A DNA stretch of 64,000 nucleotides from Nitrospirota bacterium. Its GTDB lineage: Bacteria > Nitrospirota > Nitrospiria > 2-01-FULL-66-17. Below are positions 1 through 64,000 of this stretch, piece by piece. The stretch covers positions 532,193-596,192 of the forward strand of contig JBMOMC010000001.1 of the NCBI GenBank assembly GCA_049325335.1. The letters are read 5' to 3'. The position numbers and the translations under genes were made by a program. Every line of letters starts with the position of its first letter. Within the stretch, counting starts at the first letter, position 1. Under the pieces are notes generated by a model, which searched no databases, had not been told where the DNA came from, and was given only the letters and a program-made list of their open reading frames with translations.

Positions 1-1065
1 CCGCTCGCCCGGTTGGGGTGCCAGCGCCGACCCCACGAGTTGCGCCGCCTCGTCCTGCACGTAATACCAGCCCTGGCTGAATGCGCGCGAGGCCGCGGGT
101 GAGCCGCTCGCCAGAACCAGGCCCTGCGGCGAGACGGCGCACGGTTCTGCGGTCAACCCTTCCTTGGCCAACACGTCGATCAACCGCTCGCGCGTAATCC
201 GAAGCGTGTTCACGCGTAGCGTGGTCGGAGGAATCACATTGTTCGCCCGGCACAAGGCCAATGTGCGCTGCAACCCGAACCGCTTGAGCCAGCGCCGGAC
301 CAACCACACCGGGTGCGAAAACTCTGCGGTGAGATGGTCCACCGGCCGATCCAACAGGCTGGGCACCTTCAACTCGTCTTTGCGCCGCTCCAGCGCGCGC
401 AACACCGCGTTGGTAAACCCCACATCGACCTCTTGCGCCATTACCTTGGCGAGCGCCACGGTTTCATGCACCGCGGCGTGCGGGGGAATCCGATCCAAGA
501 ACAGGAGTTGGTACGCGCCCAGACGCAGGATGGTCTGGACCGCGGGCGTCATCATGCCCCACCGGCGTGTCGAACACGCGGCCAAGCGCCAGTCCAAGGC
601 TGATCGGTGGCGCAACACGCCATAGAATAACTCATGAATCAACCCCCGATCTTCCGGGGACAATGTCGGCGGCAGCTCCGCCAGCAACGCGGGCGCGAAC
701 GCCTCGCTTGTTTCCGCGCGCAGCAACAGTTCAGCAGCCCACCGCCGCGCCGGCCACCGGCCGCGGTCCGCAATAGAGGCCAACGGGGGCACGCGTGAGA
801 TTCGCTCGCGGCGCGAGTCGGCAGGGTCTCGCTTCGTGGCGTCCGGACGCGCCGACTCGCGCGTCGGCCGGCGTGTCGAGCTCCCTGGTTCACGGGCCGG
901 CTTTCCGGTCTGACGAGTCGCGGTACGCGGACGCTCGGAAGACCGCGATGAAGCGCCCGACCGCCGCGGCTGACTCGGCGGTCGGGACGCGGTCGGCTTC
1001 ACCGACGAGGGTCGGGACGGCGCGGGTGCCGGGGGTGACGGCGCCGCGGCCTTCTTTTTGATCAA
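1..1065 (-). CDS. rsmB: 16S rRNA m5C967 methyltransferase RsmB (runs off the left edge; start uncertain, 1065 TTG or ~792 GTG)
   Basis: Manual translation gives EDRGLIHELFYGVLRH, ILRLGAYQLLFLDRIPPHAAVHETV, FSHPVWLVRRW and YVQDEAAQLV; lies downstream of fmt. Confidence 0.9.
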   Translation of the reverse strand, partial: MIKKKAAAPSPPAPAPSRPSSVKPTASRPPSQPRRSGASSRSSERPRTATRQTGKPAREPGSSTRRPTRESARPDATKRDPADSRRERISRVPPLASIADRGRWPARRWAAELLLRAETSEAFAPALLAELPPTLSPEDRGLIHELFYGVLRHRSALDWRLAACSTRRWGMMTPAVQTILRLGAYQLLFLDRIPPHAAVHETVALAKVMAQEVDVGFTNAVLRALERRKDELKVPSLLDRPVDHLTAEFSHPVWLVRRWLKRFGLQRTLALCRANNVIPPTTLRVNTLRITRERLIDVLAKEGLTAEPCAVSPQGLVLASGSPAASRAFSQGWYYVQDEAAQLVGSALAPQPGER

Positions 1066-1069
1066 CCGG

Positions 1070-1993
1070 CTAGCCAAGCTGTACTCCCGTCGTGATCGCG
1101 TGACCGGTCAGATAGTCGCGAATTACCAGGCGCCGTTTGCCGGGAGTCTGGAGCTCGGTGATCACCAGGTGACCGTCGCGGGTCCCGACCGCGATACCCG
1201 CAGCGTCGGCTCGCAACACCATGCCGGGCTCCCCAGTCCCGGATTCGACCGTGGCGTTCCAGATCCTCCACGGCTCCCCGGCGTGCGTCGTCCACGCGCC
1301 GGGCCAAGGGTCCATGCCGCGCACGAGCGCGTGGATCGCGGCCGCAGGTTGCCGCCAATCGATCCGGCCGTCGTCTTTCTTGAGCATGGGCGCCAGCGTG
1401 GCCCGCGAGGAATCTTGAACCGTGGGCGACAACCGGCCGGCCGCAAGCAGATCCAATGTCTCGTTCAGCGTTCGCGCGCCCAACGCCGCAAGGCGAGCAC
1501 CCAGGGTGGCCGTTGTATCTTCCGGGCGAATCGCCATCGCCCGCTGCAACAACATGGGCCCCGTGTCCATGCCCGGGTCCATCTGCATGGTGGTGATCCC
1601 GGTCTCGGTTTCGCCCCGGATAATCGCCCACGCAATGGGCGCAGCCCCTCGGTACTTGGGCAGCAACGAGGCATGGACGTTGATGCACCCCAGACGCGGG
1701 ATATCCAACAACGTCTTGGGAAGGATCTGCCCGAACGCCACCACCACGATCAGGTCCGGCGCCGCGGTTCGGCACCATTCCAGAAACTCGGGCTGTCGAA
1801 CCTTGGCCGGCTGCTGCACCGGAACGCCTGCCGCCAGTGCCGCGACTTTCACGGGCGGCGCGCTCACTCGCTGCCCGCGGCCCTGCGGGCGATCCGGCTG
1901 CGTGACCACGGCCACAAGCTGCTCGCCTCGTGCCCGCAGCGCCTCCAGAGAAGGGAGGGCGAACTCGGGCGTGCCCATGAAGATCACACGCAT
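1070..1993 (-). CDS. fmt: Methionyl-tRNA formyltransferase
   Basis: MRVIFMGTPEFA, INVHASLLPKYRGAAPI, MDTGPM. Confidence 0.97.
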   Translation of the reverse strand: MRVIFMGTPEFALPSLEALRARGEQLVAVVTQPDRPQGRGQRVSAPPVKVAALAAGVPVQQPAKVRQPEFLEWCRTAAPDLIVVVAFGQILPKTLLDIPRLGCINVHASLLPKYRGAAPIAWAIIRGETETGITTMQMDPGMDTGPMLLQRAMAIRPEDTTATLGARLAALGARTLNETLDLLAAGRLSPTVQDSSRATLAPMLKKDDGRIDWRQPAAAIHALVRGMDPWPGAWTTHAGEPWRIWNATVESGTGEPGMVLRADAAGIAVGTRDGHLVITELQTPGKRRLVIRDYLTGHAITTGVQLG

Positions 1994-2008
1994 GGAGAAA
2001 TGGAGCGG

Positions 2009-2521
2009 TTACCCGCCTTCGGCGCGAAGACGTTTCTTGAACTTGCGTTGAATCAGGTCGCGTTTCAACGGGCTGAGGTGGTCGAACATCAGCACCCCGT
2101 TGAGGTGATCGAGCTCGTGCTGGAACAGCCGCGCCTCCAGGCCCTTAGCTTCGAGTTCGACCTCCTTGCCGTCGCGATCAAACCCCTTGAGCATGACGCG
2201 CGCCGCGCGGCTGACGACTTCACGGTAATCCGGAATCGAGAGACAGCCTTCTTCTTCTTGGATCTCCCCCTCCTGTTCCACGATGGTGGGGTTGATGATG
2301 ATGCGTTTGTCCTGTTCGCCCTCGCGAATCCCCATGTCATACACGAACAATCGGATCGGTTCCCCGATCTGCGGCGCGGCCAAACCCAGACCGGGCACCG
2401 CGTACAGCGTCTCGAACATGTTCTCGATCAGCGCCTGCAGCTTGCCGTCCACGTTCGTGATCGGCTCAGCCGTACGCTTGAGCACCTCTTCCGGATATTC
2501 GCGAATACGTAAGATGGACAT
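2009..2521 (-). CDS. def: Peptide deformylase
   Basis: GLGLAAPQIG, EGCLSIP and QHELDHL motifs; start MSILRIREYP. Confidence 0.97.
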   Translation of the reverse strand: MSILRIREYPEEVLKRTAEPITNVDGKLQALIENMFETLYAVPGLGLAAPQIGEPIRLFVYDMGIREGEQDKRIIINPTIVEQEGEIQEEEGCLSIPDYREVVSRAARVMLKGFDRDGKEVELEAKGLEARLFQHELDHLNGVLMFDHLSPLKRDLIQRKFKKRLRAEGG

Positions 2522-2630
2522 TTCCGGTATGATGCCACGCCGAGGCCCCGAAATCAAGACGAGTTCGGCGCTGATTAGCCCGAATCGGGATGATCCAACG
2601 CGACGCATTGTCCCGCGCGCGGAGCGCGGC

Positions 2631-2660
2631 TTGACGGAGGCTTCTGCGGTTTGTTACGAT
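2631..2660 (+). promoter_or_regulatory. Sigma-70 promoter of tRNA-fMet
   Basis: TTGACG-18 nt-TACGAT with a TG extension, ending 6 nt before the tRNA. Confidence 0.6.
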
Positions 2661-2666
2661 GCCGTC

Positions 2667-2740
2667 CGCGGGGTGGAGCAGCTTGGCAGCTCGTCGGGCT
2701 CATAACCCGAAGGTCGTCGGTTCAAATCCGGCCCCCGCAA
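2667..2740 (+). tRNA. Initiator tRNA-fMet (CAT); CCA not encoded in this copy
   Basis: CGCGGGGTGGAGCAG...GGGCTCATAACCC...GGTTCAAATCCGGCCCCCGCAA; C1:A72 mismatch and three G-C pairs in the anticodon stem. Confidence 0.97.
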
Positions 2741-2741
2741 C
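2698..2741 (+). repeat. attL core (44 bp)
   Basis: gctcataacccgaaggtcgtcggttcaaatccggcccccgcaac, identical at 29015-29058. Confidence 0.95.
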
Positions 2742-3840
2742 TTTGAAAATCAACGGGTTGGCTCTTCGGGGTCAGCCCTTTTTTATTGCGCTGTGCTGAA
2801 AGTGTGCTGACGGACATCGTGCCCACCCGATCCAGCGCCTCGATCCCCGGCCGCAAGCTCTCCGGATAATGATGCGCATACCGCATCACCATCTGAATCG
2901 TTTTCCAGCGACCCAGCTTCTGCACCGTGTACACGTCCACGCCGGCCTGAACCAGCCGGGTGGCAAACGTGTGCCGAAGATCGTGGAAACGGAAGTTGGT
3001 GATGCCCGCCTCGTCCCGTGCGATGTAAAACGCACGGAGGAGATTTCTCGCGTCTCGGCGCTTGCCTTCGTTGTTCGCAAACACGAAATCAGACGCGAGG
3101 CTTCTCACCTTGGCGCGCGCTGTTAAGACCTCCAGCGCCCGGGCATTCACCGGCAGCGTGTCCACACACTTGTTCTTTTGCTTGAGCAACGTGATCGTTC
3201 GTCGGAACATATCGACCTGCGGCCATTCGAGATTCAAGATCTCGCTTTGCCGAAGGCCCGTGTTGATCGCAAACAGGATGATCTCTTGGAGCCAGTCGGG
3301 CGACGCATCAAGAAGCGCTTTCTCTTCCTGCAGGGTCAGCCACCGCTCGATGTGATTGTCGACCCGCTCTCGCGAGACCCCAATGACCGGATTCTTGTCC
3401 GTCCACTCCCATTCCGCCACCGCGCGCTTAAACGCGTGGGACAGCAGCGCCAGTTCGCTATTGACAGTCTTCGGTGCGGCTTGCTCTGCCCGGCGTTGGC
3501 TTTTGTACTCGGCAATGAGCTTGGGCGTAATGTCGTGGAGCAGTCGCTCGTCGCCAAAGAACTTGAGCAAATGATCGCTTAAGCTCTGGTCGCGCACATA
3601 CGAAGTGTGCGTCTTGTTGCGTTTGGAGTGTTCCGCCAAGTAGCGCTCGATCATCTGCTTGAGTGTTCTGTTCTGATCCGGTCTGCGATCAAACCATTTC
3701 CCTTCGGCCACTTCCGTTTGGATCTTGCAGGCGATCCGTTCCGCGAGTTTCTTGTCGGTGACTTGAAGCGATCGCCTGATTTGTCTTCCCTGAAACTGCA
3801 GGGTCACACAGTACGTTCGGCCACGCCGAAAAAGTTTCAT
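2722..3840 (-). CDS. Tyrosine integrase
   Basis: TGLRQSE, FHDLRHTFATRL and RYAH catalytic motifs; adjacent to attL. Confidence 0.95.
   Translation of the reverse strand: MKLFRRGRTYCVTLQFQGRQIRRSLQVTDKKLAERIACKIQTEVAEGKWFDRRPDQNRTLKQMIERYLAEHSKRNKTHTSYVRDQSLSDHLLKFFGDERLLHDITPKLIAEYKSQRRAEQAAPKTVNSELALLSHAFKRAVAEWEWTDKNPVIGVSRERVDNHIERWLTLQEEKALLDASPDWLQEIILFAINTGLRQSEILNLEWPQVDMFRRTITLLKQKNKCVDTLPVNARALEVLTARAKVRSLASDFVFANNEGKRRDARNLLRAFYIARDEAGITNFRFHDLRHTFATRLVQAGVDVYTVQKLGRWKTIQMVMRYAHHYPESLRPGIEALDRVGTMSVSTLSAQRNKKGLTPKSQPVDFQSCGGRI
2755..2784 (+). terminator. Intrinsic terminator for the tRNA, inside the integrase CDS
   Basis: gggttggctc-ttcg-gggtcagccc followed by tttttt. Confidence 0.75.
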
Positions 3841-4160
3841 CGCCCCTCCTTTCTGTGGGCGTGGCCTGGTTTCCCGATGGGGCGATTATATGCTCTTTTC
3901 ACGTCTCCGATCGAGCGGGTGATGACGTGATCCAGGGAAGCCGGGGGCCGAGCAATTTCTTTGACCACCGATCGGGCTTGAGCAGCAATCGTGATCGGAT
4001 CATGGTGCTGGCCGGCCAGCCAGGCGTCGATTTCCGCCTTCCGAAACCGCACCAGGCGATTGATCTTGTAGTGCGGGATTTCTGGGATGTGGGCGTAAAG
4101 GGTTGAGCGCTTGATGCCCAGATACGCTGACAGCTCCTTGATGTCCCACAACTCAGCCAT
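3837..4160 (-). CDS. Excisionase / HTH_17-like recombination directionality factor
   Basis: WDIKELSAYLGIKRSTLY...IPHYKINRLVRFRKAEIDAWL; overlaps the integrase start. Confidence 0.85.
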   Translation of the reverse strand: MAELWDIKELSAYLGIKRSTLYAHIPEIPHYKINRLVRFRKAEIDAWLAGQHHDPITIAAQARSVVKEIARPPASLDHVITRSIGDVKRAYNRPIGKPGHAHRKEGR

Positions 4161-4260
4161 GATTCTCAGCCATGATTCAGTTCGTCCTCTGATCGGCCCC
4201 CGCCGGGAGCTGATCCCGTGGTGCCGGTTTCACGGATCGTATTCCCGCCGTGGTGCCCCT

Positions 4261-4345
4261 TTCATGAAACTTTTCATGAAACTTTCTGTCCGATCGGGCT
4301 TTTGGGACCCGATTTCATGAAAATTTTCATGAACATGTTCATGAA
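4261..4345. repeat. Five palindromic TTCATGAA repeats, 12-bp period, in clusters of 2 and 3
   Basis: Copies at 4261, 4273, 4314, 4326 and 4338. Confidence 0.9.
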
Positions 4346-4893
4346 GCCCTCCACGGGCAGCTCGCGATCGAGGCCTGCGCGAGGTCTTTCACCCGCTCCA
4401 TGAGCGCCTCAGGCGCGTTGTGGTACCGCACGTACTCCTCGAGGCCGACCGCCTCCCCGGCCCGCAGGCGCTGCCGGATCTCCAGATAGGTGAAATACAT
4501 GGCGGCGAATTCACGCCTGGCCTCGTCCGCCAGCTCACGGAGCTCGTCGTGGCGGAGCCGTTCTGACCGGGAAAACCACTCCCGCCAGCGTTTCCAGGCT
4601 GCGGATGACACACTGGCCGCCGTCCGGGGCTTCAAGTTGAACCGCGCTCCGATTCGTGTCTTGCCGTAGTTCCCCGAGAACAGCTTCCGGGGTGAGCCCT
4701 CGGAGAAGAACGTCACGCCCCGGCGCTCGTAGTCCGCTTCGACCTCAGCGAGCAGTTTGGGAAGATGGATGGTGACGAGATTCCTCGACTGCTCCGGTGC
4801 GTCCGGAAGTTTCGGAACGTACACCCGGCGCCCAGCCAGGCCGTGCTTGACCATGACGTCAATGATCTCTTGCGGCAGCCTCGATTTCCTCAT
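4339..4893 (-). CDS. Hypothetical protein (184 aa), possibly DNA-binding
   Basis: ATG at 4893 (MRKSRLPQEIIDVM) after a G-rich RBS-like stretch; helical, basic; co-oriented with xis and int. Confidence 0.6.
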   Translation of the reverse strand: MRKSRLPQEIIDVMVKHGLAGRRVYVPKLPDAPEQSRNLVTIHLPKLLAEVEADYERRGVTFFSEGSPRKLFSGNYGKTRIGARFNLKPRTAASVSSAAWKRWREWFSRSERLRHDELRELADEARREFAAMYFTYLEIRQRLRAGEAVGLEEYVRYHNAPEALMERVKDLAQASIASCPWRAS

Positions 4894-5383
4894 AGTCTTC
4901 GCCCCCCCGTGCACGGATTCCGACCCACGCTTCCCCCTGAACCATAAGTGCAAGGCCCCCCTCCCACCCGGAGGTTCCCTCGTGCAATCCGTTGTGGCCC
5001 AATCAATCGACCTGGACTCGGGCGTTTTGGCTGCCCCGAGCGTAACAGGGCGTCGCACGAGCCTCCCATCGTTTTCCTGCCAAGTTCGGTCAATTTCTGG
5101 CGGGATTTTGGTGCGCGCCCGCGCCCATCGTCTGCTATAATTTCTGCCTTTTTCCCCTCGTCCGAGAAACCCAACCCCGAAAAATGAATTGGCCCCTGCG
5201 GGGTGGAGTGAGCCCGGCCCCCTCCATCCCTCCCCGGACAGGGAAGCCATCCGTCAGGCCTCCGCCAGTCTGGGACGTAGCCGACGACCGTCGTCCGGCT
5301 CCCCAACCCGAAAAACGACCTCCTGATTCGGCGTGATCGGGGCACGGCCCCGAACTCGTTGATCCCAGGCTAAGGAGGTTGCG

Positions 5384-5893
5384 ATGGACGACACTCCAAA
5401 CGGTAGGGCCGGACCTGCGTGCGGGCGTGACCCGTCGCGGAAGGCGATCGCGGTGGTCCGCATCCAGATGGTCCGGGAGGGGCGATTTCCCTACGGGTCC
5501 ACGGCCATCAGCCAGTCCTCGGACGCGGCGAAGCTCGTCCAGACCTATCTCGCCGGCGCGGACCGCGAGTACTTCGTGCTCCTGCTGCTCGACGGCAAGC
5601 ATCGGGTCAACGCCATCAACGTGGTCGCGATCGGCTCGTTGACCGCGGCGCTCGTCCATGCCCGGGAGGTCTTCAAACCCGCGGTGCTGGCCAACGCCGC
5701 GGCCGTCATCCTCGCGCACAACCACCCGTCAGGCGATCCCGAGCCCAGTCGGGAGGATCGGGAGCTGACCGAGCGATTGGTCAAGGCCGGTCGGCTCCTG
5801 GGTATCACCGTGCTCGACCACGTGATCGTGGGCGAGGAGGGGTTCTTCAGCTTCGCCGATCACCACCTGATTCCCAATGGAGGGTCCCTATGA
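5384..5893 (+). CDS. radC: RadC-like JAB-domain protein
   Basis: DREYF, VHAREVFKPA, HNHPSGDPEPSRED, LDHVIV; RBS AAGGAGG. Confidence 0.92.
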   Translation: MDDTPNGRAGPACGRDPSRKAIAVVRIQMVREGRFPYGSTAISQSSDAAKLVQTYLAGADREYFVLLLLDGKHRVNAINVVAIGSLTAALVHAREVFKPAVLANAAAVILAHNHPSGDPEPSREDRELTERLVKAGRLLGITVLDHVIVGEEGFFSFADHHLIPNGGSL

Positions 5894-7941
5894 TCGCCAA
5901 GACTACGCCGGTCACACTGCCCTGGCTGGAAGCGTTTACCGTTCCAGCGGAGCCGATTCCCGCAGAACCCCTCCTGGTCGGCCTCAATGCCGAGCAGCGC
6001 GAGGTGGCGATGCACGGAGAAGGGCCGCTGCTGGTGCTGGCGGTGGCGGGGTCGGGCAAGACCATGGCCATGGCGCATCGGGTCGCCTATCTGGTCTCGG
6101 CGCGGAACATCCCGCCTGCGCAGATCCTGTGCCTGACCTTTACCAACAAGGCGGCCTGCGAAATGCGCGAGCGGATCGCCCGCGTGGCGCATCGGCCGAT
6201 GCAGGACGTGACCGTTGCGACATTCCATGGGTTCTGCGCTCGCCTCGTGCGCAGCCACCACGACCTGATTCCCCGAAGCGATCGCTTCCGCATCTACGAC
6301 GGGGACGACAGTCGCCGGCTGGTCAAGGCCGTGGCTGAGGAGCTCGACGCGCCCGGAATGTGGGAGTCGCTGCGAGCAGACATCGACCGACTCAAGCACT
6401 TGGGCATTGCCCCCGGCCATGAGCTCGCTGCGTCTGCGGCTTCGGTCCCACCCACCGCCTACTACCTCGCCCTGCTGGACGAAGCCTACCGCAGGTACGA
6501 GCGGCGTCTGGAACGAGACGACGCGGTCGATTTCCCCGACCTGCTACTCAAGGCCCTGCGGCTGCTGGAGACCTACCCTCCAGTGGCGGATCGGGTACGG
6601 CGTCGTTATCGCCACATCCTGGTCGACGAGTACCAGGACACCTGTCCCCTGCAGGAACGTGTGCTCCAGTTCCTCGCGGCTCCGGCCTACAACGTGTGCG
6701 CGGTCGGGGACGACGACCAAGCGATCTATGCGTTTCGGCACGCGGACGCAGCCGGCATCCTCAACTTCGAGGCGCGCTTCCCTGGGGCGACGGTGATTCG
6801 GATGGAAACAAATTACCGCTCCAGCGGGAGGATCGTCGCGGTCGCTCGTCGGATCATCAGCACCAACCGTCATCGCACGCTCAAAGCCATCACCACCTCC
6901 AACGCCACTGGCGAGCCTGTGGAGGTGGTCGCGTGCCGGTCCGCCGAGCACGAGGCGGGCTGGATCGCCGACACCATTGCGCAGCTCGCGCGTGACGGCG
7001 CTGGGTTCGGGGAGATCGCCATTCTGGGCCGCGTGGCCTCGCTCTTCCGTCCGGTGGAGCAGGCGCTGGCCGACGCCCAGATCCCCTACAGCCTGGTCGA
7101 TGGGCTGGCGTTCTGGGAACGGCGCGAAATCAAAGACGCGATGGCCTTCCTCCGGTTCATCGACGATCCCAGCGACGCGGTCAGCTTCAAACGGATCGCC
7201 AACCTCCCTCCGCGTGGGGTGGGGAAACGGGTGATGGCGCGGATCGATCACGCCATCGCGGCCCACCGTGGCAAGCCGGTGATGGAGAACCTCCTTGGGG
7301 TTGACGGGATCCCGCGCCGGCTCCGCGCCTTCCTCAACATGATGGACGCGCTCCGAGCCACATCTTTTCCGGTGAGCCGCATGCTGGAGACCGTCCTGGA
7401 GCGCGTCGGCTACGAGGAGCACGTGACCAAGACCTACTCCGACTCGGCCAGACGGTTGGCCAACCTGACCCAGCTCGTCGACATCGCGCGGCGCTTTGAC
7501 CGGGACGTGGGCGGCGACCTGGGGGCTTTTCTCACCCACGTCGCCGGCAACGACCACGAGGCGGCTGGCAATCAGACGAAGACCGTGCGGCTCATGACGA
7601 TCCACGCGGCCAAGGGCCTCGAGTTCCGGATCGTTTTTGTCGTCGGCTTGGAGGACGGCGTGCTGCCCCACGCGCGCGACCGCGACAACCTCGAGGAAGA
7701 GCGGCGGCTCTTCTACGTGGCCGCGACCCGGGCGCGAGAGCGGCTCTTTCTCTCGTGGTCGGCCCAGCGGGTGGTTCAGGGGCGAGAAATGAGTCATCGG
7801 CTGTCGCCCTTTGTGCGCGAGATCCTGCCACAAAGGGCCGGAGCGTGGGGCGGTGAGCGTTCCGACGCGGCTGCGGATCCCGTGGTGATCTGTCACCAGC
7901 CCCGTCTCCAGAGGCAACGGGAGACGGTAGCAAACGGTTAA
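5890..7941 (+). CDS. UvrD/PcrA-family SF1 helicase
   Basis: AVAGSGKT, TFTNKAA, VDEYQD, NYRS, MTIHAAKGLEF, EERRLFYVAATRA. Confidence 0.95.
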   Translation: MIAKTTPVTLPWLEAFTVPAEPIPAEPLLVGLNAEQREVAMHGEGPLLVLAVAGSGKTMAMAHRVAYLVSARNIPPAQILCLTFTNKAACEMRERIARVAHRPMQDVTVATFHGFCARLVRSHHDLIPRSDRFRIYDGDDSRRLVKAVAEELDAPGMWESLRADIDRLKHLGIAPGHELAASAASVPPTAYYLALLDEAYRRYERRLERDDAVDFPDLLLKALRLLETYPPVADRVRRRYRHILVDEYQDTCPLQERVLQFLAAPAYNVCAVGDDDQAIYAFRHADAAGILNFEARFPGATVIRMETNYRSSGRIVAVARRIISTNRHRTLKAITTSNATGEPVEVVACRSAEHEAGWIADTIAQLARDGAGFGEIAILGRVASLFRPVEQALADAQIPYSLVDGLAFWERREIKDAMAFLRFIDDPSDAVSFKRIANLPPRGVGKRVMARIDHAIAAHRGKPVMENLLGVDGIPRRLRAFLNMMDALRATSFPVSRMLETVLERVGYEEHVTKTYSDSARRLANLTQLVDIARRFDRDVGGDLGAFLTHVAGNDHEAAGNQTKTVRLMTIHAAKGLEFRIVFVVGLEDGVLPHARDRDNLEEERRLFYVAATRARERLFLSWSAQRVVQGREMSHRLSPFVREILPQRAGAWGGERSDAAADPVVICHQPRLQRQRETVANG

Positions 7942-7954
7942 GGAGGGAGGTCAA

Positions 7955-8746
7955 ATGACGCTGTCGCACAGCAGAGTGACGCGATACGACTTCTGCCCGC
8001 GGGCATACCGCTACTACTACCTCGAGGGATGGCGACCCGTGACGAAGAAGCCGGCGCTGCTCTTTGGCGACGCGATCGATCGCGGCCTCACCGCCCTGTT
8101 TCAACGCGGCGCCGACCCGGTGGCGGTCTTTGAGGCCGGGTGGCAGGCGCTCAAGGATGCAGACGTGGAGTGGGGCAAGCGGCACACGTGGGACGCCCTG
8201 TTGGAGATCGGGAAAGGCGCGTTGGTGCGCTTTGTGGCGGAGGAACTGCCCCGATTCTCGAACGTCGCCCCTGAGCACGTGCAGCGAAGTCTCTCCGCCG
8301 AAGTCGATGGCGTGGGCTTTGTCGGGTATCCGGATCTGTATGGCGAGGTCGATGGACTCCGCACGCTGGTGGATTTCAAGACCGCGCAGTCAGCCTACGA
8401 TGCCGAAGAAGTCCAGCTCAACGAGCAGTTGACCGCGTACTGGTGGCTCTTGGAGGCCAATGGCATCCCAGTGGATCGCGTGGCGTTCTGCGTCCTGCTC
8501 AAGCTCAAGGAACCGAAGATCGAATGGTCCTTCGCGACCAGAACGCCCCAGGACATCGCGGAGTATCGCGAGAAGCTGGCCCTTGTGGCCGGCGACATCG
8601 CCAGCAGCCGCTTTCCGAAGAAGACGTCGTCGTGCGGGTTGTGGAGTGGGTGCGACTACCGGCCGTTGTGTCTCGGGAACGAGACCGCCATTCGCACTCA
8701 CCTGGTACTGACCGAGGAGATGTCGGACGAAGAGATCGTCGTGTAG
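7955..8746 (+). CDS. PD-(D/E)XK RecB/AddB/Cas4-like nuclease with a probable Fe-S staple
   Basis: N-terminal YDFCPR; GYPD...LVDFKT; QLTAY; C-terminal CGLWSGCDYRPLC. Confidence 0.85.
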   Translation: MTLSHSRVTRYDFCPRAYRYYYLEGWRPVTKKPALLFGDAIDRGLTALFQRGADPVAVFEAGWQALKDADVEWGKRHTWDALLEIGKGALVRFVAEELPRFSNVAPEHVQRSLSAEVDGVGFVGYPDLYGEVDGLRTLVDFKTAQSAYDAEEVQLNEQLTAYWWLLEANGIPVDRVAFCVLLKLKEPKIEWSFATRTPQDIAEYREKLALVAGDIASSRFPKKTSSCGLWSGCDYRPLCLGNETAIRTHLVLTEEMSDEEIVV

Positions 8747-8759
8747 AAGGGAGGACACC

Positions 8760-9695
8760 ATGAGCACGGGACAGAACGGAAAGGCCAACACGGGGAACGG
8801 AGTCGTGACACTCGATCCGGCCGAGCAACTCCGGAAGGAGATCGAGATCAGCGACCGCGATTTCTACGCCGTGTACGACCGCCGACACGGCAAGCGGCTA
8901 ATCCCCAGCGCTCGCGTCTACAACAACTGGGCGAAGGAGGCTGGGATCAAGACGCGGATCATCGAAGCGGGGTGCGACGCGGACAAGGCCTGGGCGCACG
9001 TCAAAGGCTGGATCGGCGTGGAAGCGAATCCCGTTCTGCAGCGCGAGGCACGCGTCACCATCGTGTGGAAAACCGAATGCGAAGACCTCGTCTGGAACGC
9101 GATCGCGCCCAAGACGGATCACCGGGGCCAGGTCGTCAAAGCCGGCAAGCCCTACACGATCGGCCCCGACGGCTATCCGGTCTTGACCGAACCCAGCGAT
9201 CAGTTGGCCATCATCCAGCAGCTCTCACGGCTCAAACGCTTCGGGGAACGGACCGCGGTGACCAAGGCCGAGGCGATCGTGGAGAAGAAATTGCTGGGCG
9301 TGGAGTATCGCGAGCCCGAGGAGATCACCCACGAGCAGCAAGAGACCGAGGCCGTGGCCGCGGCCAACGGCGAGACGGTGCAGGAGGCCTCAGGATCGGT
9401 CGCCGGGCTCAGGCCGCCAGCCGGGAACGGAGCGGCTGCACCGAGTGACGATCCGCCTCATCCCCGAAGCCGGGTGCTCAATACGGTTGTCGAGATCAAC
9501 GGCAAACGTCTGCGGACGGCCGGCATCCAGGCTGATCAACTGGAGGCGATTTGGGCGATGGCTCAGCGGTTAGGGAAGGGACCCGTGGCCGAGGTGCTCA
9601 AGGCATTTGGAGCGGAGAAATCGGTACACCTCTCCCGTGAGGAGGCGGGGCAGGTGTTGGCGAAGCTCAACGGGCGACTGTCAGAAGCGATCTAA
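8760..9695 (+). CDS. Hypothetical protein, putative single-strand annealing protein
   Basis: Strong RBS; follows an exonuclease; RFGERTAVTKAEAIVEKKLLGV helix, disordered linker, small helical C-terminal domain. Confidence 0.5.
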   Translation: MSTGQNGKANTGNGVVTLDPAEQLRKEIEISDRDFYAVYDRRHGKRLIPSARVYNNWAKEAGIKTRIIEAGCDADKAWAHVKGWIGVEANPVLQREARVTIVWKTECEDLVWNAIAPKTDHRGQVVKAGKPYTIGPDGYPVLTEPSDQLAIIQQLSRLKRFGERTAVTKAEAIVEKKLLGVEYREPEEITHEQQETEAVAAANGETVQEASGSVAGLRPPAGNGAAAPSDDPPHPRSRVLNTVVEINGKRLRTAGIQADQLEAIWAMAQRLGKGPVAEVLKAFGAEKSVHLSREEAGQVLAKLNGRLSEAI

Positions 9696-9902
9696 AAACA
9701 CGCTTGGGAAGCTCCTCACTCACACGGAAAACTCGTCTTGCGGCTCTTTCGGCGGTCAACACGTCAAAACGTTTGCTCATCGGCACATACGGAGTATGGT
9801 CACTTTGCGCTTGCTAACACTCGTTAACACTCGGAACTCGTTGTGGCCCGTCGTGGGCCATTGTAAATCATTGCGAATGATGTAAAACGCCTTCCGCACG
9901 CG

Positions 9903-11642
9903 CTAACACTTGGTAACACTCGGGGCCTCTTCTCGCAGGGAATAGACCACCTTGGGCGGCTTTCCTTCCCGTCGTAGAAAGCCGCCCGAACCACTCCATT
10001 TCCGTAGCAGCCGGGAGATTTCGACTCTCGCGGTTTGGGACTCTCCAAGATGCAGCAGCACGCGGCATTGTTTGGGCGTGATCGAGCCGTGATCCTGGAG
10101 AAACACCTTGACCATCTCAGCGTAGCGCAGCGGGCTGATTCCCTTCGCTTCTGAGTATGCCGCTTTGCCTAACAAGCCGCTGGCCACTGGCTTGGCCAAA
10201 TGAAAACTCGCGGCTTTGGTTCTGCCACGCCGTTCCAGCAAGGCGGTCGGCGGCTGCGTCAGCTGGTCGAGCACGCCCCGCGCCTCGTCGCGAGACAACT
10301 GAAGAACCTGGGCGGCCCTGGCTGAATCAATAAAGGCGTGCTCCCGCAAATAAGACAGCACCAGTAAGCCGTCCAGATCAACCTCGATGCCTTCTTGCTT
10401 CCATTTCGCGACCAAAGCGGCCATCCGTGCGTCAAAACTTCCGTCGAAGACGCGCAGGGTGACGCGGGTTCCATCGGTCTCATAGACGGGTGGTCGCTTT
10501 CCGTACGACAGAGCGGGCAGAAAGATGCGCCGCCGCCCAATGCCCGCCCGCTCGACCAACCGCAACTTTTCCAACGCCTCCGCCAGCGTCCGATTACGGC
10601 TCACGGGTTCACGCCGCAGGATGTTGTCGGGTGTAATGCCGCTGATAAAACCCCCGGGACTCGTAATCACCAGCTCGCGTTGAGTGTGCCGGATCAAGAC
10701 CTCGCCCGGATCGGAGTAGTCACGGTGCGTCACGGCGTTCAACACGGCTTCTCGCACGGCCTCCAAGGGGTAGGCAGGAATCCGTATCTTGAACAAGCCG
10801 ACGGACAACTCCTGCTCAGGATTGGCCGGCCCGGCGAAGTTCTGTTCGATGCGTTCGAGGATGTTCAGGAGCCCTTGTCGGTAAGAATCGTTCCGCGCGA
10901 CTGACACATCCGAGGTCTGCAGGACATAATGGACCTGGTGCTGCGGGCAACGTTCACTAAGGACCTCCTCCCGTCCAAACAACACCAGCCCCGCATGCGT
11001 AACCCGGCCGTTTCGTACCGCGCCAAGAGCAACCAGGAACAGCTCATCTGCCAGCTTCAGCAGTTCCGATTCAGGACTGATTCGCCGTAGGATGTTCCGC
11101 GCTCTTGCGATTTCGACGGGATCAAGATCAGTCAGGCGCAAATCGGTTGGTTGCCCGCTCCAGTCCACTGCGCCCGAAGAGATCTGTACGCGAGCAAAGT
11201 TCTGCGGATCGAGCGGCATGCAGTTCTTGCCCACGCGCCGTTTGAATAATCCCTGTGCGGTGCCATAAGGGGGCAAGCCACCCTTGGGCACTCGCACGAC
11301 CAAGAGCTTGCCGGTCCCTTCCGGCACAGGCAATTCCTCCACATCGATGCGCAGGTTCGGGCGCACGCCGTCGTAGATGCCGCGCCGCCACACGTCGAGG
11401 TCGTAACCCGTCGCGCCGCGAATGGCTGCAGCCCGTCCGCGCGTCTCGTCTGCCACGCCGAAGACAATGACACCACCGTCCGCGTTCGCCAGACAGGCAG
11501 CATACTCGACGGCCACTTTCATGTCGGATTTCGGGTCGGTCCACGGCTTGAAGTCAAGCCACTGCGTTTCCAAATCATCCGCCACAGCGGTGTTCAGTTT
11601 GTCCAAGAGGGCCAGAATCTCGGCGTTGGTCGGAATGCTCAT
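9903..11642 (-). CDS. Schlafen/AlbA_2 + HATPase_c_4 + wHTH protein
   Basis: ETQWLDFK, ACLANADGGVIVFGVAD, YPLEAVREAVLNAVTHRDY, SPGG, RNRTLA, ERAGIG. Confidence 0.88.
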   Translation of the reverse strand: MSIPTNAEILALLDKLNTAVADDLETQWLDFKPWTDPKSDMKVAVEYAACLANADGGVIVFGVADETRGRAAAIRGATGYDLDVWRRGIYDGVRPNLRIDVEELPVPEGTGKLLVVRVPKGGLPPYGTAQGLFKRRVGKNCMPLDPQNFARVQISSGAVDWSGQPTDLRLTDLDPVEIARARNILRRISPESELLKLADELFLVALGAVRNGRVTHAGLVLFGREEVLSERCPQHQVHYVLQTSDVSVARNDSYRQGLLNILERIEQNFAGPANPEQELSVGLFKIRIPAYPLEAVREAVLNAVTHRDYSDPGEVLIRHTQRELVITSPGGFISGITPDNILRREPVSRNRTLAEALEKLRLVERAGIGRRRIFLPALSYGKRPPVYETDGTRVTLRVFDGSFDARMAALVAKWKQEGIEVDLDGLLVLSYLREHAFIDSARAAQVLQLSRDEARGVLDQLTQPPTALLERRGRTKAASFHLAKPVASGLLGKAAYSEAKGISPLRYAEMVKVFLQDHGSITPKQCRVLLHLGESQTARVEISRLLRKWSGSGGFLRREGKPPKVVYSLREEAPSVTKC

Positions 11643-11761
11643 AGCGTGAACCTGATGGATGTCTGCGGGGCTTTCACGCAAATCATGTCAGCTGAGCCCC
11701 GAGTAAGTATAGAGACATTGTCTGCTCATTGTGGGACCCTCCTCACTTCTTATACGGCTCG

Positions 11762-11860
11762 TTAGAAATCCCGAATGGCTTCTTCGGGATACACTTGACC
11801 CGACCGCATCCCATCGTCATCCACACCAAGCACGAGCGTGCCCCTGGCAGTCGTGCGGGG
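11762..11860 (-). pseudogene. Collapsed remnant of a second AlbA_2/HATPase_c_4 gene
   Basis: One frame reads TARGTLVLGVDDDG-MRSGQV-YPEEAIRDF-stop. Confidence 0.4.
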
Positions 11861-11908
11861 CAATAGCGCCCGTGATGAGTGGGCCGATTGATCCGAGCCC
11901 CTGGGTTT

Positions 11909-12619
11909 TCAATAATCCCAATTCTCACGCCGAACCGGAAGGCGGTTAAGCACGTCGCGATAGAACTGCCACTTGGGCATAAATCGGTCCATGAGCGCAA
12001 CAAATCGGGCGTTGTGTGTCGGCTCCAGCAAGTGAACCAACTCGTGAACAACGATGTATTCGACGCACTCTCGTGGCTTCTTCGCCAGCTCGGTGTTGAG
12101 GCGGATCGTGCGTGCTCTGTGGTTACAACTCCCCCATTTGGTTTTCATCCGCTGCACAAAAAACCGCTCCACCTTTGCGCCCGTCAGACGTTCCCACTTG
12201 GCAATCAAGGGCGGCACCGCTTGCTTGAGTTGCTGGCGATACCATTCCTCGACGATGGCCTCCCTCTTCTGTTCGTCTGCTCCAGGTCGAACCCGTAGGA
12301 GCATCCGGCTGTGTCGTAGTTCGACGGACGGTACCTGGTCGCTCTCGCAAACCGTGAGCAGGTAGCGCTTCCCCCACACATAATGGCTTTCCCGGTCCAA
12401 ATATTCGCGCGGAGTTTCGCGTTCCTGTTCCCGGAGCTTTCGCTGTTGTCGTTTGATCCAGTCGAGCTTTGAAATGGCAAAGACCCGGATCGTGTCGAGG
12501 CTCATGCGCAGCGGCGCCGAAATCCGTACTCTGCCGGTTGGCGGATACACGCTGAGATGAACGTTCTTGATGTTCTTCAGCACCACGTCCACCGCAATAT
12601 CACCCAATTCGACCTGCAT
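11909..12619 (-). CDS. YgjP/DUF45 (M48-like) metallopeptidase associated with type I RM
   Basis: MKTKWGSC, YIVVHELVHL, HNARF. Confidence 0.9.
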   Translation of the reverse strand: MQVELGDIAVDVVLKNIKNVHLSVYPPTGRVRISAPLRMSLDTIRVFAISKLDWIKRQQRKLREQERETPREYLDRESHYVWGKRYLLTVCESDQVPSVELRHSRMLLRVRPGADEQKREAIVEEWYRQQLKQAVPPLIAKWERLTGAKVERFFVQRMKTKWGSCNHRARTIRLNTELAKKPRECVEYIVVHELVHLLEPTHNARFVALMDRFMPKWQFYRDVLNRLPVRRENWDY

Positions 12620-12624
12620 AATCG

Positions 12625-15600
12625 TCAGTATTCTATTTGTGCTTTGATAATGAGGAAGATGCGCTCCACCTCGCCCACGTCCTGCAACACGTCATACAGG
12701 GCTTTCTTGACCATTTGCTCTCGTGCCTGGACGCCGCGCCACCCATCCGGTCGCTTCGTCTTCACGGCTTCGTCGATCTTCAATGCGATTACTTCATTCT
12801 GGCCAAGGTTGTTGTATAGGGCGCGTTTGCCCGGTGTGTCCAACGCCGCTGGCGTGTCCTCGGCTTGCCCCGCTTCCACCTTTTTCGCCAATTCGGCGAT
12901 CCGCTTCAGGTACTCTTCATACTCGATCGCCCGTGCCTTGCGGTCGGCGATGATCTCGTCCAGCAGAGTAGACATCTTCTCATAGTAAGCCGGGTCGTTC
13001 AGGTGCTCTTTGATGATTTTGCTGCGGACATTGTTCTCAATCGTTTCGGCCACCGCATTCTTGTTGCCTTTTAATCCACCGAGCTGCGTGGCAATGGCAT
13101 TGGCAATCCCGGTCTTCACAATGAGGTCCACCAGGCTCATGTTGTCGAAGGGAGAGATCTTCCTCGGCTCATCGGCTTCGATATACGTGTCGATGAGGTG
13201 CCGCATGTCCGCCTCATACGCCTTCAGGTCGAGGCTCTCCCCGCTCGCCTTGCGGATGATCTCGCGGACGTTGAGATAATGGGTGAGGTGTTGCTTGATG
13301 CGTCCCACGTCGCCGACGCTGTATCCGGCGGGTTCCAATTCATCCGCGATGTTGGCGTAGGCCCTAACCAGGGCCACGGTCGCTTTGTAGAGCGCAGCGC
13401 GTTGCGGCTCATGTTCCTGCAGGTCCTCCGGAATCTCCGTATTGCCGCAGAAGTAGTGGATATGTTCCAACTCGCCCTGCGGCGACTCAACCGGCTCGCA
13501 CAACAAGGCGAGAGCTTCGAGCGCGTTGTCGAGGCGTTCCTTCCCCTTCTTCAGGCGGTCCTGCAGCAGCACCTCTGGGTCCGCTCCACCTGCGCTGTGA
13601 TCCAGCTCGGAGGTGTACACCGCGATCGCATTCTCGACCTTCTTGAACAGGTCTTTGTAGTCCACGATGTAGCCGAAGTCCTTGTCCTCACCGTCCAGCC
13701 GGTTGACGCGGCAAATGGCCTGAAACAGACCGTGGTCCTGCATGGACTTGTCAATATAGAGATACGTGCAAGGCGGCGCATCGAAGCCGGTCAGCAGCTT
13801 GTCCACCACAACTAACAGCGCCATGTTCGCCGGCTCTTTGGTGAAGAGCGTCTTCGCCCACTCCTCGTAGGTCTCCGTCTTCGTCATCCCCGGCTTGGGG
13901 TCGACGTCCTTCAGCAGCTCGGTGTAGGTGTTGTAGATAAACTGCTTGTCGGTTTCGGTGTTCGCGCCGATCTCCTCCCTTGTCACGTCCTGCGCCTGGG
14001 GGTTGTAGGAGGTCACCACCGCGCACTTCCCTCTGAACGGCGTCTTTTGGAACAGCGTGAAATACTTGCACGCTTCGTAAATGCTGGAGGCCACCAAGAT
14101 CGCATTCCCGCGCTCGCTGGACAGGCGCGGCTTCACGCTGAAGTCGAATACGATGTCGCTCACCACTCGCTCCATCCGTGAGCGGGAGCTGAGTACGCTC
14201 TGCATCGTGCCCCACTGTTTCTTCAACTCGTCCTTCTGCCACTCGTTCAGCCCCTTGGTCTTGGCCTCGAACCACGCATCGATCCTGTTCTCCGAGCCCA
14301 GGCGCTGGTCAATATCGCGCGCCTCATAAACCAAATCGAGCACCACTCCGTCTTCAACGCCCTCGCTGAACTTGTAAGTGTGGATGTAACCGCCAAACAC
14401 TTCGAGGCTCGTCGCCTTATCTTTTTTCAGGAGCGGCGTTCCCGTGAAACCAATGAACACTGCGTTGGGCATGAGCGCCTTCATCACACGGTGCAGCTTG
14501 CCGCTCTGCGTGCGATGACACTCGTCCACGAACACGAACACCTCGCCCACCGTGGGGCTGGGTTGGGCTTCCAGCTCCTTGATGAACGCGTCAAAGTCGT
14601 CCACGCCCTTCTGGCCGAACTTGTGGACCAGTGAACACAGCAGGCGCGGCTTGGCCTGGCCGAGTTGGCCCATTAGGTCGCGGCCACTGCTCGTTCGCTT
14701 GATCGCCTCACCCGATTCGTTGAAGACGCGCTCGATCTGCTTGTCCAACTCATCGCGGTCGGTGATGATAGCAACGCGAGCGTTGGGGTTGTTCTCCAGA
14801 ATCCACTTGGCCAGGAGTACCATGACAATGCTCTTGCCGCTGCCCTGCGTGTGCCACATGATGCCGCCCTTCTTCTGGCGGACATGTTCCTGTGCGGCCT
14901 TGATGCCGAAATATTGGTGCGCACGCGGCAGCTTCTTCACCCCGCCGTCAAACAATACGAAGTCATGTATCAGCTCGATCAGCCGGTCTTTGCGGCACAT
15001 CTTGAGCAGGTACTTGTCGAGTTTGAAGCGGGTGTTGTCCGCTTCGTCCTCTTTCCACTTCAGGAAATATTTCTCCGGTGTCCCGATGGCGCCGTATTGC
15101 AGTCCTTCTGAATCGTTTCCGGCGAACACAATTTGAACGGTAGAGAAGAACCATTCGTTGAACTCAGGCTGCTGGTTGGAGAGCAGTTGGCGAATGCCGT
15201 CCCCGATAGAGATGCGGCTGTTCTTCAACTCCAACACAGCGATGGCAATGCCATTGACGTACAGCACAATATCCGGCCGCCGCTCATGGTTCCCTCTGAG
15301 CGTCACCTCCTCGGAAATGGCAAAGTCGTTCTTCAGCGGTTCCTGCCAGTTGATGACGTGGACGGTCTCGGTGACCTTGCCCGCCTCGACCTTTACAGGA
15401 ACGCCGTAACGTAACAGGCTATAAGTGGCTTGGTTGTTACCGTAGAGGGTGCGGCTGTGATTATCGGCTTCAGTACGCAGCTTGTAGAGGGCCGCGCTGA
15501 TCTGCGGCGGCGTGTAGCCGCTCTTCTTGAGCCATTCGGTGAGCAGCCTTTCTTCGATGTTGCTGTTGCTGTCGCGGTCGGTCCGGTCGCCGAGGTAGCG

Positions 15601-15675
15601 GTAGCCCAGCTCGTCGCGGAACAAAGCAATGACGCGCTCTTGCGTCGCGCGTTCGGGTTGGCCGACGCCGTTCAT
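12625..15675 (-). CDS. hsdR: Type I restriction subunit R
   Basis: RPDIVLYVNGI..ELK, WHTQGSGKS, DECHR, GFTGTP, LLTGFDAP, QAICRVNR. Confidence 0.97.
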   Translation of the reverse strand: MNGVGQPERATQERVIALFRDELGYRYLGDRTDRDSNSNIEERLLTEWLKKSGYTPPQISAALYKLRTEADNHSRTLYGNNQATYSLLRYGVPVKVEAGKVTETVHVINWQEPLKNDFAISEEVTLRGNHERRPDIVLYVNGIAIAVLELKNSRISIGDGIRQLLSNQQPEFNEWFFSTVQIVFAGNDSEGLQYGAIGTPEKYFLKWKEDEADNTRFKLDKYLLKMCRKDRLIELIHDFVLFDGGVKKLPRAHQYFGIKAAQEHVRQKKGGIMWHTQGSGKSIVMVLLAKWILENNPNARVAIITDRDELDKQIERVFNESGEAIKRTSSGRDLMGQLGQAKPRLLCSLVHKFGQKGVDDFDAFIKELEAQPSPTVGEVFVFVDECHRTQSGKLHRVMKALMPNAVFIGFTGTPLLKKDKATSLEVFGGYIHTYKFSEGVEDGVVLDLVYEARDIDQRLGSENRIDAWFEAKTKGLNEWQKDELKKQWGTMQSVLSSRSRMERVVSDIVFDFSVKPRLSSERGNAILVASSIYEACKYFTLFQKTPFRGKCAVVTSYNPQAQDVTREEIGANTETDKQFIYNTYTELLKDVDPKPGMTKTETYEEWAKTLFTKEPANMALLVVVDKLLTGFDAPPCTYLYIDKSMQDHGLFQAICRVNRLDGEDKDFGYIVDYKDLFKKVENAIAVYTSELDHSAGGADPEVLLQDRLKKGKERLDNALEALALLCEPVESPQGELEHIHYFCGNTEIPEDLQEHEPQRAALYKATVALVRAYANIADELEPAGYSVGDVGRIKQHLTHYLNVREIIRKASGESLDLKAYEADMRHLIDTYIEADEPRKISPFDNMSLVDLIVKTGIANAIATQLGGLKGNKNAVAETIENNVRSKIIKEHLNDPAYYEKMSTLLDEIIADRKARAIEYEEYLKRIAELAKKVEAGQAEDTPAALDTPGKRALYNNLGQNEVIALKIDEAVKTKRPDGWRGVQAREQMVKKALYDVLQDVGEVERIFLIIKAQIEY

Positions 15676-17579
15676 CAGTCACGCCCTTCGGAAGCGAACA
15701 GCTGCCTGCATGATCTGATTGCTCGGCTGATCTTGTCCTCAGAAAAGATTGCGCGATCCAGCTTGGCCTCCCATTCGGGATGGTCTTGGATGACCTGCTT
15801 CACCGTGGCCACATCCACCACCTTCCCCTCGCGGCGAAGATCCTCCATGGCCATATCCACGGTCGTTAGCAATTCCAGCTCGTCATTAGACTTGCAGCGA
15901 AACTGCTCCAACCAGGTCAAGACGTCATCGCCATACCACTTGGAGAAATAACTTTGTGCCTCGCCAATCTTTTCACCAGCAACAAATCCAGAGAATTTGT
16001 CACGGGAATGCACGCTGACGTAGCCATTATTGAGTGCAATTCCTTCAGGCCCTTTGTATCTGGTTGCCGGGTTGTAAGGTCCTGCGGCCTTCTTGAGATA
16101 GCCTTCAGGCTGTATTTCCACATGGCGATGGAGCAGGTACGAGAGTTTGGTATAACGCTTCCGGCCCAACGGCCATTGTCTCGAGCCGAAGTTCTTGGCC
16201 AGAACGGAAATGACCACGGCCTCGTTGATCTGCCAGTTGTGCGACGTAGTGGGGGCTGACGTGGACTTCTTCCTTACCGGCAGGTGGACAACTTCCGAGG
16301 CCGGTCGAACTAAGCGAATCCTCCCGGTGAGCAACTCCTGCATCATGCCCTGCTTGAGCTGACCGGATTTTGCTAGTTTGGCTTCCAACGCAGCGATGTC
16401 AGCGTCCATGTCGAAAAGGATGTTGGCGATGGCAATTTGCTCTTCAATGGTCGCTGGCGTTCTGTAAACGAAATTGACGAAATCCTTCTGATAAAGGTGA
16501 TTGATTGTCGACCCGGCACTGAGCTGAACAAGAAACTCGGTGAAGACGTTAGAACAAAGGAGGTAATAGAAGAACTCGGGATGAAAGGCCTCTGCGATCG
16601 GCCGGATCACGAAGACCCCACTATTAAGCGTAGCTGGTTTAGGCAGGTCGGTGATCAACGCGACCTTGCCGATGGTGCCGTCCTTTGTCACGAGAACATC
16701 GTGCTCTTTCAACTGGATGTTCTTGTCCTGCTTGTAGCGAGACTCATCGACGTAGTGGCAATTGTTCCAGTCGATATAGCCCTCTTTGAATTCAGTGCCT
16801 GTCACGAGGTAGTAGTCCCCGGAGTCCAGGTATTCAGCAGTCGTTAAGCCCTGCCATCCAATGCGCGCTTTGAGAATAGCCGTAGTCCCCAACCGCTTCC
16901 GCTCCCACTCCCCGCTAAACCCCGGTAGACGCTTCTTGCCGGTAAGCAATTCCTGCATGGCGCCTTGTTTGAGGTGGCGTTTTTTTGCGAGGAGTTGCTC
17001 CAGGGATTCGACGAGGGCATCCGCATCGCTCAACGCCTCGGCAATGGCTTCTTGTTCTGCTTTGGTAGGCGGGAGTGCAAGACGGACTTGCTTTACTGTC
17101 GTCAAATTCATTCCGGCTTTGGCACCAGAGTCAGTGAGCGCTCGAAAAATCTTTTGCGGCTTCTCGGATGCCAAGAAGTAACTGACGAATTTGGGGTTGG
17201 TAATTGAGGGATCGAATCGCACTAACGCGATGTGTTGATTGATGTAGGCAGGCCTTGGAACTTGTGCGGAGACGTAACTAACAATTCCAATATCGGCGGT
17301 GATTGAAATCAGGACATCGCCGGGTTGAAGCTGTGTGCGTGCACCCTCGCTGTTGTCAGCGGGAAGGCTGACAAAACGAAGATCATTCAGGTCCAAGTGA
17401 ATTGAGCCACGGGTAAGGTTGGTAATACGAATGAATGGTGAACCGTGATCGGCATAGAAACCTGCCCAGCCACGCGAGCCACTGGTAACAAAGGGGTGCA
17501 AATCACCAATCGGCTTGGCTTCCCAATCCTCCGGAATCACGCCCACATCGGTCTGCTTATAGCCGGGTCTCACTTCCAC
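15675..17579 (-). CDS. hsdS: Type I specificity subunit S with an extra ~210-aa C-terminal domain
   Basis: GVIPEDW; two TRDs; two EQ.AIA...KQG.MQELLTG repeats; frame continues past LLTGRIRLV. Confidence 0.95.
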   Translation of the reverse strand: MEVRPGYKQTDVGVIPEDWEAKPIGDLHPFVTSGSRGWAGFYADHGSPFIRITNLTRGSIHLDLNDLRFVSLPADNSEGARTQLQPGDVLISITADIGIVSYVSAQVPRPAYINQHIALVRFDPSITNPKFVSYFLASEKPQKIFRALTDSGAKAGMNLTTVKQVRLALPPTKAEQEAIAEALSDADALVESLEQLLAKKRHLKQGAMQELLTGKKRLPGFSGEWERKRLGTTAILKARIGWQGLTTAEYLDSGDYYLVTGTEFKEGYIDWNNCHYVDESRYKQDKNIQLKEHDVLVTKDGTIGKVALITDLPKPATLNSGVFVIRPIAEAFHPEFFYYLLCSNVFTEFLVQLSAGSTINHLYQKDFVNFVYRTPATIEEQIAIANILFDMDADIAALEAKLAKSGQLKQGMMQELLTGRIRLVRPASEVVHLPVRKKSTSAPTTSHNWQINEAVVISVLAKNFGSRQWPLGRKRYTKLSYLLHRHVEIQPEGYLKKAAGPYNPATRYKGPEGIALNNGYVSVHSRDKFSGFVAGEKIGEAQSYFSKWYGDDVLTWLEQFRCKSNDELELLTTVDMAMEDLRREGKVVDVATVKQVIQDHPEWEAKLDRAIFSEDKISRAIRSCRQLFASEGRD

Positions 17580-20041
17580 GCGAACCCCATCCGTTTCAGG
17601 TGGCGGTTCACTTTGGTTTCCAGGTCAGCCACACGAGTGACCATCTGCGGCAGCGGGGTTTCGTAGCGTTCGGCCAGCTCCTTCACGCGCTTGGTGAGTG
17701 CCTGGCTGATGCGGTCCATCTCGCCGTGGATCGCGGCGTCGAGCGCTGCGAGCCACTTGTCGTCGACCACCAGCGTCTTGATCTCAGACTCAGTGAGCTT
17801 CAGGTATTTCGCGTAGGCCTTGGCGTCGAGCGCGGCCTCGGCATCTTTGAGGCGCTTCTTGATGTCGGCCTCCTGGGCGCTGAGAGTCAGCCACATAAGG
17901 AGGATTTCCGCGTCTGAGGTAGCTCCATTGCCGTACGGTCCGGGAGCTTCTGCCGCCATCGGCAACTTCTCAGTCGTGGACGTGCTGTGGGAGTTTTCGT
18001 CTTCTTCCTGAAGGTCTTTCAACCGAGCGGCGACATTGGCTCTATTCACCTTGTCCAGTTCTGAAAATGCGCTTTCTTCGCCGCCATGCTCTTCTTCCAG
18101 CTCGGTCATGCGAGCGGTGACGCTCTCCAGCTCGGCGGCGAGGTTATCGATCGCTTCCTGCTCCTTGGCAAAGTAGTGGGCGACGATGAGGGCCTTCGGC
18201 ACAAGGTCACACGTCCAGCCTTTGTCCTTCTCCTTGCCCTTCTTGTCTTTCTCGATGATGCGGTAGGCCTCGGCCTTCCAGCCGTCGGTGGCGATGAGGT
18301 AGCAATCGTCTTGCATGGTGTCCGCCCAGTAGTCCATGACGTGCTGGTAGACATCGTATTTGTCGATGAGTGGTTTGTCCGTGTAGTGGGCGAGCAGGTC
18401 TTCGGACGATGCGGTCATGACTTCCTTCGGATGGCAGCCGGCTTTCAACTGCCGCAATGTCTTGGCGCTCTTCTGCCGCCAGACTTCGAAATGCGCGTTC
18501 ATGCTCGCAATGAAAGCCGCGAACTCGGGGTGCTCGTAGATCGTGGACTTGATCGCTGCCTTGTCCACGGCGAGGTCGACGTAACCAGGGCGGTTTGCCT
18601 TGAACAAGACATGACGGAGCTGCGGGCAGACGGCCCAATAACGATCGAGAGCATCGACATCTGTAACAGGGATGCCGCCCTTCAAGTGGCCTTCGATGTC
18701 CTGGAGATCCTCGGGCTCGGTGCTGTCGATGTAGCGCGGAAGGTTCAGGTTGAACTCGTTTTTCTCGATTTCCTCAACGGAGACCATACGGGAGTATTTG
18801 GGGCCTTCGAGTCGCTTATTGAAGACATCGACGATTTTATGGATGTCCTGTGCGCGCAGACGGTTCTTGGGGCCGTCCTTCATGAAACCGCGGCTCGCGT
18901 CGATCATGAAGATGCCCTTGCGGGCGTGAGCGTTTTGCTTGTCGATGACGACAACGCAGGCTGGGATACCGGTGCCGTAAAAGAGATTGGCGGGCAGGCC
19001 GATGATGCCGGTGATGTACCCCTTGCGCACCAAATTGCGGCGAATGTCGGCCTCGACATTGCCGCGGAACAGCACGCCGTGGGGCAGGATGCACGCGCCT
19101 TTGCCGGTGGATCTCAGCGAGCGAACAATGTGCAGCAGATAGGCGTAGTCACCCTGCTTGTTGGGCGGCACGCCGAAGTGCTTGAAGCGCTCATAGGGGT
19201 CGTCCAGCGGATGGAGGCCGGTGCTCCAACGCTTGTCGGAAAACGGCGGATTAGCCACGACGTAGTCGAATGTCTTGAGCGTGTCGCCGTCTTTGAACTT
19301 TGGATCGGCCAATGTGTTGCCTTGGACGATCAGCGCGGTGGGATTGTTGTGCAGGATCATGTTCATGCGGGCAAGACCGCTGGTGGCCGCGTCCTTTTCC
19401 TGGCCATACAGCGTCACCGGCGTGCGCGCCTCATCGGCGACTTTGAGCAACAACGAGCCGGAGCCGCAGGTAGGGTCGTAGACCGTGGTATCAGGACTCG
19501 TCTTGGCTTCGCGGATGCCGAGGATTTGCGCGATGATGCGGCTGACTTCGGCGGGCGTGTAGAACTGGCCCTTGCTCTTGCCACTTTCCGTGGCGAAGTG
19601 CCGCATGAGGTATTCGTAGGCATCGCCCAAGATGTCATCGCCTTCCGCACGGTTCTTGGAGAAGTCGAGTGCGGGGTTTTCGAAGATGGCGATGAGATTA
19701 GTGAGCCGATCGACCTTTTCCTTCCCATCGCCGAGCTTGGCCGAGTCATTGAAGTCGGGGAAATCGGACAGCTTATTGGCGTTGGCCAGCGGCCCGATGA
19801 TCTTCTTGTTGATCTGATCACCGATGTCCGACTTGCCCTTCAAGGCGACCATGTCCTTGAAGCTGGCCCCCTTGGGAATCGTGATCGGGGCGTACGGAAC
19901 GCCAGCGTATTTGTCACTGATGTACTTGATGAACAGCAGGACGAGGACGTAGTCCTTGTACTGGCTGGCGTCCATGCCGCCACGCAGCTCGTCGCAGCTT
20001 GCCCAAAGCGAGCCGTAAAGTTCGGATTTCTTAATCGCCAT
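17570..20041 (-). CDS. hsdM: Type I methyltransferase subunit M
   Basis: LWASCDELRG, GQFYTP, YDPTCGSG, NPPF, PHGVLFRG. Confidence 0.97.
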   Translation of the reverse strand: MAIKKSELYGSLWASCDELRGGMDASQYKDYVLVLLFIKYISDKYAGVPYAPITIPKGASFKDMVALKGKSDIGDQINKKIIGPLANANKLSDFPDFNDSAKLGDGKEKVDRLTNLIAIFENPALDFSKNRAEGDDILGDAYEYLMRHFATESGKSKGQFYTPAEVSRIIAQILGIREAKTSPDTTVYDPTCGSGSLLLKVADEARTPVTLYGQEKDAATSGLARMNMILHNNPTALIVQGNTLADPKFKDGDTLKTFDYVVANPPFSDKRWSTGLHPLDDPYERFKHFGVPPNKQGDYAYLLHIVRSLRSTGKGACILPHGVLFRGNVEADIRRNLVRKGYITGIIGLPANLFYGTGIPACVVVIDKQNAHARKGIFMIDASRGFMKDGPKNRLRAQDIHKIVDVFNKRLEGPKYSRMVSVEEIEKNEFNLNLPRYIDSTEPEDLQDIEGHLKGGIPVTDVDALDRYWAVCPQLRHVLFKANRPGYVDLAVDKAAIKSTIYEHPEFAAFIASMNAHFEVWRQKSAKTLRQLKAGCHPKEVMTASSEDLLAHYTDKPLIDKYDVYQHVMDYWADTMQDDCYLIATDGWKAEAYRIIEKDKKGKEKDKGWTCDLVPKALIVAHYFAKEQEAIDNLAAELESVTARMTELEEEHGGEESAFSELDKVNRANVAARLKDLQEEDENSHSTSTTEKLPMAAEAPGPYGNGATSDAEILLMWLTLSAQEADIKKRLKDAEAALDAKAYAKYLKLTESEIKTLVVDDKWLAALDAAIHGEMDRISQALTKRVKELAERYETPLPQMVTRVADLETKVNRHLKRMGFAWK

Positions 20042-20091
20042 CGACTACTCGCCTCACCTGCGGTGTCTCCAAACCTAGGACCGTGCGCTGT

Positions 20092-21018
20092 TCAGCCGCG
20101 GAATACCGCGTCCCCGTGCCATTCAAGGAACTCTCGATTGGGAAGATCGACTGCACGCGGCGGCACCCATATCTGCTGGCCATTCAGCTTGTAGTAGTGT
20201 TCGCCGTTGTCGAAATCCCTTTTGAGTCGGTGACTGACGAGGAACTTATATTCCGGCGTGACCGTGACATACCCTCGGTCAAAGAGGGTATGCACGTCTG
20301 AGCGAAGCAAGAGGCCATTTCCGACCTCATGCCTTCCGCTGTTCGCCACCGGTTTGATGTGCGCGGCCTCCAGCACTGGCAGCGCTTTTTCCCGCGTTAC
20401 CGCGCAGCGGCGCTGGTAGATATCCGTGACGAGGATCCGGAAACTTCCCTGACCCAACCGCGGGCGAACGAGAATGGGCTCGCCATACACCGGCCGCTCG
20501 CCCTCAGCAACGTAAAGGGCCTTACCACTTGTCGCGGACAGCACTGCCTCGATACGCGCCCAGAGTTCCTTGCCTGAGCCCTGACGCACGTCGTACGTTT
20601 TACCCTGCACGATATTCTTTGCAAAGTCGCTCGGCACTGGGATCCAGTCACGTTCGCCCAGAAAGAACGGCTGTTCCAAGATGATGCAGCCGACCTTGTA
20701 GTCCTCGTGCGGGTCTGGTTTGGTCCGGCGGAACTTCTCAATCCCCTTTCGCATCTGCTCCAGCGTAGCGGCCCCATTCTTCTCGCCGAAAGCATCCCAG
20801 GCGAGACTCGAGGGCAGGATTGACGAGTGGGCAAAGAAACCGCCCCCAACGATGAAGTGTTCCGGGTAGTGGAGCTTGAAGAGGAACGGCTCGCCCGGTT
20901 GAAGGGCGCTGAAGGCACGGTTTCCGCCCGGCTGCCAGAAGTTGACTTCGTCCAGGCCCGGACGCGCGCTCAGAAACCGAAACCAGTCCCCGTCGGTTAC
21001 CGCCACATACGCCTTCAT
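20092..21018 (-). CDS. HNH endonuclease with an N-terminal accessory domain (putative restriction nuclease)
   Basis: RLGQGSFR..YQRRCAVT..LEAAHIKP..NGLLLRSDVHTLFDRG. Confidence 0.88.
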   Translation of the reverse strand: MKAYVAVTDGDWFRFLSARPGLDEVNFWQPGGNRAFSALQPGEPFLFKLHYPEHFIVGGGFFAHSSILPSSLAWDAFGEKNGAATLEQMRKGIEKFRRTKPDPHEDYKVGCIILEQPFFLGERDWIPVPSDFAKNIVQGKTYDVRQGSGKELWARIEAVLSATSGKALYVAEGERPVYGEPILVRPRLGQGSFRILVTDIYQRRCAVTREKALPVLEAAHIKPVANSGRHEVGNGLLLRSDVHTLFDRGYVTVTPEYKFLVSHRLKRDFDNGEHYYKLNGQQIWVPPRAVDLPNREFLEWHGDAVFRG

Positions 21019-21197
21019 CGCATTCCCGGAAACAGAGGGTAAGGCCAGATCTCGCTTCGACGCGTCGGCGTCGTCCCGTGCGTTCCCCTATCTTTGCCGA
21101 ACACTATTGCACGTCAGGAACCGTGTGTTTCTCTTCGTAATCAGGTCTAGAATAGTCCCCGTCACTGCGGACGACGACCAGCACTGGTGATCACCCG

Positions 21198-21497
21198 TTA
21201 TCCCGCCCGACGGACTTTCATGGCCACGTCGATCCGTGAGCCAAGCCGGTTAATGATCCCCATGAGGCGATCCACGGTGAACCGCCCAAGATCGGCGTTG
21301 CGAATGCGCGAAAAGTCCGCCGCGGCAATGCCGGTGCGGGCGTGCGCTTTCCGCACGCTTAATTTCTCGCGATCAAGCATTTTGATGATCTCGGCGGCAA
21401 GGAGCGCCTTGAAATGCTCGCTATCCGCGTTCTTCTTTTTGAGATCGCGGTAGACATTGCCGCTTCCGCGGATGATCTTCAACTCGTCCTTTTTCAT
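21198..21497 (-). CDS. XRE-family HTH antitoxin (HigA-like)
   Basis: GSGNVYRDL, LAAEII, AADFSRIRNADLGRFTVDRL. Confidence 0.85.
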   Translation of the reverse strand: MKKDELKIIRGSGNVYRDLKKKNADSEHFKALLAAEIIKMLDREKLSVRKAHARTGIAAADFSRIRNADLGRFTVDRLMGIINRLGSRIDVAMKVRRAG

Positions 21498-21575
21498 CGC
21501 AACTTTTTCCTCAATCGTTTCAGACTCCTTCCGAGCTCTCCGAGTCCACGAAATCGGCCCGGTCGGCGGCGTCAT
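21494..21575 (-). pseudogene. Internally deleted Gp49/RelE-like toxin
   Basis: N-terminus MTPPTGPISWTRRARKE joined out of frame to C-terminus LKRLRKKLR-stop, with an ATGA overlap on the antitoxin. Confidence 0.6.
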
Positions 21576-21786
21576 GTGCTTGTTATTTTGGTAGTGTCGT
21601 CATGTGTGACAACGGATGTCAAGCCCCTCCCATCCACTCCCGTCAACAGGCTCCTCCCAGATGACGTGATGATATGTCAAAATCCTTACACTCAATCTAA
21701 GTAATTTGCATGAAGGGGATCATCGCACCGACCCGAATTGATTCCGGGCGAATGGAGCGTACACTGTTCGCCTGAGTGGACAACAG

Positions 21787-22179
21787 ATGACTAATTCGGC
21801 GACAGCATTCCATTTTGCTCCATCACGTTCGCTCCTTCGCCGCCGCGCGGGGAGGCTCGCCGTGGCCTTTGGTCTCCTGATCGCCGCTGTGTGGGTGGTC
21901 GGCGGGGTGTTCCATCAGGACCTCCTCGCCGGCTTGCTTGTGATCACGGCGATCGGCGTGGGCGGGTTCCTTCTCGCGACGGTCACCCAACTGCTGATAG
22001 GCAAGGTGCCGACCGCAGAATCTCGGGCACCCGGCTTCGACTGGGACGAAGAGAGAGACAGAAATCCGTTTATCCCGGGAACGAAGGCATACTGGAATTA
22101 CGGCCAGGAACTCCTCGATCGCGACCGCGACGATCAGCGTTCGACGCGCTCCAGCGCCTTCAAACGCGATTCCGGATAG
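21787..22179 (+). CDS. Small hypothetical membrane protein (2 TM)
   Basis: Two hydrophobic stretches followed by a charged tail. Confidence 0.5.
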   Translation: MTNSATAFHFAPSRSLLRRRAGRLAVAFGLLIAAVWVVGGVFHQDLLAGLLVITAIGVGGFLLATVTQLLIGKVPTAESRAPGFDWDEERDRNPFIPGTKAYWNYGQELLDRDRDDQRSTRSSAFKRDSG

Positions 22180-22699
22180 AAGTTCAGGATGCGGAGCCGT
22201 TTCCTGAAACAACTCCTCCGGCTCGAGAACGCGCTCATAGATCGGTCGCTGCTCAGATCCGCGACGTATTGTTCAAACAACCAATCCAACTCGCGGTGTT
22301 CAGTCCCCGGCCCAATCCCCATCCCACGCTCCAAGCCGAAGTATTAACGGGTCACGTCCGACAGGGTGTCGCATGCCACCCCACTCTGCACGTGTGGGCC
22401 GGGCGTCCTGCAGAGGATGGCCGTTCCGATCGACCGAAGGAGCGGATCATGGTCCGGCGCGACACCAGAACGATCGATCCATCGCGGTCGCGCGGGCGAG
22501 ACACCTCTTCGCGCAGGACTATCAGCAATCGACCATTCCCGGCAAAGGGTGGCGACGTTTCTGGCGCGCGATGCCGGGCTCGTCTCGCGGATGAGGCGGA
22601 TGGATGAGGCCGAGCGGGCGCAGGCTTCCCCGTTGCTCGGGTGAAAGTCAAGGAGTCAAGCTTGACCAGGTACCGTTCCCCAACTATTCCTGCGCGATA

Positions 22700-25600
22700 T
22701 TAGAGAACGAGTAGCGACACGTCGAACGCATTGGGACCTCTCATAGTAAATCCGATCTTAAAGCTTACGCGCGTTCCCCTGGTAAGCATCTTCCAGGCAC
22801 TCTCGTCGATATTATTGCAGTGGGCATATATCCAGTCATTCAGACCATCACGAGCTATAAAGCAATAAGTTGCCTCTAAGCGCGCAACCTGACCTGTAAA
22901 TGACTGGTCCATTGGATATAAGAGTTTATCTCTAACGTCTGGGTTAATTCGAGCATTGCCAAGCCGACGAAAAACCTCTTTGCTTTCGTCAACCTCCCCA
23001 TTAAGGAACAGCTGCCTCCCATACAGTAACTGGGCGTCGTAATTGTTGTCTCCGTCGGTAAATGATCTCCGCAGATGATAGACGAGGACCTCATGGGCTG
23101 CTCCACCTTTAGCAATCAGAAGTCTGGCATAGGCATAGTGCAGTCGGCGCTCCCCTGGATTCGCCTCGAGCGCCTTTGTGAGTATCTGTTCAGAGCGTTG
23201 GAAGTCGTTATGCTGTTTATAGTAATTTGCTAATCGCAGTGCTATGAACGTGCTGCGTGGATTTCCGTCGAAAGCCTTCTCCAGCGCCTGAAGAACTCGA
23301 CCGGCGTCGTCGAGGATCTTTGCGAGTTGCGCTTCCGCATCAAGCAAATATGGATGAGTAGGAAAGAGTTGGAGTCCTTCCGATAAATTCCGCTCAGTAT
23401 CTTTCACTAGAGCCTCAGCGGCCGTCTCAGATATAGCCTCGCCAGGCTGCTCTATGAGATCCTTAAGTCTCATTAAACCGATCTTGACCAAAGTATGATG
23501 GACGTAGCCTTCACCGCTCCCTAGTGGTGTCAGGGATTGGACGATTGATGTCGCTTCCGAAAGCAGCTTTTCGCGCTCAAGCGGTGTTCTTGCCGTGTCC
23601 GCCAACCGCAAGCGAAGTTCTGCCATCGAATGCTTTACGGCTACAGCCAGGTCTGGATACGCTGACTGCAACGCCTTGCTCAACGATTCACTAGCTGCTT
23701 GAAGATTGCCATTGGGTCTGTGCATCTCATATAACGCCTTCTGGTGTGACAGGTATGGGTCGTCGCCAGCGATGCGTTTTGCCACCTCTAACACACCTTT
23801 GGCGAGCTCATGATTTGGAAAGAGTTCAATGAGGAGTCGCCCCCTTACCATTTGGCGATATGCCGATCTGTCTGCTGAATAATCTATGTTTAACGCCCCC
23901 AGAGATTTGATATAAGCGTCGTATCGTTCTTCCTGGAGGCGAAGCATTCGGTTAAAGACGATCTGAGCAATGAGGGGATGTCTTGCTCGGTATGTGTAAT
24001 CACGAATGATAGGGTCTTTGTCCACCTGCACCACATGCTCGAGGGGCCCGAACAGACGCGCCCTGAATTCATCAAAAGGGACATCATGAATTCGGGACAC
24101 GATGCCGGCACGAACACGAACGTTCAGACGATTCAGTGTACAGATCGTTAGATAAATTTGTTGTGCTTCAAGAGGCAGGATGCTTCTGTATTCGTCTTCG
24201 ATAATATCTTCGAATGGCTTTCCCAACGTTGCCTCGTGAAGCGCTACTAAGAGCTGACGGCCCGCACGTTCGGATAACGCTAATCGTCGACTGTTTAGGT
24301 CTAGATGGGTAAGAGTGCCAAGGGCGTTGTGGCGCTCGAGTAGAGACAGAAGAGAGTCGATTTCCTTTACCGAAAGATAACGGAGTTCGTGGACGGTACT
24401 AATCAACGGCGCAAGTGCCGCGCAGGAAACGTTCCACTCATTAGTCCGCTCAGCAAGTATGACTGTAAGGTGCTTTCCCTCAGGGCCAATAGTCTTGGAT
24501 AGAGATTGAATCTCGCGAGCACGATCAGCCGCGTTATCAACAAACAGGTAGATGCGCTCTTTACAAAGAGATATTAGTTCCTGAAGCGCTTGAGCGTTAA
24601 TAACACCATATGGTCTCAAGTAAAGACAGAGGCAATCGTAGTCGTGCGTTGCATCCCAGGCGATCCGTCGAAGCAATACCGACTTTCCTGCCCCAGCATG
24701 AGCTTTGATTAAGATTAGTTCTAGTCCCTGACGATGTTCGGCCTCATTAATCAAGAAGTGATCTGAAAGGAGGGTATCTGCTAAGTGACGGCGAACATCG
24801 AGCTGCTGCTCAATTGCGGACCAACCAAGATTGACTCCCTTATAAAAGTCGCTCGGAGTGACCGTCTCGGTAGACGTAACACTCTTTACGTACTCCACAT
24901 CTGTTTGGAGGAATTGTTCACAGGGTTTACTTAGAACAAAATCTCGCGTTTTGAATCGTTCGAATATGGGAAGCGCGGTATCCCGTACCAGGACAGCCAA
25001 CCCCCGAAACTCAGCCGGGATGGTAGAATCAAGCGCCTGAAGAAACTCCTCGAAAGTGCCCTGCAATGGAGAAATCCTTTTCGCCTCCCAAAATCGTCTC
25101 TGTACATCGTCGACCCGTGGAACCACCGCGTAGTACCTCGGTCGCCTTTCCCCTAGTTGGGTCATTTCCAGCAGAATTGCGCGAAGGTCTGGGTCCTGCA
25201 AGCTGTGACCGATAAACACCAGAGGAAGCTCATACGCCCACTCCCTCAGGTGACTGAAAATACGGCTCCGGCCTTTTAAATATTCAATATATTGGTCAGT
25301 TGTAAGGATGAGAGGGCATTCCGGATTGGCGGTTCTAGTAATACAGCCGTGCAGTTTTAGTAGCATCACACTTCTAGGATCCCGAAGGTGTTCTTCCACC
25401 CGGTCGCCGTTTTCTATGAACGGCTTCGGAACCTGAACGGCAGCGGGTGTTGTTTCGTATGCTTGTTCTATAAGGCGATCATAGTTTGTAGTGGCAAGGC
25501 CCCGCCAGGTAAACGTACACATCAATTGGTGTGCTGGTGTGGGCTTGAAAACCTCGAAAAGTTTACGAATATATTCCTGGACTGTGACGAGGTCGGTCTC

Positions 25601-25807
25601 ACTGATTGCGTATTCTGCGATCTGGTTAAGCGGTAGGTCCTGGTATTTTCCTCCCAGGAATGTTTTCGACAGCATTAGGCCGAGGTCCCGGCCACTCGGA
25701 GGGGGCCTTCCGTGGTCGTCCTGAGCGCCCATAGAAGCCCCCGCGCCAAGGATTAACACGACCTTACCCTGTTGAACGTGAGTTTGGAGGATACTCGGTA
25801 TTTCCAT
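22700..25807 (-). CDS. SIR2-STAND NTPase-TPR-cold-shock-domain protein (Avs/AVAST-like antiphage NLR)
   Basis: LGAGAS, TTNYD, KLHG, FIGHSLQD; AHAGAGKS and IYLFVDNA; helical repeats; C-terminal OB/CSD-like FTGQV..YCFIARDG..IYAH..GTRVSFKIGF..GPNAFDV. Confidence 0.85.
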   Translation of the reverse strand: MEIPSILQTHVQQGKVVLILGAGASMGAQDDHGRPPPSGRDLGLMLSKTFLGGKYQDLPLNQIAEYAISETDLVTVQEYIRKLFEVFKPTPAHQLMCTFTWRGLATTNYDRLIEQAYETTPAAVQVPKPFIENGDRVEEHLRDPRSVMLLKLHGCITRTANPECPLILTTDQYIEYLKGRSRIFSHLREWAYELPLVFIGHSLQDPDLRAILLEMTQLGERRPRYYAVVPRVDDVQRRFWEAKRISPLQGTFEEFLQALDSTIPAEFRGLAVLVRDTALPIFERFKTRDFVLSKPCEQFLQTDVEYVKSVTSTETVTPSDFYKGVNLGWSAIEQQLDVRRHLADTLLSDHFLINEAEHRQGLELILIKAHAGAGKSVLLRRIAWDATHDYDCLCLYLRPYGVINAQALQELISLCKERIYLFVDNAADRAREIQSLSKTIGPEGKHLTVILAERTNEWNVSCAALAPLISTVHELRYLSVKEIDSLLSLLERHNALGTLTHLDLNSRRLALSERAGRQLLVALHEATLGKPFEDIIEDEYRSILPLEAQQIYLTICTLNRLNVRVRAGIVSRIHDVPFDEFRARLFGPLEHVVQVDKDPIIRDYTYRARHPLIAQIVFNRMLRLQEERYDAYIKSLGALNIDYSADRSAYRQMVRGRLLIELFPNHELAKGVLEVAKRIAGDDPYLSHQKALYEMHRPNGNLQAASESLSKALQSAYPDLAVAVKHSMAELRLRLADTARTPLEREKLLSEATSIVQSLTPLGSGEGYVHHTLVKIGLMRLKDLIEQPGEAISETAAEALVKDTERNLSEGLQLFPTHPYLLDAEAQLAKILDDAGRVLQALEKAFDGNPRSTFIALRLANYYKQHNDFQRSEQILTKALEANPGERRLHYAYARLLIAKGGAAHEVLVYHLRRSFTDGDNNYDAQLLYGRQLFLNGEVDESKEVFRRLGNARINPDVRDKLLYPMDQSFTGQVARLEATYCFIARDGLNDWIYAHCNNIDESAWKMLTRGTRVSFKIGFTMRGPNAFDVSLLVL

Positions 25808-26100
25808 ATGACGAGACTCGCTAGGGGGAAGGTCTGTAGTCTGTCGACTACGTCAGTGGCCCATTAAAGAGGCACCGTGGGTGAATCAGCGTTTGATGAA
25901 ACCAGAGCTTAGGTGTCGAGTCTTGAGGAACGGTACGTCCGCCGTGGGAAACCGTGCAACCTCGGCAGCGATCGACTTCCGGGACCGTAGCACAATATCC
26001 GGCCGATGCGCAAGTCGGGGGCTTCATGATCAGAAAATCAAGAGGGGCAGTTGGAGTTGCTCCCCGCCCCTCTTGAAATTCGTCGTCTCTTTCATATTGA

Positions 26101-26290
26101 TTACCCCAGCGCGTTCAGTGCCAACCCTGACTTCTCACCCGATCTGTTGCGCCGTCATGCTGTGATGGCCCGGATCTTCTCGTCCTGGCCATTGGCCTTG
26201 TGGATCGTCACCTCCACCGGCTTGCCAGACGCCAACGTCCAGAGGCCGCTGATGCTCTTCCCGGAGCAAAGCATAGCGTCGGACGCAAAC
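26101..26290 (-). pseudogene. Degenerate 3' end of aconitate hydratase
   Basis: Across frameshifts: YALLREE / ISGLWTLASGKPVEVTIHKANG / HSMTAQQIG / KSGLALNALG-stop. Confidence 0.6.
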
Positions 26291-26364
26291 TGGGATTCCA
26301 TTCCAATCTCCCCGTTGGGTCCGGCTCCACGACTGGACAACCGTTCCCCTGGGTCTCGAATGCG

Positions 26365-27564
26365 TTATGGCGCACACCGGTCCCAATCCCACCAAGACAG
26401 CGGACGCATCGCCTCTTCCTTGGTATCGAGTACTGAGGGCGGATTTTCACAGAGCGGATCAATCCGGTCGGCCTGCTGGCGGGCCCACACCGTCCAGTTC
26501 ACCTGCTCGTCGTTGGGTGTCCCGCTTGCGCGCACCTTGGCTTCAAACGCGTCGACATAGGCCCGGATGGTCCGCGCCCGCTGCCAGGCCTGCGCATCCT
26601 TTTCCAACTTGGTGACGGCCTGCCGTTCCTGTTCAACGCGCAGGCGCAGCGCTGCGCGACCGTCCTGCTCCGCTTGGAAGCGGCGCTTTCGCTCTTCCCG
26701 CTTTAACCGTTCGGCCGTGAGCCAAGCCGCCATCTGGACGAGGTTCACAATCACTTGATTCAGGCAATCCTCAATGCGCTGGTGGCGACCGTCAGACCAG
26801 TTTGAGCGCAGGCCCGAGCCGTAGCCGCCATCCAGTTTCAACGTCAGCTCTCCCGTGGGCACATAGTCGTACTTTGGTGCTGAAGACCAGCGGGACCGCT
26901 CGAGGTCGGCGCGCTCGCGCGCGGTCAGTTCGTGGGCCTGACGTCGGAGGCGCTCTTCGATCGACAGGCCCAAGGTCTCGCCGTTGACGATCAGCTTTGC
27001 TTGGCTCCGGTCCTGCGGCGTCCCCGCTTTGATCAGAAACCCCCGGGTCACACAGGATTTGACCAGTGCGTCGATGATACGCAGCACGCGTCCAACGGTG
27101 AGGCGCCGGACGCGCACGTAAAATGCCCCATGGTCGTGGCATTTGAGCATCCCGTAGTCGTCGAGCCTCCCGGCTCTGAGTGCGTGTCTGGTGATCTGCG
27201 TCACTTCATGAGGCCGTTCCAGCGTCTCCGGCACAACGATTCGGTTCTCGGGGTTCTCTTCCGCCTGCGCCTGCTGGACGACACTCGGCGGCACGCTTTC
27301 GTCGTTCGCTGCCACCCGTGGACGGACGGTAATGTTGATCATGGGCGCCTGGCCGGTACGAGGAAGAGGCGGTTGTTTGACCCGCATGCCCGCCTGCAGC
27401 ATCTGCCAATAGCCACGGCCGGGCACGGGGATCCAGTGCTTCCGGCAGATCTTCTTGAGGCCGACATCGGACAGATGAAAGCGTGCCGCGGCCTTGGTCA
27501 TGGGCTCGGCCCACACCAGGGCATAGAGCTCTTCGCGGGAGAGACGCTTCATCTCAGGTTGCAT
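26365..27564 (-). CDS. Conserved hypothetical protein with an N-terminal HTH-like domain
   Basis: LSREELYALVWAEPM..SDVGLKKIC..IPVPGRGYW; C-terminal WARQQADRIDP. Confidence 0.75.
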   Translation of the reverse strand: MQPEMKRLSREELYALVWAEPMTKAAARFHLSDVGLKKICRKHWIPVPGRGYWQMLQAGMRVKQPPLPRTGQAPMINITVRPRVAANDESVPPSVVQQAQAEENPENRIVVPETLERPHEVTQITRHALRAGRLDDYGMLKCHDHGAFYVRVRRLTVGRVLRIIDALVKSCVTRGFLIKAGTPQDRSQAKLIVNGETLGLSIEERLRRQAHELTARERADLERSRWSSAPKYDYVPTGELTLKLDGGYGSGLRSNWSDGRHQRIEDCLNQVIVNLVQMAAWLTAERLKREERKRRFQAEQDGRAALRLRVEQERQAVTKLEKDAQAWQRARTIRAYVDAFEAKVRASGTPNDEQVNWTVWARQQADRIDPLCENPPSVLDTKEEAMRPLSWWDWDRCAP

Positions 27565-27791
27565 CTGCCGGGAGCTACCAATACGCTCGAAAGGAAACGA
27601 ACTGGGGCCGAATTTTACAACATTTCGTAGCTGGTTGGACCGAATTGACCAATCAGGACGATCGACCTACTGACACCGGGTTGAAGCATTAAAGAATGGC
27701 TTTGGACACGGTGTCATTCACCATTCCAATCTGCACGCGTGGGTCTGGCGTTCATCATCGGCCGCTTGTATCGATCGCGGCCGCGTCCTCG

Positions 27792-28316
27792 TTACGGAAA
27801 CAACTTCTCGATCACACTCATAGGCAGGAACAGCCTGGCCGGCTGATCCGCAAAGGGGATGAACTCGTAGCGCCTGTAAAACGCCATCGCCCGCTCATCT
27901 TTCGCATCGACGATAACGGCGAGCGAGGCAACTTGGCGCGAAGCCTGCATACTGCGGTGCAGGGCGTCCATCAGGAGATATTCTCCGGCGCCGTGCCCCT
28001 GAACCCGTCGGTCGATCGCAAGGCGCCCCAGCAGCGTGGCCGGGACGACCGGGTACCTGGGGAGTTTCTTCGCCACAGTCTCCGGCCACTCGCCGATATC
28101 CACGCTGATGGCCGACAGCGTGTAATAGCCGAGCACCGTGTTTTTCTCGCCTTCACACAGCACAAACGGCGCGGCAACACGTTTGCGGGCGTCCTGCCCG
28201 GCCTGGGCCCGCAGGTAGTGATCGAGCGGCTCGTTGCCGCAGGAAAACTCTGACCGGTTGTGCTGTGGGCCGAGCGCCTCAACCCGGTACGGCCTCTCGC
28301 CTGTTTCCCCTGACAA
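27792..28316 (-). CDS. GNAT acetyltransferase toxin (AtaT/TacT-like)
   Basis: HNRSEFSCGNEPLDHYL, LLGRLAID..QGHGAGE, VDAKDE..FY. Confidence 0.92.
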   Translation of the reverse strand: MSGETGERPYRVEALGPQHNRSEFSCGNEPLDHYLRAQAGQDARKRVAAPFVLCEGEKNTVLGYYTLSAISVDIGEWPETVAKKLPRYPVVPATLLGRLAIDRRVQGHGAGEYLLMDALHRSMQASRQVASLAVIVDAKDERAMAFYRRYEFIPFADQPARLFLPMSVIEKLFP

Positions 28317-28622
28317 TTAGTCAAGCCCCGCACGGTCTTTGTAGCGCTTCGCAGCCTGCCGGAGTGCCTTGCCGGGGGCGGCAGGCTGGAGCAGCGCCGA
28401 CACAAAATCCTTGCGGTCACGCTCGCTCAGCGTCAGCACGTCATGCGCGCGCAAGGCCTTCTCCGCGGCTTCCTGCACGCTCGCAACCAGAAAATCCGTC
28501 AGCGACCGGCCCTGAAGGGACGCCGCACGCAAAAAGAGCGTCTTCTGCGCCTTGCTGACCCGCGCCTCCAGTCGTTCCGACCGAGAAGTCTTCCCCGGTT
28601 TATCCATGTCTTTCGTGATCAT
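28317..28622 (-). CDS. DUF1778 RHH antitoxin
   Basis: ERLEARVS..K.LFLRAA..GRSLTDF..LSERD..F..AL..P..P..L. Confidence 0.92.
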   Translation of the reverse strand: MITKDMDKPGKTSRSERLEARVSKAQKTLFLRAASLQGRSLTDFLVASVQEAAEKALRAHDVLTLSERDRKDFVSALLQPAAPGKALRQAAKRYKDRAGLD

Positions 28623-28646
28623 GGTGGTCTCCTGTTCCCACTGTTT

Positions 28647-28675
28647 ACTGTACGGCAATGTGCCGTACATGTCAA
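28647..28675 (-). promoter_or_regulatory. TA promoter with palindromic operator
   Basis: TTGACA-17 nt-TACAGT overlapped by TGTACGGCA-atg-TGCCGTACA (28649-28669). Confidence 0.8.
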
Positions 28676-29014
28676 GCTGGGTACCAAGGCGGACACCCCT
28701 CTGGACGAGAGGGCCGGGGTCAAGGAGCATGGCGTTTGACCCCGTGTCAATCGCCATGCCTGTCTGCCGCCGTCCGTCTCTTATCCGAAAGCCGCTGTTT
28801 GACCGTGATCGTCTGAGAACACAAAGGTGTTCGGGTCATCAACCCGAAGGTCATTCTCGAAAATGGTGTGCTGAAAACGTGCTGAAGTTCGGCCGAATTG
28901 ATCGACACAATCGGAATAAACGGGAACAGATCGAATCCCACAACTCATTGATTTGAAGCCTTAATCGGGAAACCAGGCCACATATCCATGAGGTGTATAG
29001 TTTGGCCTAAACGC

Positions 29015-29058
29015 GCTCATAACCCGAAGGTCGTCGGTTCAAATCCGGCCCCCGCAAC
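29015..29058 (+). repeat. attR core (displaced tRNA 3' half); the native CCA is at 29058-29060
   Basis: Identical to 2698-2741; continues CA. Confidence 0.95.
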
Positions 29059-29125
29059 CAACTTCTCCCCTCATCAATCCCGAAACAGCACCGACTCGCT
29101 GCGAACCCGCGGGCTCGCGCCTATC

Positions 29126-29310
29126 TTAGGCGGCTCGTTTGAGCGTCCCGACGAAGGCTTCAACCACGGTGGGATCGAACTGGGTGCAGGAGGCCGGCCA
29201 TGCGCAGGTGTCGTTTCTCCTGTTCGTCCAGATTGAGCGCATCGGCGAGTTGGGCGGCGTAGCGCACCACCCGCTCGGACTGCCCGCGCGTATACGGACT
29301 TTTGGCGCGG
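29126..29310 (-). pseudogene. Collapsed HD-GYP domain gene
   Basis: AKSPYTRGQSERV..LRMAGLLH joined out of frame to TQFDPTVVEAF..AA-stop. Confidence 0.7.
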
Positions 29311-29382
29311 AACCGGGAGTTACGCGCGGAGGAGGTTTCCGGATCCCGTGTGCAATGCGGATCCAGTACGCGTTGGGGCGGG

Positions 29383-29853
29383 TTATGGTTCGTGGGCCCC
29401 GGAAAACCCGTTCTGCCGCCAGGCTTCAAACACCACCACGGCCACGGCATTCGAGAGGTTCATGCTGCGATTGTTGGGCATCATGGGAATCCGCAGCAAA
29501 CAGTCGGGCGCGAGGGTTCGGCGGATCGCGGGGGGCAGACCGTGGGTTTCCGACCCGAACAACAACGCGTCGCCTGGGTGGAAGGCGGCGGCGTTGTAGG
29601 AGCGCCGGCCGTGCGTGGAACACGCGAACACGCGGGGCGGTTTCACCGTGGCCAGGAACTCCTCCCACGACGCGTGGAGGTGGAGCGCGGCGCGGTCGTG
29701 GTAGTCCAGGCCCGCGCGCCGCAACCGCGCGTCGTCCAACCGAAAACCGAGCGGTTCGATTAAATGCAGCGCTGCGCCGGTGTTGGCGCTCAAGCGGATG
29801 ATGTTGCCGGTATTGGAATGAATTTCGGGCTGGTGCAAGACGATGCGGAACAT
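29383..29853 (-). CDS. trmL: tRNA (cytidine/uridine-34-2'-O)-methyltransferase
   Basis: [38 protein letters not shown]. Confidence 0.95.
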
Positions 29854-30036
29854 GGTATGTCCATCCATGCGAACAATCGGGCCCGCATTGTACCGTGTGC
29901 CCCCGCTGTTTGCCCACGGTCGCATGGCATGGTCGAATAGACCGAAATTCCTGTAAGATCAGCGGCGGCTCGGCATACGATCCCCTCACCAATCGGAGTA
30001 CACGATGATCGCCCTGGGTTCCCGGATACCCGCCCC

Positions 30037-31101
30037 ATGAAAGGCTTCACCCCTCGTCGAAGCCGCAAGGCCGGCCTGCCGCCGGGCAGTGTCGTGCATA
30101 TCGGCACGCCGTCGTCGCGTCCAGCACGCATCCAGACCCTGCGTTACGGCCCCGACCGTCTGGTCGAGGAACCGACCGCCACGCTCGACCAAGCGCTCGC
30201 CTGCCGCGAGGAACCCGGTGTGGCTTGGATCAACGTGGACGGCGTGCAGGACGTGGAGATGCTCAAGCAACTCGGCGAAGGGTATGGACTGCATCCCTTG
30301 GTGATCGAGGACATCGCCAACACCGAGCAGCGGCCCAAGCTGGAAGATCACGGCGACCACCTCTTTATCGTGCTCAAGATCCTGTCGCCAGATAACGGCC
30401 GCGTACGGACCGAGCAGGTCAGCATGATCATCACCCGCAACCGCGTCATCACCCTCCAAGAACAGGACAAGCCGGGCGACTGCCTGGATCCGTTGCGCGC
30501 GCGCCTACGCGCCGACGCCTCGCGGTTGCGCGCCGCGGGGTCCGACTTTCTCGCCTACGGAATTTTGGACGCCGTGGTGGACCACTACTTTGTCGTGCTC
30601 GAACACCTCGGCGACGCGGTCGAGCGCAGCGAAGAGGCCGCCACGCTCGACCCCACCGCGCGCGGAGCCCGAACGATTCACGAGCTGCGCCGCGAGTTGC
30701 TGGTGATGCGCCGCGCGGCATGGCCGCTGCGAGATCTCGTCGCCCAGTTGTTACGGCGCGAATCCCCGCTCATCGCCGAAAAAACCGCGGTGTACCTACG
30801 CGACGTCCACGACCACTTGGTGCAAGTGATCGACACCATCGAGACCTTGCGCGATTTGTTATCCAGCCTGTTGGAGGTGGAGCTCACTCGCGCCAGCCTG
30901 CGGATGAACGAGACCATGAAGGCGTTGACGCTGATCGCCACCGTATTTATACCGCTCACGTTTATCGTGGGCGTGTACGGCATGAACTTCGAGCACATGC
31001 CGGAACTGCGCTGGCGATGGGCCTATCCGTCTCTCTGGGCCATCATGATCGCGCTCGGCGTGGGCATGGTGGTGTGGTTTAAGCGCAAACGCTGGCTGTA
31101 A
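30037..31101 (+). CDS. corA: Mg/Co transporter CorA
   Basis: LHPLVIEDI..QRPK; YGMNFEHMPEL; two TM helices. Confidence 0.96.
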   Translation: MKGFTPRRSRKAGLPPGSVVHIGTPSSRPARIQTLRYGPDRLVEEPTATLDQALACREEPGVAWINVDGVQDVEMLKQLGEGYGLHPLVIEDIANTEQRPKLEDHGDHLFIVLKILSPDNGRVRTEQVSMIITRNRVITLQEQDKPGDCLDPLRARLRADASRLRAAGSDFLAYGILDAVVDHYFVVLEHLGDAVERSEEAATLDPTARGARTIHELRRELLVMRRAAWPLRDLVAQLLRRESPLIAEKTAVYLRDVHDHLVQVIDTIETLRDLLSSLLEVELTRASLRMNETMKALTLIATVFIPLTFIVGVYGMNFEHMPELRWRWAYPSLWAIMIALGVGMVVWFKRKRWL

Positions 31102-31103
31102 CT

Positions 31104-31477
31104 TTGGACGACAACACCGCGGAGCACATCCGTCATACGGTGGACGCGGTCTACCGCGACGAATCGCGCCGCGTGCTCGCCACCTTGATCCGGCTGCTCG
31201 GAGATTTCGATCTCGCCGAAGAGTCGCTGCACGACGCGTTCAGGGCGGCGCTGGAGCAGTGGTCCCGCGACGGGGTGCCCGCCAATCCACGGGCGTGGCT
31301 GGTCTCGGCCGGTCGGTTCAAGGCCATCGACGGCATCCGCCGGCGCGGGCGGATCTGTGCCGGCGGCTGGGGCGAACCGCGGACGCGAGGGCGTCCTACG
31401 AACGGGCACTCGCTCTGACGCAACAGGAGCCGGAGCAACGCTTTCTCAAGCGACGGCTGGCCGAATTGCCGGGCTGA
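31104..31477 (+). pseudogene. ECF42-type sigma factor, internally deleted and frameshifted
   Basis: Sigma-2 region (RVLATLIRLLGDFDLAEE..W..GVP.NP.AWL) fused to the TPR tail ARADLCRRLGR..A..YERAL..EQRFL.RRL. Confidence 0.85.
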
Positions 31478-31506
31478 ACCAGCCCACGCGATTTTTTTTC
31501 AGCCCA

Positions 31507-31533
31507 TGTCGATTTCGGCCTCCCCCGAACGAC
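31507..31533 (+). promoter_or_regulatory. ECF42-like promoter
   Basis: TGTCGA-17 nt-CGAC; same motif at 34962 and 41654. Confidence 0.7.
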
Positions 31534-31583
31534 CAACGAGCGTAGAGCGCGATTCACGCGACCGATCAATCCGGGAGGAACCT

Positions 31584-31982
31584 ATGAAATACGTGTGCCT
31601 GGGATATATGGACCCGAACAAGTGGAAGAGTTTGTCGGAATCCGAGATCCATGCGTTTGTTGACGAGTGTTTGACCTACGACGACGTGCTCAGAACGAAC
31701 GGACACTTCGCGGGCGGAGACGCGCTCCAAGGCCCTGAAAGCGCCGTCACCCTGCGCTTTCAAGGCGGAAAGGTCGCGGGCACGGACGGCCCCTACGCGG
31801 AGACCAAGGAGCAATTGGGCGGCGTTCTGATTCTCGACGCCAAGGACCTCAACCACGCCATCCAATTGATGTCCAAGCACCCGGGGGTACGTGGCGGGCC
31901 TTTTGAAATCCGCCCGGCCGCAGACTTGACCGAGATGGTCCGTGAGAGCGAGAAGCGGCGGGCACGGTCCACGCGACCCTAG
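31584..31982 (+). CDS. YciI/DGPF-family protein
   Basis: MKYVCLGY, DGPYAETKEQLGG, EIRP. Confidence 0.92.
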   Translation: MKYVCLGYMDPNKWKSLSESEIHAFVDECLTYDDVLRTNGHFAGGDALQGPESAVTLRFQGGKVAGTDGPYAETKEQLGGVLILDAKDLNHAIQLMSKHPGVRGGPFEIRPAADLTEMVRESEKRRARSTRP

Positions 31983-32309
31983 CCATTGCGACAAGGAGGC
32001 CGAAATTGAGGTGAGGGAGTTGCACGAGGCGGAGGACTTCCTGCCCGAGGACGCAGTCGAACGGTTCCGCAAGATCGGGATCGGTGAAAAGTAAAAGAAT
32101 GATGAGGGGCGCAGGACAGGCTGTCGATTGCTGCACCACCTGTGTGGAAGATGGGGATTCCATTCCATGACCCTGGCGCGGTGGAAGGGCAATCCCGACT
32201 GCCGGCGCACCCGGGTTACTCCGTGGGGGGGCTTGCAGCGCGCTGTTCTCCCCGTCTTGCAAAGCGTTATCCGTCGATGTTATCAATTTCTCACGACTGA
32301 GCTCATCCT

Positions 32310-34928
32310 ATGGAATTTAAGGATTGTTCGGTAGTCCCTCCTGTCTTAAAAAACGATGCCCAGCAGTACCGGACCCTGCTGGAGGTCTCGGAATCCATCG
32401 CCACGCACCGCGACCTCAAAGCGCTATTGAGGGATTTGGCCCAGCGGCTGCTGTCGGTCGCTCAACTCGAATCCATCGGGCTCATCCTCCACGATGGCGA
32501 GCGGGAGGTGATGCGGGCGCATTACCTCGGGACCGGGGAGACTGAAAACGTCACCGGCTTGGAAATTCCGGTGGCGGAGTCCGCCAGCGGGTGGGTGTAT
32601 CACGCGCAGCAAGTGCTGGTCGTCCGGAATTTGGACGACGAGCCGCGTTTCCCGGCGGTGAAGGCGGTACTGGAACGGATGGGCGTAAAGTCGTACTGCC
32701 TGTTTCCGCTGACGACCGCAGTGCGGCGCTTGGGCGCGATCGGGTTCGGCAGAAAGAGCGTCAGCGCGTTCGGAGACGGGGAGTTGGAGTTTTTGCAGCA
32801 GGTCGCCAAGCAGGTGGCGGTCGCGGTGGACAACGTGCTTAATTCCGAGAGCGCCCGGGTCGCTCAGGAGCAGTTGGCGCTCGAGCGCGATCGGTTGCGG
32901 CTTCTGCTGGAGGTCTCGGAATCCATCGCCTCGCACCGGGACCTGGAGGAGCTGTTTCGAGATCTGGCGCGGCGGATTCCGCAGGTCGTCCCGTTCGACT
33001 ACATCAACGTGGTCCTCCACGACGCGGCCCGCAACGTCATGCGGTTGTGTTTCCTGGTCACCGCGCAACCGAGCACGTTTCCTATCGGCCTGGAAATTCC
33101 GATGAACGAGTCGCCGGGCGGCGTGGTGTGGGAGACCCAGCAGCCGTTAATGGTGAGCGACCTGAGCCAAGAGACGCGGTTTCCGATGTTGACCGAGAAG
33201 CTGCGCGAACACGGGGTGCAATCCTTCTGCGTCGTGCCGTTGACCACGGCGCATCGCCGGTTGGGGGCCATGGGATTCGGGAGCATGCAACCCAGGACCT
33301 ACCAGGCCGAGGAAATCGCATTCATGCAGGAGGTGGCGAAACAGGTCGCGGTCGCGGTGGACAACGTGCTCAACGCGGAGAGCGCGCGGGCGTCCCAGCG
33401 CCAACTCGCGCGCGAACGCGACCACCAGCAGTTGTTGCTGGAGATCAACAACGCGGTGGTCTCCCATCTGGCGTTGAACGACGTGTTCACCGCGGTCAGC
33501 GCCTGCCTGAGGAAAGTCATCCAACATGACGGGTCAAGCCTGGTGCTATACGACCCGGAGACCGGGACATGCCGGGTCCACGTGCTGGATTTCACGACGA
33601 ACCAGAGCGTGGTTGAGGAAAAGCAGGCGGGGCCGAAGTGCACCACTCCGGCGCGCGTCGCGATCAACTCGGGCAAGCCGACCGTATTCAGCGAGCAGGA
33701 TCTGACCGCGATGTCGGCGGACTCCGAAATGGCGCGATGTGTCCTGGCGGACGGAATCAAATCACTCTGCTGCGTCCCGCTGATCTCGCACAACCATATG
33801 CAAGGGACCCTGAACCTGGGGCGGCGCCGCGACGACGCGTTCGGTCCGGGAGACGTCGAACTGTTGAGCCAGGTGGCGCAGCAGATCGCGATCGCGGTCG
33901 AGAACGCGCTGGCCTACCGGGAAATCGCGGAGCTGAAGGAGCGGCTCAACAAGGAAAAGCTCTACCTGCAAGAGGAAATCCGCACCGAATACAACTTCGA
34001 AGAGATCATCGGCGAGAGCACGGCGCTGAAACGCATCTTGAAACAGGTCGAGACCGTAGCGCCGACCGATTCCACCGTGTTGATCCAGGGCGAGACCGGC
34101 ACCGGGAAGGAACTCATCGCGCGGGCGATCCACCACCTGAGCGGACGGCGCGAGCGCACCTTCGTGAAAATGAACTGCGCCGCGATCCCCACCGGCCTGC
34201 TGGAAAGCGAACTGTTCGGCCACGAGAAAGGCGCGTTCACCGGCGCCATCGCCCAGAAGATCGGGCGGTTCGAGCTGGCGCACAACGGCACGATCTTCCT
34301 CGACGAGATCGGGGACATCCCGCTGGAGTTGCAGTCGAAGTTGCTGCGGGTGCTGCAGGAGCAGGAGTTCGAACGCCTGGGGAGCACCAAGACCATCAAG
34401 GTTAACATCCGCCTGGTGGCGGCCACCAATCGTGATCTGGAGCAGATGGTAGCTGACAAACAATTCCGCAGCGACCTGTTCTACCGTCTCAACGTGTTTC
34501 CCGTGACCGTGCCGTCTTTGCGGGAGCGGCGGCAAGATATCCCCTTGCTGGTGCGCTACTTCGCGCAGAAGTACGCGCAGCGAATGGACAAGCGGATCGA
34601 AACCATCCCGACCGACGCGCTGGACGCGCTGTCGAAGTATCACTGGCCCGGCAACATCCGGGAGTTGGAAAACCTGATCGAACGCTCCGTGATCCTGTCG
34701 CAAGGTCCTGACCTGCGTGTGCCGTTGGGAGAATTGAAGGTCCGGAACACCCAGCCGTCGGATGGGGATGCCACGCTGGACGGAGCGGAAAGTCGGCACA
34801 TTCTTCGCGTCCTCAAGGAAACCGATTGGGTGATCGGTGGTACTTCAGGCGCTGCGGCCCGTCTCGGCATGAAGCGCACCACCCTGCTGTCGCGCATGAA
34901 GAAATTCGGCATCACCCGCTCGTCGTAA
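32310..34928 (+). CDS. FhlA-like sigma-54 enhancer-binding protein (3 GAF + AAA+ + HTH)
   Basis: [31 protein letters not shown]; duplicated GAF domains. Confidence 0.93.
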
Positions 34929-34961
34929 GTACCTCGCCTCGCTGATACCCGGAACCTCCGG

Positions 34962-34988
34962 TGTCGATTTCAGCGCCCGCTGAACGAC
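34962..34988 (+). promoter_or_regulatory. ECF42-like promoter upstream of the RND operon
   Basis: TGTCGA-tttcagcgcccgctgaa-CGAC. Confidence 0.6.
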
Positions 34989-35029
34989 TCCAGGGCGTGA
35001 AGGTCACAGGCAGAGTCTGCTTATGGAGC

Positions 35030-35077
35030 TGTCGATCGTTCGACATCTGTCGATATTTCGACACGAACGCTTCGACA
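35030..35077. promoter_or_regulatory. Putative upstream activator sites
   Basis: Two TGTCGA-N4-TCGACA palindromes (35030-35045, 35048-35063) plus a half site. Confidence 0.65.
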
Positions 35078-35173
35078 CTTGCTCCGGGGTCGAGTCGGTT
35101 TTCTGCGTCGCGTTCTCGTGACTCGCTTGTAGTTTCCGTCACTTCCGCCCTGTCGTCCCCTTGTCACGCGTCC

Positions 35174-35189
35174 TGGTACGAGAGTCGCT
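35174..35189 (+). promoter_or_regulatory. Sigma-54 -24/-12 promoter
   Basis: TGGTACGAGAGTCGCT, GG-N10-GC. Confidence 0.65.
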
Positions 35190-35210
35190 ATAGAAATGGG
35201 CGAGAGGTGA

Positions 35211-35423
35211 GTGAGAAGGGGTGACGTGATAAACGTGACATTTAGATTGGCAGACGGAACACCGGCCGGGATCGTACCGACCAGGGAATTGCGGGAACTG
35301 GCCAGGCAACGCTTTGGCGTGGAGTGGACGGCGGGCAGGAAGCTTTCGGTGGTGTTCCACGTTCGAGACCAACAGGCGTTGGACCGGGTGATCACGCGGT
35401 TCGGAGTACACCACGCATGCTGA
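35211..35423 (+). CDS. Small hypothetical protein
   Basis: First ORF after the sigma-54 promoter; overlaps the STAS gene start. Confidence 0.4.
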   Translation: MRRGDVINVTFRLADGTPAGIVPTRELRELARQRFGVEWTAGRKLSVVFHVRDQQALDRVITRFGVHHAC

Positions 35424-35710
35424 GAATTACGCGCCGGGACGAGGCCGGGACCGCGGTGATCCAGGTCGAGGGGAAGCTTGCCGGGCCCTGGGTCAAAGAG
35501 CTTGAAGACTCCTGGCGGTCAGTCGAGGGTGAACAGGGTCGGAAGGTCTTGGTGGATCTGACTGCGGTGAGTTTCATCGACGAAACGGGGGAAGAACTGT
35601 TGCGCACCATGCACCGGGAGCGCGTTGGGTTGAAAGCCCGGGGGTGCTTCACCACCTGTCTCATCCAGACTATTCAAGAAGCCATCGGGCGGGCGAAGCT
35701 GCGCCAATGA
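35417..35710 (+). CDS. STAS-domain protein
   Basis: MLRIT..EGKLAGPWVKELE..W..VDLTAVSFIDETG. Confidence 0.85.
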   Translation: MLRITRRDEAGTAVIQVEGKLAGPWVKELEDSWRSVEGEQGRKVLVDLTAVSFIDETGEELLRTMHRERVGLKARGCFTTCLIQTIQEAIGRAKLRQ

Positions 35711-36936
35711 GTTCACGCAGGTTGTCGACGAAAGGGTTCGCAATGCGCGCAATGACGAGTAGCAAAGATTTGAGCGTCCACCACATCGGGCTCGGCGCCG
35801 GTCTCCTTGCCGGGGCATTGATGCTGGCGTTGTCCGGCTGCCACCAGGCTGCGGGCTCGCCGCCCGCTCCCCCGCCGCCGGACGTGGCGGTGGTCACGGT
35901 GCAGCCGCGGGACCTGCCCGCCGTGTTCGAATACGTGGGGCAGGTGGCGGGCGTGCGGGAAATCGAAGTGCGCGCGCGAGTCTCCGGCATCCTGGAGCGT
36001 TGGAACTATCAGGAAGGGGCCTCGGTGAAAGCCGGGGACAGCCTTTTCACGATTGATCCTCAGCCGTTTCAGGCCGAACTGGCGCGAGCCGAAGCGGTGC
36101 TCGCCAGCGCCGAAGCCACTCTTACGCAGGCCACGCGCAATGCGGCTCGTCTCGAGCCATTGTGGGAGGCAAAGGCGGTGAGCCGGAGGGAGTACGACGA
36201 CGCCGAGTCTGCGGAACAGGTCGCGGGCGCCAACGTGCAGGCCGCACAAGCCGCGGTCACGCAAGCGCGCCTGAACGTCTCCTATACCCGCGTGGAAGCG
36301 CCGATCTCCGGGATCACCAGCCGCGCGGTGGTGTCCGAAGGCAGCCTGGTGCAGGCGCAACAGACATTGTTGACCACGATCTCGCAGCTCGATCCGGTGC
36401 ATGTCATTTTCAGCTTCACCGAAGCCGAGCATCTTCGATTCCGGCGCGAACTCTCGGAAGCGCGGCTCACGTTGCCCAAGGACGGCCGGTTCGACGTGAA
36501 ACTCACGCTCGCGGACGGCAGCGAGTATCCGCAGGCCGGGAAGGTGGACTTCACCGACGTACGCGTGAACACGAGCACCGGCACCATCGAGGCCCGCGCG
36601 GTCGTGCCCAACCCGCAGCGCCTGCTGCGGCCGGGCCAGTTCGTGCGCGTGCATCTGTCCGGCGCGGTCCGCCCCAACGCGATCGCGATTCCGCAGCGGG
36701 CGGTGTTGGAAGGGCCCGGCGCGAAGATCGTGATGACCGTGAACAAGGAGGGGATCGTTGAACAGCGGCCGGTGCAGGTCAGCGACTGGTCCGGGACCGA
36801 ATGGATCATCACCAACGGCCTCAACCCCGGCGACACGGTGATCGTGGACGGCGTGGTCAAGGCGCGTCCCGGATCGCCGGTCACCGTCGCACAGGCGCCC
36901 ACGGCCCAGCACGCCCAACCGGAAGGAGCACCCTGA
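35707..36936 (+). CDS. RND efflux membrane fusion lipoprotein (AcrA/MexA-like)
   Basis: Lipobox LSGC; EVRARVSG, APISG, TGT..RA..PNP..LRPGQFV. Confidence 0.93.
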   Translation: MSSRRLSTKGFAMRAMTSSKDLSVHHIGLGAGLLAGALMLALSGCHQAAGSPPAPPPPDVAVVTVQPRDLPAVFEYVGQVAGVREIEVRARVSGILERWNYQEGASVKAGDSLFTIDPQPFQAELARAEAVLASAEATLTQATRNAARLEPLWEAKAVSRREYDDAESAEQVAGANVQAAQAAVTQARLNVSYTRVEAPISGITSRAVVSEGSLVQAQQTLLTTISQLDPVHVIFSFTEAEHLRFRRELSEARLTLPKDGRFDVKLTLADGSEYPQAGKVDFTDVRVNTSTGTIEARAVVPNPQRLLRPGQFVRVHLSGAVRPNAIAIPQRAVLEGPGAKIVMTVNKEGIVEQRPVQVSDWSGTEWIITNGLNPGDTVIVDGVVKARPGSPVTVAQAPTAQHAQPEGAP

Positions 36937-39900
36937 TGTTCGCCCGATTCTTCATCAACCGCCCGATCTTCGCAGGCGTGCTCTCGATCTTCCTGGTGCT
37001 TGCAGGCCTGGCTGCGGTGCGGATGCTCCCGATCGCGCAATACCCGGAGATCGCGCCGCCGGTGGTCACGGTCCGCGCCGTGTATCCGGGGGCCTCGGCC
37101 GAAACCCTGGAACAGACCGTGGCCGCGCCGCTGGAGAATCAGATCAACGGCGTGGAAAACATGCTCTATATGAGCTCCATCTCCAGTTCCAACGGCGCAG
37201 TGGAGATCAACATCACGTTCGAAATCGGTACCGACGTGGACCAGGCCACGGTCAACGTCAACAACCGTGTCCGCCAGGCGGAAGCGCGGCTGCCGCAGGA
37301 AGTGCGTCGGCAGGGCGTGACCGTGGAGAAGAACTCCAGCTCGTTCCTACAGGTGCTGGCGTTCTATTCGCCCGACGGCACGTTCGACGACGTCTTCACC
37401 AGCAACTACGTCACGCTCAACGTGCTCGACACCGTCAAGCGCATCCCGGGCACCACCAACGTCCAGATCTTCGGCGCCAAGGACTACGCCATGCGGATCT
37501 GGCTGCGGCCCGACCGCATGACGCAGCTGAAGCTCGCCACCTCCGACATCGTGCAGGCGCTGAACGAGCAGAACGCGCAGTTCGCCGCGGGCAAGATCGG
37601 TCAGACCCCGACCGCCGGGCAGCAGGAACTGGTGTACACCGTGACCACCAAGGGTCGGCTCTCCGAAGTATCTGAATTCGAGCACATCATCCTGCGCGCG
37701 AACCCCGACGGCTCCGCGCTGCGGCTCAAGGACGTGGCGCGGGTGGAACTGGCGTCGAAGGACTACGATTTCATCGGCCGGGTCAACGGCAAAGAAGCGA
37801 CGTTGATGGGCATTTTCCTCCAGCCGGGCGCGAACGCGCTGGCCGTGGCGGACGAGGTCGAAACGACCATGCACGGCCTGGCCGCGCGGTTCCCGCAAGG
37901 CCTGAAGTACTCCAACGTGTACGACACCACCCGGTTCGTGAAGGTGTCGATCCGCGAAGTGGTGAAGACCCTGGCCGAAGCCATGGCCCTGGTGTTCTTG
38001 GTGGTTTTTCTGTTCTTGCAAAACTGGCGCGCGACCTTGATTCCGTTCTCGGCCGTACCGGTATCGTTGATCGGCACGTTCGCCGGGCTCTTTCTGCTCG
38101 ATTACTCCATCAACATGCTCACCCTGTTCGGCATGGTGCTGGCGATCGGCATCGTGGTGGACGACGCGATCGTGGTGCTGGAAAACGTCGAGCGCATCAT
38201 GCGCGAGCAGCGCAAGTCCGCGCGCGACGCCGCGATCCAGGCCATGCAGGAAGTCACCAGCCCGGTGATCGCGATCGTCCTAACCCTCTGCGCGGTGTTC
38301 GTGCCGATCGCGTTCCTGGGCGGTCTGGCCGGCGAGTTGTACCGCCAGTTTGCGGTCACCATTACCATCGCGGTGGTGCTCTCCGGCATCGTGGCACTGA
38401 CGTTGACGCCGGCCTTGTGCATGATGATCCTCAAGCACGGCCACCGGCAGCCCGGACGGTTCTTCACCCGGTTCAACGCGTGGTTCGCGCGCCTGACCGG
38501 CCGGTACACCGCGGGCGTGGCGTGGATGATCCGGCGCAGCGCCATCGGCGTGGCCCTGTTCATCGGCATGGTCGTGATCACCGCCGGGCTCTGGCGCGCC
38601 ACGCCAGGCAGCCTGGTGCCGGACGAGGACCAGGGGTATTACATCGGCGCGGTGTTTCTGCCCGACGGGGCCTCGTTGCAGCGCACCGACAAGGTGGTCG
38701 GCGAAGTGGTGGAGGCGATTCTCTCCAACCCGGCCAACGAATACGCGATCGCGTTCACCGGACTGGATTTTCTGGGCGGCGGGTTCCGCAACAGCGCTGC
38801 CACCATCTTCGTGACCCAGAAGCACTGGGACGATCGCGACGTCTACACCCCGCAACTGGTGGGCGAGTTCTTCATGAAGACCGCACACATCAAAGAGGCG
38901 CTGGTGCTGGCCTTCGGCCCGCCCCCGATCTTCGGGCTCGGCAACTCCGGCGGGTTCGAGTTCTACATACAGAACCGCGGCGAAGGCGGACCGCAGCGCT
39001 TGGCCCAGGTGATGGGCGAGTTCCTGGCCGCGGTCAACCAGGAGCCCACGCTCGCAGGCGCGCAAACTCTGTGGCGCTCCAACGTGCCGCAGCTCCGCGT
39101 GGACGTGGACCGCGAAAAAGCCAAGGCCCTGGGCGTGCCGATCAACGAGCTGTTCGACACGTTGTCCGCAACCCTGGGTTCGTACTACGTGAACGACTTC
39201 AACAAATTCGGCCGGACCTGGCAGGTGTTGATGTCCGCGGAGCCGTCCCACCGGAACAACCCCGACTCGGTCGGCGAACTCTATGTGCGCTCCGAGCAGG
39301 GCGGGATGGTGCCGGTCAAGGCGCTGGCCTTGGTCAACTATACCGCTGGACCAGAGACACTGGACCGGTTCAACAACCTGCCCGCGGTCAAGATTCTGGG
39401 GCAAGCCGCGCCCGGCGTTTCTTCGGGCCAGGCGATCCAAACCGTCGAACGGGTCGCGGAGAAGGTCCTGCCCGCGGAGTTCAGTTATGACTGGGGCGGA
39501 GCCTCGTTCCAGGAAAAGCAAGCCCGCGGCACCTCGGGCTTTGCGCTCGGGCTGGCGGTGGTCATGGTGTTTCTGATCCTGGCTGCGCAATACGGGAAAT
39601 GGTCGCTGCCGATCTCGGTATTGTTGGCCCTGCCGTTCGGCACATTCGGCGCCCTGGCCGCAGTGTGGCTGCGAGGCCTGACCAACGACGTGTACTTCCA
39701 AATCGGCCTGGTCACGCTGCTGGGCCTGGCCGCGAAAAACGCGATCCTGATCGTGGAATACGCGGTGTTGAAGCACCGCGAAGGGCTGTCCGCGTCGGAT
39801 GCCGCGCTGGAAGCCGCTCGGTTGCGGTTCCGGCCGATCCTGATGACCTCGCTCGCCTTCATTCTGGGCGTGGCGCCGCTCGCGTTCTCCACCGGCGCGG

Positions 39901-40124
39901 GAGCGGGCGCGCGGATCTCGGTCGGCACCGGCGTGATGGGGGGCATGCTAGCCGCCACGTTCCTGGCCATCTTCTTCGTGCCCATGTTCTTCAAACTCAT
40001 CGCGGGCCGGCGTTCCGACGGGACGCGCCCGACCGAGGACGCCGCCGTCGATGTGGAATACCACCACGCGGGAGTCGGGGGCAACGGGGCCGCAGCGCTT
40101 ACGCCGCAAGGAGGACGGTCATGA
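36936..40124 (+). CDS. RND efflux permease (HAE1, AcrB/MexB-like)
   Basis: FFINRPIFA, AIGIVVDDAIVVLENVER, GLAAKNAILIVE, RFRPILMTS. Confidence 0.96.
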   Translation: MFARFFINRPIFAGVLSIFLVLAGLAAVRMLPIAQYPEIAPPVVTVRAVYPGASAETLEQTVAAPLENQINGVENMLYMSSISSSNGAVEINITFEIGTDVDQATVNVNNRVRQAEARLPQEVRRQGVTVEKNSSSFLQVLAFYSPDGTFDDVFTSNYVTLNVLDTVKRIPGTTNVQIFGAKDYAMRIWLRPDRMTQLKLATSDIVQALNEQNAQFAAGKIGQTPTAGQQELVYTVTTKGRLSEVSEFEHIILRANPDGSALRLKDVARVELASKDYDFIGRVNGKEATLMGIFLQPGANALAVADEVETTMHGLAARFPQGLKYSNVYDTTRFVKVSIREVVKTLAEAMALVFLVVFLFLQNWRATLIPFSAVPVSLIGTFAGLFLLDYSINMLTLFGMVLAIGIVVDDAIVVLENVERIMREQRKSARDAAIQAMQEVTSPVIAIVLTLCAVFVPIAFLGGLAGELYRQFAVTITIAVVLSGIVALTLTPALCMMILKHGHRQPGRFFTRFNAWFARLTGRYTAGVAWMIRRSAIGVALFIGMVVITAGLWRATPGSLVPDEDQGYYIGAVFLPDGASLQRTDKVVGEVVEAILSNPANEYAIAFTGLDFLGGGFRNSAATIFVTQKHWDDRDVYTPQLVGEFFMKTAHIKEALVLAFGPPPIFGLGNSGGFEFYIQNRGEGGPQRLAQVMGEFLAAVNQEPTLAGAQTLWRSNVPQLRVDVDREKAKALGVPINELFDTLSATLGSYYVNDFNKFGRTWQVLMSAEPSHRNNPDSVGELYVRSEQGGMVPVKALALVNYTAGPETLDRFNNLPAVKILGQAAPGVSSGQAIQTVERVAEKVLPAEFSYDWGGASFQEKQARGTSGFALGLAVVMVFLILAAQYGKWSLPISVLLALPFGTFGALAAVWLRGLTNDVYFQIGLVTLLGLAAKNAILIVEYAVLKHREGLSASDAALEAARLRFRPILMTSLAFILGVAPLAFSTGAGAGARISVGTGVMGGMLAATFLAIFFVPMFFKLIAGRRSDGTRPTEDAAVDVEYHHAGVGGNGAAALTPQGGRS

Positions 40125-41569
40125 CGGGACATCGGATAGCCGGCGCGGCGCTGATCGCCGCCTCGATCGCGGGCTGCACGCTGGGCCCGGATTACCGCCG
40201 GCAGGCCATCGACACGCCGGATGCCTGGCCGACGCCCGCCACGGCCGCAACGGTCCCGAACGAGTGGTGGCGGGGCTACCAGGATCCGGCGCTCGACGCC
40301 ATGGTCCAAGAGGCGCTCGCGCACAACGCGGATTTGCGATTGGCGATCGCGCGGGTGGACGAAGCGCGCGCGAGCCTGGGCGTGGCGCGCGCGGATCAGT
40401 GGCCCGGCGTGTCCGCCAACGCGGCAGCGGCGCGCACCAGGACGAGTGAGGATCTGCCGCTGGCGTTGCCAGCCGGCGTGGATCCGATCAACAACAACAT
40501 GCGCGCCACCCTGGACGCGTCCTACGAAATCGATCTATGGGGCAAGTACCGGCGCGCCACCGAAGCCGCCAAGGCCGACCTGCTCGCCACGGAGTTCAGT
40601 CGCGACGCGGTGCGCCTGGCGCTGATCGCCGAGGTGTCGCGCGGGTACTTCAACCTTCGCGCGCTCGATGCGCAGGTGGCAATCACGCGGCGTACGGTCT
40701 CGACCCGGCTCGATTCGCTGGCGCTGCAACGCAAGCGGTTCGAGGCCGGCGTGGCGTCCGAGCTCGACCTGCGGCAGGTGGAAGCCGACGCCGCCGCGGC
40801 GCAGGCCCTGCTGCCGGTCCTCGAAACCCAGCTCGCGCGGCAGGAGACCGCGCTTGCGGTGCTACTGGGCCGCAGCCCGCGGGCGATCGTGGGCGCCACG
40901 CCCGAGCGCGGCGTGGCGATCGAGGCGCTCACCGTGCCGCCCGCGGTGCCGGCCGGGTTGCCGTCGGATTTGCTGGAACACCGGCCGGATCTGCGGCAGG
41001 CAGAGCAGCAGTTGGTTGCGGCCAACGCGCGCATCGGCCAGGCCAAGGCCGCGTATTTCCCGACGATCTCGCTGACCGGATTAGTGGGCGGGGAAAGCAC
41101 GTCGCTCGCCGACCTGTTCGGCGCGCCGGCCCGGATCTGGCAGGTTTCGGGCTCGGCGGCCCAGGCCGTGTTCGACACGGGCCGCACCGGGTCGCGGGTC
41201 AAGGCCGCGAAGGCGCGCGAGCAACAGACGCTCGCGCAATACCGGTCTGCGATCCAGAACGCGTTCAAGGACACGCTCGACGCTCTGGTGGCGCAGCGCA
41301 AGGCGCGCGAGACCCTGGACGCCGAGCAGGCGCGGGTCGCCGCGCTCCAGAGCGCGCTTGACCTGGCGCGCCTTCGTTATCAGAACGGCGTGTCCAGCCA
41401 GCTCGACGTGTTGGACGCTGAGCGCGGGCTGTTGGCGGCGGAGCTGAGTCGGGTCGAGGCCCAACGCGTGCAGCTCGCCGCCACCGCGGATCTGTACAAG
41501 GCCCTGGGCGGCGGGTGGGAGAGCGGCGCCCAACTCGAGCAGCAGACCGCTTCCCTGAACTCCCGGTAA
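40121..41569 (+). CDS. Outer membrane factor (OprM/NodT-like)
   Basis: AGCTLGPDY, YEIDLWG, RPDLRQAE, LYKALGGGW. Confidence 0.95.
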   Translation: MTGHRIAGAALIAASIAGCTLGPDYRRQAIDTPDAWPTPATAATVPNEWWRGYQDPALDAMVQEALAHNADLRLAIARVDEARASLGVARADQWPGVSANAAAARTRTSEDLPLALPAGVDPINNNMRATLDASYEIDLWGKYRRATEAAKADLLATEFSRDAVRLALIAEVSRGYFNLRALDAQVAITRRTVSTRLDSLALQRKRFEAGVASELDLRQVEADAAAAQALLPVLETQLARQETALAVLLGRSPRAIVGATPERGVAIEALTVPPAVPAGLPSDLLEHRPDLRQAEQQLVAANARIGQAKAAYFPTISLTGLVGGESTSLADLFGAPARIWQVSGSAAQAVFDTGRTGSRVKAAKAREQQTLAQYRSAIQNAFKDTLDALVAQRKARETLDAEQARVAALQSALDLARLRYQNGVSSQLDVLDAERGLLAAELSRVEAQRVQLAATADLYKALGGGWESGAQLEQQTASLNSR

Positions 41570-41590
41570 CTCGCTGAAAAACCGTGAATC

Positions 41591-41644
41591 GCCGCTTCGC
41601 CGGACCAGGGGAAGGCTCCTTGATCCGGCGACGGCATTTTTTTT
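41591..41644 (+). terminator. Intrinsic terminator of the RND operon
   Basis: gccg..tcgccgga..tccggcgacggc stem followed by T8. Confidence 0.7.
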
Positions 41645-41653
41645 ATCGTTGAG

Positions 41654-41680
41654 TGTCGAAATCCCCCTCCCTGGAACGAC
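41654..41680 (+). promoter_or_regulatory. ECF42-like promoter
   Basis: TGTCGA-aatccccctccctggaa-CGAC. Confidence 0.7.
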
Positions 41681-41747
41681 TATGGGCAGAGACGCGGTTC
41701 AGCAGGGCTCCGACGCCGTCTCCAACCATGTTGAAAAGGAGATCGAA

Positions 41748-42161
41748 ATGAAGTTTCTATGCGTGATTTGTGGCGAGAAGGTGGTTGTTCGAAATGCCAG
41801 CCTCTGATTTCAGTCGGGCGAAAAAATTCTGCGAAGCGTGTTCGACTGGAACGTCTACCTCTGGGGCGACCAGGGCGCCATGGCGCTCACCACCGCCTCT
41901 TACAAGGCGTACAACCCGGTCGAGCCCGGAGGTATCAACGGCGGGTTCTACAAGCGCACGACCGAGCACGAGTACGCGTCGTTCGGCGTACAGACCGCGT
42001 CCATCGACCGCACGCTCAACGCGATCGAAAAAGCCGGGGGCAAAGTCGTGACGCCCAAACACGCGATCGGCGAGTGGGGCTTCATGGCGGACTTTGCGGA
42101 TCCCGAGGGCAACGTCTTGGCGCTCTGGGAAAGCCCAAAAAAATACGCCGGGATCGCGTAA
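41748..42161 (+). pseudogene. YciI-like N-terminal stub fused to a frameshifted VOC/glyoxalase gene
   Basis: MKFLCVICGEK after an RBS; FEMPASDFSRAKKF and VFDW..GGINGG..GGKVV..DPEGNVLALWE lie in different frames. Confidence 0.7.
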
Positions 42162-42183
42162 CGGTCATCGCGAGGAGACGAAT

Positions 42184-42669
42184 ATGCGTACGATCACCCC
42201 ATGTTTGTGGTTCGACGATCAAGCCGAAGCCGCGGCGAATTTCTACGTGTCGATTTTCAAGAACTCCAAGATCGGACACATTGTCCGATACGGCGACGAG
42301 GGGGCGAAGGCCTCGGGAAGACCAACGGGGACAGTCATGACCGTGACCTTCGAGCTCAACGGGCAGGAATTCATGGCGCTCAACGGCGGCCCGGTCTTTC
42401 AGTTCTCGCAAGCGATCTCGTTCATGGTGCCCTGCAAGACGCAGAAGGAGGTGGACGAGCTGTGGGACAGGTTGTCCCGCGGCGGGGAGCGGCAACAGTG
42501 CGGCTGGTTGAAGGACCACTACGGGGTCGCGTGGCAGATCGTCCCCACCGTGTTGGACAAGATGATGCGTGACAAGGACGCCAGAAAGTCGGAACGCGTG
42601 ATGAAAGCGTTGCTCACGATGGACAAACCGGATATCAACGCGTTGAAAGCGGCGTACGCGCAGCGATAA
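42184..42669 (+). CDS. VOC / PhnB-like (3-dmu-9 3-methyltransferase family) protein
   Basis: ITPCLWFDDQAEAAANFY, ALNGGP, CGWLKDHYGVAWQIVP. Confidence 0.92.
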   Translation: MRTITPCLWFDDQAEAAANFYVSIFKNSKIGHIVRYGDEGAKASGRPTGTVMTVTFELNGQEFMALNGGPVFQFSQAISFMVPCKTQKEVDELWDRLSRGGERQQCGWLKDHYGVAWQIVPTVLDKMMRDKDARKSERVMKALLTMDKPDINALKAAYAQR

Positions 42670-42805
42670 TCGAACCCGGTCAGGCCGGTGATCGAAATCC
42701 CGGGGTTGCCGCCCGAGTAGTTTCCGCGACGGTCGAGAGGTTGATGGTTGCCCACCGCGGTCGACGAGCTGATAGAGACAGAACCCTAACCAACGGAGGT
42801 GTTCC

Positions 42806-43236
42806 CTGCGATTCATGGTGATTGTCAAAGCGAGCAACGATTCGGAAGCAGGTGTGATGCCGAGCGAGAAGCTTCTCACCGAAATGGGTAAGTTCAACGA
42901 GGAACTGGCGAAGGCCGGGGTCCTGCTCGCGGGCGAGGGACTGCAGCCGAGCTCAAAAGGCTCGCGCGTCAGATTTTCGGGCACGAAGCGCACCGTGATC
43001 GACGGGCCGTTCCCCGAGACCAAGGAGTTGGTCGCGGGCTTTTTTGGCTGTGGAAGGTCCAGTCCAAGCAAGAGGCGATCGACTGGCTCAAGCGCTGTCC
43101 CAATCCCCACAACGAAGACAGTGCGGTCGAGATCCGCCAGGTGTTCGAGGCGGAGGATTTCGGTGAAGAGTGCACGCCCGAGCTCAGAGCGCAAGAGGAG
43201 CGTGTGCGTGAGATGGCCGAAAACAAGAGGAAGTAG
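42806..43236 (+). pseudogene. YciI/DGPF protein with a CTG at the start position and a T6 frameshift
   Basis: GGAGG-6 nt-CTG CGA TTC ATG; DGPFPETKELVAGF, then WLWKVQS..EIRQVFEAEDFG in another frame. Confidence 0.8.
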
Positions 43237-43439
43237 CCGTGACACGCGCGGACGGGCTCGGGAACAGGCCGCGGGGGTCACCACCAGGGGATGAAGCCAT
43301 GCGGAAGATAACCGCCATGGTCATCAACGCTTCGAAGCTGTGGGTGCTCCTGCCGTTGCGAAAGGAGCCTGCACAGCGGTAAAAATAGCCGGGCTTTGAT
43401 GGACGACAAGTTTCACGTGGTCACGTAGAGGGAGCGATT

Positions 43440-44642
43440 ATGGCGCGCACGATCAAGAAGTCCGCAACCAAACCGACTCGAAAGGCCGCCCCGCCCACAC
43501 GTCCGGCCCGCCGCCCGTCGCGTCGGTCGCTGCTGCTCGTCGCCACGCGCAAAGGCGCGTGGCTGTTCCACGGCGATGCAACGCGCAAGACGTGGCGGAG
43601 CGATGGCCCGCATTTTCTCGGCCATATCATCAACCACCTGGTGCTCGATCCGCGGGACGGCCGCACACTCCTGGCCGCAGCCAAAACCGGTCACCTCGGC
43701 CCGACCGTCTTTCGCTCCACGGATTTCGGCCGCACCTGGAAGGAAGCCGCCAAGCCGCCCGCGTTCGCCAAGGCTCCTGAGGGCGAGAACGGCCGCGCGG
43801 TGGATCACACGTTCTGGCTTACGCCATGCCACGCGAACGAGCCCAACGCGTGGTACGCGGGCACGTCGCCACAGGGATTGTTTCGCTCCGAGGACGGAGG
43901 CGTCACGTGGGAGCCGTTCTCCTACATCAACGACGACCCTCAGTACCGCGTGTGGATGGGCAGCGTGCAGGACGGCACGCCGGACGGCCCGAAGATGCAC
44001 TCCATCATCGTGGACCCGCGAGATCCGGCCCACCTGTACTTCGCCATGTCAGGCGGGGGGGTGCACGAATCAGTCGACCGCGGCCGAACCTTCGTGTCCC
44101 TTGTCAAAGGCATGGAGGTGGTCGCGGGCTTTGACGCGAGCAACATCGCGTTCCACGACCCCCATTGCATCCGGCTCTGTCCGACCAACCCAGACCGGTT
44201 GTACCAACAGAATCACTGCGGCATTTATCGGCTCGATCGCCCATCCACCGAATGGGTGCGTATCGGCAAGACCATGCCCAAGACGGTCGGCGACGTCGGA
44301 TTCCCGATGGTAGTGCACCCGCGCGACGCAAACACCGTCTGGGTGTTCCCCATGGACGGCCAAACCGTGTGGCCACGCACCAGTCCGGACGGAAAGCCCG
44401 CGGCCTTTGTCACGCGCAACGCCGGCAAGACCTGGCAACGTCTCGACGCGGGTTTTCCCCGAAGCCAGGCCTGGTGGACCGTGAAGCGCCAAGCCATGAC
44501 CGCGGACGCGCAGGATCCGGTGGGCCTGTACGTCGGGACCACCAGCGGCGAGGTGTGGGCGAGCCGCGACGAAGGCAAACGCTGGGCGCGCATCGCGGGA
44601 AATCTCCCGCAAATCTACGCGGTGGAAGCCGCGCAGGTGTGA
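43440..44642 (+). CDS. BNR/Asp-box beta-propeller protein
   Basis: Repeats STDFGRTW, SEDGGVTW, SVDRGRTF, TRNAGKTW, SRDEGKRW; QQNHCG. Confidence 0.88.
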   Translation: MARTIKKSATKPTRKAAPPTRPARRPSRRSLLLVATRKGAWLFHGDATRKTWRSDGPHFLGHIINHLVLDPRDGRTLLAAAKTGHLGPTVFRSTDFGRTWKEAAKPPAFAKAPEGENGRAVDHTFWLTPCHANEPNAWYAGTSPQGLFRSEDGGVTWEPFSYINDDPQYRVWMGSVQDGTPDGPKMHSIIVDPRDPAHLYFAMSGGGVHESVDRGRTFVSLVKGMEVVAGFDASNIAFHDPHCIRLCPTNPDRLYQQNHCGIYRLDRPSTEWVRIGKTMPKTVGDVGFPMVVHPRDANTVWVFPMDGQTVWPRTSPDGKPAAFVTRNAGKTWQRLDAGFPRSQAWWTVKRQAMTADAQDPVGLYVGTTSGEVWASRDEGKRWARIAGNLPQIYAVEAAQV

Positions 44643-44672
44643 TGACGCGGCCCTGATTTCTCCGTCGGCTCA

Positions 44673-44930
44673 ATGACGGTACTGATTCCCAGTCCGCTGC
44701 TCTCCTACACCAGCGCCCGCGAGGTCGAGGCCGCCGGCGCGACGATCGCGGACCTGCTCGTTGACCTGGATCGTCGATACCCCGGCTTGCGATTTCGCGT
44801 GATCGACGAGCAGGACCGGGTGCGGGCGCACATGCGGTTCTTCGTAAACGGCGAGCAAGTGTTCGATCTGACACACGCGCTGCGCCCGACCGACGGGGTG
44901 CAGATCGTCCAGGCGTTGAGCGGCGGGTGA
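44673..44930 (+). CDS. MoaD/ThiS ubiquitin-like protein
   Basis: Beta-grasp pattern ending ALSGG. Confidence 0.9.
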   Translation: MTVLIPSPLLSYTSAREVEAAGATIADLLVDLDRRYPGLRFRVIDEQDRVRAHMRFFVNGEQVFDLTHALRPTDGVQIVQALSGG

Positions 44931-45000
44931 GGGAGGGCGATGCGCGCCTTTACATCGCGGATCCATCCGTGCTACACCGCATCCAGCACTTGGGCCGGGC

Positions 45001-45717
45001 ATGAAACCGATTACGGTTGTCTCCGCCACACGACGAACTCCCGCCGAGTTCGAAGCCGACGCGCCGTTGTGCGCCTCCCTGCGTAAACTCACCATCGCTG
45101 GGGCGACGATCGCACCCAAGATCGTCTATCAGAACTCGCTCGGGCTCGGCACCGTCTACAATCGCTATCTCACTACGGAATACCACGATCACATCCTCGT
45201 TTTTGTCCACGATGACGTCCGGATCGAGGACCTGTTTTTCGCGGACAAACTGAACGACGCGGTGCGATATTTCGACGTGGTCGGACTGGCCGGCAACCAA
45301 AAACCCGATCTCGGGTACCCCTCCTGGTTCGATCAACGCCGGCCGTTGTCCGGGTTCGTCGCGCACCCACACCAGGCCCCGTCTCCCGAAGCGCCGACGG
45401 GCACGGTGGCGATCAGCGCCTACGGGCCGAGCCCCGCCCCCTGCCTGTTGCTCGACGGGCTCTTTCTCGCCGTGAATGCCGATTCCGTGTTGTCACGCGG
45501 CGTCCGGTTCGACGAGCAGTTCGCGTTTCACTTCTACGATCTGGATTTTTGTCGACTCAGCGCCGCCCAAGGCCTCCGACTCGGGACGTGGCCCCTGTGG
45601 GTCATTCACCAGAGCGGCGGGGCGTTTAACACCCCGGCGTGGAAACAAGCCGCGCGGGCCTACCAGAAAAAATGGGCCGGCGAGCTGGCGCCCGCTGACG
45701 CCGGCTCGCCGCGCTGA
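45001..45717 (+). CDS. Glycosyltransferase-like (GT2-related) protein
   Basis: FVHDDV, LLDGLFLA, FDEQFAFHFYDLDFC. Confidence 0.75.
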   Translation: MKPITVVSATRRTPAEFEADAPLCASLRKLTIAGATIAPKIVYQNSLGLGTVYNRYLTTEYHDHILVFVHDDVRIEDLFFADKLNDAVRYFDVVGLAGNQKPDLGYPSWFDQRRPLSGFVAHPHQAPSPEAPTGTVAISAYGPSPAPCLLLDGLFLAVNADSVLSRGVRFDEQFAFHFYDLDFCRLSAAQGLRLGTWPLWVIHQSGGAFNTPAWKQAARAYQKKWAGELAPADAGSPR

Positions 45718-45768
45718 TCCGGCCCGGACGCGGTTGAATCGATCGCACGGTTTCCGTATGATGCGGGC

Positions 45769-45963
45769 ATGACCGTGCTGCTGCACCACCCCACGCGCCG
45801 GACCGTCCTCAAAGGACCCAAGAAGGTCGAACACGTCCTGCGGGACCTCGACATCCTTCCCGACACGGTGCTCGTGATCCGCGGCGATGAACTGATCCCA
45901 GACGACGAGATCGTGGCCGACGGCGAGACCATCGAAATCCGTCCGGTCATTTCCGGGGGCTGA
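45769..45963 (+). CDS. ttuB: Sulfur carrier TtuB/ThiS
   Basis: 64 aa ending VISGG, directly upstream of ttuA. Confidence 0.85.
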   Translation: MTVLLHHPTRRTVLKGPKKVEHVLRDLDILPDTVLVIRGDELIPDDEIVADGETIEIRPVISGG

Positions 45964-45972
45964 GATCGGCCC

Positions 45973-46878
45973 ATGCGCTGCCGCAAGTGCTCAGTGCGCG
46001 CCCTCATCAAACTGCCCCGCCACAACAGCGCGTTCTGCGCCGCTTGTTTTGACGAGTACGCCCTTGAGCAGGTCCAGCGCGCGATCAAGGCCGACCGCAT
46101 GTTCGGCCGCGACGAAAGCGTGGCGGTGGCGGTCTCCGGCGGGAAAGACAGCCTGGTGCTTTGGGAGATGCTGTCGCGCCTGGGGTATCGCACCATCGGC
46201 TTGCACATCGACCTTGGGATCGGCGCCTACTCCGAGACCTCCCGCGCGAAGGCCGAGGCCTTCGCGCGAACGCGGAACCTGCCCCTGATCGTCCACGCGT
46301 TGCGTGAGGCGCACGGGCTCGGGATTTCCGAAATCGCGGACACCGTGCGCCGTCCGGCCTGCTCCGCGTGCGGGGTGATCAAACGCTACAACATGAACGC
46401 GATTGCGGCGGAACACGGGATACCGGTGCTGGCCACGGGCCACAACCTGGACGACGAGGCCGCGCGGCTTCTGGGCAACGTGTTGCACTGGCAGGACGAC
46501 TATTTGGACAAACAATCGCCCGCGTTGCCCGCGTCGCACCCCAAGTTGGTGCGCAAGGTCAAACCCTTGTACCGTTTGGCGGAACGCGAGATCGCGGCGT
46601 GGGCCGTCCTGCGAAAAATCGACTACATCGTGGACGAATGCCCGAACAGCGTGGGCTCCAAAATGCTGATCTACAAGGACGCGCTAAACCGGTTGGAGGC
46701 CGCCGCGCCGGGGACCAAGCACCAATTTTATCTCCAGTTCCTGGATCGACAGAAGGCGCGCGCCCCCTTGGTGGCGCTCACGCCCGACCTTCGTGAGTGC
46801 GTGTCCTGCGGCCAACCCAGCACGGCCGAGGTATGCGGGTACTGCAAACTGATCGCGCCGCTGAAAGTCGTCCCGTGA
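45973..46878 (+). CDS. ttuA: tRNA 2-thiolase TtuA
   Basis: N- and C-terminal zinc fingers, SGGKDS PP-loop, CSACG, GHNLDDE. Confidence 0.9.
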   Translation: MRCRKCSVRALIKLPRHNSAFCAACFDEYALEQVQRAIKADRMFGRDESVAVAVSGGKDSLVLWEMLSRLGYRTIGLHIDLGIGAYSETSRAKAEAFARTRNLPLIVHALREAHGLGISEIADTVRRPACSACGVIKRYNMNAIAAEHGIPVLATGHNLDDEAARLLGNVLHWQDDYLDKQSPALPASHPKLVRKVKPLYRLAEREIAAWAVLRKIDYIVDECPNSVGSKMLIYKDALNRLEAAAPGTKHQFYLQFLDRQKARAPLVALTPDLRECVSCGQPSTAEVCGYCKLIAPLKVVP

Positions 46879-47687
46879 CGTTTAAGGACGGCGAGCGCGT
46901 CCACCTGATCGACCGCAAGGGCCGGACCTACGCCCTGACTCTGCGCGCGGGCAAGATCCACCAACACAGCGGCCAAACCATTGCCCACGACGCGCTGATC
47001 GGCATCGAGGACGGCTCCTCGGTCACGCTCTCCGGGGGCGCCAAGTTCGTGGTGCTGCGGCCGACGTTGGCCGAATACATCATGAAAATGCCCCGCGGCG
47101 CGCAGGTCATCTATCCAAAAGATCTGGCGACGATCCTGCTGTGGGCCGACATCTACCCCGGGGCCACGGTGGTCGAAGCCGGAATCGGGTCCGGCGCGCT
47201 GACCATGACGTTGCTGCGGGCGGTTGGAGAGTCCGGGCGCGTGGTGTCGTACGAAATCCGTGACGATTTCGCGGATCGCGCGCTGGAGAACATTGAACGT
47301 TATTTAGGCAAAGTGGTCCACCACGTGCTGCACCGCAAGGACATCACCCTCGGCATCGAGGAACACGAGGTGGATCGCGTGGTGTTGGATCTCCCCGAGC
47401 CTTGGCGCGTGGTGCCTGAGGCGGTCGCCGCCCTGCGCACCGGCGGTATTTTTTTGTCGTACCTGCCGACCGTGCCGCAGGTCGTCAAGGTGGTGGAAGC
47501 GCTCCATGGCAGCGGCGCGTTCAGTATGATCGAGACGTTCGAGACGCTGCAACGCCCGTGGAACATCGAGGGCCGGAGCGTGCGCCCCGCGCTGCGGATG
47601 GTCGCCCACTCCGCGTTTCTCACCGTGGCCCGAAAACTGGCCGCGCCCGTGGTGCTCGACCCCGACGATGTCCCGGAAGGCGGCTGA
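46875..47687 (+). CDS. trmI: tRNA m1A58 methyltransferase
   Basis: MPRGAQVIYPKD, EAGIGSGALT, LDLPEPW, MVAHSAFL. Confidence 0.93.
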   Translation: MTFKDGERVHLIDRKGRTYALTLRAGKIHQHSGQTIAHDALIGIEDGSSVTLSGGAKFVVLRPTLAEYIMKMPRGAQVIYPKDLATILLWADIYPGATVVEAGIGSGALTMTLLRAVGESGRVVSYEIRDDFADRALENIERYLGKVVHHVLHRKDITLGIEEHEVDRVVLDLPEPWRVVPEAVAALRTGGIFLSYLPTVPQVVKVVEALHGSGAFSMIETFETLQRPWNIEGRSVRPALRMVAHSAFLTVARKLAAPVVLDPDDVPEGG

Positions 47688-47756
47688 CCGCCGCGCCTCA
47701 ACGCGGTACAACCCGTGCGAGTACACGAACCGTTGTTCGGCAACCAAGGAGGATGT

Positions 47757-48359
47757 ATGGACGTGGTGAGTTGGATCGTGATCGGCGTCGTGGGTATGGT
47801 CTTGGCGGGGCAACCCGATGAAGCGGAAGCCAAAAAGCTTAAACCGGGAACGTACGCGGTCTTCGAGACCACGTTGGGCAAGATCGTGTGCCGCCTCTTT
47901 GAGAAGGAGGCTCCGCAGACCGTGGCAAATTTCATCGGTCTGGCCGAAGGCACCAAGGAATGGACCGACCCCAAAACCGGACAGAAGGTCAAGCGCCCGT
48001 TCTACGACGGACTGATCTTTCATCGGGTCATTCCTGACTTTATGATCCAGGGCGGCGACCCCCGCGGCGATGGAACCGGCGGACCCGGGTATCAATTCGG
48101 GGATGAATTCTCCCCAGCGCTCAAACACGATAAACCGGGACGCCTGTCCATGGCCAATGCAGGTCCCGGCACAAACGGCAGCCAGTTCTTTATCACGGAA
48201 AAAGAAACCTCGTGGCTCGACGGCCGACACACGATTTTCGGGGAAGTGGTTGAAGGGCAGGCGGTTGTGGCCAAGATTGCCAGAACGCCGAAAGATGGGC
48301 GCGATCGTCCGGTGACCCCGGTGGTAATGAAAAAGGTCACCATTCTGAGGCAGCAATAA
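47757..48359 (+). CDS. Exported cyclophilin-type PPIase
   Basis: [30 protein letters not shown]; hydrophobic N-terminus. Confidence 0.94.
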
Positions 48360-48463
48360 GACGCCCCATCACGGTGTATCAGGGATCGAGGCGGTGCGAT
48401 GGATCGGTTGACCGGGGAACGCTCCGGCGGGAAGCTGAGCGGGCAGCCGGCTCAGCGGGCGAA

Positions 48464-48616
48464 CTAGCCGTGTTGCTTGGCGAGCTCCATGGTTTGGCGC
48501 GCCGGGGCCGGGGTCGCCAAGCGGATTCGGATGGTGATTTCCTCGGCGTCCTTCGGCAAGGGTTCCGACAGCACGAGGTGCGTATCCCCAACAACCGTGG
48601 CATGAACCAGCTTCAT
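48464..48616 (-). CDS. Small protein (50 aa) not in the ORF track
   Basis: AAGGAG RBS; MKLVHATVVGDTHLVLSEPLPKDAEEITIRIRL...; downstream hairpin 48434-48456. Confidence 0.5.
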   Translation of the reverse strand: MKLVHATVVGDTHLVLSEPLPKDAEEITIRIRLATPAPARQTMELAKQHG

Positions 48617-48750
48617 ACTTATCCCGCTCCTTCCAAGGTTAGTTTTAAGCGATAAACCGCGAGATCATACCAGACATTCCGCGAAATCGTCAACCACAAT
48701 ATGCTCAGGGCACGCTTTTTGACAAAAATGTTCCATTCTCAGTGAGATAC

Positions 48751-49605
48751 ATGGCTCAACTCGAAGACGAGTGGTTCGACATTATCGCAAAGGCACGCTC
48801 AGGGCACGACTTTTCTCTGGCACATGTTGCCGAACTCGTTGGGGTTTCGTTCGAGGCGTTAGAATCCTGGGAAGCCGGATCAGGCGCCCCCACTGCCGTT
48901 CAATTCGCCTTACTCGCCAAGACCTTACACCTCGATGCCGCAAAACTCGCGGCTGTTCAACGCGGACAAGCACGCCCCACGACCCCACTCCCCCAACCAT
49001 CAGACGGCCTCCGCGTCGAGACACTCACCGGGTTGATGCACGGGTACGCGGTGCACGCGTACCTGCTCTATCGTGAGGGAGAACCTGACGCGGTCTTGAT
49101 CGACACGGGGTACGAACCGATCCGCGCCATCGAGACGGTGTTGCACCGGCGATTGTTGTTGCGCTGGGTGGCGCTCACCCACTGCCACCAAGATCACATG
49201 GAGGGCGCCGCGCTGATCAAAACGCAAACCGGCGCGCGGGTCGCGGCGCCCAAAGCCGAGATCGCCACGTACCGCGCGCATCATCGGGAAACGCCGGATC
49301 TGGCGGTGGAAGACGGGACAGTCATCACGGTCAGCCCAACCGTCTCCCTCACCGCGATCGCCACGCCGGGCCATACGGCCGGGGGCACGTGTTATGCGAT
49401 CGGAAACGTCTGCGCGGTGGGCGACGCCCTGTTCGCCGGATCAATGGGACGGGCCATGTCTCCGGGCGGCTACCGCTCACTCCGGACGGCGGTCGCCACC
49501 CGAATCCTTGCGCTCCCCACCGCCACGATCCTGCTGCCCGGGCACGGCCCCATCACCACGGTCGCCGACGAACTCCGCCACAACCCGTTCTTCCCAGACA
49601 CGTAA
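48751..49605 (+). CDS. HTH-fused metallo-beta-lactamase-fold hydrolase
   Basis: THCHQDH, TPGHT, GDALFAGS, PGHG; N-terminal XRE-like helices. Confidence 0.88.
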   Translation: MAQLEDEWFDIIAKARSGHDFSLAHVAELVGVSFEALESWEAGSGAPTAVQFALLAKTLHLDAAKLAAVQRGQARPTTPLPQPSDGLRVETLTGLMHGYAVHAYLLYREGEPDAVLIDTGYEPIRAIETVLHRRLLLRWVALTHCHQDHMEGAALIKTQTGARVAAPKAEIATYRAHHRETPDLAVEDGTVITVSPTVSLTAIATPGHTAGGTCYAIGNVCAVGDALFAGSMGRAMSPGGYRSLRTAVATRILALPTATILLPGHGPITTVADELRHNPFFPDT

Positions 49606-49653
49606 CGACGGACAAAGATCCCGCGCACGAGGCTGTCCGAGTATCCCCAGTTG

Positions 49654-49778
49654 GAGCCTGTTCAGGGAAGGCCAGATGCAAGGCGGAGGGAGAGCCTTGC
49701 GCGCGGAGCGTACTGGGTCGTACGTGAGCACGTAAGGCCGACCGACAACGCCGCAGATGGCCTTTCATGGACAGGCTC
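49654..49778. repeat. ~125-nt hairpin/MITE-like element, copy 1
   Basis: Imperfect 21-bp terminal IR gagcctgttcagggaaggcca / tggcctttcatggacaggctc; core shared with 60108-60234. Confidence 0.75.
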
Positions 49779-51338
49779 TTAGGCGTGAGGGGCGGCCGGG
49801 CCGGTCACACGGCTGGCCATCACCAACAACCAACCGGCGACCGTGGCGTAGGCCGCGCTGAGGATCCACGGCGTTGCGGTCTCCGCGAGCCACGGGAAAA
49901 ACAATCGGCCGTTCTCGTACGGCGAGTGCATCACGCCGAAGAGCGCCGCGATCGCGCCCGCGGCCATAAGCGCGGCGGCGCGCCGAAGCCGGCCGTCGAT
50001 GATAAACGCCGTGGTCCCGGCCCACACCAGCGCCGTGACGACAAATCCGTTCCCCAACAAAAGCATGGCGCGGTACGTGCCGGCAAACTCCCCTTGGAGG
50101 GCCGACGGCTGCACCCCCAGATTCCCCATGAGCGCGTTGCTCTGAATCAGGACCAATCCCGCGAGCACCGGGAGGAACGCGATGGCCAAGGCGGGGTGAT
50201 GCGCTTTGGGGGTGGCGGCAAACGTCTGGGCCGTGATCTCCAACCCGATAAAGATCAAGATCGGCGCGACCACGGCTTCCGGGATCAATCCGGCCAAGAA
50301 TGAAATATGCCCCAGCGCGCCGCCGAGCCCGACCACCAACCCTGCGGCCAGGGTATACCCGGCGCCGCCCCCCATCCGTTTGTACGCGGGATGCCCGATG
50401 TAGGGCGTGGTCTGCACCACGGCGCCGCACAGCCCGCCGATAAGAGTGGAGAGGCCGTCGGTCAAGATGATCCGACCGGTCGGATACTCGTCGCCGGATG
50501 ACGCCGCGCTTTCCGTCACGTCGATGCCCCCGATCACCACGACTAGGGCGAACGGCAGCGCCAGCGGGAGATAGGTGGGCAGCGACGGGAGGCCGTCGAG
50601 GAACCCGAGCGACGGCCACGGCACCGCGATCCGCCACGCGCTGTGCCCGTTCTGAAGCGCGCTGTGCGGGACCCCGAGTCCCAGCGCCTGCAACGCGTAG
50701 TACACGGCCAGCCCCACCACGACCGCGGCAAACGCGCCGGGCAGTCGCCCGGGAAACTGATGGCGGCCGATCAAACAGACCAAAATCACACCGAGGGCAA
50801 TGAACGCGGGGACGGGATCGTACATCATCCGCAGCGACGGGAAAAACGCAATCAACACCAATGCAATAGCCGCGATCGGGCCCAACAGCCCGGCCCGCGG
50901 AATGACGCGGCGAACCGCCTCCCCGATGAACGCACCGCCGATCTTCACCACCCCGACCGTGACGATTACCGCGCTCGCGATCCGCCAGGTGAGGGTCGCG
51001 TCCTTGGTCGCCAGATACGCGGGCCCCACAACCCCGAACGTAAACGCGAACAAGGACGGCGTGTCGATGCCGAGCGGCATGGCCGTCACGTCGGTGCGTC
51101 CGGATCGCACGGCGAGCGACACCGCCATCCGCGTGAACACCAGGTTCCCGATCAAGACCCCGATCACGGAGCCAGGAATCATCCCGTACAGGACGACGTC
51201 GGCCGGCATGCCGAACGCGCCGATCAAAATCGACGCCATGATCACCATTTGAGTCAAGTTATCGACCGCCAGCCCGAAAAAGGCGTTGACGTCGCCGGGA
51301 CGAAACAACACGCTGCGTATGATGGAGCCGGGAGGCAT
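49779..51338 (-). CDS. NCS2/AzgA-like nucleobase permease
   Basis: GDVNAFFGL..DNL, TAMPLGIDTP, TPYIGHPAYKRMG; many TM helices. Confidence 0.8.
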   Translation of the reverse strand: MPPGSIIRSVLFRPGDVNAFFGLAVDNLTQMVIMASILIGAFGMPADVVLYGMIPGSVIGVLIGNLVFTRMAVSLAVRSGRTDVTAMPLGIDTPSLFAFTFGVVGPAYLATKDATLTWRIASAVIVTVGVVKIGGAFIGEAVRRVIPRAGLLGPIAAIALVLIAFFPSLRMMYDPVPAFIALGVILVCLIGRHQFPGRLPGAFAAVVVGLAVYYALQALGLGVPHSALQNGHSAWRIAVPWPSLGFLDGLPSLPTYLPLALPFALVVVIGGIDVTESAASSGDEYPTGRIILTDGLSTLIGGLCGAVVQTTPYIGHPAYKRMGGGAGYTLAAGLVVGLGGALGHISFLAGLIPEAVVAPILIFIGLEITAQTFAATPKAHHPALAIAFLPVLAGLVLIQSNALMGNLGVQPSALQGEFAGTYRAMLLLGNGFVVTALVWAGTTAFIIDGRLRRAAALMAAGAIAALFGVMHSPYENGRLFFPWLAETATPWILSAAYATVAGWLLVMASRVTGPAAPHA

Positions 51339-51552
51339 GGCGTCGGATCTCCGCCGCGCTCGCGAAAGCGCGGGACGCGTCAGTATACTGAACTCGACTA
51401 TCACCCGCAACGCCAATCCGTCGCGCTGATTGACCCGAGATCTTGAATATTTGACAGGTCAGAACGAGTTTGTTTAGCATACGCGCAATATGCACGTCGG
51501 GGATGTGCCGTTCCGGGCTTTCCCCGCCGCACAACCCAGGTCGGAGCGCACC

Positions 51553-52233
51553 ATGGATACGGCGCACGTTGAACGGGTGTACTCGTCGTACTCGAAGATT
51601 TACGATCTGATCTTCGGACGCGTGTTCCACGTCTCGCGTTGCCACGCGGTCGACCTCCTGGGCTTGAAGCCGGGAGCGCGCGTGCTCGAAGTGGGGGTGG
51701 GAACCGGTTTATCCCTGCCGTTGTATCCCGTGGGATGCCGGGTCACGGGCATCGATGTGAGCGAAAAAATGCTGGAGAAGAGCCGCGAGAAGATCGCGCG
51801 CCGCGGCTTGCGCGACGCGCGTGTCCTGCGCATGGACGCGTCGCACACCGCCTTCGCCGACAACGCGTTTGACGCGGTTTTGGCGGCCTACGTCATGAGC
51901 GTGGTTCCGGACCCGCAGGCCACGCTCCGCGAAATCGAACGGGTGTGCAAACCCGGCGGAACCATTGTAATTCTTAATCACTTCCACGCCACCCACCATG
52001 TGGGCGCGTTGGTTGAACGGGGGATCTCTCCGATGTGCCGCCAGATCGGATTTCGTTCGGACCTTGGACTGGACGATCTGCTCGCCGGATCAACCCTGCG
52101 GGTGTTGGTCCAGCGGACGATCGGGCCGTTCGGGTATTGGACGTTGATTCAAGCCATCAACGACAAACCCCGGCGGCTGCTGCGCGCCGTCGGGGTCGAT
52201 CCCAGCCGCATGGAGCGGCGCGCGGCCTCTTAG
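51553..52233 (+). CDS. Phospholipid N-methyltransferase (PmtA-like, SAM-dependent)
   Basis: YDLIFG, LEVGVGTGLSL, YVMSVVPDP, ILNHF. Confidence 0.8.
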   Translation: MDTAHVERVYSSYSKIYDLIFGRVFHVSRCHAVDLLGLKPGARVLEVGVGTGLSLPLYPVGCRVTGIDVSEKMLEKSREKIARRGLRDARVLRMDASHTAFADNAFDAVLAAYVMSVVPDPQATLREIERVCKPGGTIVILNHFHATHHVGALVERGISPMCRQIGFRSDLGLDDLLAGSTLRVLVQRTIGPFGYWTLIQAINDKPRRLLRAVGVDPSRMERRAAS

Positions 52234-52504
52234 GTCCCGCCCGACAATGCGGTCGCGAGCACGGTCACGCGGTCGTCGAGCACTTCCACGATGCCTCCCG
52301 CGAGTTCCACACGTTTGGTGGTCTCGCCCATGCGGTACACCAAGGGCCCTGGCCTAAGCGCGGTGAGAAAGGTGATGTGGCCCGGCAACACGCCGAAGTC
52401 TCCTTCCACGCCCTGGGCCGTCACTTCATCCACCACCTCCGACACCACGAGCGCTTCCGGGGTCACAATGTCAAGGTGCAGCCGGCCTTCGGAGCGGCTC
52501 TCCA

Positions 52505-52505
<1 letters not shown>
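52230..52505 (-). CDS. atpC: ATP synthase epsilon (short form)
   Basis: LDIVTPE, GDFGVLPGH, GGIVEV. Confidence 0.93.
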
Positions 52506-53938
<1,433 letters not shown>

Positions 53939-53957
53939 TCACAGATTAGGGAGAAAC

Positions 53958-53981
53958 GGGCGCACGGCCGTGCGCCCCTAC
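53958..53981 (-). repeat. GTAG-type REP-like palindrome overlapping the atpG stop
   Basis: GTAG-GGGCGCACGGCCGTGCGCCC; single copy in the window. Confidence 0.5.
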
Positions 53982-54847
53982 TTCAACGCCTCTGCGCCCC
54001 CGACAATATCCATCAATTCTTTCGTAATGGCGGCCTGCCGGGTCTTGTTGTAGATCAGCGTCAGCTTGGCGATCATCTCTTTGGCGTTGCGCGAGGCCGA
54101 ATCCATCGCCATCATGCGCGCGCCCTGCTCGCTGGCCGAGGACTCCAGCAGCGCCCGCCAGATCGCGATCTCCACCGCGCGCGGCACCAGATCGACCAGC
54201 AACGCTTCGTCCGACGGCTCGTACAGGTAGTCCGGCCCCGCGTCCGTCGCGGACGCATCGGTTCCCTCGGCCTGGATCGGCGCCACGCGTTTGACCTGGA
54301 TCTGGGACAACATGGCGGACTTAAATTCGCTGTAGATCAGCCAGCACTCGTCCACGGCGCCGGCCAGATACGCGTCCATCACGTTCTTGGCCAGCTCCGC
54401 CGCGTGCTCGAAGGACAATTTGTCGAACACGCCCGCCGCGGTGTGCCGGATTGGGATGTCACGGCGGCGGAAAAAATCGCGCGACTTGCGCCCCACGCAG
54501 GTGAGCGAGACCTCGCGTCCCTGCTCCCGCTGCGCGCGCGCGAGCTCCATCGCGCGCCGCACGAGTTGCGTGTTGAACGGGCCGCACAACCCGCGATCGG
54601 ACGCCACCACCACGATATCGACGCGCTTGATCGGACGAACCGCGAGCAACGGATGCACGTCGCGGCTCACGCGCCCACCCAGGTTGGACAGCAGGGCTTC
54701 CATCTTCTGCGCGTACGGCCGGGCCTTGAGAATCCGCTCTTGCGCGCGGCGGAGTTTTGCAGCGGACACCAGCTTCATGGCCTTGGTGATCTTCTGGGTG
54801 TTCTTGACGCTGCCGATACGGCGGCGGGTTTGCTGCAGACTCGGCAT
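53978..54847 (-). CDS. atpG: ATP synthase gamma
   Basis: ITKAMKLVSAAK, DRGLCG, RQAAITKEL. Confidence 0.98.
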   Translation of the reverse strand: MPSLQQTRRRIGSVKNTQKITKAMKLVSAAKLRRAQERILKARPYAQKMEALLSNLGGRVSRDVHPLLAVRPIKRVDIVVVASDRGLCGPFNTQLVRRAMELARAQREQGREVSLTCVGRKSRDFFRRRDIPIRHTAAGVFDKLSFEHAAELAKNVMDAYLAGAVDECWLIYSEFKSAMLSQIQVKRVAPIQAEGTDASATDAGPDYLYEPSDEALLVDLVPRAVEIAIWRALLESSASEQGARMMAMDSASRNAKEMIAKLTLIYNKTRQAAITKELMDIVGGAEALK

Positions 54848-54850
54848 GGA

Positions 54851-56368
<1,518 letters not shown>

Positions 56369-56398
56369 GCACGAACTCCTTCGTGGAAACGCCGCGGA

Positions 56399-56941
56399 CT
56401 AAGAGGCGACCAACTGCCGGCGTAGACGTTCCAACTGGCCTTTGAGACTGGCGTCGTAATACAGGCTGCCGGATCGGATCACCAATCCGCCAAGTACCGT
56501 GGGATCCACGGACACGTCGAGGGACACGGTCCGACCCGTGAGGGATTGCAGGCGTTGCGTGAGCGCGGCCTGTTCCTGCTGGTCCAGCGTCTTGGCGGAA
56601 ATCACGCTCACCCGGCGGCGGCCGGCGGCCTCATCCAACAGGGCTTGATACGCGCTCGCGATCGTCGACAGAAACGACAGCCGGTTTTTCTTCAACAACA
56701 ACGAAAGAAACTTCACCGCGAGTCCACCGGCCCCGGATCGCTCGATCGCCGCGATCAGCACCGCCCGCTTGGCTTCGATCGGGTAGCGCGGGTTCAAACA
56801 CGCGTCGGCCAGCGGTCCGCGCGCATCGAGCGATCGCCCCAACTCGGACAACGCGGCCGCGATCGCCTCGCACCCCGGATCGGTTTTCGTCAATTCAAAC
56901 AGCGCCTTGGCGTAGCGCCGTCCCAGCACTTCACCCTGCAC
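56399..56941 (-). CDS. atpH: ATP synthase delta
   Basis: RRYAKALF, VDPTVLGG, DASLKGQL. Confidence 0.93.
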   Translation of the reverse strand: MQGEVLGRRYAKALFELTKTDPGCEAIAAALSELGRSLDARGPLADACLNPRYPIEAKRAVLIAAIERSGAGGLAVKFLSLLLKKNRLSFLSTIASAYQALLDEAAGRRRVSVISAKTLDQQEQAALTQRLQSLTGRTVSLDVSVDPTVLGGLVIRSGSLYYDASLKGQLERLRRQLVAS

Positions 56942-57075
56942 GATACGCCCCCTAAAACAAAGGCGGTACCGTAGCACAGGCTCCCAAAAGAAGTCAATTC
57001 GCCCTATACGGCGCGTCGACGCGACACCCGAAACTCATCCACGTCGTGGCGACGCGGCAGGCACTGCGCCATGTC

Positions 57076-58776
57076 TCAGGGAATCCGCTGGGTGATCTGG
57101 CTCAAGAAGGTTCGGAGCGCGGGGAGAAATCGTAGAGCGAGCGCGGCCATAACGGCACCGCCGATTGCCACGGCCGCGATGATCAGGACACGCCGGGTTT
57201 TCCCGCGTCGATCGTGCGACCGCGCATTGGCGACGCTGGCGCCCGACCGTTGGGAACCCCGTGTGAGCGCGGCCAACACCTCGTCCACGTTGGCGTAACG
57301 TTGGGAGACGTCTCGCGAAACCATCGTGGTCAGCAGTGTTTGCACATCCGGCGGAAGCGTCCGAAATGTCTCGTGGTGGACCAATTTGCAGTGGTTCCAC
57401 GACGGCAGCGACCCGGTGACCATCTCATACACGATCATGCCCGCCGCATAGATATCCGCGGCTTGGGATCGCGGTTCATCCGGCGGGTGGTACCAATTCC
57501 CCTGGGCCCCGCCGGGTCCGTAGTGCTCGTCCAACCCAAAATCTGTGAGTTTGACGTGACCGTCCTCCGCGATCAGCACGTTGGACGGGCGTAGGTTGCC
57601 GTGCACGACGTGGTTCTTGTGCGCAAAACTCAGGCCCTCGAAGATGTCTCGCGCCACGGCCAAACCCTCGTGCCACGGCCGCACTTTGGCGAGGCGATCG
57701 CGAAGGCTCCCGCCGGTGACGTATTCCATCACGATGATAAATTGGGTGTCCATGCTCGAGACACCGTAGATCGGTACGATCCGCGGGTGGCGTAACGCAT
57801 GGAGTAATTTGGCCTCGCGCAGCCCGCCGGTTTTGCCCACGACTTTTTTGATGACCATCAACCGGTGATCCCCGCGATCCTCGAACAGATACACGGCGCC
57901 GTGCCGGTCCTGCTTGATCACGTCGAGCAACGCGAACTTGTTCTGCAGGTTCGCGAGGCCTTGCAGCGCGGACTGCTTCTGCGCCTGAGCCAAATGCGCG
58001 CCTTGGATGGCCTCCAGCAAGTGGTCTTTGAGTTCGTCGGCGCTCGCAACGCGACGCGCCGGATCAGACTCCAAACAGCGGGTGATCACCGCGTCAAGAC
58101 CGGAAGGGAGTTCCGGGTTCACGACGGACGGCGTGGTCGCGGTGCCTTCGAATCGCTGGCCGGTGAACAGTTCGTGCATCACCACGCCCAACGAATACAC
58201 ATCGCTCGCCGCGGTCACCGTCGACGAATCCACGCGTTGTTCGGGGGACATGTACCGCGGCGTGCCCATCACGACTGGACCGTCTCCATGGTTTCTGTCG
58301 GGGTCGTCGCCTTGGAACAGGTGCGCGATCCCGAAATCCGCCACCAGCGCGTTGCCTTCAGGATCGAGCAAAATGTTGCCGGGCTTGATGTCCCGGTGAA
58401 TCACGCCGTTTTTGTGCGCGTAGGCCAAGGCCTTGCAGACCTGCACGATGATCTCGGTTTTCTCGCGCAGGGTCTTGGTATTCTCCTTGATGACCTTGGC
58501 CAGGTCCGTGCCCTCGATAAATTCCATGATGAAATACGGCCGTCCGTCGCTGATGCCGCGGTCGATCACGTGGATGATGTTCGGGTGCCGGAGGCGGGCG
58601 ATGATCAGGGATTCGCGGTTGAATCGCTCCACAAACGACGGGTCCTGGCAGAACTTGGGGGACAGCACCTTGATGGCCACGGATCGGTTGAGCGACGTCT
58701 GGCGGCCCTTGTACACCAAGGCCATACCGCCTTGCCCGATCTTGTCGAGGACCTGATAATCCGCGAGCCGCGCCAC
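57076..58776 (-). CDS. Hanks Ser/Thr kinase + pseudokinase + C-terminal TM
   Basis: GQGGMALVY, HRDIKPGN, DFG; second domain HGNLRPSN, DFG. Confidence 0.9.
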   Translation of the reverse strand: MARLADYQVLDKIGQGGMALVYKGRQTSLNRSVAIKVLSPKFCQDPSFVERFNRESLIIARLRHPNIIHVIDRGISDGRPYFIMEFIEGTDLAKVIKENTKTLREKTEIIVQVCKALAYAHKNGVIHRDIKPGNILLDPEGNALVADFGIAHLFQGDDPDRNHGDGPVVMGTPRYMSPEQRVDSSTVTAASDVYSLGVVMHELFTGQRFEGTATTPSVVNPELPSGLDAVITRCLESDPARRVASADELKDHLLEAIQGAHLAQAQKQSALQGLANLQNKFALLDVIKQDRHGAVYLFEDRGDHRLMVIKKVVGKTGGLREAKLLHALRHPRIVPIYGVSSMDTQFIIVMEYVTGGSLRDRLAKVRPWHEGLAVARDIFEGLSFAHKNHVVHGNLRPSNVLIAEDGHVKLTDFGLDEHYGPGGAQGNWYHPPDEPRSQAADIYAAGMIVYEMVTGSLPSWNHCKLVHHETFRTLPPDVQTLLTTMVSRDVSQRYANVDEVLAALTRGSQRSGASVANARSHDRRGKTRRVLIIAAVAIGGAVMAALALRFLPALRTFLSQITQRIP

Positions 58777-58911
58777 GCGCTCCCTCCCTAAACCACGCCG
58801 AGGGTAAGGGTACTGCGCGGCGGTGAACGCGCAAGGCAGGATCAGAACATCAACGGAGGGGACTGGGGAAGGGTGACGGCTTCAACGGCGGAGCGAAACC
58901 ATCCTCCGACT

Positions 58912-60024
58912 TCAGCCGTTCTCGGTCGATGCGATCACGCCGCCGCCGATCACGATGTCGGCGTCATACAAGACGATGGACTGCCCCGGGGTGACGGCGC
59001 GCTGCGGCTCGTCGAACGTCACGTGCAGGAGACCATCGTGACTACGGCTCACGGAGGCGGCGGCTTCCGGCGTCTTGTACCGGTACTTGGCCGACACACG
59101 CAGGGGCTCGGCAATGTCGGCGACCGCGCCAAAGTGGATGTCTTCGACCAAACAGGACTCGCGGTATAAGTCAGCCTCCGTGCCCAGCACGACCAGGTTG
59201 CGTTCCGCGTCCACGGCCGTGACGTAGCGCCGCTCACCCGCGGCCACACCCAAGCCGCGGCGTTGGCCCACGGTGTAAAACGCCACCCCGCGGTGGGATC
59301 CCAACGGTTCACCCTCCACGCCAACCAGGGCTCCGGGGCGTTCGGTCTCGGGGAGCTGCGCCGCGACGAACTCCCGGTAGTCCTTTTGCGTAACAAAGCA
59401 GATCTCTTGACTCTCCGCGATGTCGTCCACGGGTAACCCCATGGCCTGGGCCTTGGTCCATACCTCGGCCTTGGTGAACTCGCCGAGGGGGAAAAGCGTG
59501 CGTCGGAGCTGCGTCTGCGAGAGTCGATAGAGGAAATAGCTCTGATCTTTCTGCGCGTCGATGCCTTTGAGCAGCCGGTACCGCCCTGTGACCGCGTCCT
59601 GTTCCACGCGCGCGTAATGACCCGTGGCAAGCAAATCCCCGCCCGCTTCCTCAACCGCCTCGGCCAACAACGCGAACTTCACGCGCTCGTTGCACAACAC
59701 GCACGGGTTGGGCGTGCGCCCGGCCGCGTACGTCGCGCAAAAATCATCGATCACCGCGCGGCGAAACCGCTCCTGTGCGTCGATGACTCTGTGCGGGATA
59801 CCCAGTTCTTGGGCCACGTACTGCGCAATGCCGATCTTGCAACACGAGCGATCCTGCCAGCGTTTCTCGCGCTCACCCGGCTCGGACCACGTGCGCAGCG
59901 TAATCCCCTCGACGCGATATCCTTGAGCGACCAGCATGGACGCCACCACCGCGCTGTCCACCCCACCGCTGAGGCCCACGACGACTTTTTTCTCTCGACT
60001 CATATTTGTCTTCGCGGCAGGCAT
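58912..60024 (-). CDS. mnmA: tRNA-specific 2-thiouridylase
   Basis: SGGVDS, TPNPC, ATGHYAR, KDQSYFL, ESQEICF, TPGQ. Confidence 0.97.
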   Translation of the reverse strand: MPAAKTNMSREKKVVVGLSGGVDSAVVASMLVAQGYRVEGITLRTWSEPGEREKRWQDRSCCKIGIAQYVAQELGIPHRVIDAQERFRRAVIDDFCATYAAGRTPNPCVLCNERVKFALLAEAVEEAGGDLLATGHYARVEQDAVTGRYRLLKGIDAQKDQSYFLYRLSQTQLRRTLFPLGEFTKAEVWTKAQAMGLPVDDIAESQEICFVTQKDYREFVAAQLPETERPGALVGVEGEPLGSHRGVAFYTVGQRRGLGVAAGERRYVTAVDAERNLVVLGTEADLYRESCLVEDIHFGAVADIAEPLRVSAKYRYKTPEAAASVSRSHDGLLHVTFDEPQRAVTPGQSIVLYDADIVIGGGVIASTENG

Positions 60025-60107
60025 GACAGCCTGCCGAAGGGTTCAATCCTGAACTGTTCCGACCTCAAAATGCAAGGGGCGGCCAGATAGGACGCCAACT
60101 GTGTTGA

Positions 60108-60234
60108 TGCTGGCCGCCAAGAAGGTGGCGGATGCAAGGCGGAACAAAACCTCGCTCCGCAGCGTACTGTGTCGTACGTGAGGAAGCGAGGCTGCAGTGA
60201 CAACGCAGCAGCCGCCCCTTATCGGCGGCCGGCA
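60108..60234. repeat. ~125-nt hairpin element, copy 2
   Basis: Core GATGCAAGGCGGA..GCGTACTG.GTCGTACGTGAG..GACAACGC.GCAG shared with 49654-49778. Confidence 0.7.
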
Positions 60235-60243
60235 GCGAGCGAC

Positions 60244-60666
60244 CTACCGGTCGTTCGCTGCAACCGCCAGCGGCTCATGATCCACGATCACGTCCGCCCG
60301 CCCCTCACCCTTCATCTCGCACTGACCGTTCAACCGCACGCCCGCTTCGATCATCAGCACCGGCGTTTTGATCGAGCCGGTGACCACCGCGGGGTTGAGT
60401 AACTGAACTTTCTCGGTGGCGGTGATGTTCCCGGTGATCTTGCCCCCGCACACCAGCGTTCCGACCGACACCTCGGCGTCGATCACCGCGGTCTCGCCCA
60501 CAATCAGGGTCCCGGTGGAGATGACTTCGCCCTCGATGTGTCCGTCGATGCGCACGGTGCCATCGTACGTCACCACGCCCTTAAAACGCGTGCCCTTGCC
60601 CAAAAAGGCGATGATCTCGTCTGAACTCGTATTGCGTTTGTCTCGGTCGTCTCTTTTGGTCAACAT
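60244..60666 (-). CDS. Bactofilin
   Basis: FLGKGTRFKG..VRIDGHIEG..GA/V..G.C.M beta-helix pattern. Confidence 0.92.
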   Translation of the reverse strand: MLTKRDDRDKRNTSSDEIIAFLGKGTRFKGVVTYDGTVRIDGHIEGEVISTGTLIVGETAVIDAEVSVGTLVCGGKITGNITATEKVQLLNPAVVTGSIKTPVLMIEAGVRLNGQCEMKGEGRADVIVDHEPLAVAANDR

Positions 60667-60698
60667 CGCGTGATCTCCTTACGTGTATGTCGGGGTCC

Positions 60699-61616
60699 TC
60701 ATGACCCGGCCGATGTGCGAGCCGCATTGGGTCCAGCCTCCAGCCATTCTAGCAAACGATCCAGTTCCTCGCTCGACGCGTAATGGATGTGGATCTGTCC
60801 CGAGCGCGCCGTGCCTCGGATCACCACGCGGGCGCCGATAGCGCGAGCCAGCCGTGCTTCCAAGTCCGCCGTCTCCACCGCGATGACGCGACGCGGACGC
60901 GCGCGGCGCGACACGGCGTTGACTACGTCCTCGGTCCGCCGCACCGACAACCCCTCGGCCATCACGCGGCGTCCCAACACCAGTTGGACGTCGGGATCCA
61001 ACCCCAGCAGCACTTTGGCGTGCCCATGGCTCAAGCGATCATCCAGCACCGCCTGCTGCAACTCTTCGGGCAATTGCAACAACCGCAGCGTGTTCGCCAC
61101 GCTGGAGCGGTCTTTATGCACGCGGCGCGCCACGTCGTCCTGCGTCAGGCCGAATTGCGTCATCAACCGTCGGAACGCCAGCGCCGCCTCCATAGGGTTG
61201 AGATCTTCGCGCTGCAGGTTCTCAATGAGCGCCAGCACCGCCGCGTCCGGAGGCGCGGCGTCTTTTACCACCGCCGGAATTTCAGCCAGACCCGCCCGTT
61301 GCGCGGCGCGCCACCGACGCTCGCCCGCGATCAACTCATACCCATTCGGGATTTTCCGCACCACCACCGGCTGGAGCACGCCTTGCTCTCGCAACGACGC
61401 GGCCAGCTCTTCGAGCGCGGCCTCCGCGAAACGCTTGCGCGGCTGATGCGGACTTCGCGAGATGAGATGGACCGGGATCGTCAGGCCGCGCTCGGTCTCT
61501 CGCTCAGCCGGACGAGCCGCGTCGCCCAACAGGGCTTCCAATCCGCGCCCAAGGGCTTTGCGTTCACCGCCCGGACGGGCTTTCGCCGACGAGACGCTGG
61601 AGTCTATGCTGTCCGT
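60699..61616 (-). CDS. parB: Chromosome partitioning protein ParB (start probably ACG at 61616)
   Basis: [34 protein letters not shown]. Confidence 0.95.
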
Positions 61617-62380
61617 TTGAGCACCTCCTTGGCAAGCTGCATATACAATTGAGCGCCCCGCGAGGCAATTTGATAGAGCAATGCGGGTTTGCCGTGACTC
61701 GGGGCTTCGGCCAGGGTCACGTTGCGCGGAATGATCGCGTCGAAGACCTGCTCGCCCAAATGGCTGCGGACTTCGGACGCGACCTGGACCGACAGGTTGT
61801 TGCGCGGGTCATACATGGTCAAGACGATCCCTTCGATCCGCAGGCTGGGGTTGGCCGACTGTTGCAAGTGCTTGATGGTATCCAACAACCGGCTCAACCC
61901 TTCCATGGCGTAGTACTCGCACTGTACCGGAATAATGACCGACCGCGCCGCGGTCAACGCATTGACCGTGAGTAAACCCAGCGACGGGGGGCAATCAATG
62001 AACACGAAGTCGTATGCACTCGCCACGGAATCAAGGGCTCGCCGCAAACACAACTCGCGCTCCGGCAGCCCGACCAACTCCACTTCCGCGCCCGCCAAGT
62101 GCACATCCGCTGGAATCACGTCGAGATACTGAAGTTCGGTTTTCCGGATGGCGTCCGATGCCTTACAGGCGCCGATCAAGACCGCGTAGCTTCCGGGCCC
62201 GCGCTCGCCCAGTAGCCCCACGCCGCTGGTCGCATTGCCCTGCGGGTCAAGATCAACGAGCAACACGCGGCGCTCCGCCACAGCAATGGATGCGGCAAGG
62301 TTCACCGCGGTCGTGGTCTTGCCCACGCCGCCTTTTTGGTTGGCAATCGCAATCACGCGCGGAGAACCGTCCATGGTCAT
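61604..62380 (-). CDS. parA: ParA/Soj ATPase
   Basis: [30 protein letters not shown]. Confidence 0.97.
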
Positions 62381-62432
62381 CTCAACGGCCGGGATCGTAG
62401 CATAACCAGCGCATCGAATGATAGACATGAGA

Positions 62433-62448
62433 TGTTCCACGTGGAACA
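62433..62448. promoter_or_regulatory. parS centromere site
   Basis: Perfect TGTTCCACGTGGAACA upstream of parA. Confidence 0.92.
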
Positions 62449-62470
62449 TCTCACCGACAAGGGTGCTGGT

Positions 62471-63112
62471 TTAGGTGGGCACGCGCCAGAGCAACAGTGC
62501 GTGGATGAGATCGGTCTCGGGAATCCGGTACGTGCGCACGGAAAACCCGCTATCCACGTGCTCGGCCTGCTGCTTCGAAGCCCAAATGACGACCGTGCCG
62601 CCCGGGTTGACCAGTGGAAGAGCCAAGTCCTTCGCGGATCGCGGTTCCGCGACTGCCCGCATCACGACCGCGTCAAATCGACCGGCCAGATGCGTTGATC
62701 GGCGTTTTGGGCCCACCGTTTCCTCGACGACGGTGACGTCTTGCAGCTTGAGCAGGGCACAGACCGTGGTTAAAAACGCGGCGCGCTTCTGCCTTGGCTC
62801 GATTAACGTCATGTGCAGGTCAGGCCGCGCAATTTTCATGGGCAGACCGGGAAATCCAGCTCCTGATCCCAAGTCCGCGATGTGAGCGCCACGTGGTAAG
62901 GCGTTCAGAACCAGCAGGCCAGCCAGAGAATCCACCACGTGCCGCGTGACAAGCTCATCGAGCGTTTCCGCCGCCGTGAGATTGATCCGCTGGTTCCATT
63001 TCTGCAGCTCGGCAAGAAATCGCTCGAACAGCAGTAATTGGTCTCGGGAAATAACCACGCCAAACGCAGCGGCACCGCGCTCAAGGAGTTGAAGCGGGGA
63101 GGCGGCGGACAC
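62471..63112 (-). CDS. rsmG: 16S rRNA m7G527 methyltransferase
   Basis: WNQRINLTA, HVVDSL, DLGSGAGFPG. Confidence 0.95.
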   Translation of the reverse strand: MSAASPLQLLERGAAAFGVVISRDQLLLFERFLAELQKWNQRINLTAAETLDELVTRHVVDSLAGLLVLNALPRGAHIADLGSGAGFPGLPMKIARPDLHMTLIEPRQKRAAFLTTVCALLKLQDVTVVEETVGPKRRSTHLAGRFDAVVMRAVAEPRSAKDLALPLVNPGGTVVIWASKQQAEHVDSGFSVRTYRIPETDLIHALLLWRVPT

Positions 63113-63121
63113 GTGCGGGAG

Positions 63122-64000
63122 TTAGACGCCGGCGAGTGCCGTCGCTGATCCACCGCGCCGGTCGCGCTCGAGCGCGACCAACAACAACGACACGGCCGCA
63201 GGCGTGACGCCGGAAATACGGGAGGCCTGGCCCAATGAACGCGGAGACACGGCCGAAAGCTTTTCCACCACTTCGCGCGACAGGCCGTTGACGCGGTCAA
63301 AGGCAAAACCGATAGGAATTTTTCGGTCTTCAAGCTGTTTGAAGCGCTCGACCTGTTGCTCCTGGCGTTTCAGATACCCCTCGTACTTGATCTCCAGTTC
63401 CACCTGCTCGATCAATTCGGGGTCAACAGCTTTCAGCTCAGGCCAGATCGCGGCCAAGTCCGTCAACGCGACCTCCGGACGCCTGATCAACTGCGCGGCC
63501 GATGTTTCGGGCGTGAGCCACTTCCAGGTTTCTGGGAGTGACGTGCTGCGAACCCGTAATCGCGACAGTCGTCCGATCTGTTCTTGAATCGCGTCACGCC
63601 GCACATGAAACCGTTGATGCGTTTGGCCGTCGATCAAGCCGATCCGTGCGCCCAGATCCATCAACCGCGCGTCCGCGTTGTCGTGTCGTAGCAACAATCG
63701 ATACTCGGCGCGCGACGTGAACATGCGATAGGGCTCGTTCGTACCCTTGGTGACCAGATCGTCAATCAGCACCCCGATATAGGCCTGTGACCGCTCCAGG
63801 ACCATGGGTTCTCGCTGTTGGATGGCCAGCGCGGCATTGATCCCGGCCATAATACCCTGTGCCGCGGCCTCTTCATATCCAGAGGTGCCGTTGATCTGGC
63901 CCGCATGGTACAAGCCGGGAACCGCTTTGGTTTCCAGGGTGTGCCAGAGTTGCGTGGGCGGGACATAGTCGTATTCGATTGCGTACCCAGGCTTAATGAA
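63122..64000 (-). CDS. mnmG: tRNA modification enzyme MnmG, 3' part
   Basis: [40 protein letters not shown]. Confidence 0.97.

Follow-up and report, generated by a model that had tools for sequence, protein, structure and literature searches.

A DarG C-terminal-like domain fused to type I restriction specificity subunits without a linked toxin, and its possible role in binding DNA or DNA mimics

Introduction

HsdS, the specificity subunit of restriction-modification (RM) systems belonging to type I, is usually treated as two variable DNA readers only, and an hsdS gene that runs far past its customary end raises the question of what the additional segment is, where it came from and what it might do. 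We examined one such gene in a 64,000-nt stretch of DNA from a Nitrospirota bacterium (hereafter, the window). The segment proves to be a widespread, selected and optional third domain of HsdS, and we infer that it originates from a toxin-antitoxin system. It also provides a toxin-free setting for asking what the DarG-C/Panacea fold senses; the activation of DarTG and sensing by multidomain PanA antitoxins are presented as open questions in PMC11481870 and PMC10440598.

The fusion gene and its genomic setting

The RM system is carried by an integrative element, and the features discussed below are as follows.

2695..29058, no strand assigned: 26-kb integrative element at tRNA-Met, carrying the RM system (47-nt direct repeats)
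9903..11681, minus strand: gene for an AlbA_2 (Schlafen-like) and HATPase_c_4 protein, variable cargo (domain matches)
11909..12619, minus strand: YgjP-like/M48 metallopeptidase gene with HELVH (PF01863)
12625..15675, minus strand: hsdR, 1016 aa, overlapping the hsdS stop at its start; intact nuclease, Walker A and DECH motifs
15675..17579, minus strand: hsdS fusion gene, 634 aa (TRD1-CR1-TRD2-CR2, linker, DarG-C-like domain)
15687..16241, minus strand: DarG C-terminal-like domain, residues 447-631 (AlphaFold, Foldseek, VIA, hhalign, charges)
16242..16307, minus strand: low-confidence linker with VVHLP, residues 425-446 (pLDDT and motif count)
16308..17579, minus strand: type I specificity core, residues 1-424, terminating in LLTGRIRLV (two PF01420 domains, PADLOC Specificity_I)
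17570..20041, minus strand: hsdM, 823 aa, of the long-C-terminus subfamily, with DPTCGSG and NPPF motifs intact
20092..21018, minus strand: HNH endonuclease gene upstream of hsdM, variable cargo (domain matches)

The direct repeats of the element lie at 2695-2741 and 29012-29058, accompanied by a dip in GC, and its integrase-like ORF (3840-2722) was named from sequence rather than by a family scan. With a TRD1-CR1-TRD2-CR2 core, linked hsdM and hsdR genes and intact catalytic motifs, the locus is predicted to encode a type I RM system. Two PF01420 domains and PADLOC Specificity_I (E 2e-103) cover HsdS residues 2-423; identity to homologues is 18-19% in the TRDs and 64-70% in the conserved regions. 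The core ends in LLTGRIRLV (residues 416-424, 16308-16334), and the ORFs of tail-less relatives end a median of 1 residue past that motif.

Here the ORF (15675-17579, minus strand) instead continues for 210 aa, as the initial annotation had observed, with 0 internal stops over its 634 aa. The motifs remarked upon in that extension were all located within the ORF at residues 471-577: LGRKRYTKLSYLL at residues 471-483 (16131-16169), YLKKAAGPY at 494-502 (16074-16100) and LELLTTVDMA at 568-577 (15849-15878). A read-through or assembly artefact is rejected, as 730 proteins (348-1110 aa) match the tail; PF01420 is present in all 120 among the tail matches listed, of 730. One Logan contig covers the entire hsdS gene with 0 differences, from a run that may be the window's own source. 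The length of approximately 210 aa was correct for the extension as a whole, but the folded domain occupies only some 185 of these residues (447-631), residues 425-446 forming a linker. In the full-length model (pLDDT 92, pTM 0.71) linker pLDDT falls below 50 at residues 430-445, which points to a flexible tether.

A homologue of the DarG C-terminal domain

Family profiles do not name this domain: the final 210 aa gave no Pfam match at E 0.1, Pfam and NCBIfam together assign no family to it, and searches of solved structures by tail sequence and by tail profile returned nothing meaningful. The predicted fold is more informative. The AlphaFold model of the domain (pLDDT 90) matched the DarG2 C-terminal domain, whose structure is PDB 7YK3 (Deep et al. 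2023, cited through PMC11481870 and the PDB title; also PMC7003065), in both Foldseek (7YK3_B, probability 1.0, TM 0.55/0.60) and VIA (Z 13.2, rmsd 3.6, 165 residues aligned; next match Z 5.8). Profile alignment agrees, with hhalign giving 96.5% against DarG-C (E 7.6e-10) and a reciprocal DarG-C HMM recovering HsdS tails with a best E of 3e-9. The HsdS tail domain is thus a DarG C-terminal homologue, upholding the DarG-C assignment first made from motifs, even at an identity of only about 13-22%. The two share K-L-x-Y, Y-x-K-x-x-x-G-P-Y, LELL-x-TV and W-x-x-[KR]. Behind DarG-C, PadR-type and other winged helices make up most of the next structural matches (Z 5-5.8). A viral fold library yielded no match at E under 0.001 and three partial ones with TM of about 0.4.

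The tail differs from DarG2 in its context and its charge. It is attached to a DNA-specificity subunit and not to a macrodomain (no PF01661 match was found in the fusion protein), and it has no cognate DarT, the partner that DarG2 binds through an acidic surface mimicking ssDNA. Its two lobes, a basic winged-helix lobe and an acidic helical lobe, invert the charges of DarG, with segment medians for tail versus DarG of +6 versus +2 in the HTH, +2 versus -3 in the wing and -4 versus +2 in the C-lobe.

The accompanying assignment to Panacea/SocA holds at the superfamily level and not at the level of the family, the PF13274 profile giving no match to the tail at E 0.1. K-L-x-Y and a G-P motif are common to both, and both are promiscuous, often appended domains. 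Unlike Panacea, the tail has an invariant G-P followed by Y, where the Panacea signature reads GPV, as well as an extra C-terminal lobe and no partner toxin gene; across the tail-bearing loci surveyed we found no conserved neighbouring toxin gene of the kind that stands beside Panacea. The nearest Pfam-labelled Atlas cluster is SocA_Panacea, a lead only, with the label on 13% of members and a score of 0.81, and none of the Foldseek or VIA matches listed was an entry titled as a solved Panacea domain. Stand-alone proteins found by the DarG profile match PF13274 weakly (E 8e-4 and 2e-5) and so link the two families.

Distribution and selection

The fusion occurs in-frame at loci from 20 phyla, and the tail is under purifying selection, with a median dN/dS of about 0.12 (49 of 56 close pairs). 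Its median pairwise identity (54%) is close to that of HsdR-N (53%) and above that of YgjP (48%). It is nonetheless optional: only 1 of 62 controls drawn from its own subfamily carries it, tail-bearing systems are scattered over the HsdM tree, and the domain has been gained or lost repeatedly. Near-identical HsdMs occur with and without it (locus L101 versus L102 and L009), and these natural near-isogenic pairs make its role testable. Cultured environmental strains with a tail-bearing system include Rhodanobacter terrae (L009), Dyella marensis (L020) and Terracidiphilus gabretensis (L015).

The tail nearly always follows a DNA-target-recognition protein. It has moved onto other HsdS types, being found on four kinds of HsdS C-terminal end (292, 6, 4 and 2 proteins), and one DrmMI/IIG-like methylase likewise ends in it. 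Six further proteins have it behind an N-terminal domain which, in sigma-like/M78 loci elsewhere, precedes a C-terminal half that we take to be regulator-like; these halves, apparently replaced by the tail, gave no Pfam HTH match, and an Atlas search with the non-HsdS N-terminal domain returned unnamed clusters only. The PADLOC profile MTase_I PDLC03039 matches the tail at its C-terminal end (E 8e-6), hinting at possible HsdM-tail fusions; among 201 genomes, a search for such fusions gave 2 members, and in each the match was confined to the N-terminal 500 positions. Plasmid and phage collections contained no tail match, and IMG/VR contained two tail loci, one of them (L232) a full hsdM-hsdS-tail-hsdR operon adjoining phage head genes.

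Origin at the hsdS-hsdR junction

DarT was rejected as partner of the tail, being absent from all 80 tail loci and from this 99%-complete genome according to a custom HMM that recovered both of its positive controls (in searches with Pfam DarT, covering this genome and five more, no control gave a signal). Of ten other tail-bearing genomes, one encodes DarT, there with its own DarG. As no matching toxin gene adjoins, the domain was likely captured and reused.

A candidate source is suggested by the RRDM island, which enteropathogenic E. coli carries and which is described as RptR-HsdM-HsdS-DarT2-DarG2-HsdR-M48 (PMC12255303); it has the same layout and is validated as anti-phage. It shares with the window a related RM subfamily, the order hsdM-hsdS-(insert)-hsdR-M48, and the presence of a DarG-C fold in the sequence that separates hsdS from hsdR; placement of darTG at this junction of the subfamily is described in PMC12255303 and PMC5179494. 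E. coli CP061270.1 has the order hsdM-hsdS-darT-darG-hsdR-M48, with identities to the window of 55% for HsdM, 49% for HsdR and 43% for M48, and locus L147 places darTG similarly. In contrast to RRDM, the present locus has no darT, macrodomain or RptR match, and its DarG-C-like domain, which shares only about 20% identity with DarG-C, forms part of HsdS. RptR was found in none of 55 tail-bearing loci and in 3 of 46 tail-less ones, too few to inform on its replacement.

Because the tail sits where darTG sits in the RRDM island, capture from a darTG cassette is suggested. Deletion of darT and of the macrodomain in an hsdS-darT-darG-hsdR arrangement would join DarG-C to HsdS; recombination would afterwards have spread the fused unit along with hsdS and the 3' end of hsdM. 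It is from position that we infer the tail to derive from a darG embedded in hsd; against the tail, the DarG found within hsd in E. coli scores no higher than other DarGs.

Possible functions of the tail

Our preferred interpretation, to which we assign a probability of roughly 40%, is that a toxin-less domain of DarG-C fold, likely captured at the hsdS-hsdR hotspot, has been retained as an accessory module that would bind DNA or acidic DNA mimics through a putative basic winged-helix face. An additional DNA-binding winged HTH had been the fallback in the initial annotation, and such predicted binding fits the data best. Among 73 sequences, 93-100% have a basic residue at each of seven positions (R473, R475, K478, R485, K496, K497 and K/R507). 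The tethered domain would grip DNA beside the recognition site, strengthening or tuning target engagement by the methylase or endonuclease, and its basic surface would also catch Ocr/ArdA-like mimics. Weighing against a DNA grip, the net charge of the whole domain is only about +3, and the literature presents DarG-C and Panacea as domains that bind proteins (PMC7003065, PMC8832971). If the tail only adds DNA affinity, it would represent a modest but new kind of HsdS.

Protein binding is, indeed, the function described for the fold (PMC7003065, PMC11481870, PMC10440598), and Ernits et al. regard Panacea as probably no autoregulator and favour a sensor role (PMC10440598). The tail might accordingly be a trans-acting sensor or decoy that binds a phage protein, whether an anti-restriction factor or a DarT-like or other DNA-modifying enzyme, and so shields or switches the complex. 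We consider this unlikely, if still plausible. A flexible tether and strong conservation in the absence of a linked partner fit a partner encoded elsewhere; however, the acidic wing of DarG is not retained, DarT is as rare in the tail-bearing genomes as noted above, and purifying selection is easier to reconcile with a fixed ligand than with an arms race. A more speculative proposal, and a somewhat less probable one, is that a toxin-freed antitoxin domain, re-fused several times (to four HsdS types and a DrmMI-like enzyme), serves counter-counter-defence by catching phage DNA-mimic anti-restriction proteins, such that the enzyme would stay active or the resident M48 protease would be switched on. 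Were it true that the domain blocks DNA-mimic inhibitors, this would add a new layer to the conflict between restriction and anti-restriction.

The initial annotation had favoured a guard, in which the tail would keep the M48/YgjP, AlbA/Schlafen or HNH protein inactive until anti-restriction proteins disturb the complex. The fold is that of an antitoxin, and PrrC/EcoprrI offers a precedent, being likewise a type I RM operon whose internal hotspot accommodates extra genes (PMC12707154). YgjP is present in 66 of 81 loci, most misses falling at contig ends, with its HExxH intact and invariant in 49 sequences. It is, however, also present in 42 of 42 tail-less controls of the same subfamily, and its divergence does not track that of the tail once HsdM is fixed (partial r -0.08); YgjP/M48 is a companion of the RM subfamily with or without the tail and was rejected as a dedicated effector. 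AlbA/Schlafen is somewhat commoner inside tail-bearing operons (14 of 59 versus 4 of 44; p 0.07, with loci not independent) but missing inside the other 45, and it was rejected in the same role; relatives of the window's HNH were found in none of 80 tail-bearing loci. Inserts at the hsdS-hsdR junction are equally frequent with the tail (47/79) and without (41/61), cargo families are common to both kinds of system, and 23 of 69 complete loci lack any inserted gene. The neighbourhood survey called for in that annotation thus tied no gene to the tail: comparison of tail-bearing with tail-less systems found none confined to the former. Unlike PrrC/EcoprrI, no conserved effector accompanies the add-on, which is itself part of HsdS, and a guard of these three neighbours now appears quite unlikely.

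Proteolytic control is very unlikely in our estimation. It would have the linker and tail recruit ClpXP in the manner of SocA, or be cut by M48, with the resulting turnover serving restriction alleviation. VVHLP is the local version of a V-V-x-L motif that recurs in the disordered linker and that we take to resemble ClpX-docking tails: [KNRE][VI][VIT]x[LFI] occurs in 81 of the 292 type A linkers, where shuffling gives a mean of 3.6, and the motif occurs in 4 of 6 type C proteins, where the shuffled mean is 0.3. Yet its strict form is missing from about 72% of type A linkers, and relatives do not count as independent cases. SocA is described as a ClpXP adaptor, whereas other Panacea antitoxins are described as acting without ClpXP or Lon (both PMC8832971).

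We give equally little credence to a structural add-on that docks on the long C-terminal extension of HsdM and stabilises or regulates the methylase. Across 48 loci, divergence of the tail tracks that of HsdM 450-600 (rho 0.65; partial r 0.50, a value reached in 0 of 499 permutations) and is unrelated to that of the HsdR motor (rho 0.02). Linkage explains this tracking, the 3' end of hsdM, hsdS and the tail forming one side of a recombination hotspot, and the near-identical HsdMs with and without a tail, as well as its presence on other HsdS types and the DrmMI-like enzyme, argue further against docking. Finally, a functionless relic of darTG deletion, passively carried, would suit an optional segment (1/62 controls) at an insertion hotspot but is scarcely tenable, being largely refuted by the dN/dS of 0.12 and opposed by an identity like that of HsdR-N, in-frame fusion across 20 phyla and movement onto other HsdS types.

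Structure and genomic setting of the fused HsdS

HsdS with this C-terminal tail is a real variant of type I restriction-modification (RM) and, as far as literature searches reach, an undescribed one. Full-text searches, with subscription journals mostly outside them, found no title or abstract opening describing a fusion of HsdS to the C-terminal domain of the antitoxin DarG (DarG-C), while supplementary domain tables for Panacea antitoxins could list such proteins. As the initial annotation recognized, the protein continues past the usual HsdS end: residues 1-424 are an ordinary HsdS, and the full-length structure model places a linker next (pLDDT <50 at residues 430-445) and, from residue 447 to 631, a compact domain. 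All three motifs cited in that annotation lie in the tail. The model has a pLDDT of 92 and a pTM of 0.71, as expected with separately folded parts. The gene lies in a run ordered HNH-hsdM-hsdS-hsdR-ygjP/M48-AlbA_2/HATPase_c_4, in which the catalytic motifs of HsdM and HsdR are intact:

17579-15675, minus strand: hsdS fusion ORF, 634 aa
2695-29058: 26-kb integrative element at tRNA-Met, bounded by 47-nt tRNA-Met repeats and containing the HNH-to-AlbA_2 run

Other cargo of the element includes an integrase-like ORF, RadC, UvrD, a PD-(D/E)XK nuclease, HTH_37, a GNAT gene (28316-27792) resembling the toxin of a toxin-antitoxin system, and a 1035-aa SIR2-like, nSTAND5 NTPase, TPR and cold-shock-domain protein (22700-25807, minus strand) that looks like an Avs/Dsr-type defence protein. 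In this subfamily HsdM is extended at its C-terminus by ~370 aa that match no Pfam family significantly (17570-18694, minus strand, in the window).

Identity of the tail domain

The tail domain matched nothing in Pfam or NCBIfam but hits the PADLOC profile for DarG in that profile's C-terminal half (E 1.1e-5). Its model (pLDDT 90) matched the C-terminal domain of M. tuberculosis DarG (7YK3) in Foldseek with probability 1.0 and TM-scores of 0.55/0.60, and in VIA, among 48,161 chains, with Z 13.2 (165 residues aligned, rmsd 3.6; second-best Z 5.8). Because Z below ~13 can arise by chance for helical folds, the sequence evidence matters: profile-profile alignment of 73 tails with 13 DarGs gave 96.5% (E 7.6e-10, 148 columns), and a DarG-C HMM recovered tails in the reverse search (best E 3e-9). 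The proposed DarG-C fold is confirmed. The Panacea assignment made alongside it holds only as kinship, since the tail has no PF13274 match and Panacea is, judged by sequence, a more distant relative than DarG-C. Stand-alone proteins retrieved by the DarG profile match PF13274 weakly; at three loci (L217, L218 and L220) an HD-domain phosphohydrolase gene is directly followed by a stand-alone DarG-C/Panacea-like gene, forming candidate toxin-antitoxin pairs.

Distribution and conservation

Of 1410 candidates 348-1110 aa long, 730 matched the tail, with PF01420 in 120 of 120 tail proteins among the matches listed, and a profile that also took in the last HsdS helix retrieved 764 clusters at 50% identity. 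When 185,579 species genomes were scanned with an exact pattern, 149 relatives emerged; the 80 loci retained carry labels of 20 phyla plus one unnamed, two archaeal labels being those of metagenome bins. The tail persists while the target recognition domains (TRDs) vary, with median identities of 68% versus 18-19% among homologues picked by their tails, and its median dN/dS is 0.12 (49 of 56 close pairs, excluding seven with saturated dS). Sorted by the HsdS end preceding the linker, 304 proteins comprise 292 LLTG, six PRLM, four VVTG and two REAF types; 36 further long proteins matched none of these patterns and by eye are mostly LLTG variants. The minor types nest among LLTG tails in a quick 74-row tree (45 LLTG-type tails drawn at random, window added), whose root is unsure.

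The tail is optional in its RM subfamily. Among 105 control loci gathered by HsdM similarity alone, it occurs in one of the 62 with both hsdS end and hsdR start visible, and the HsdMs nearest to the window's lack it. On an HsdM tree (118 rows, FastTree) it requires 24 changes, 12 forced by starred branches, versus 39.7 when shuffled.

Other carriers exist. In six proteins the tail is fused to a helical N-terminal domain that elsewhere is flanked on one side by a sigma-like gene and on the other by one for M78-UvrD. Four such three-gene loci (L237-L240) encode a sigma-like protein, a protein bearing the helical domain present in P0304 (with N-terminal DUF2442 in three of the four) and a fused M78 peptidase and UvrD helicase. 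P0383, a 1618-aa DrmMI/type IIG-like methylase and the one match among 256 longer candidates, bears the tail at residues 1427-1618 (E 1e-15), and one protein joining a MutS N-terminus to the tail may be a chimera. An IMG/VR contig (L232, 4333-11467) carries a complete hsdM-hsdS-tail-hsdR operon immediately after phage head genes.

Possible functions

DarG-C is reported to bind the toxin DarT (PMC7003065), through mimicry of acidic ssDNA (as cited in PMC11481870). A DarT HMM that matches two positive controls, and also one tail-less control, found nothing in 80 tail-bearing loci or in the window's genome; one of ten other tail-bearing genomes has DarT elsewhere, adjoining its own DarG. The charge pattern of the tail (HTH +6, wing +2, C-lobe -4) is the reverse of DarG's (+2, -3, +2), and seven near-invariant basic positions fall within its first 61 residues. 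Given these reversed charges, a tether almost always to a DNA-target-recognition protein, and structural neighbours that after DarG-C are mostly winged helices, we favour, with a probability of about 0.4, a toxin-less module predicted to grip DNA next to the recognition site and possibly also acidic DNA mimics. That the tail instead senses a phage protein, or acts as a decoy for one, is unlikely.

The initial annotation proposed that the RM complex silences a neighbouring Schlafen (AlbA_2), YgjP-like or HNH effector through the tail. Neighbour counts across 81 loci (HsdR 78, HsdM 72, YgjP 66, AlbA cluster 18, no other cluster in at least eight) do not support this, and we consider it quite unlikely. 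YgjP is present in every one of the 42 tail-less systems whose sequence reaches far enough to show it; among 69 loci that contain M, S and R, 23 lack any inserted ORF of at least 100 aa (two loci, with hsdS not picked as an ORF, left out); and the varied inserts of tail loci (Fic, YhcG, GmrSD, Shedu, McrBC, AbiEii, KilA-N and others) belong largely to families shared with tail-less controls (inside 59 tail-bearing versus 44 tail-less operons, Fic six versus five and GmrSD five versus five). The hsdS and hsdR genes are more than 400 nt apart in 47 of 79 tail-bearing versus 41 of 61 tail-less loci. The sole result leaning towards guarding is the excess of AlbA inside tail-bearing operons (14 of 59 versus 4 of 44, p 0.07), but AlbA is absent from three quarters of them. 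The M48/YgjP gene (window 11909-12619, minus strand), with its invariant HExxH and its position downstream of hsdR in all 42 tail-less controls (within L082-L186), acts like a fourth core component of the RM subfamily.

That the tail makes contact with the extension of HsdM is very unlikely. Tail divergence follows the HsdM C-region rather than HsdR or YgjP, which linkage can explain. A means of proteolytic control seems equally improbable, and a mere relic extremely so.

Origin of the tail

In this subfamily darTG can lie between hsdS and hsdR, as in E. coli CP061270.1 (hsdM-hsdS-darT-darG-hsdR-M48), whose layout is that reported for the anti-phage RRDM island (PMC12255303), and in the similarly arranged tail-less control L147. 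At the hsdS-hsdR junction of L147 (8356-9957), darT and darG form one 534-aa ORF, which may be a genuine fusion or an artefact of assembly. From position, we infer that loss of darT and the macrodomain from hsdS-darT-darG-hsdR would leave DarG-C where the tail now stands. Such a capture would be old, given ~13-22% identity to DarG-C and an hsd-embedded DarG that is not the closest to the tail among those tested; alternatively, the tail may have been captured from a stand-alone or regulator-borne DarG-C copy.
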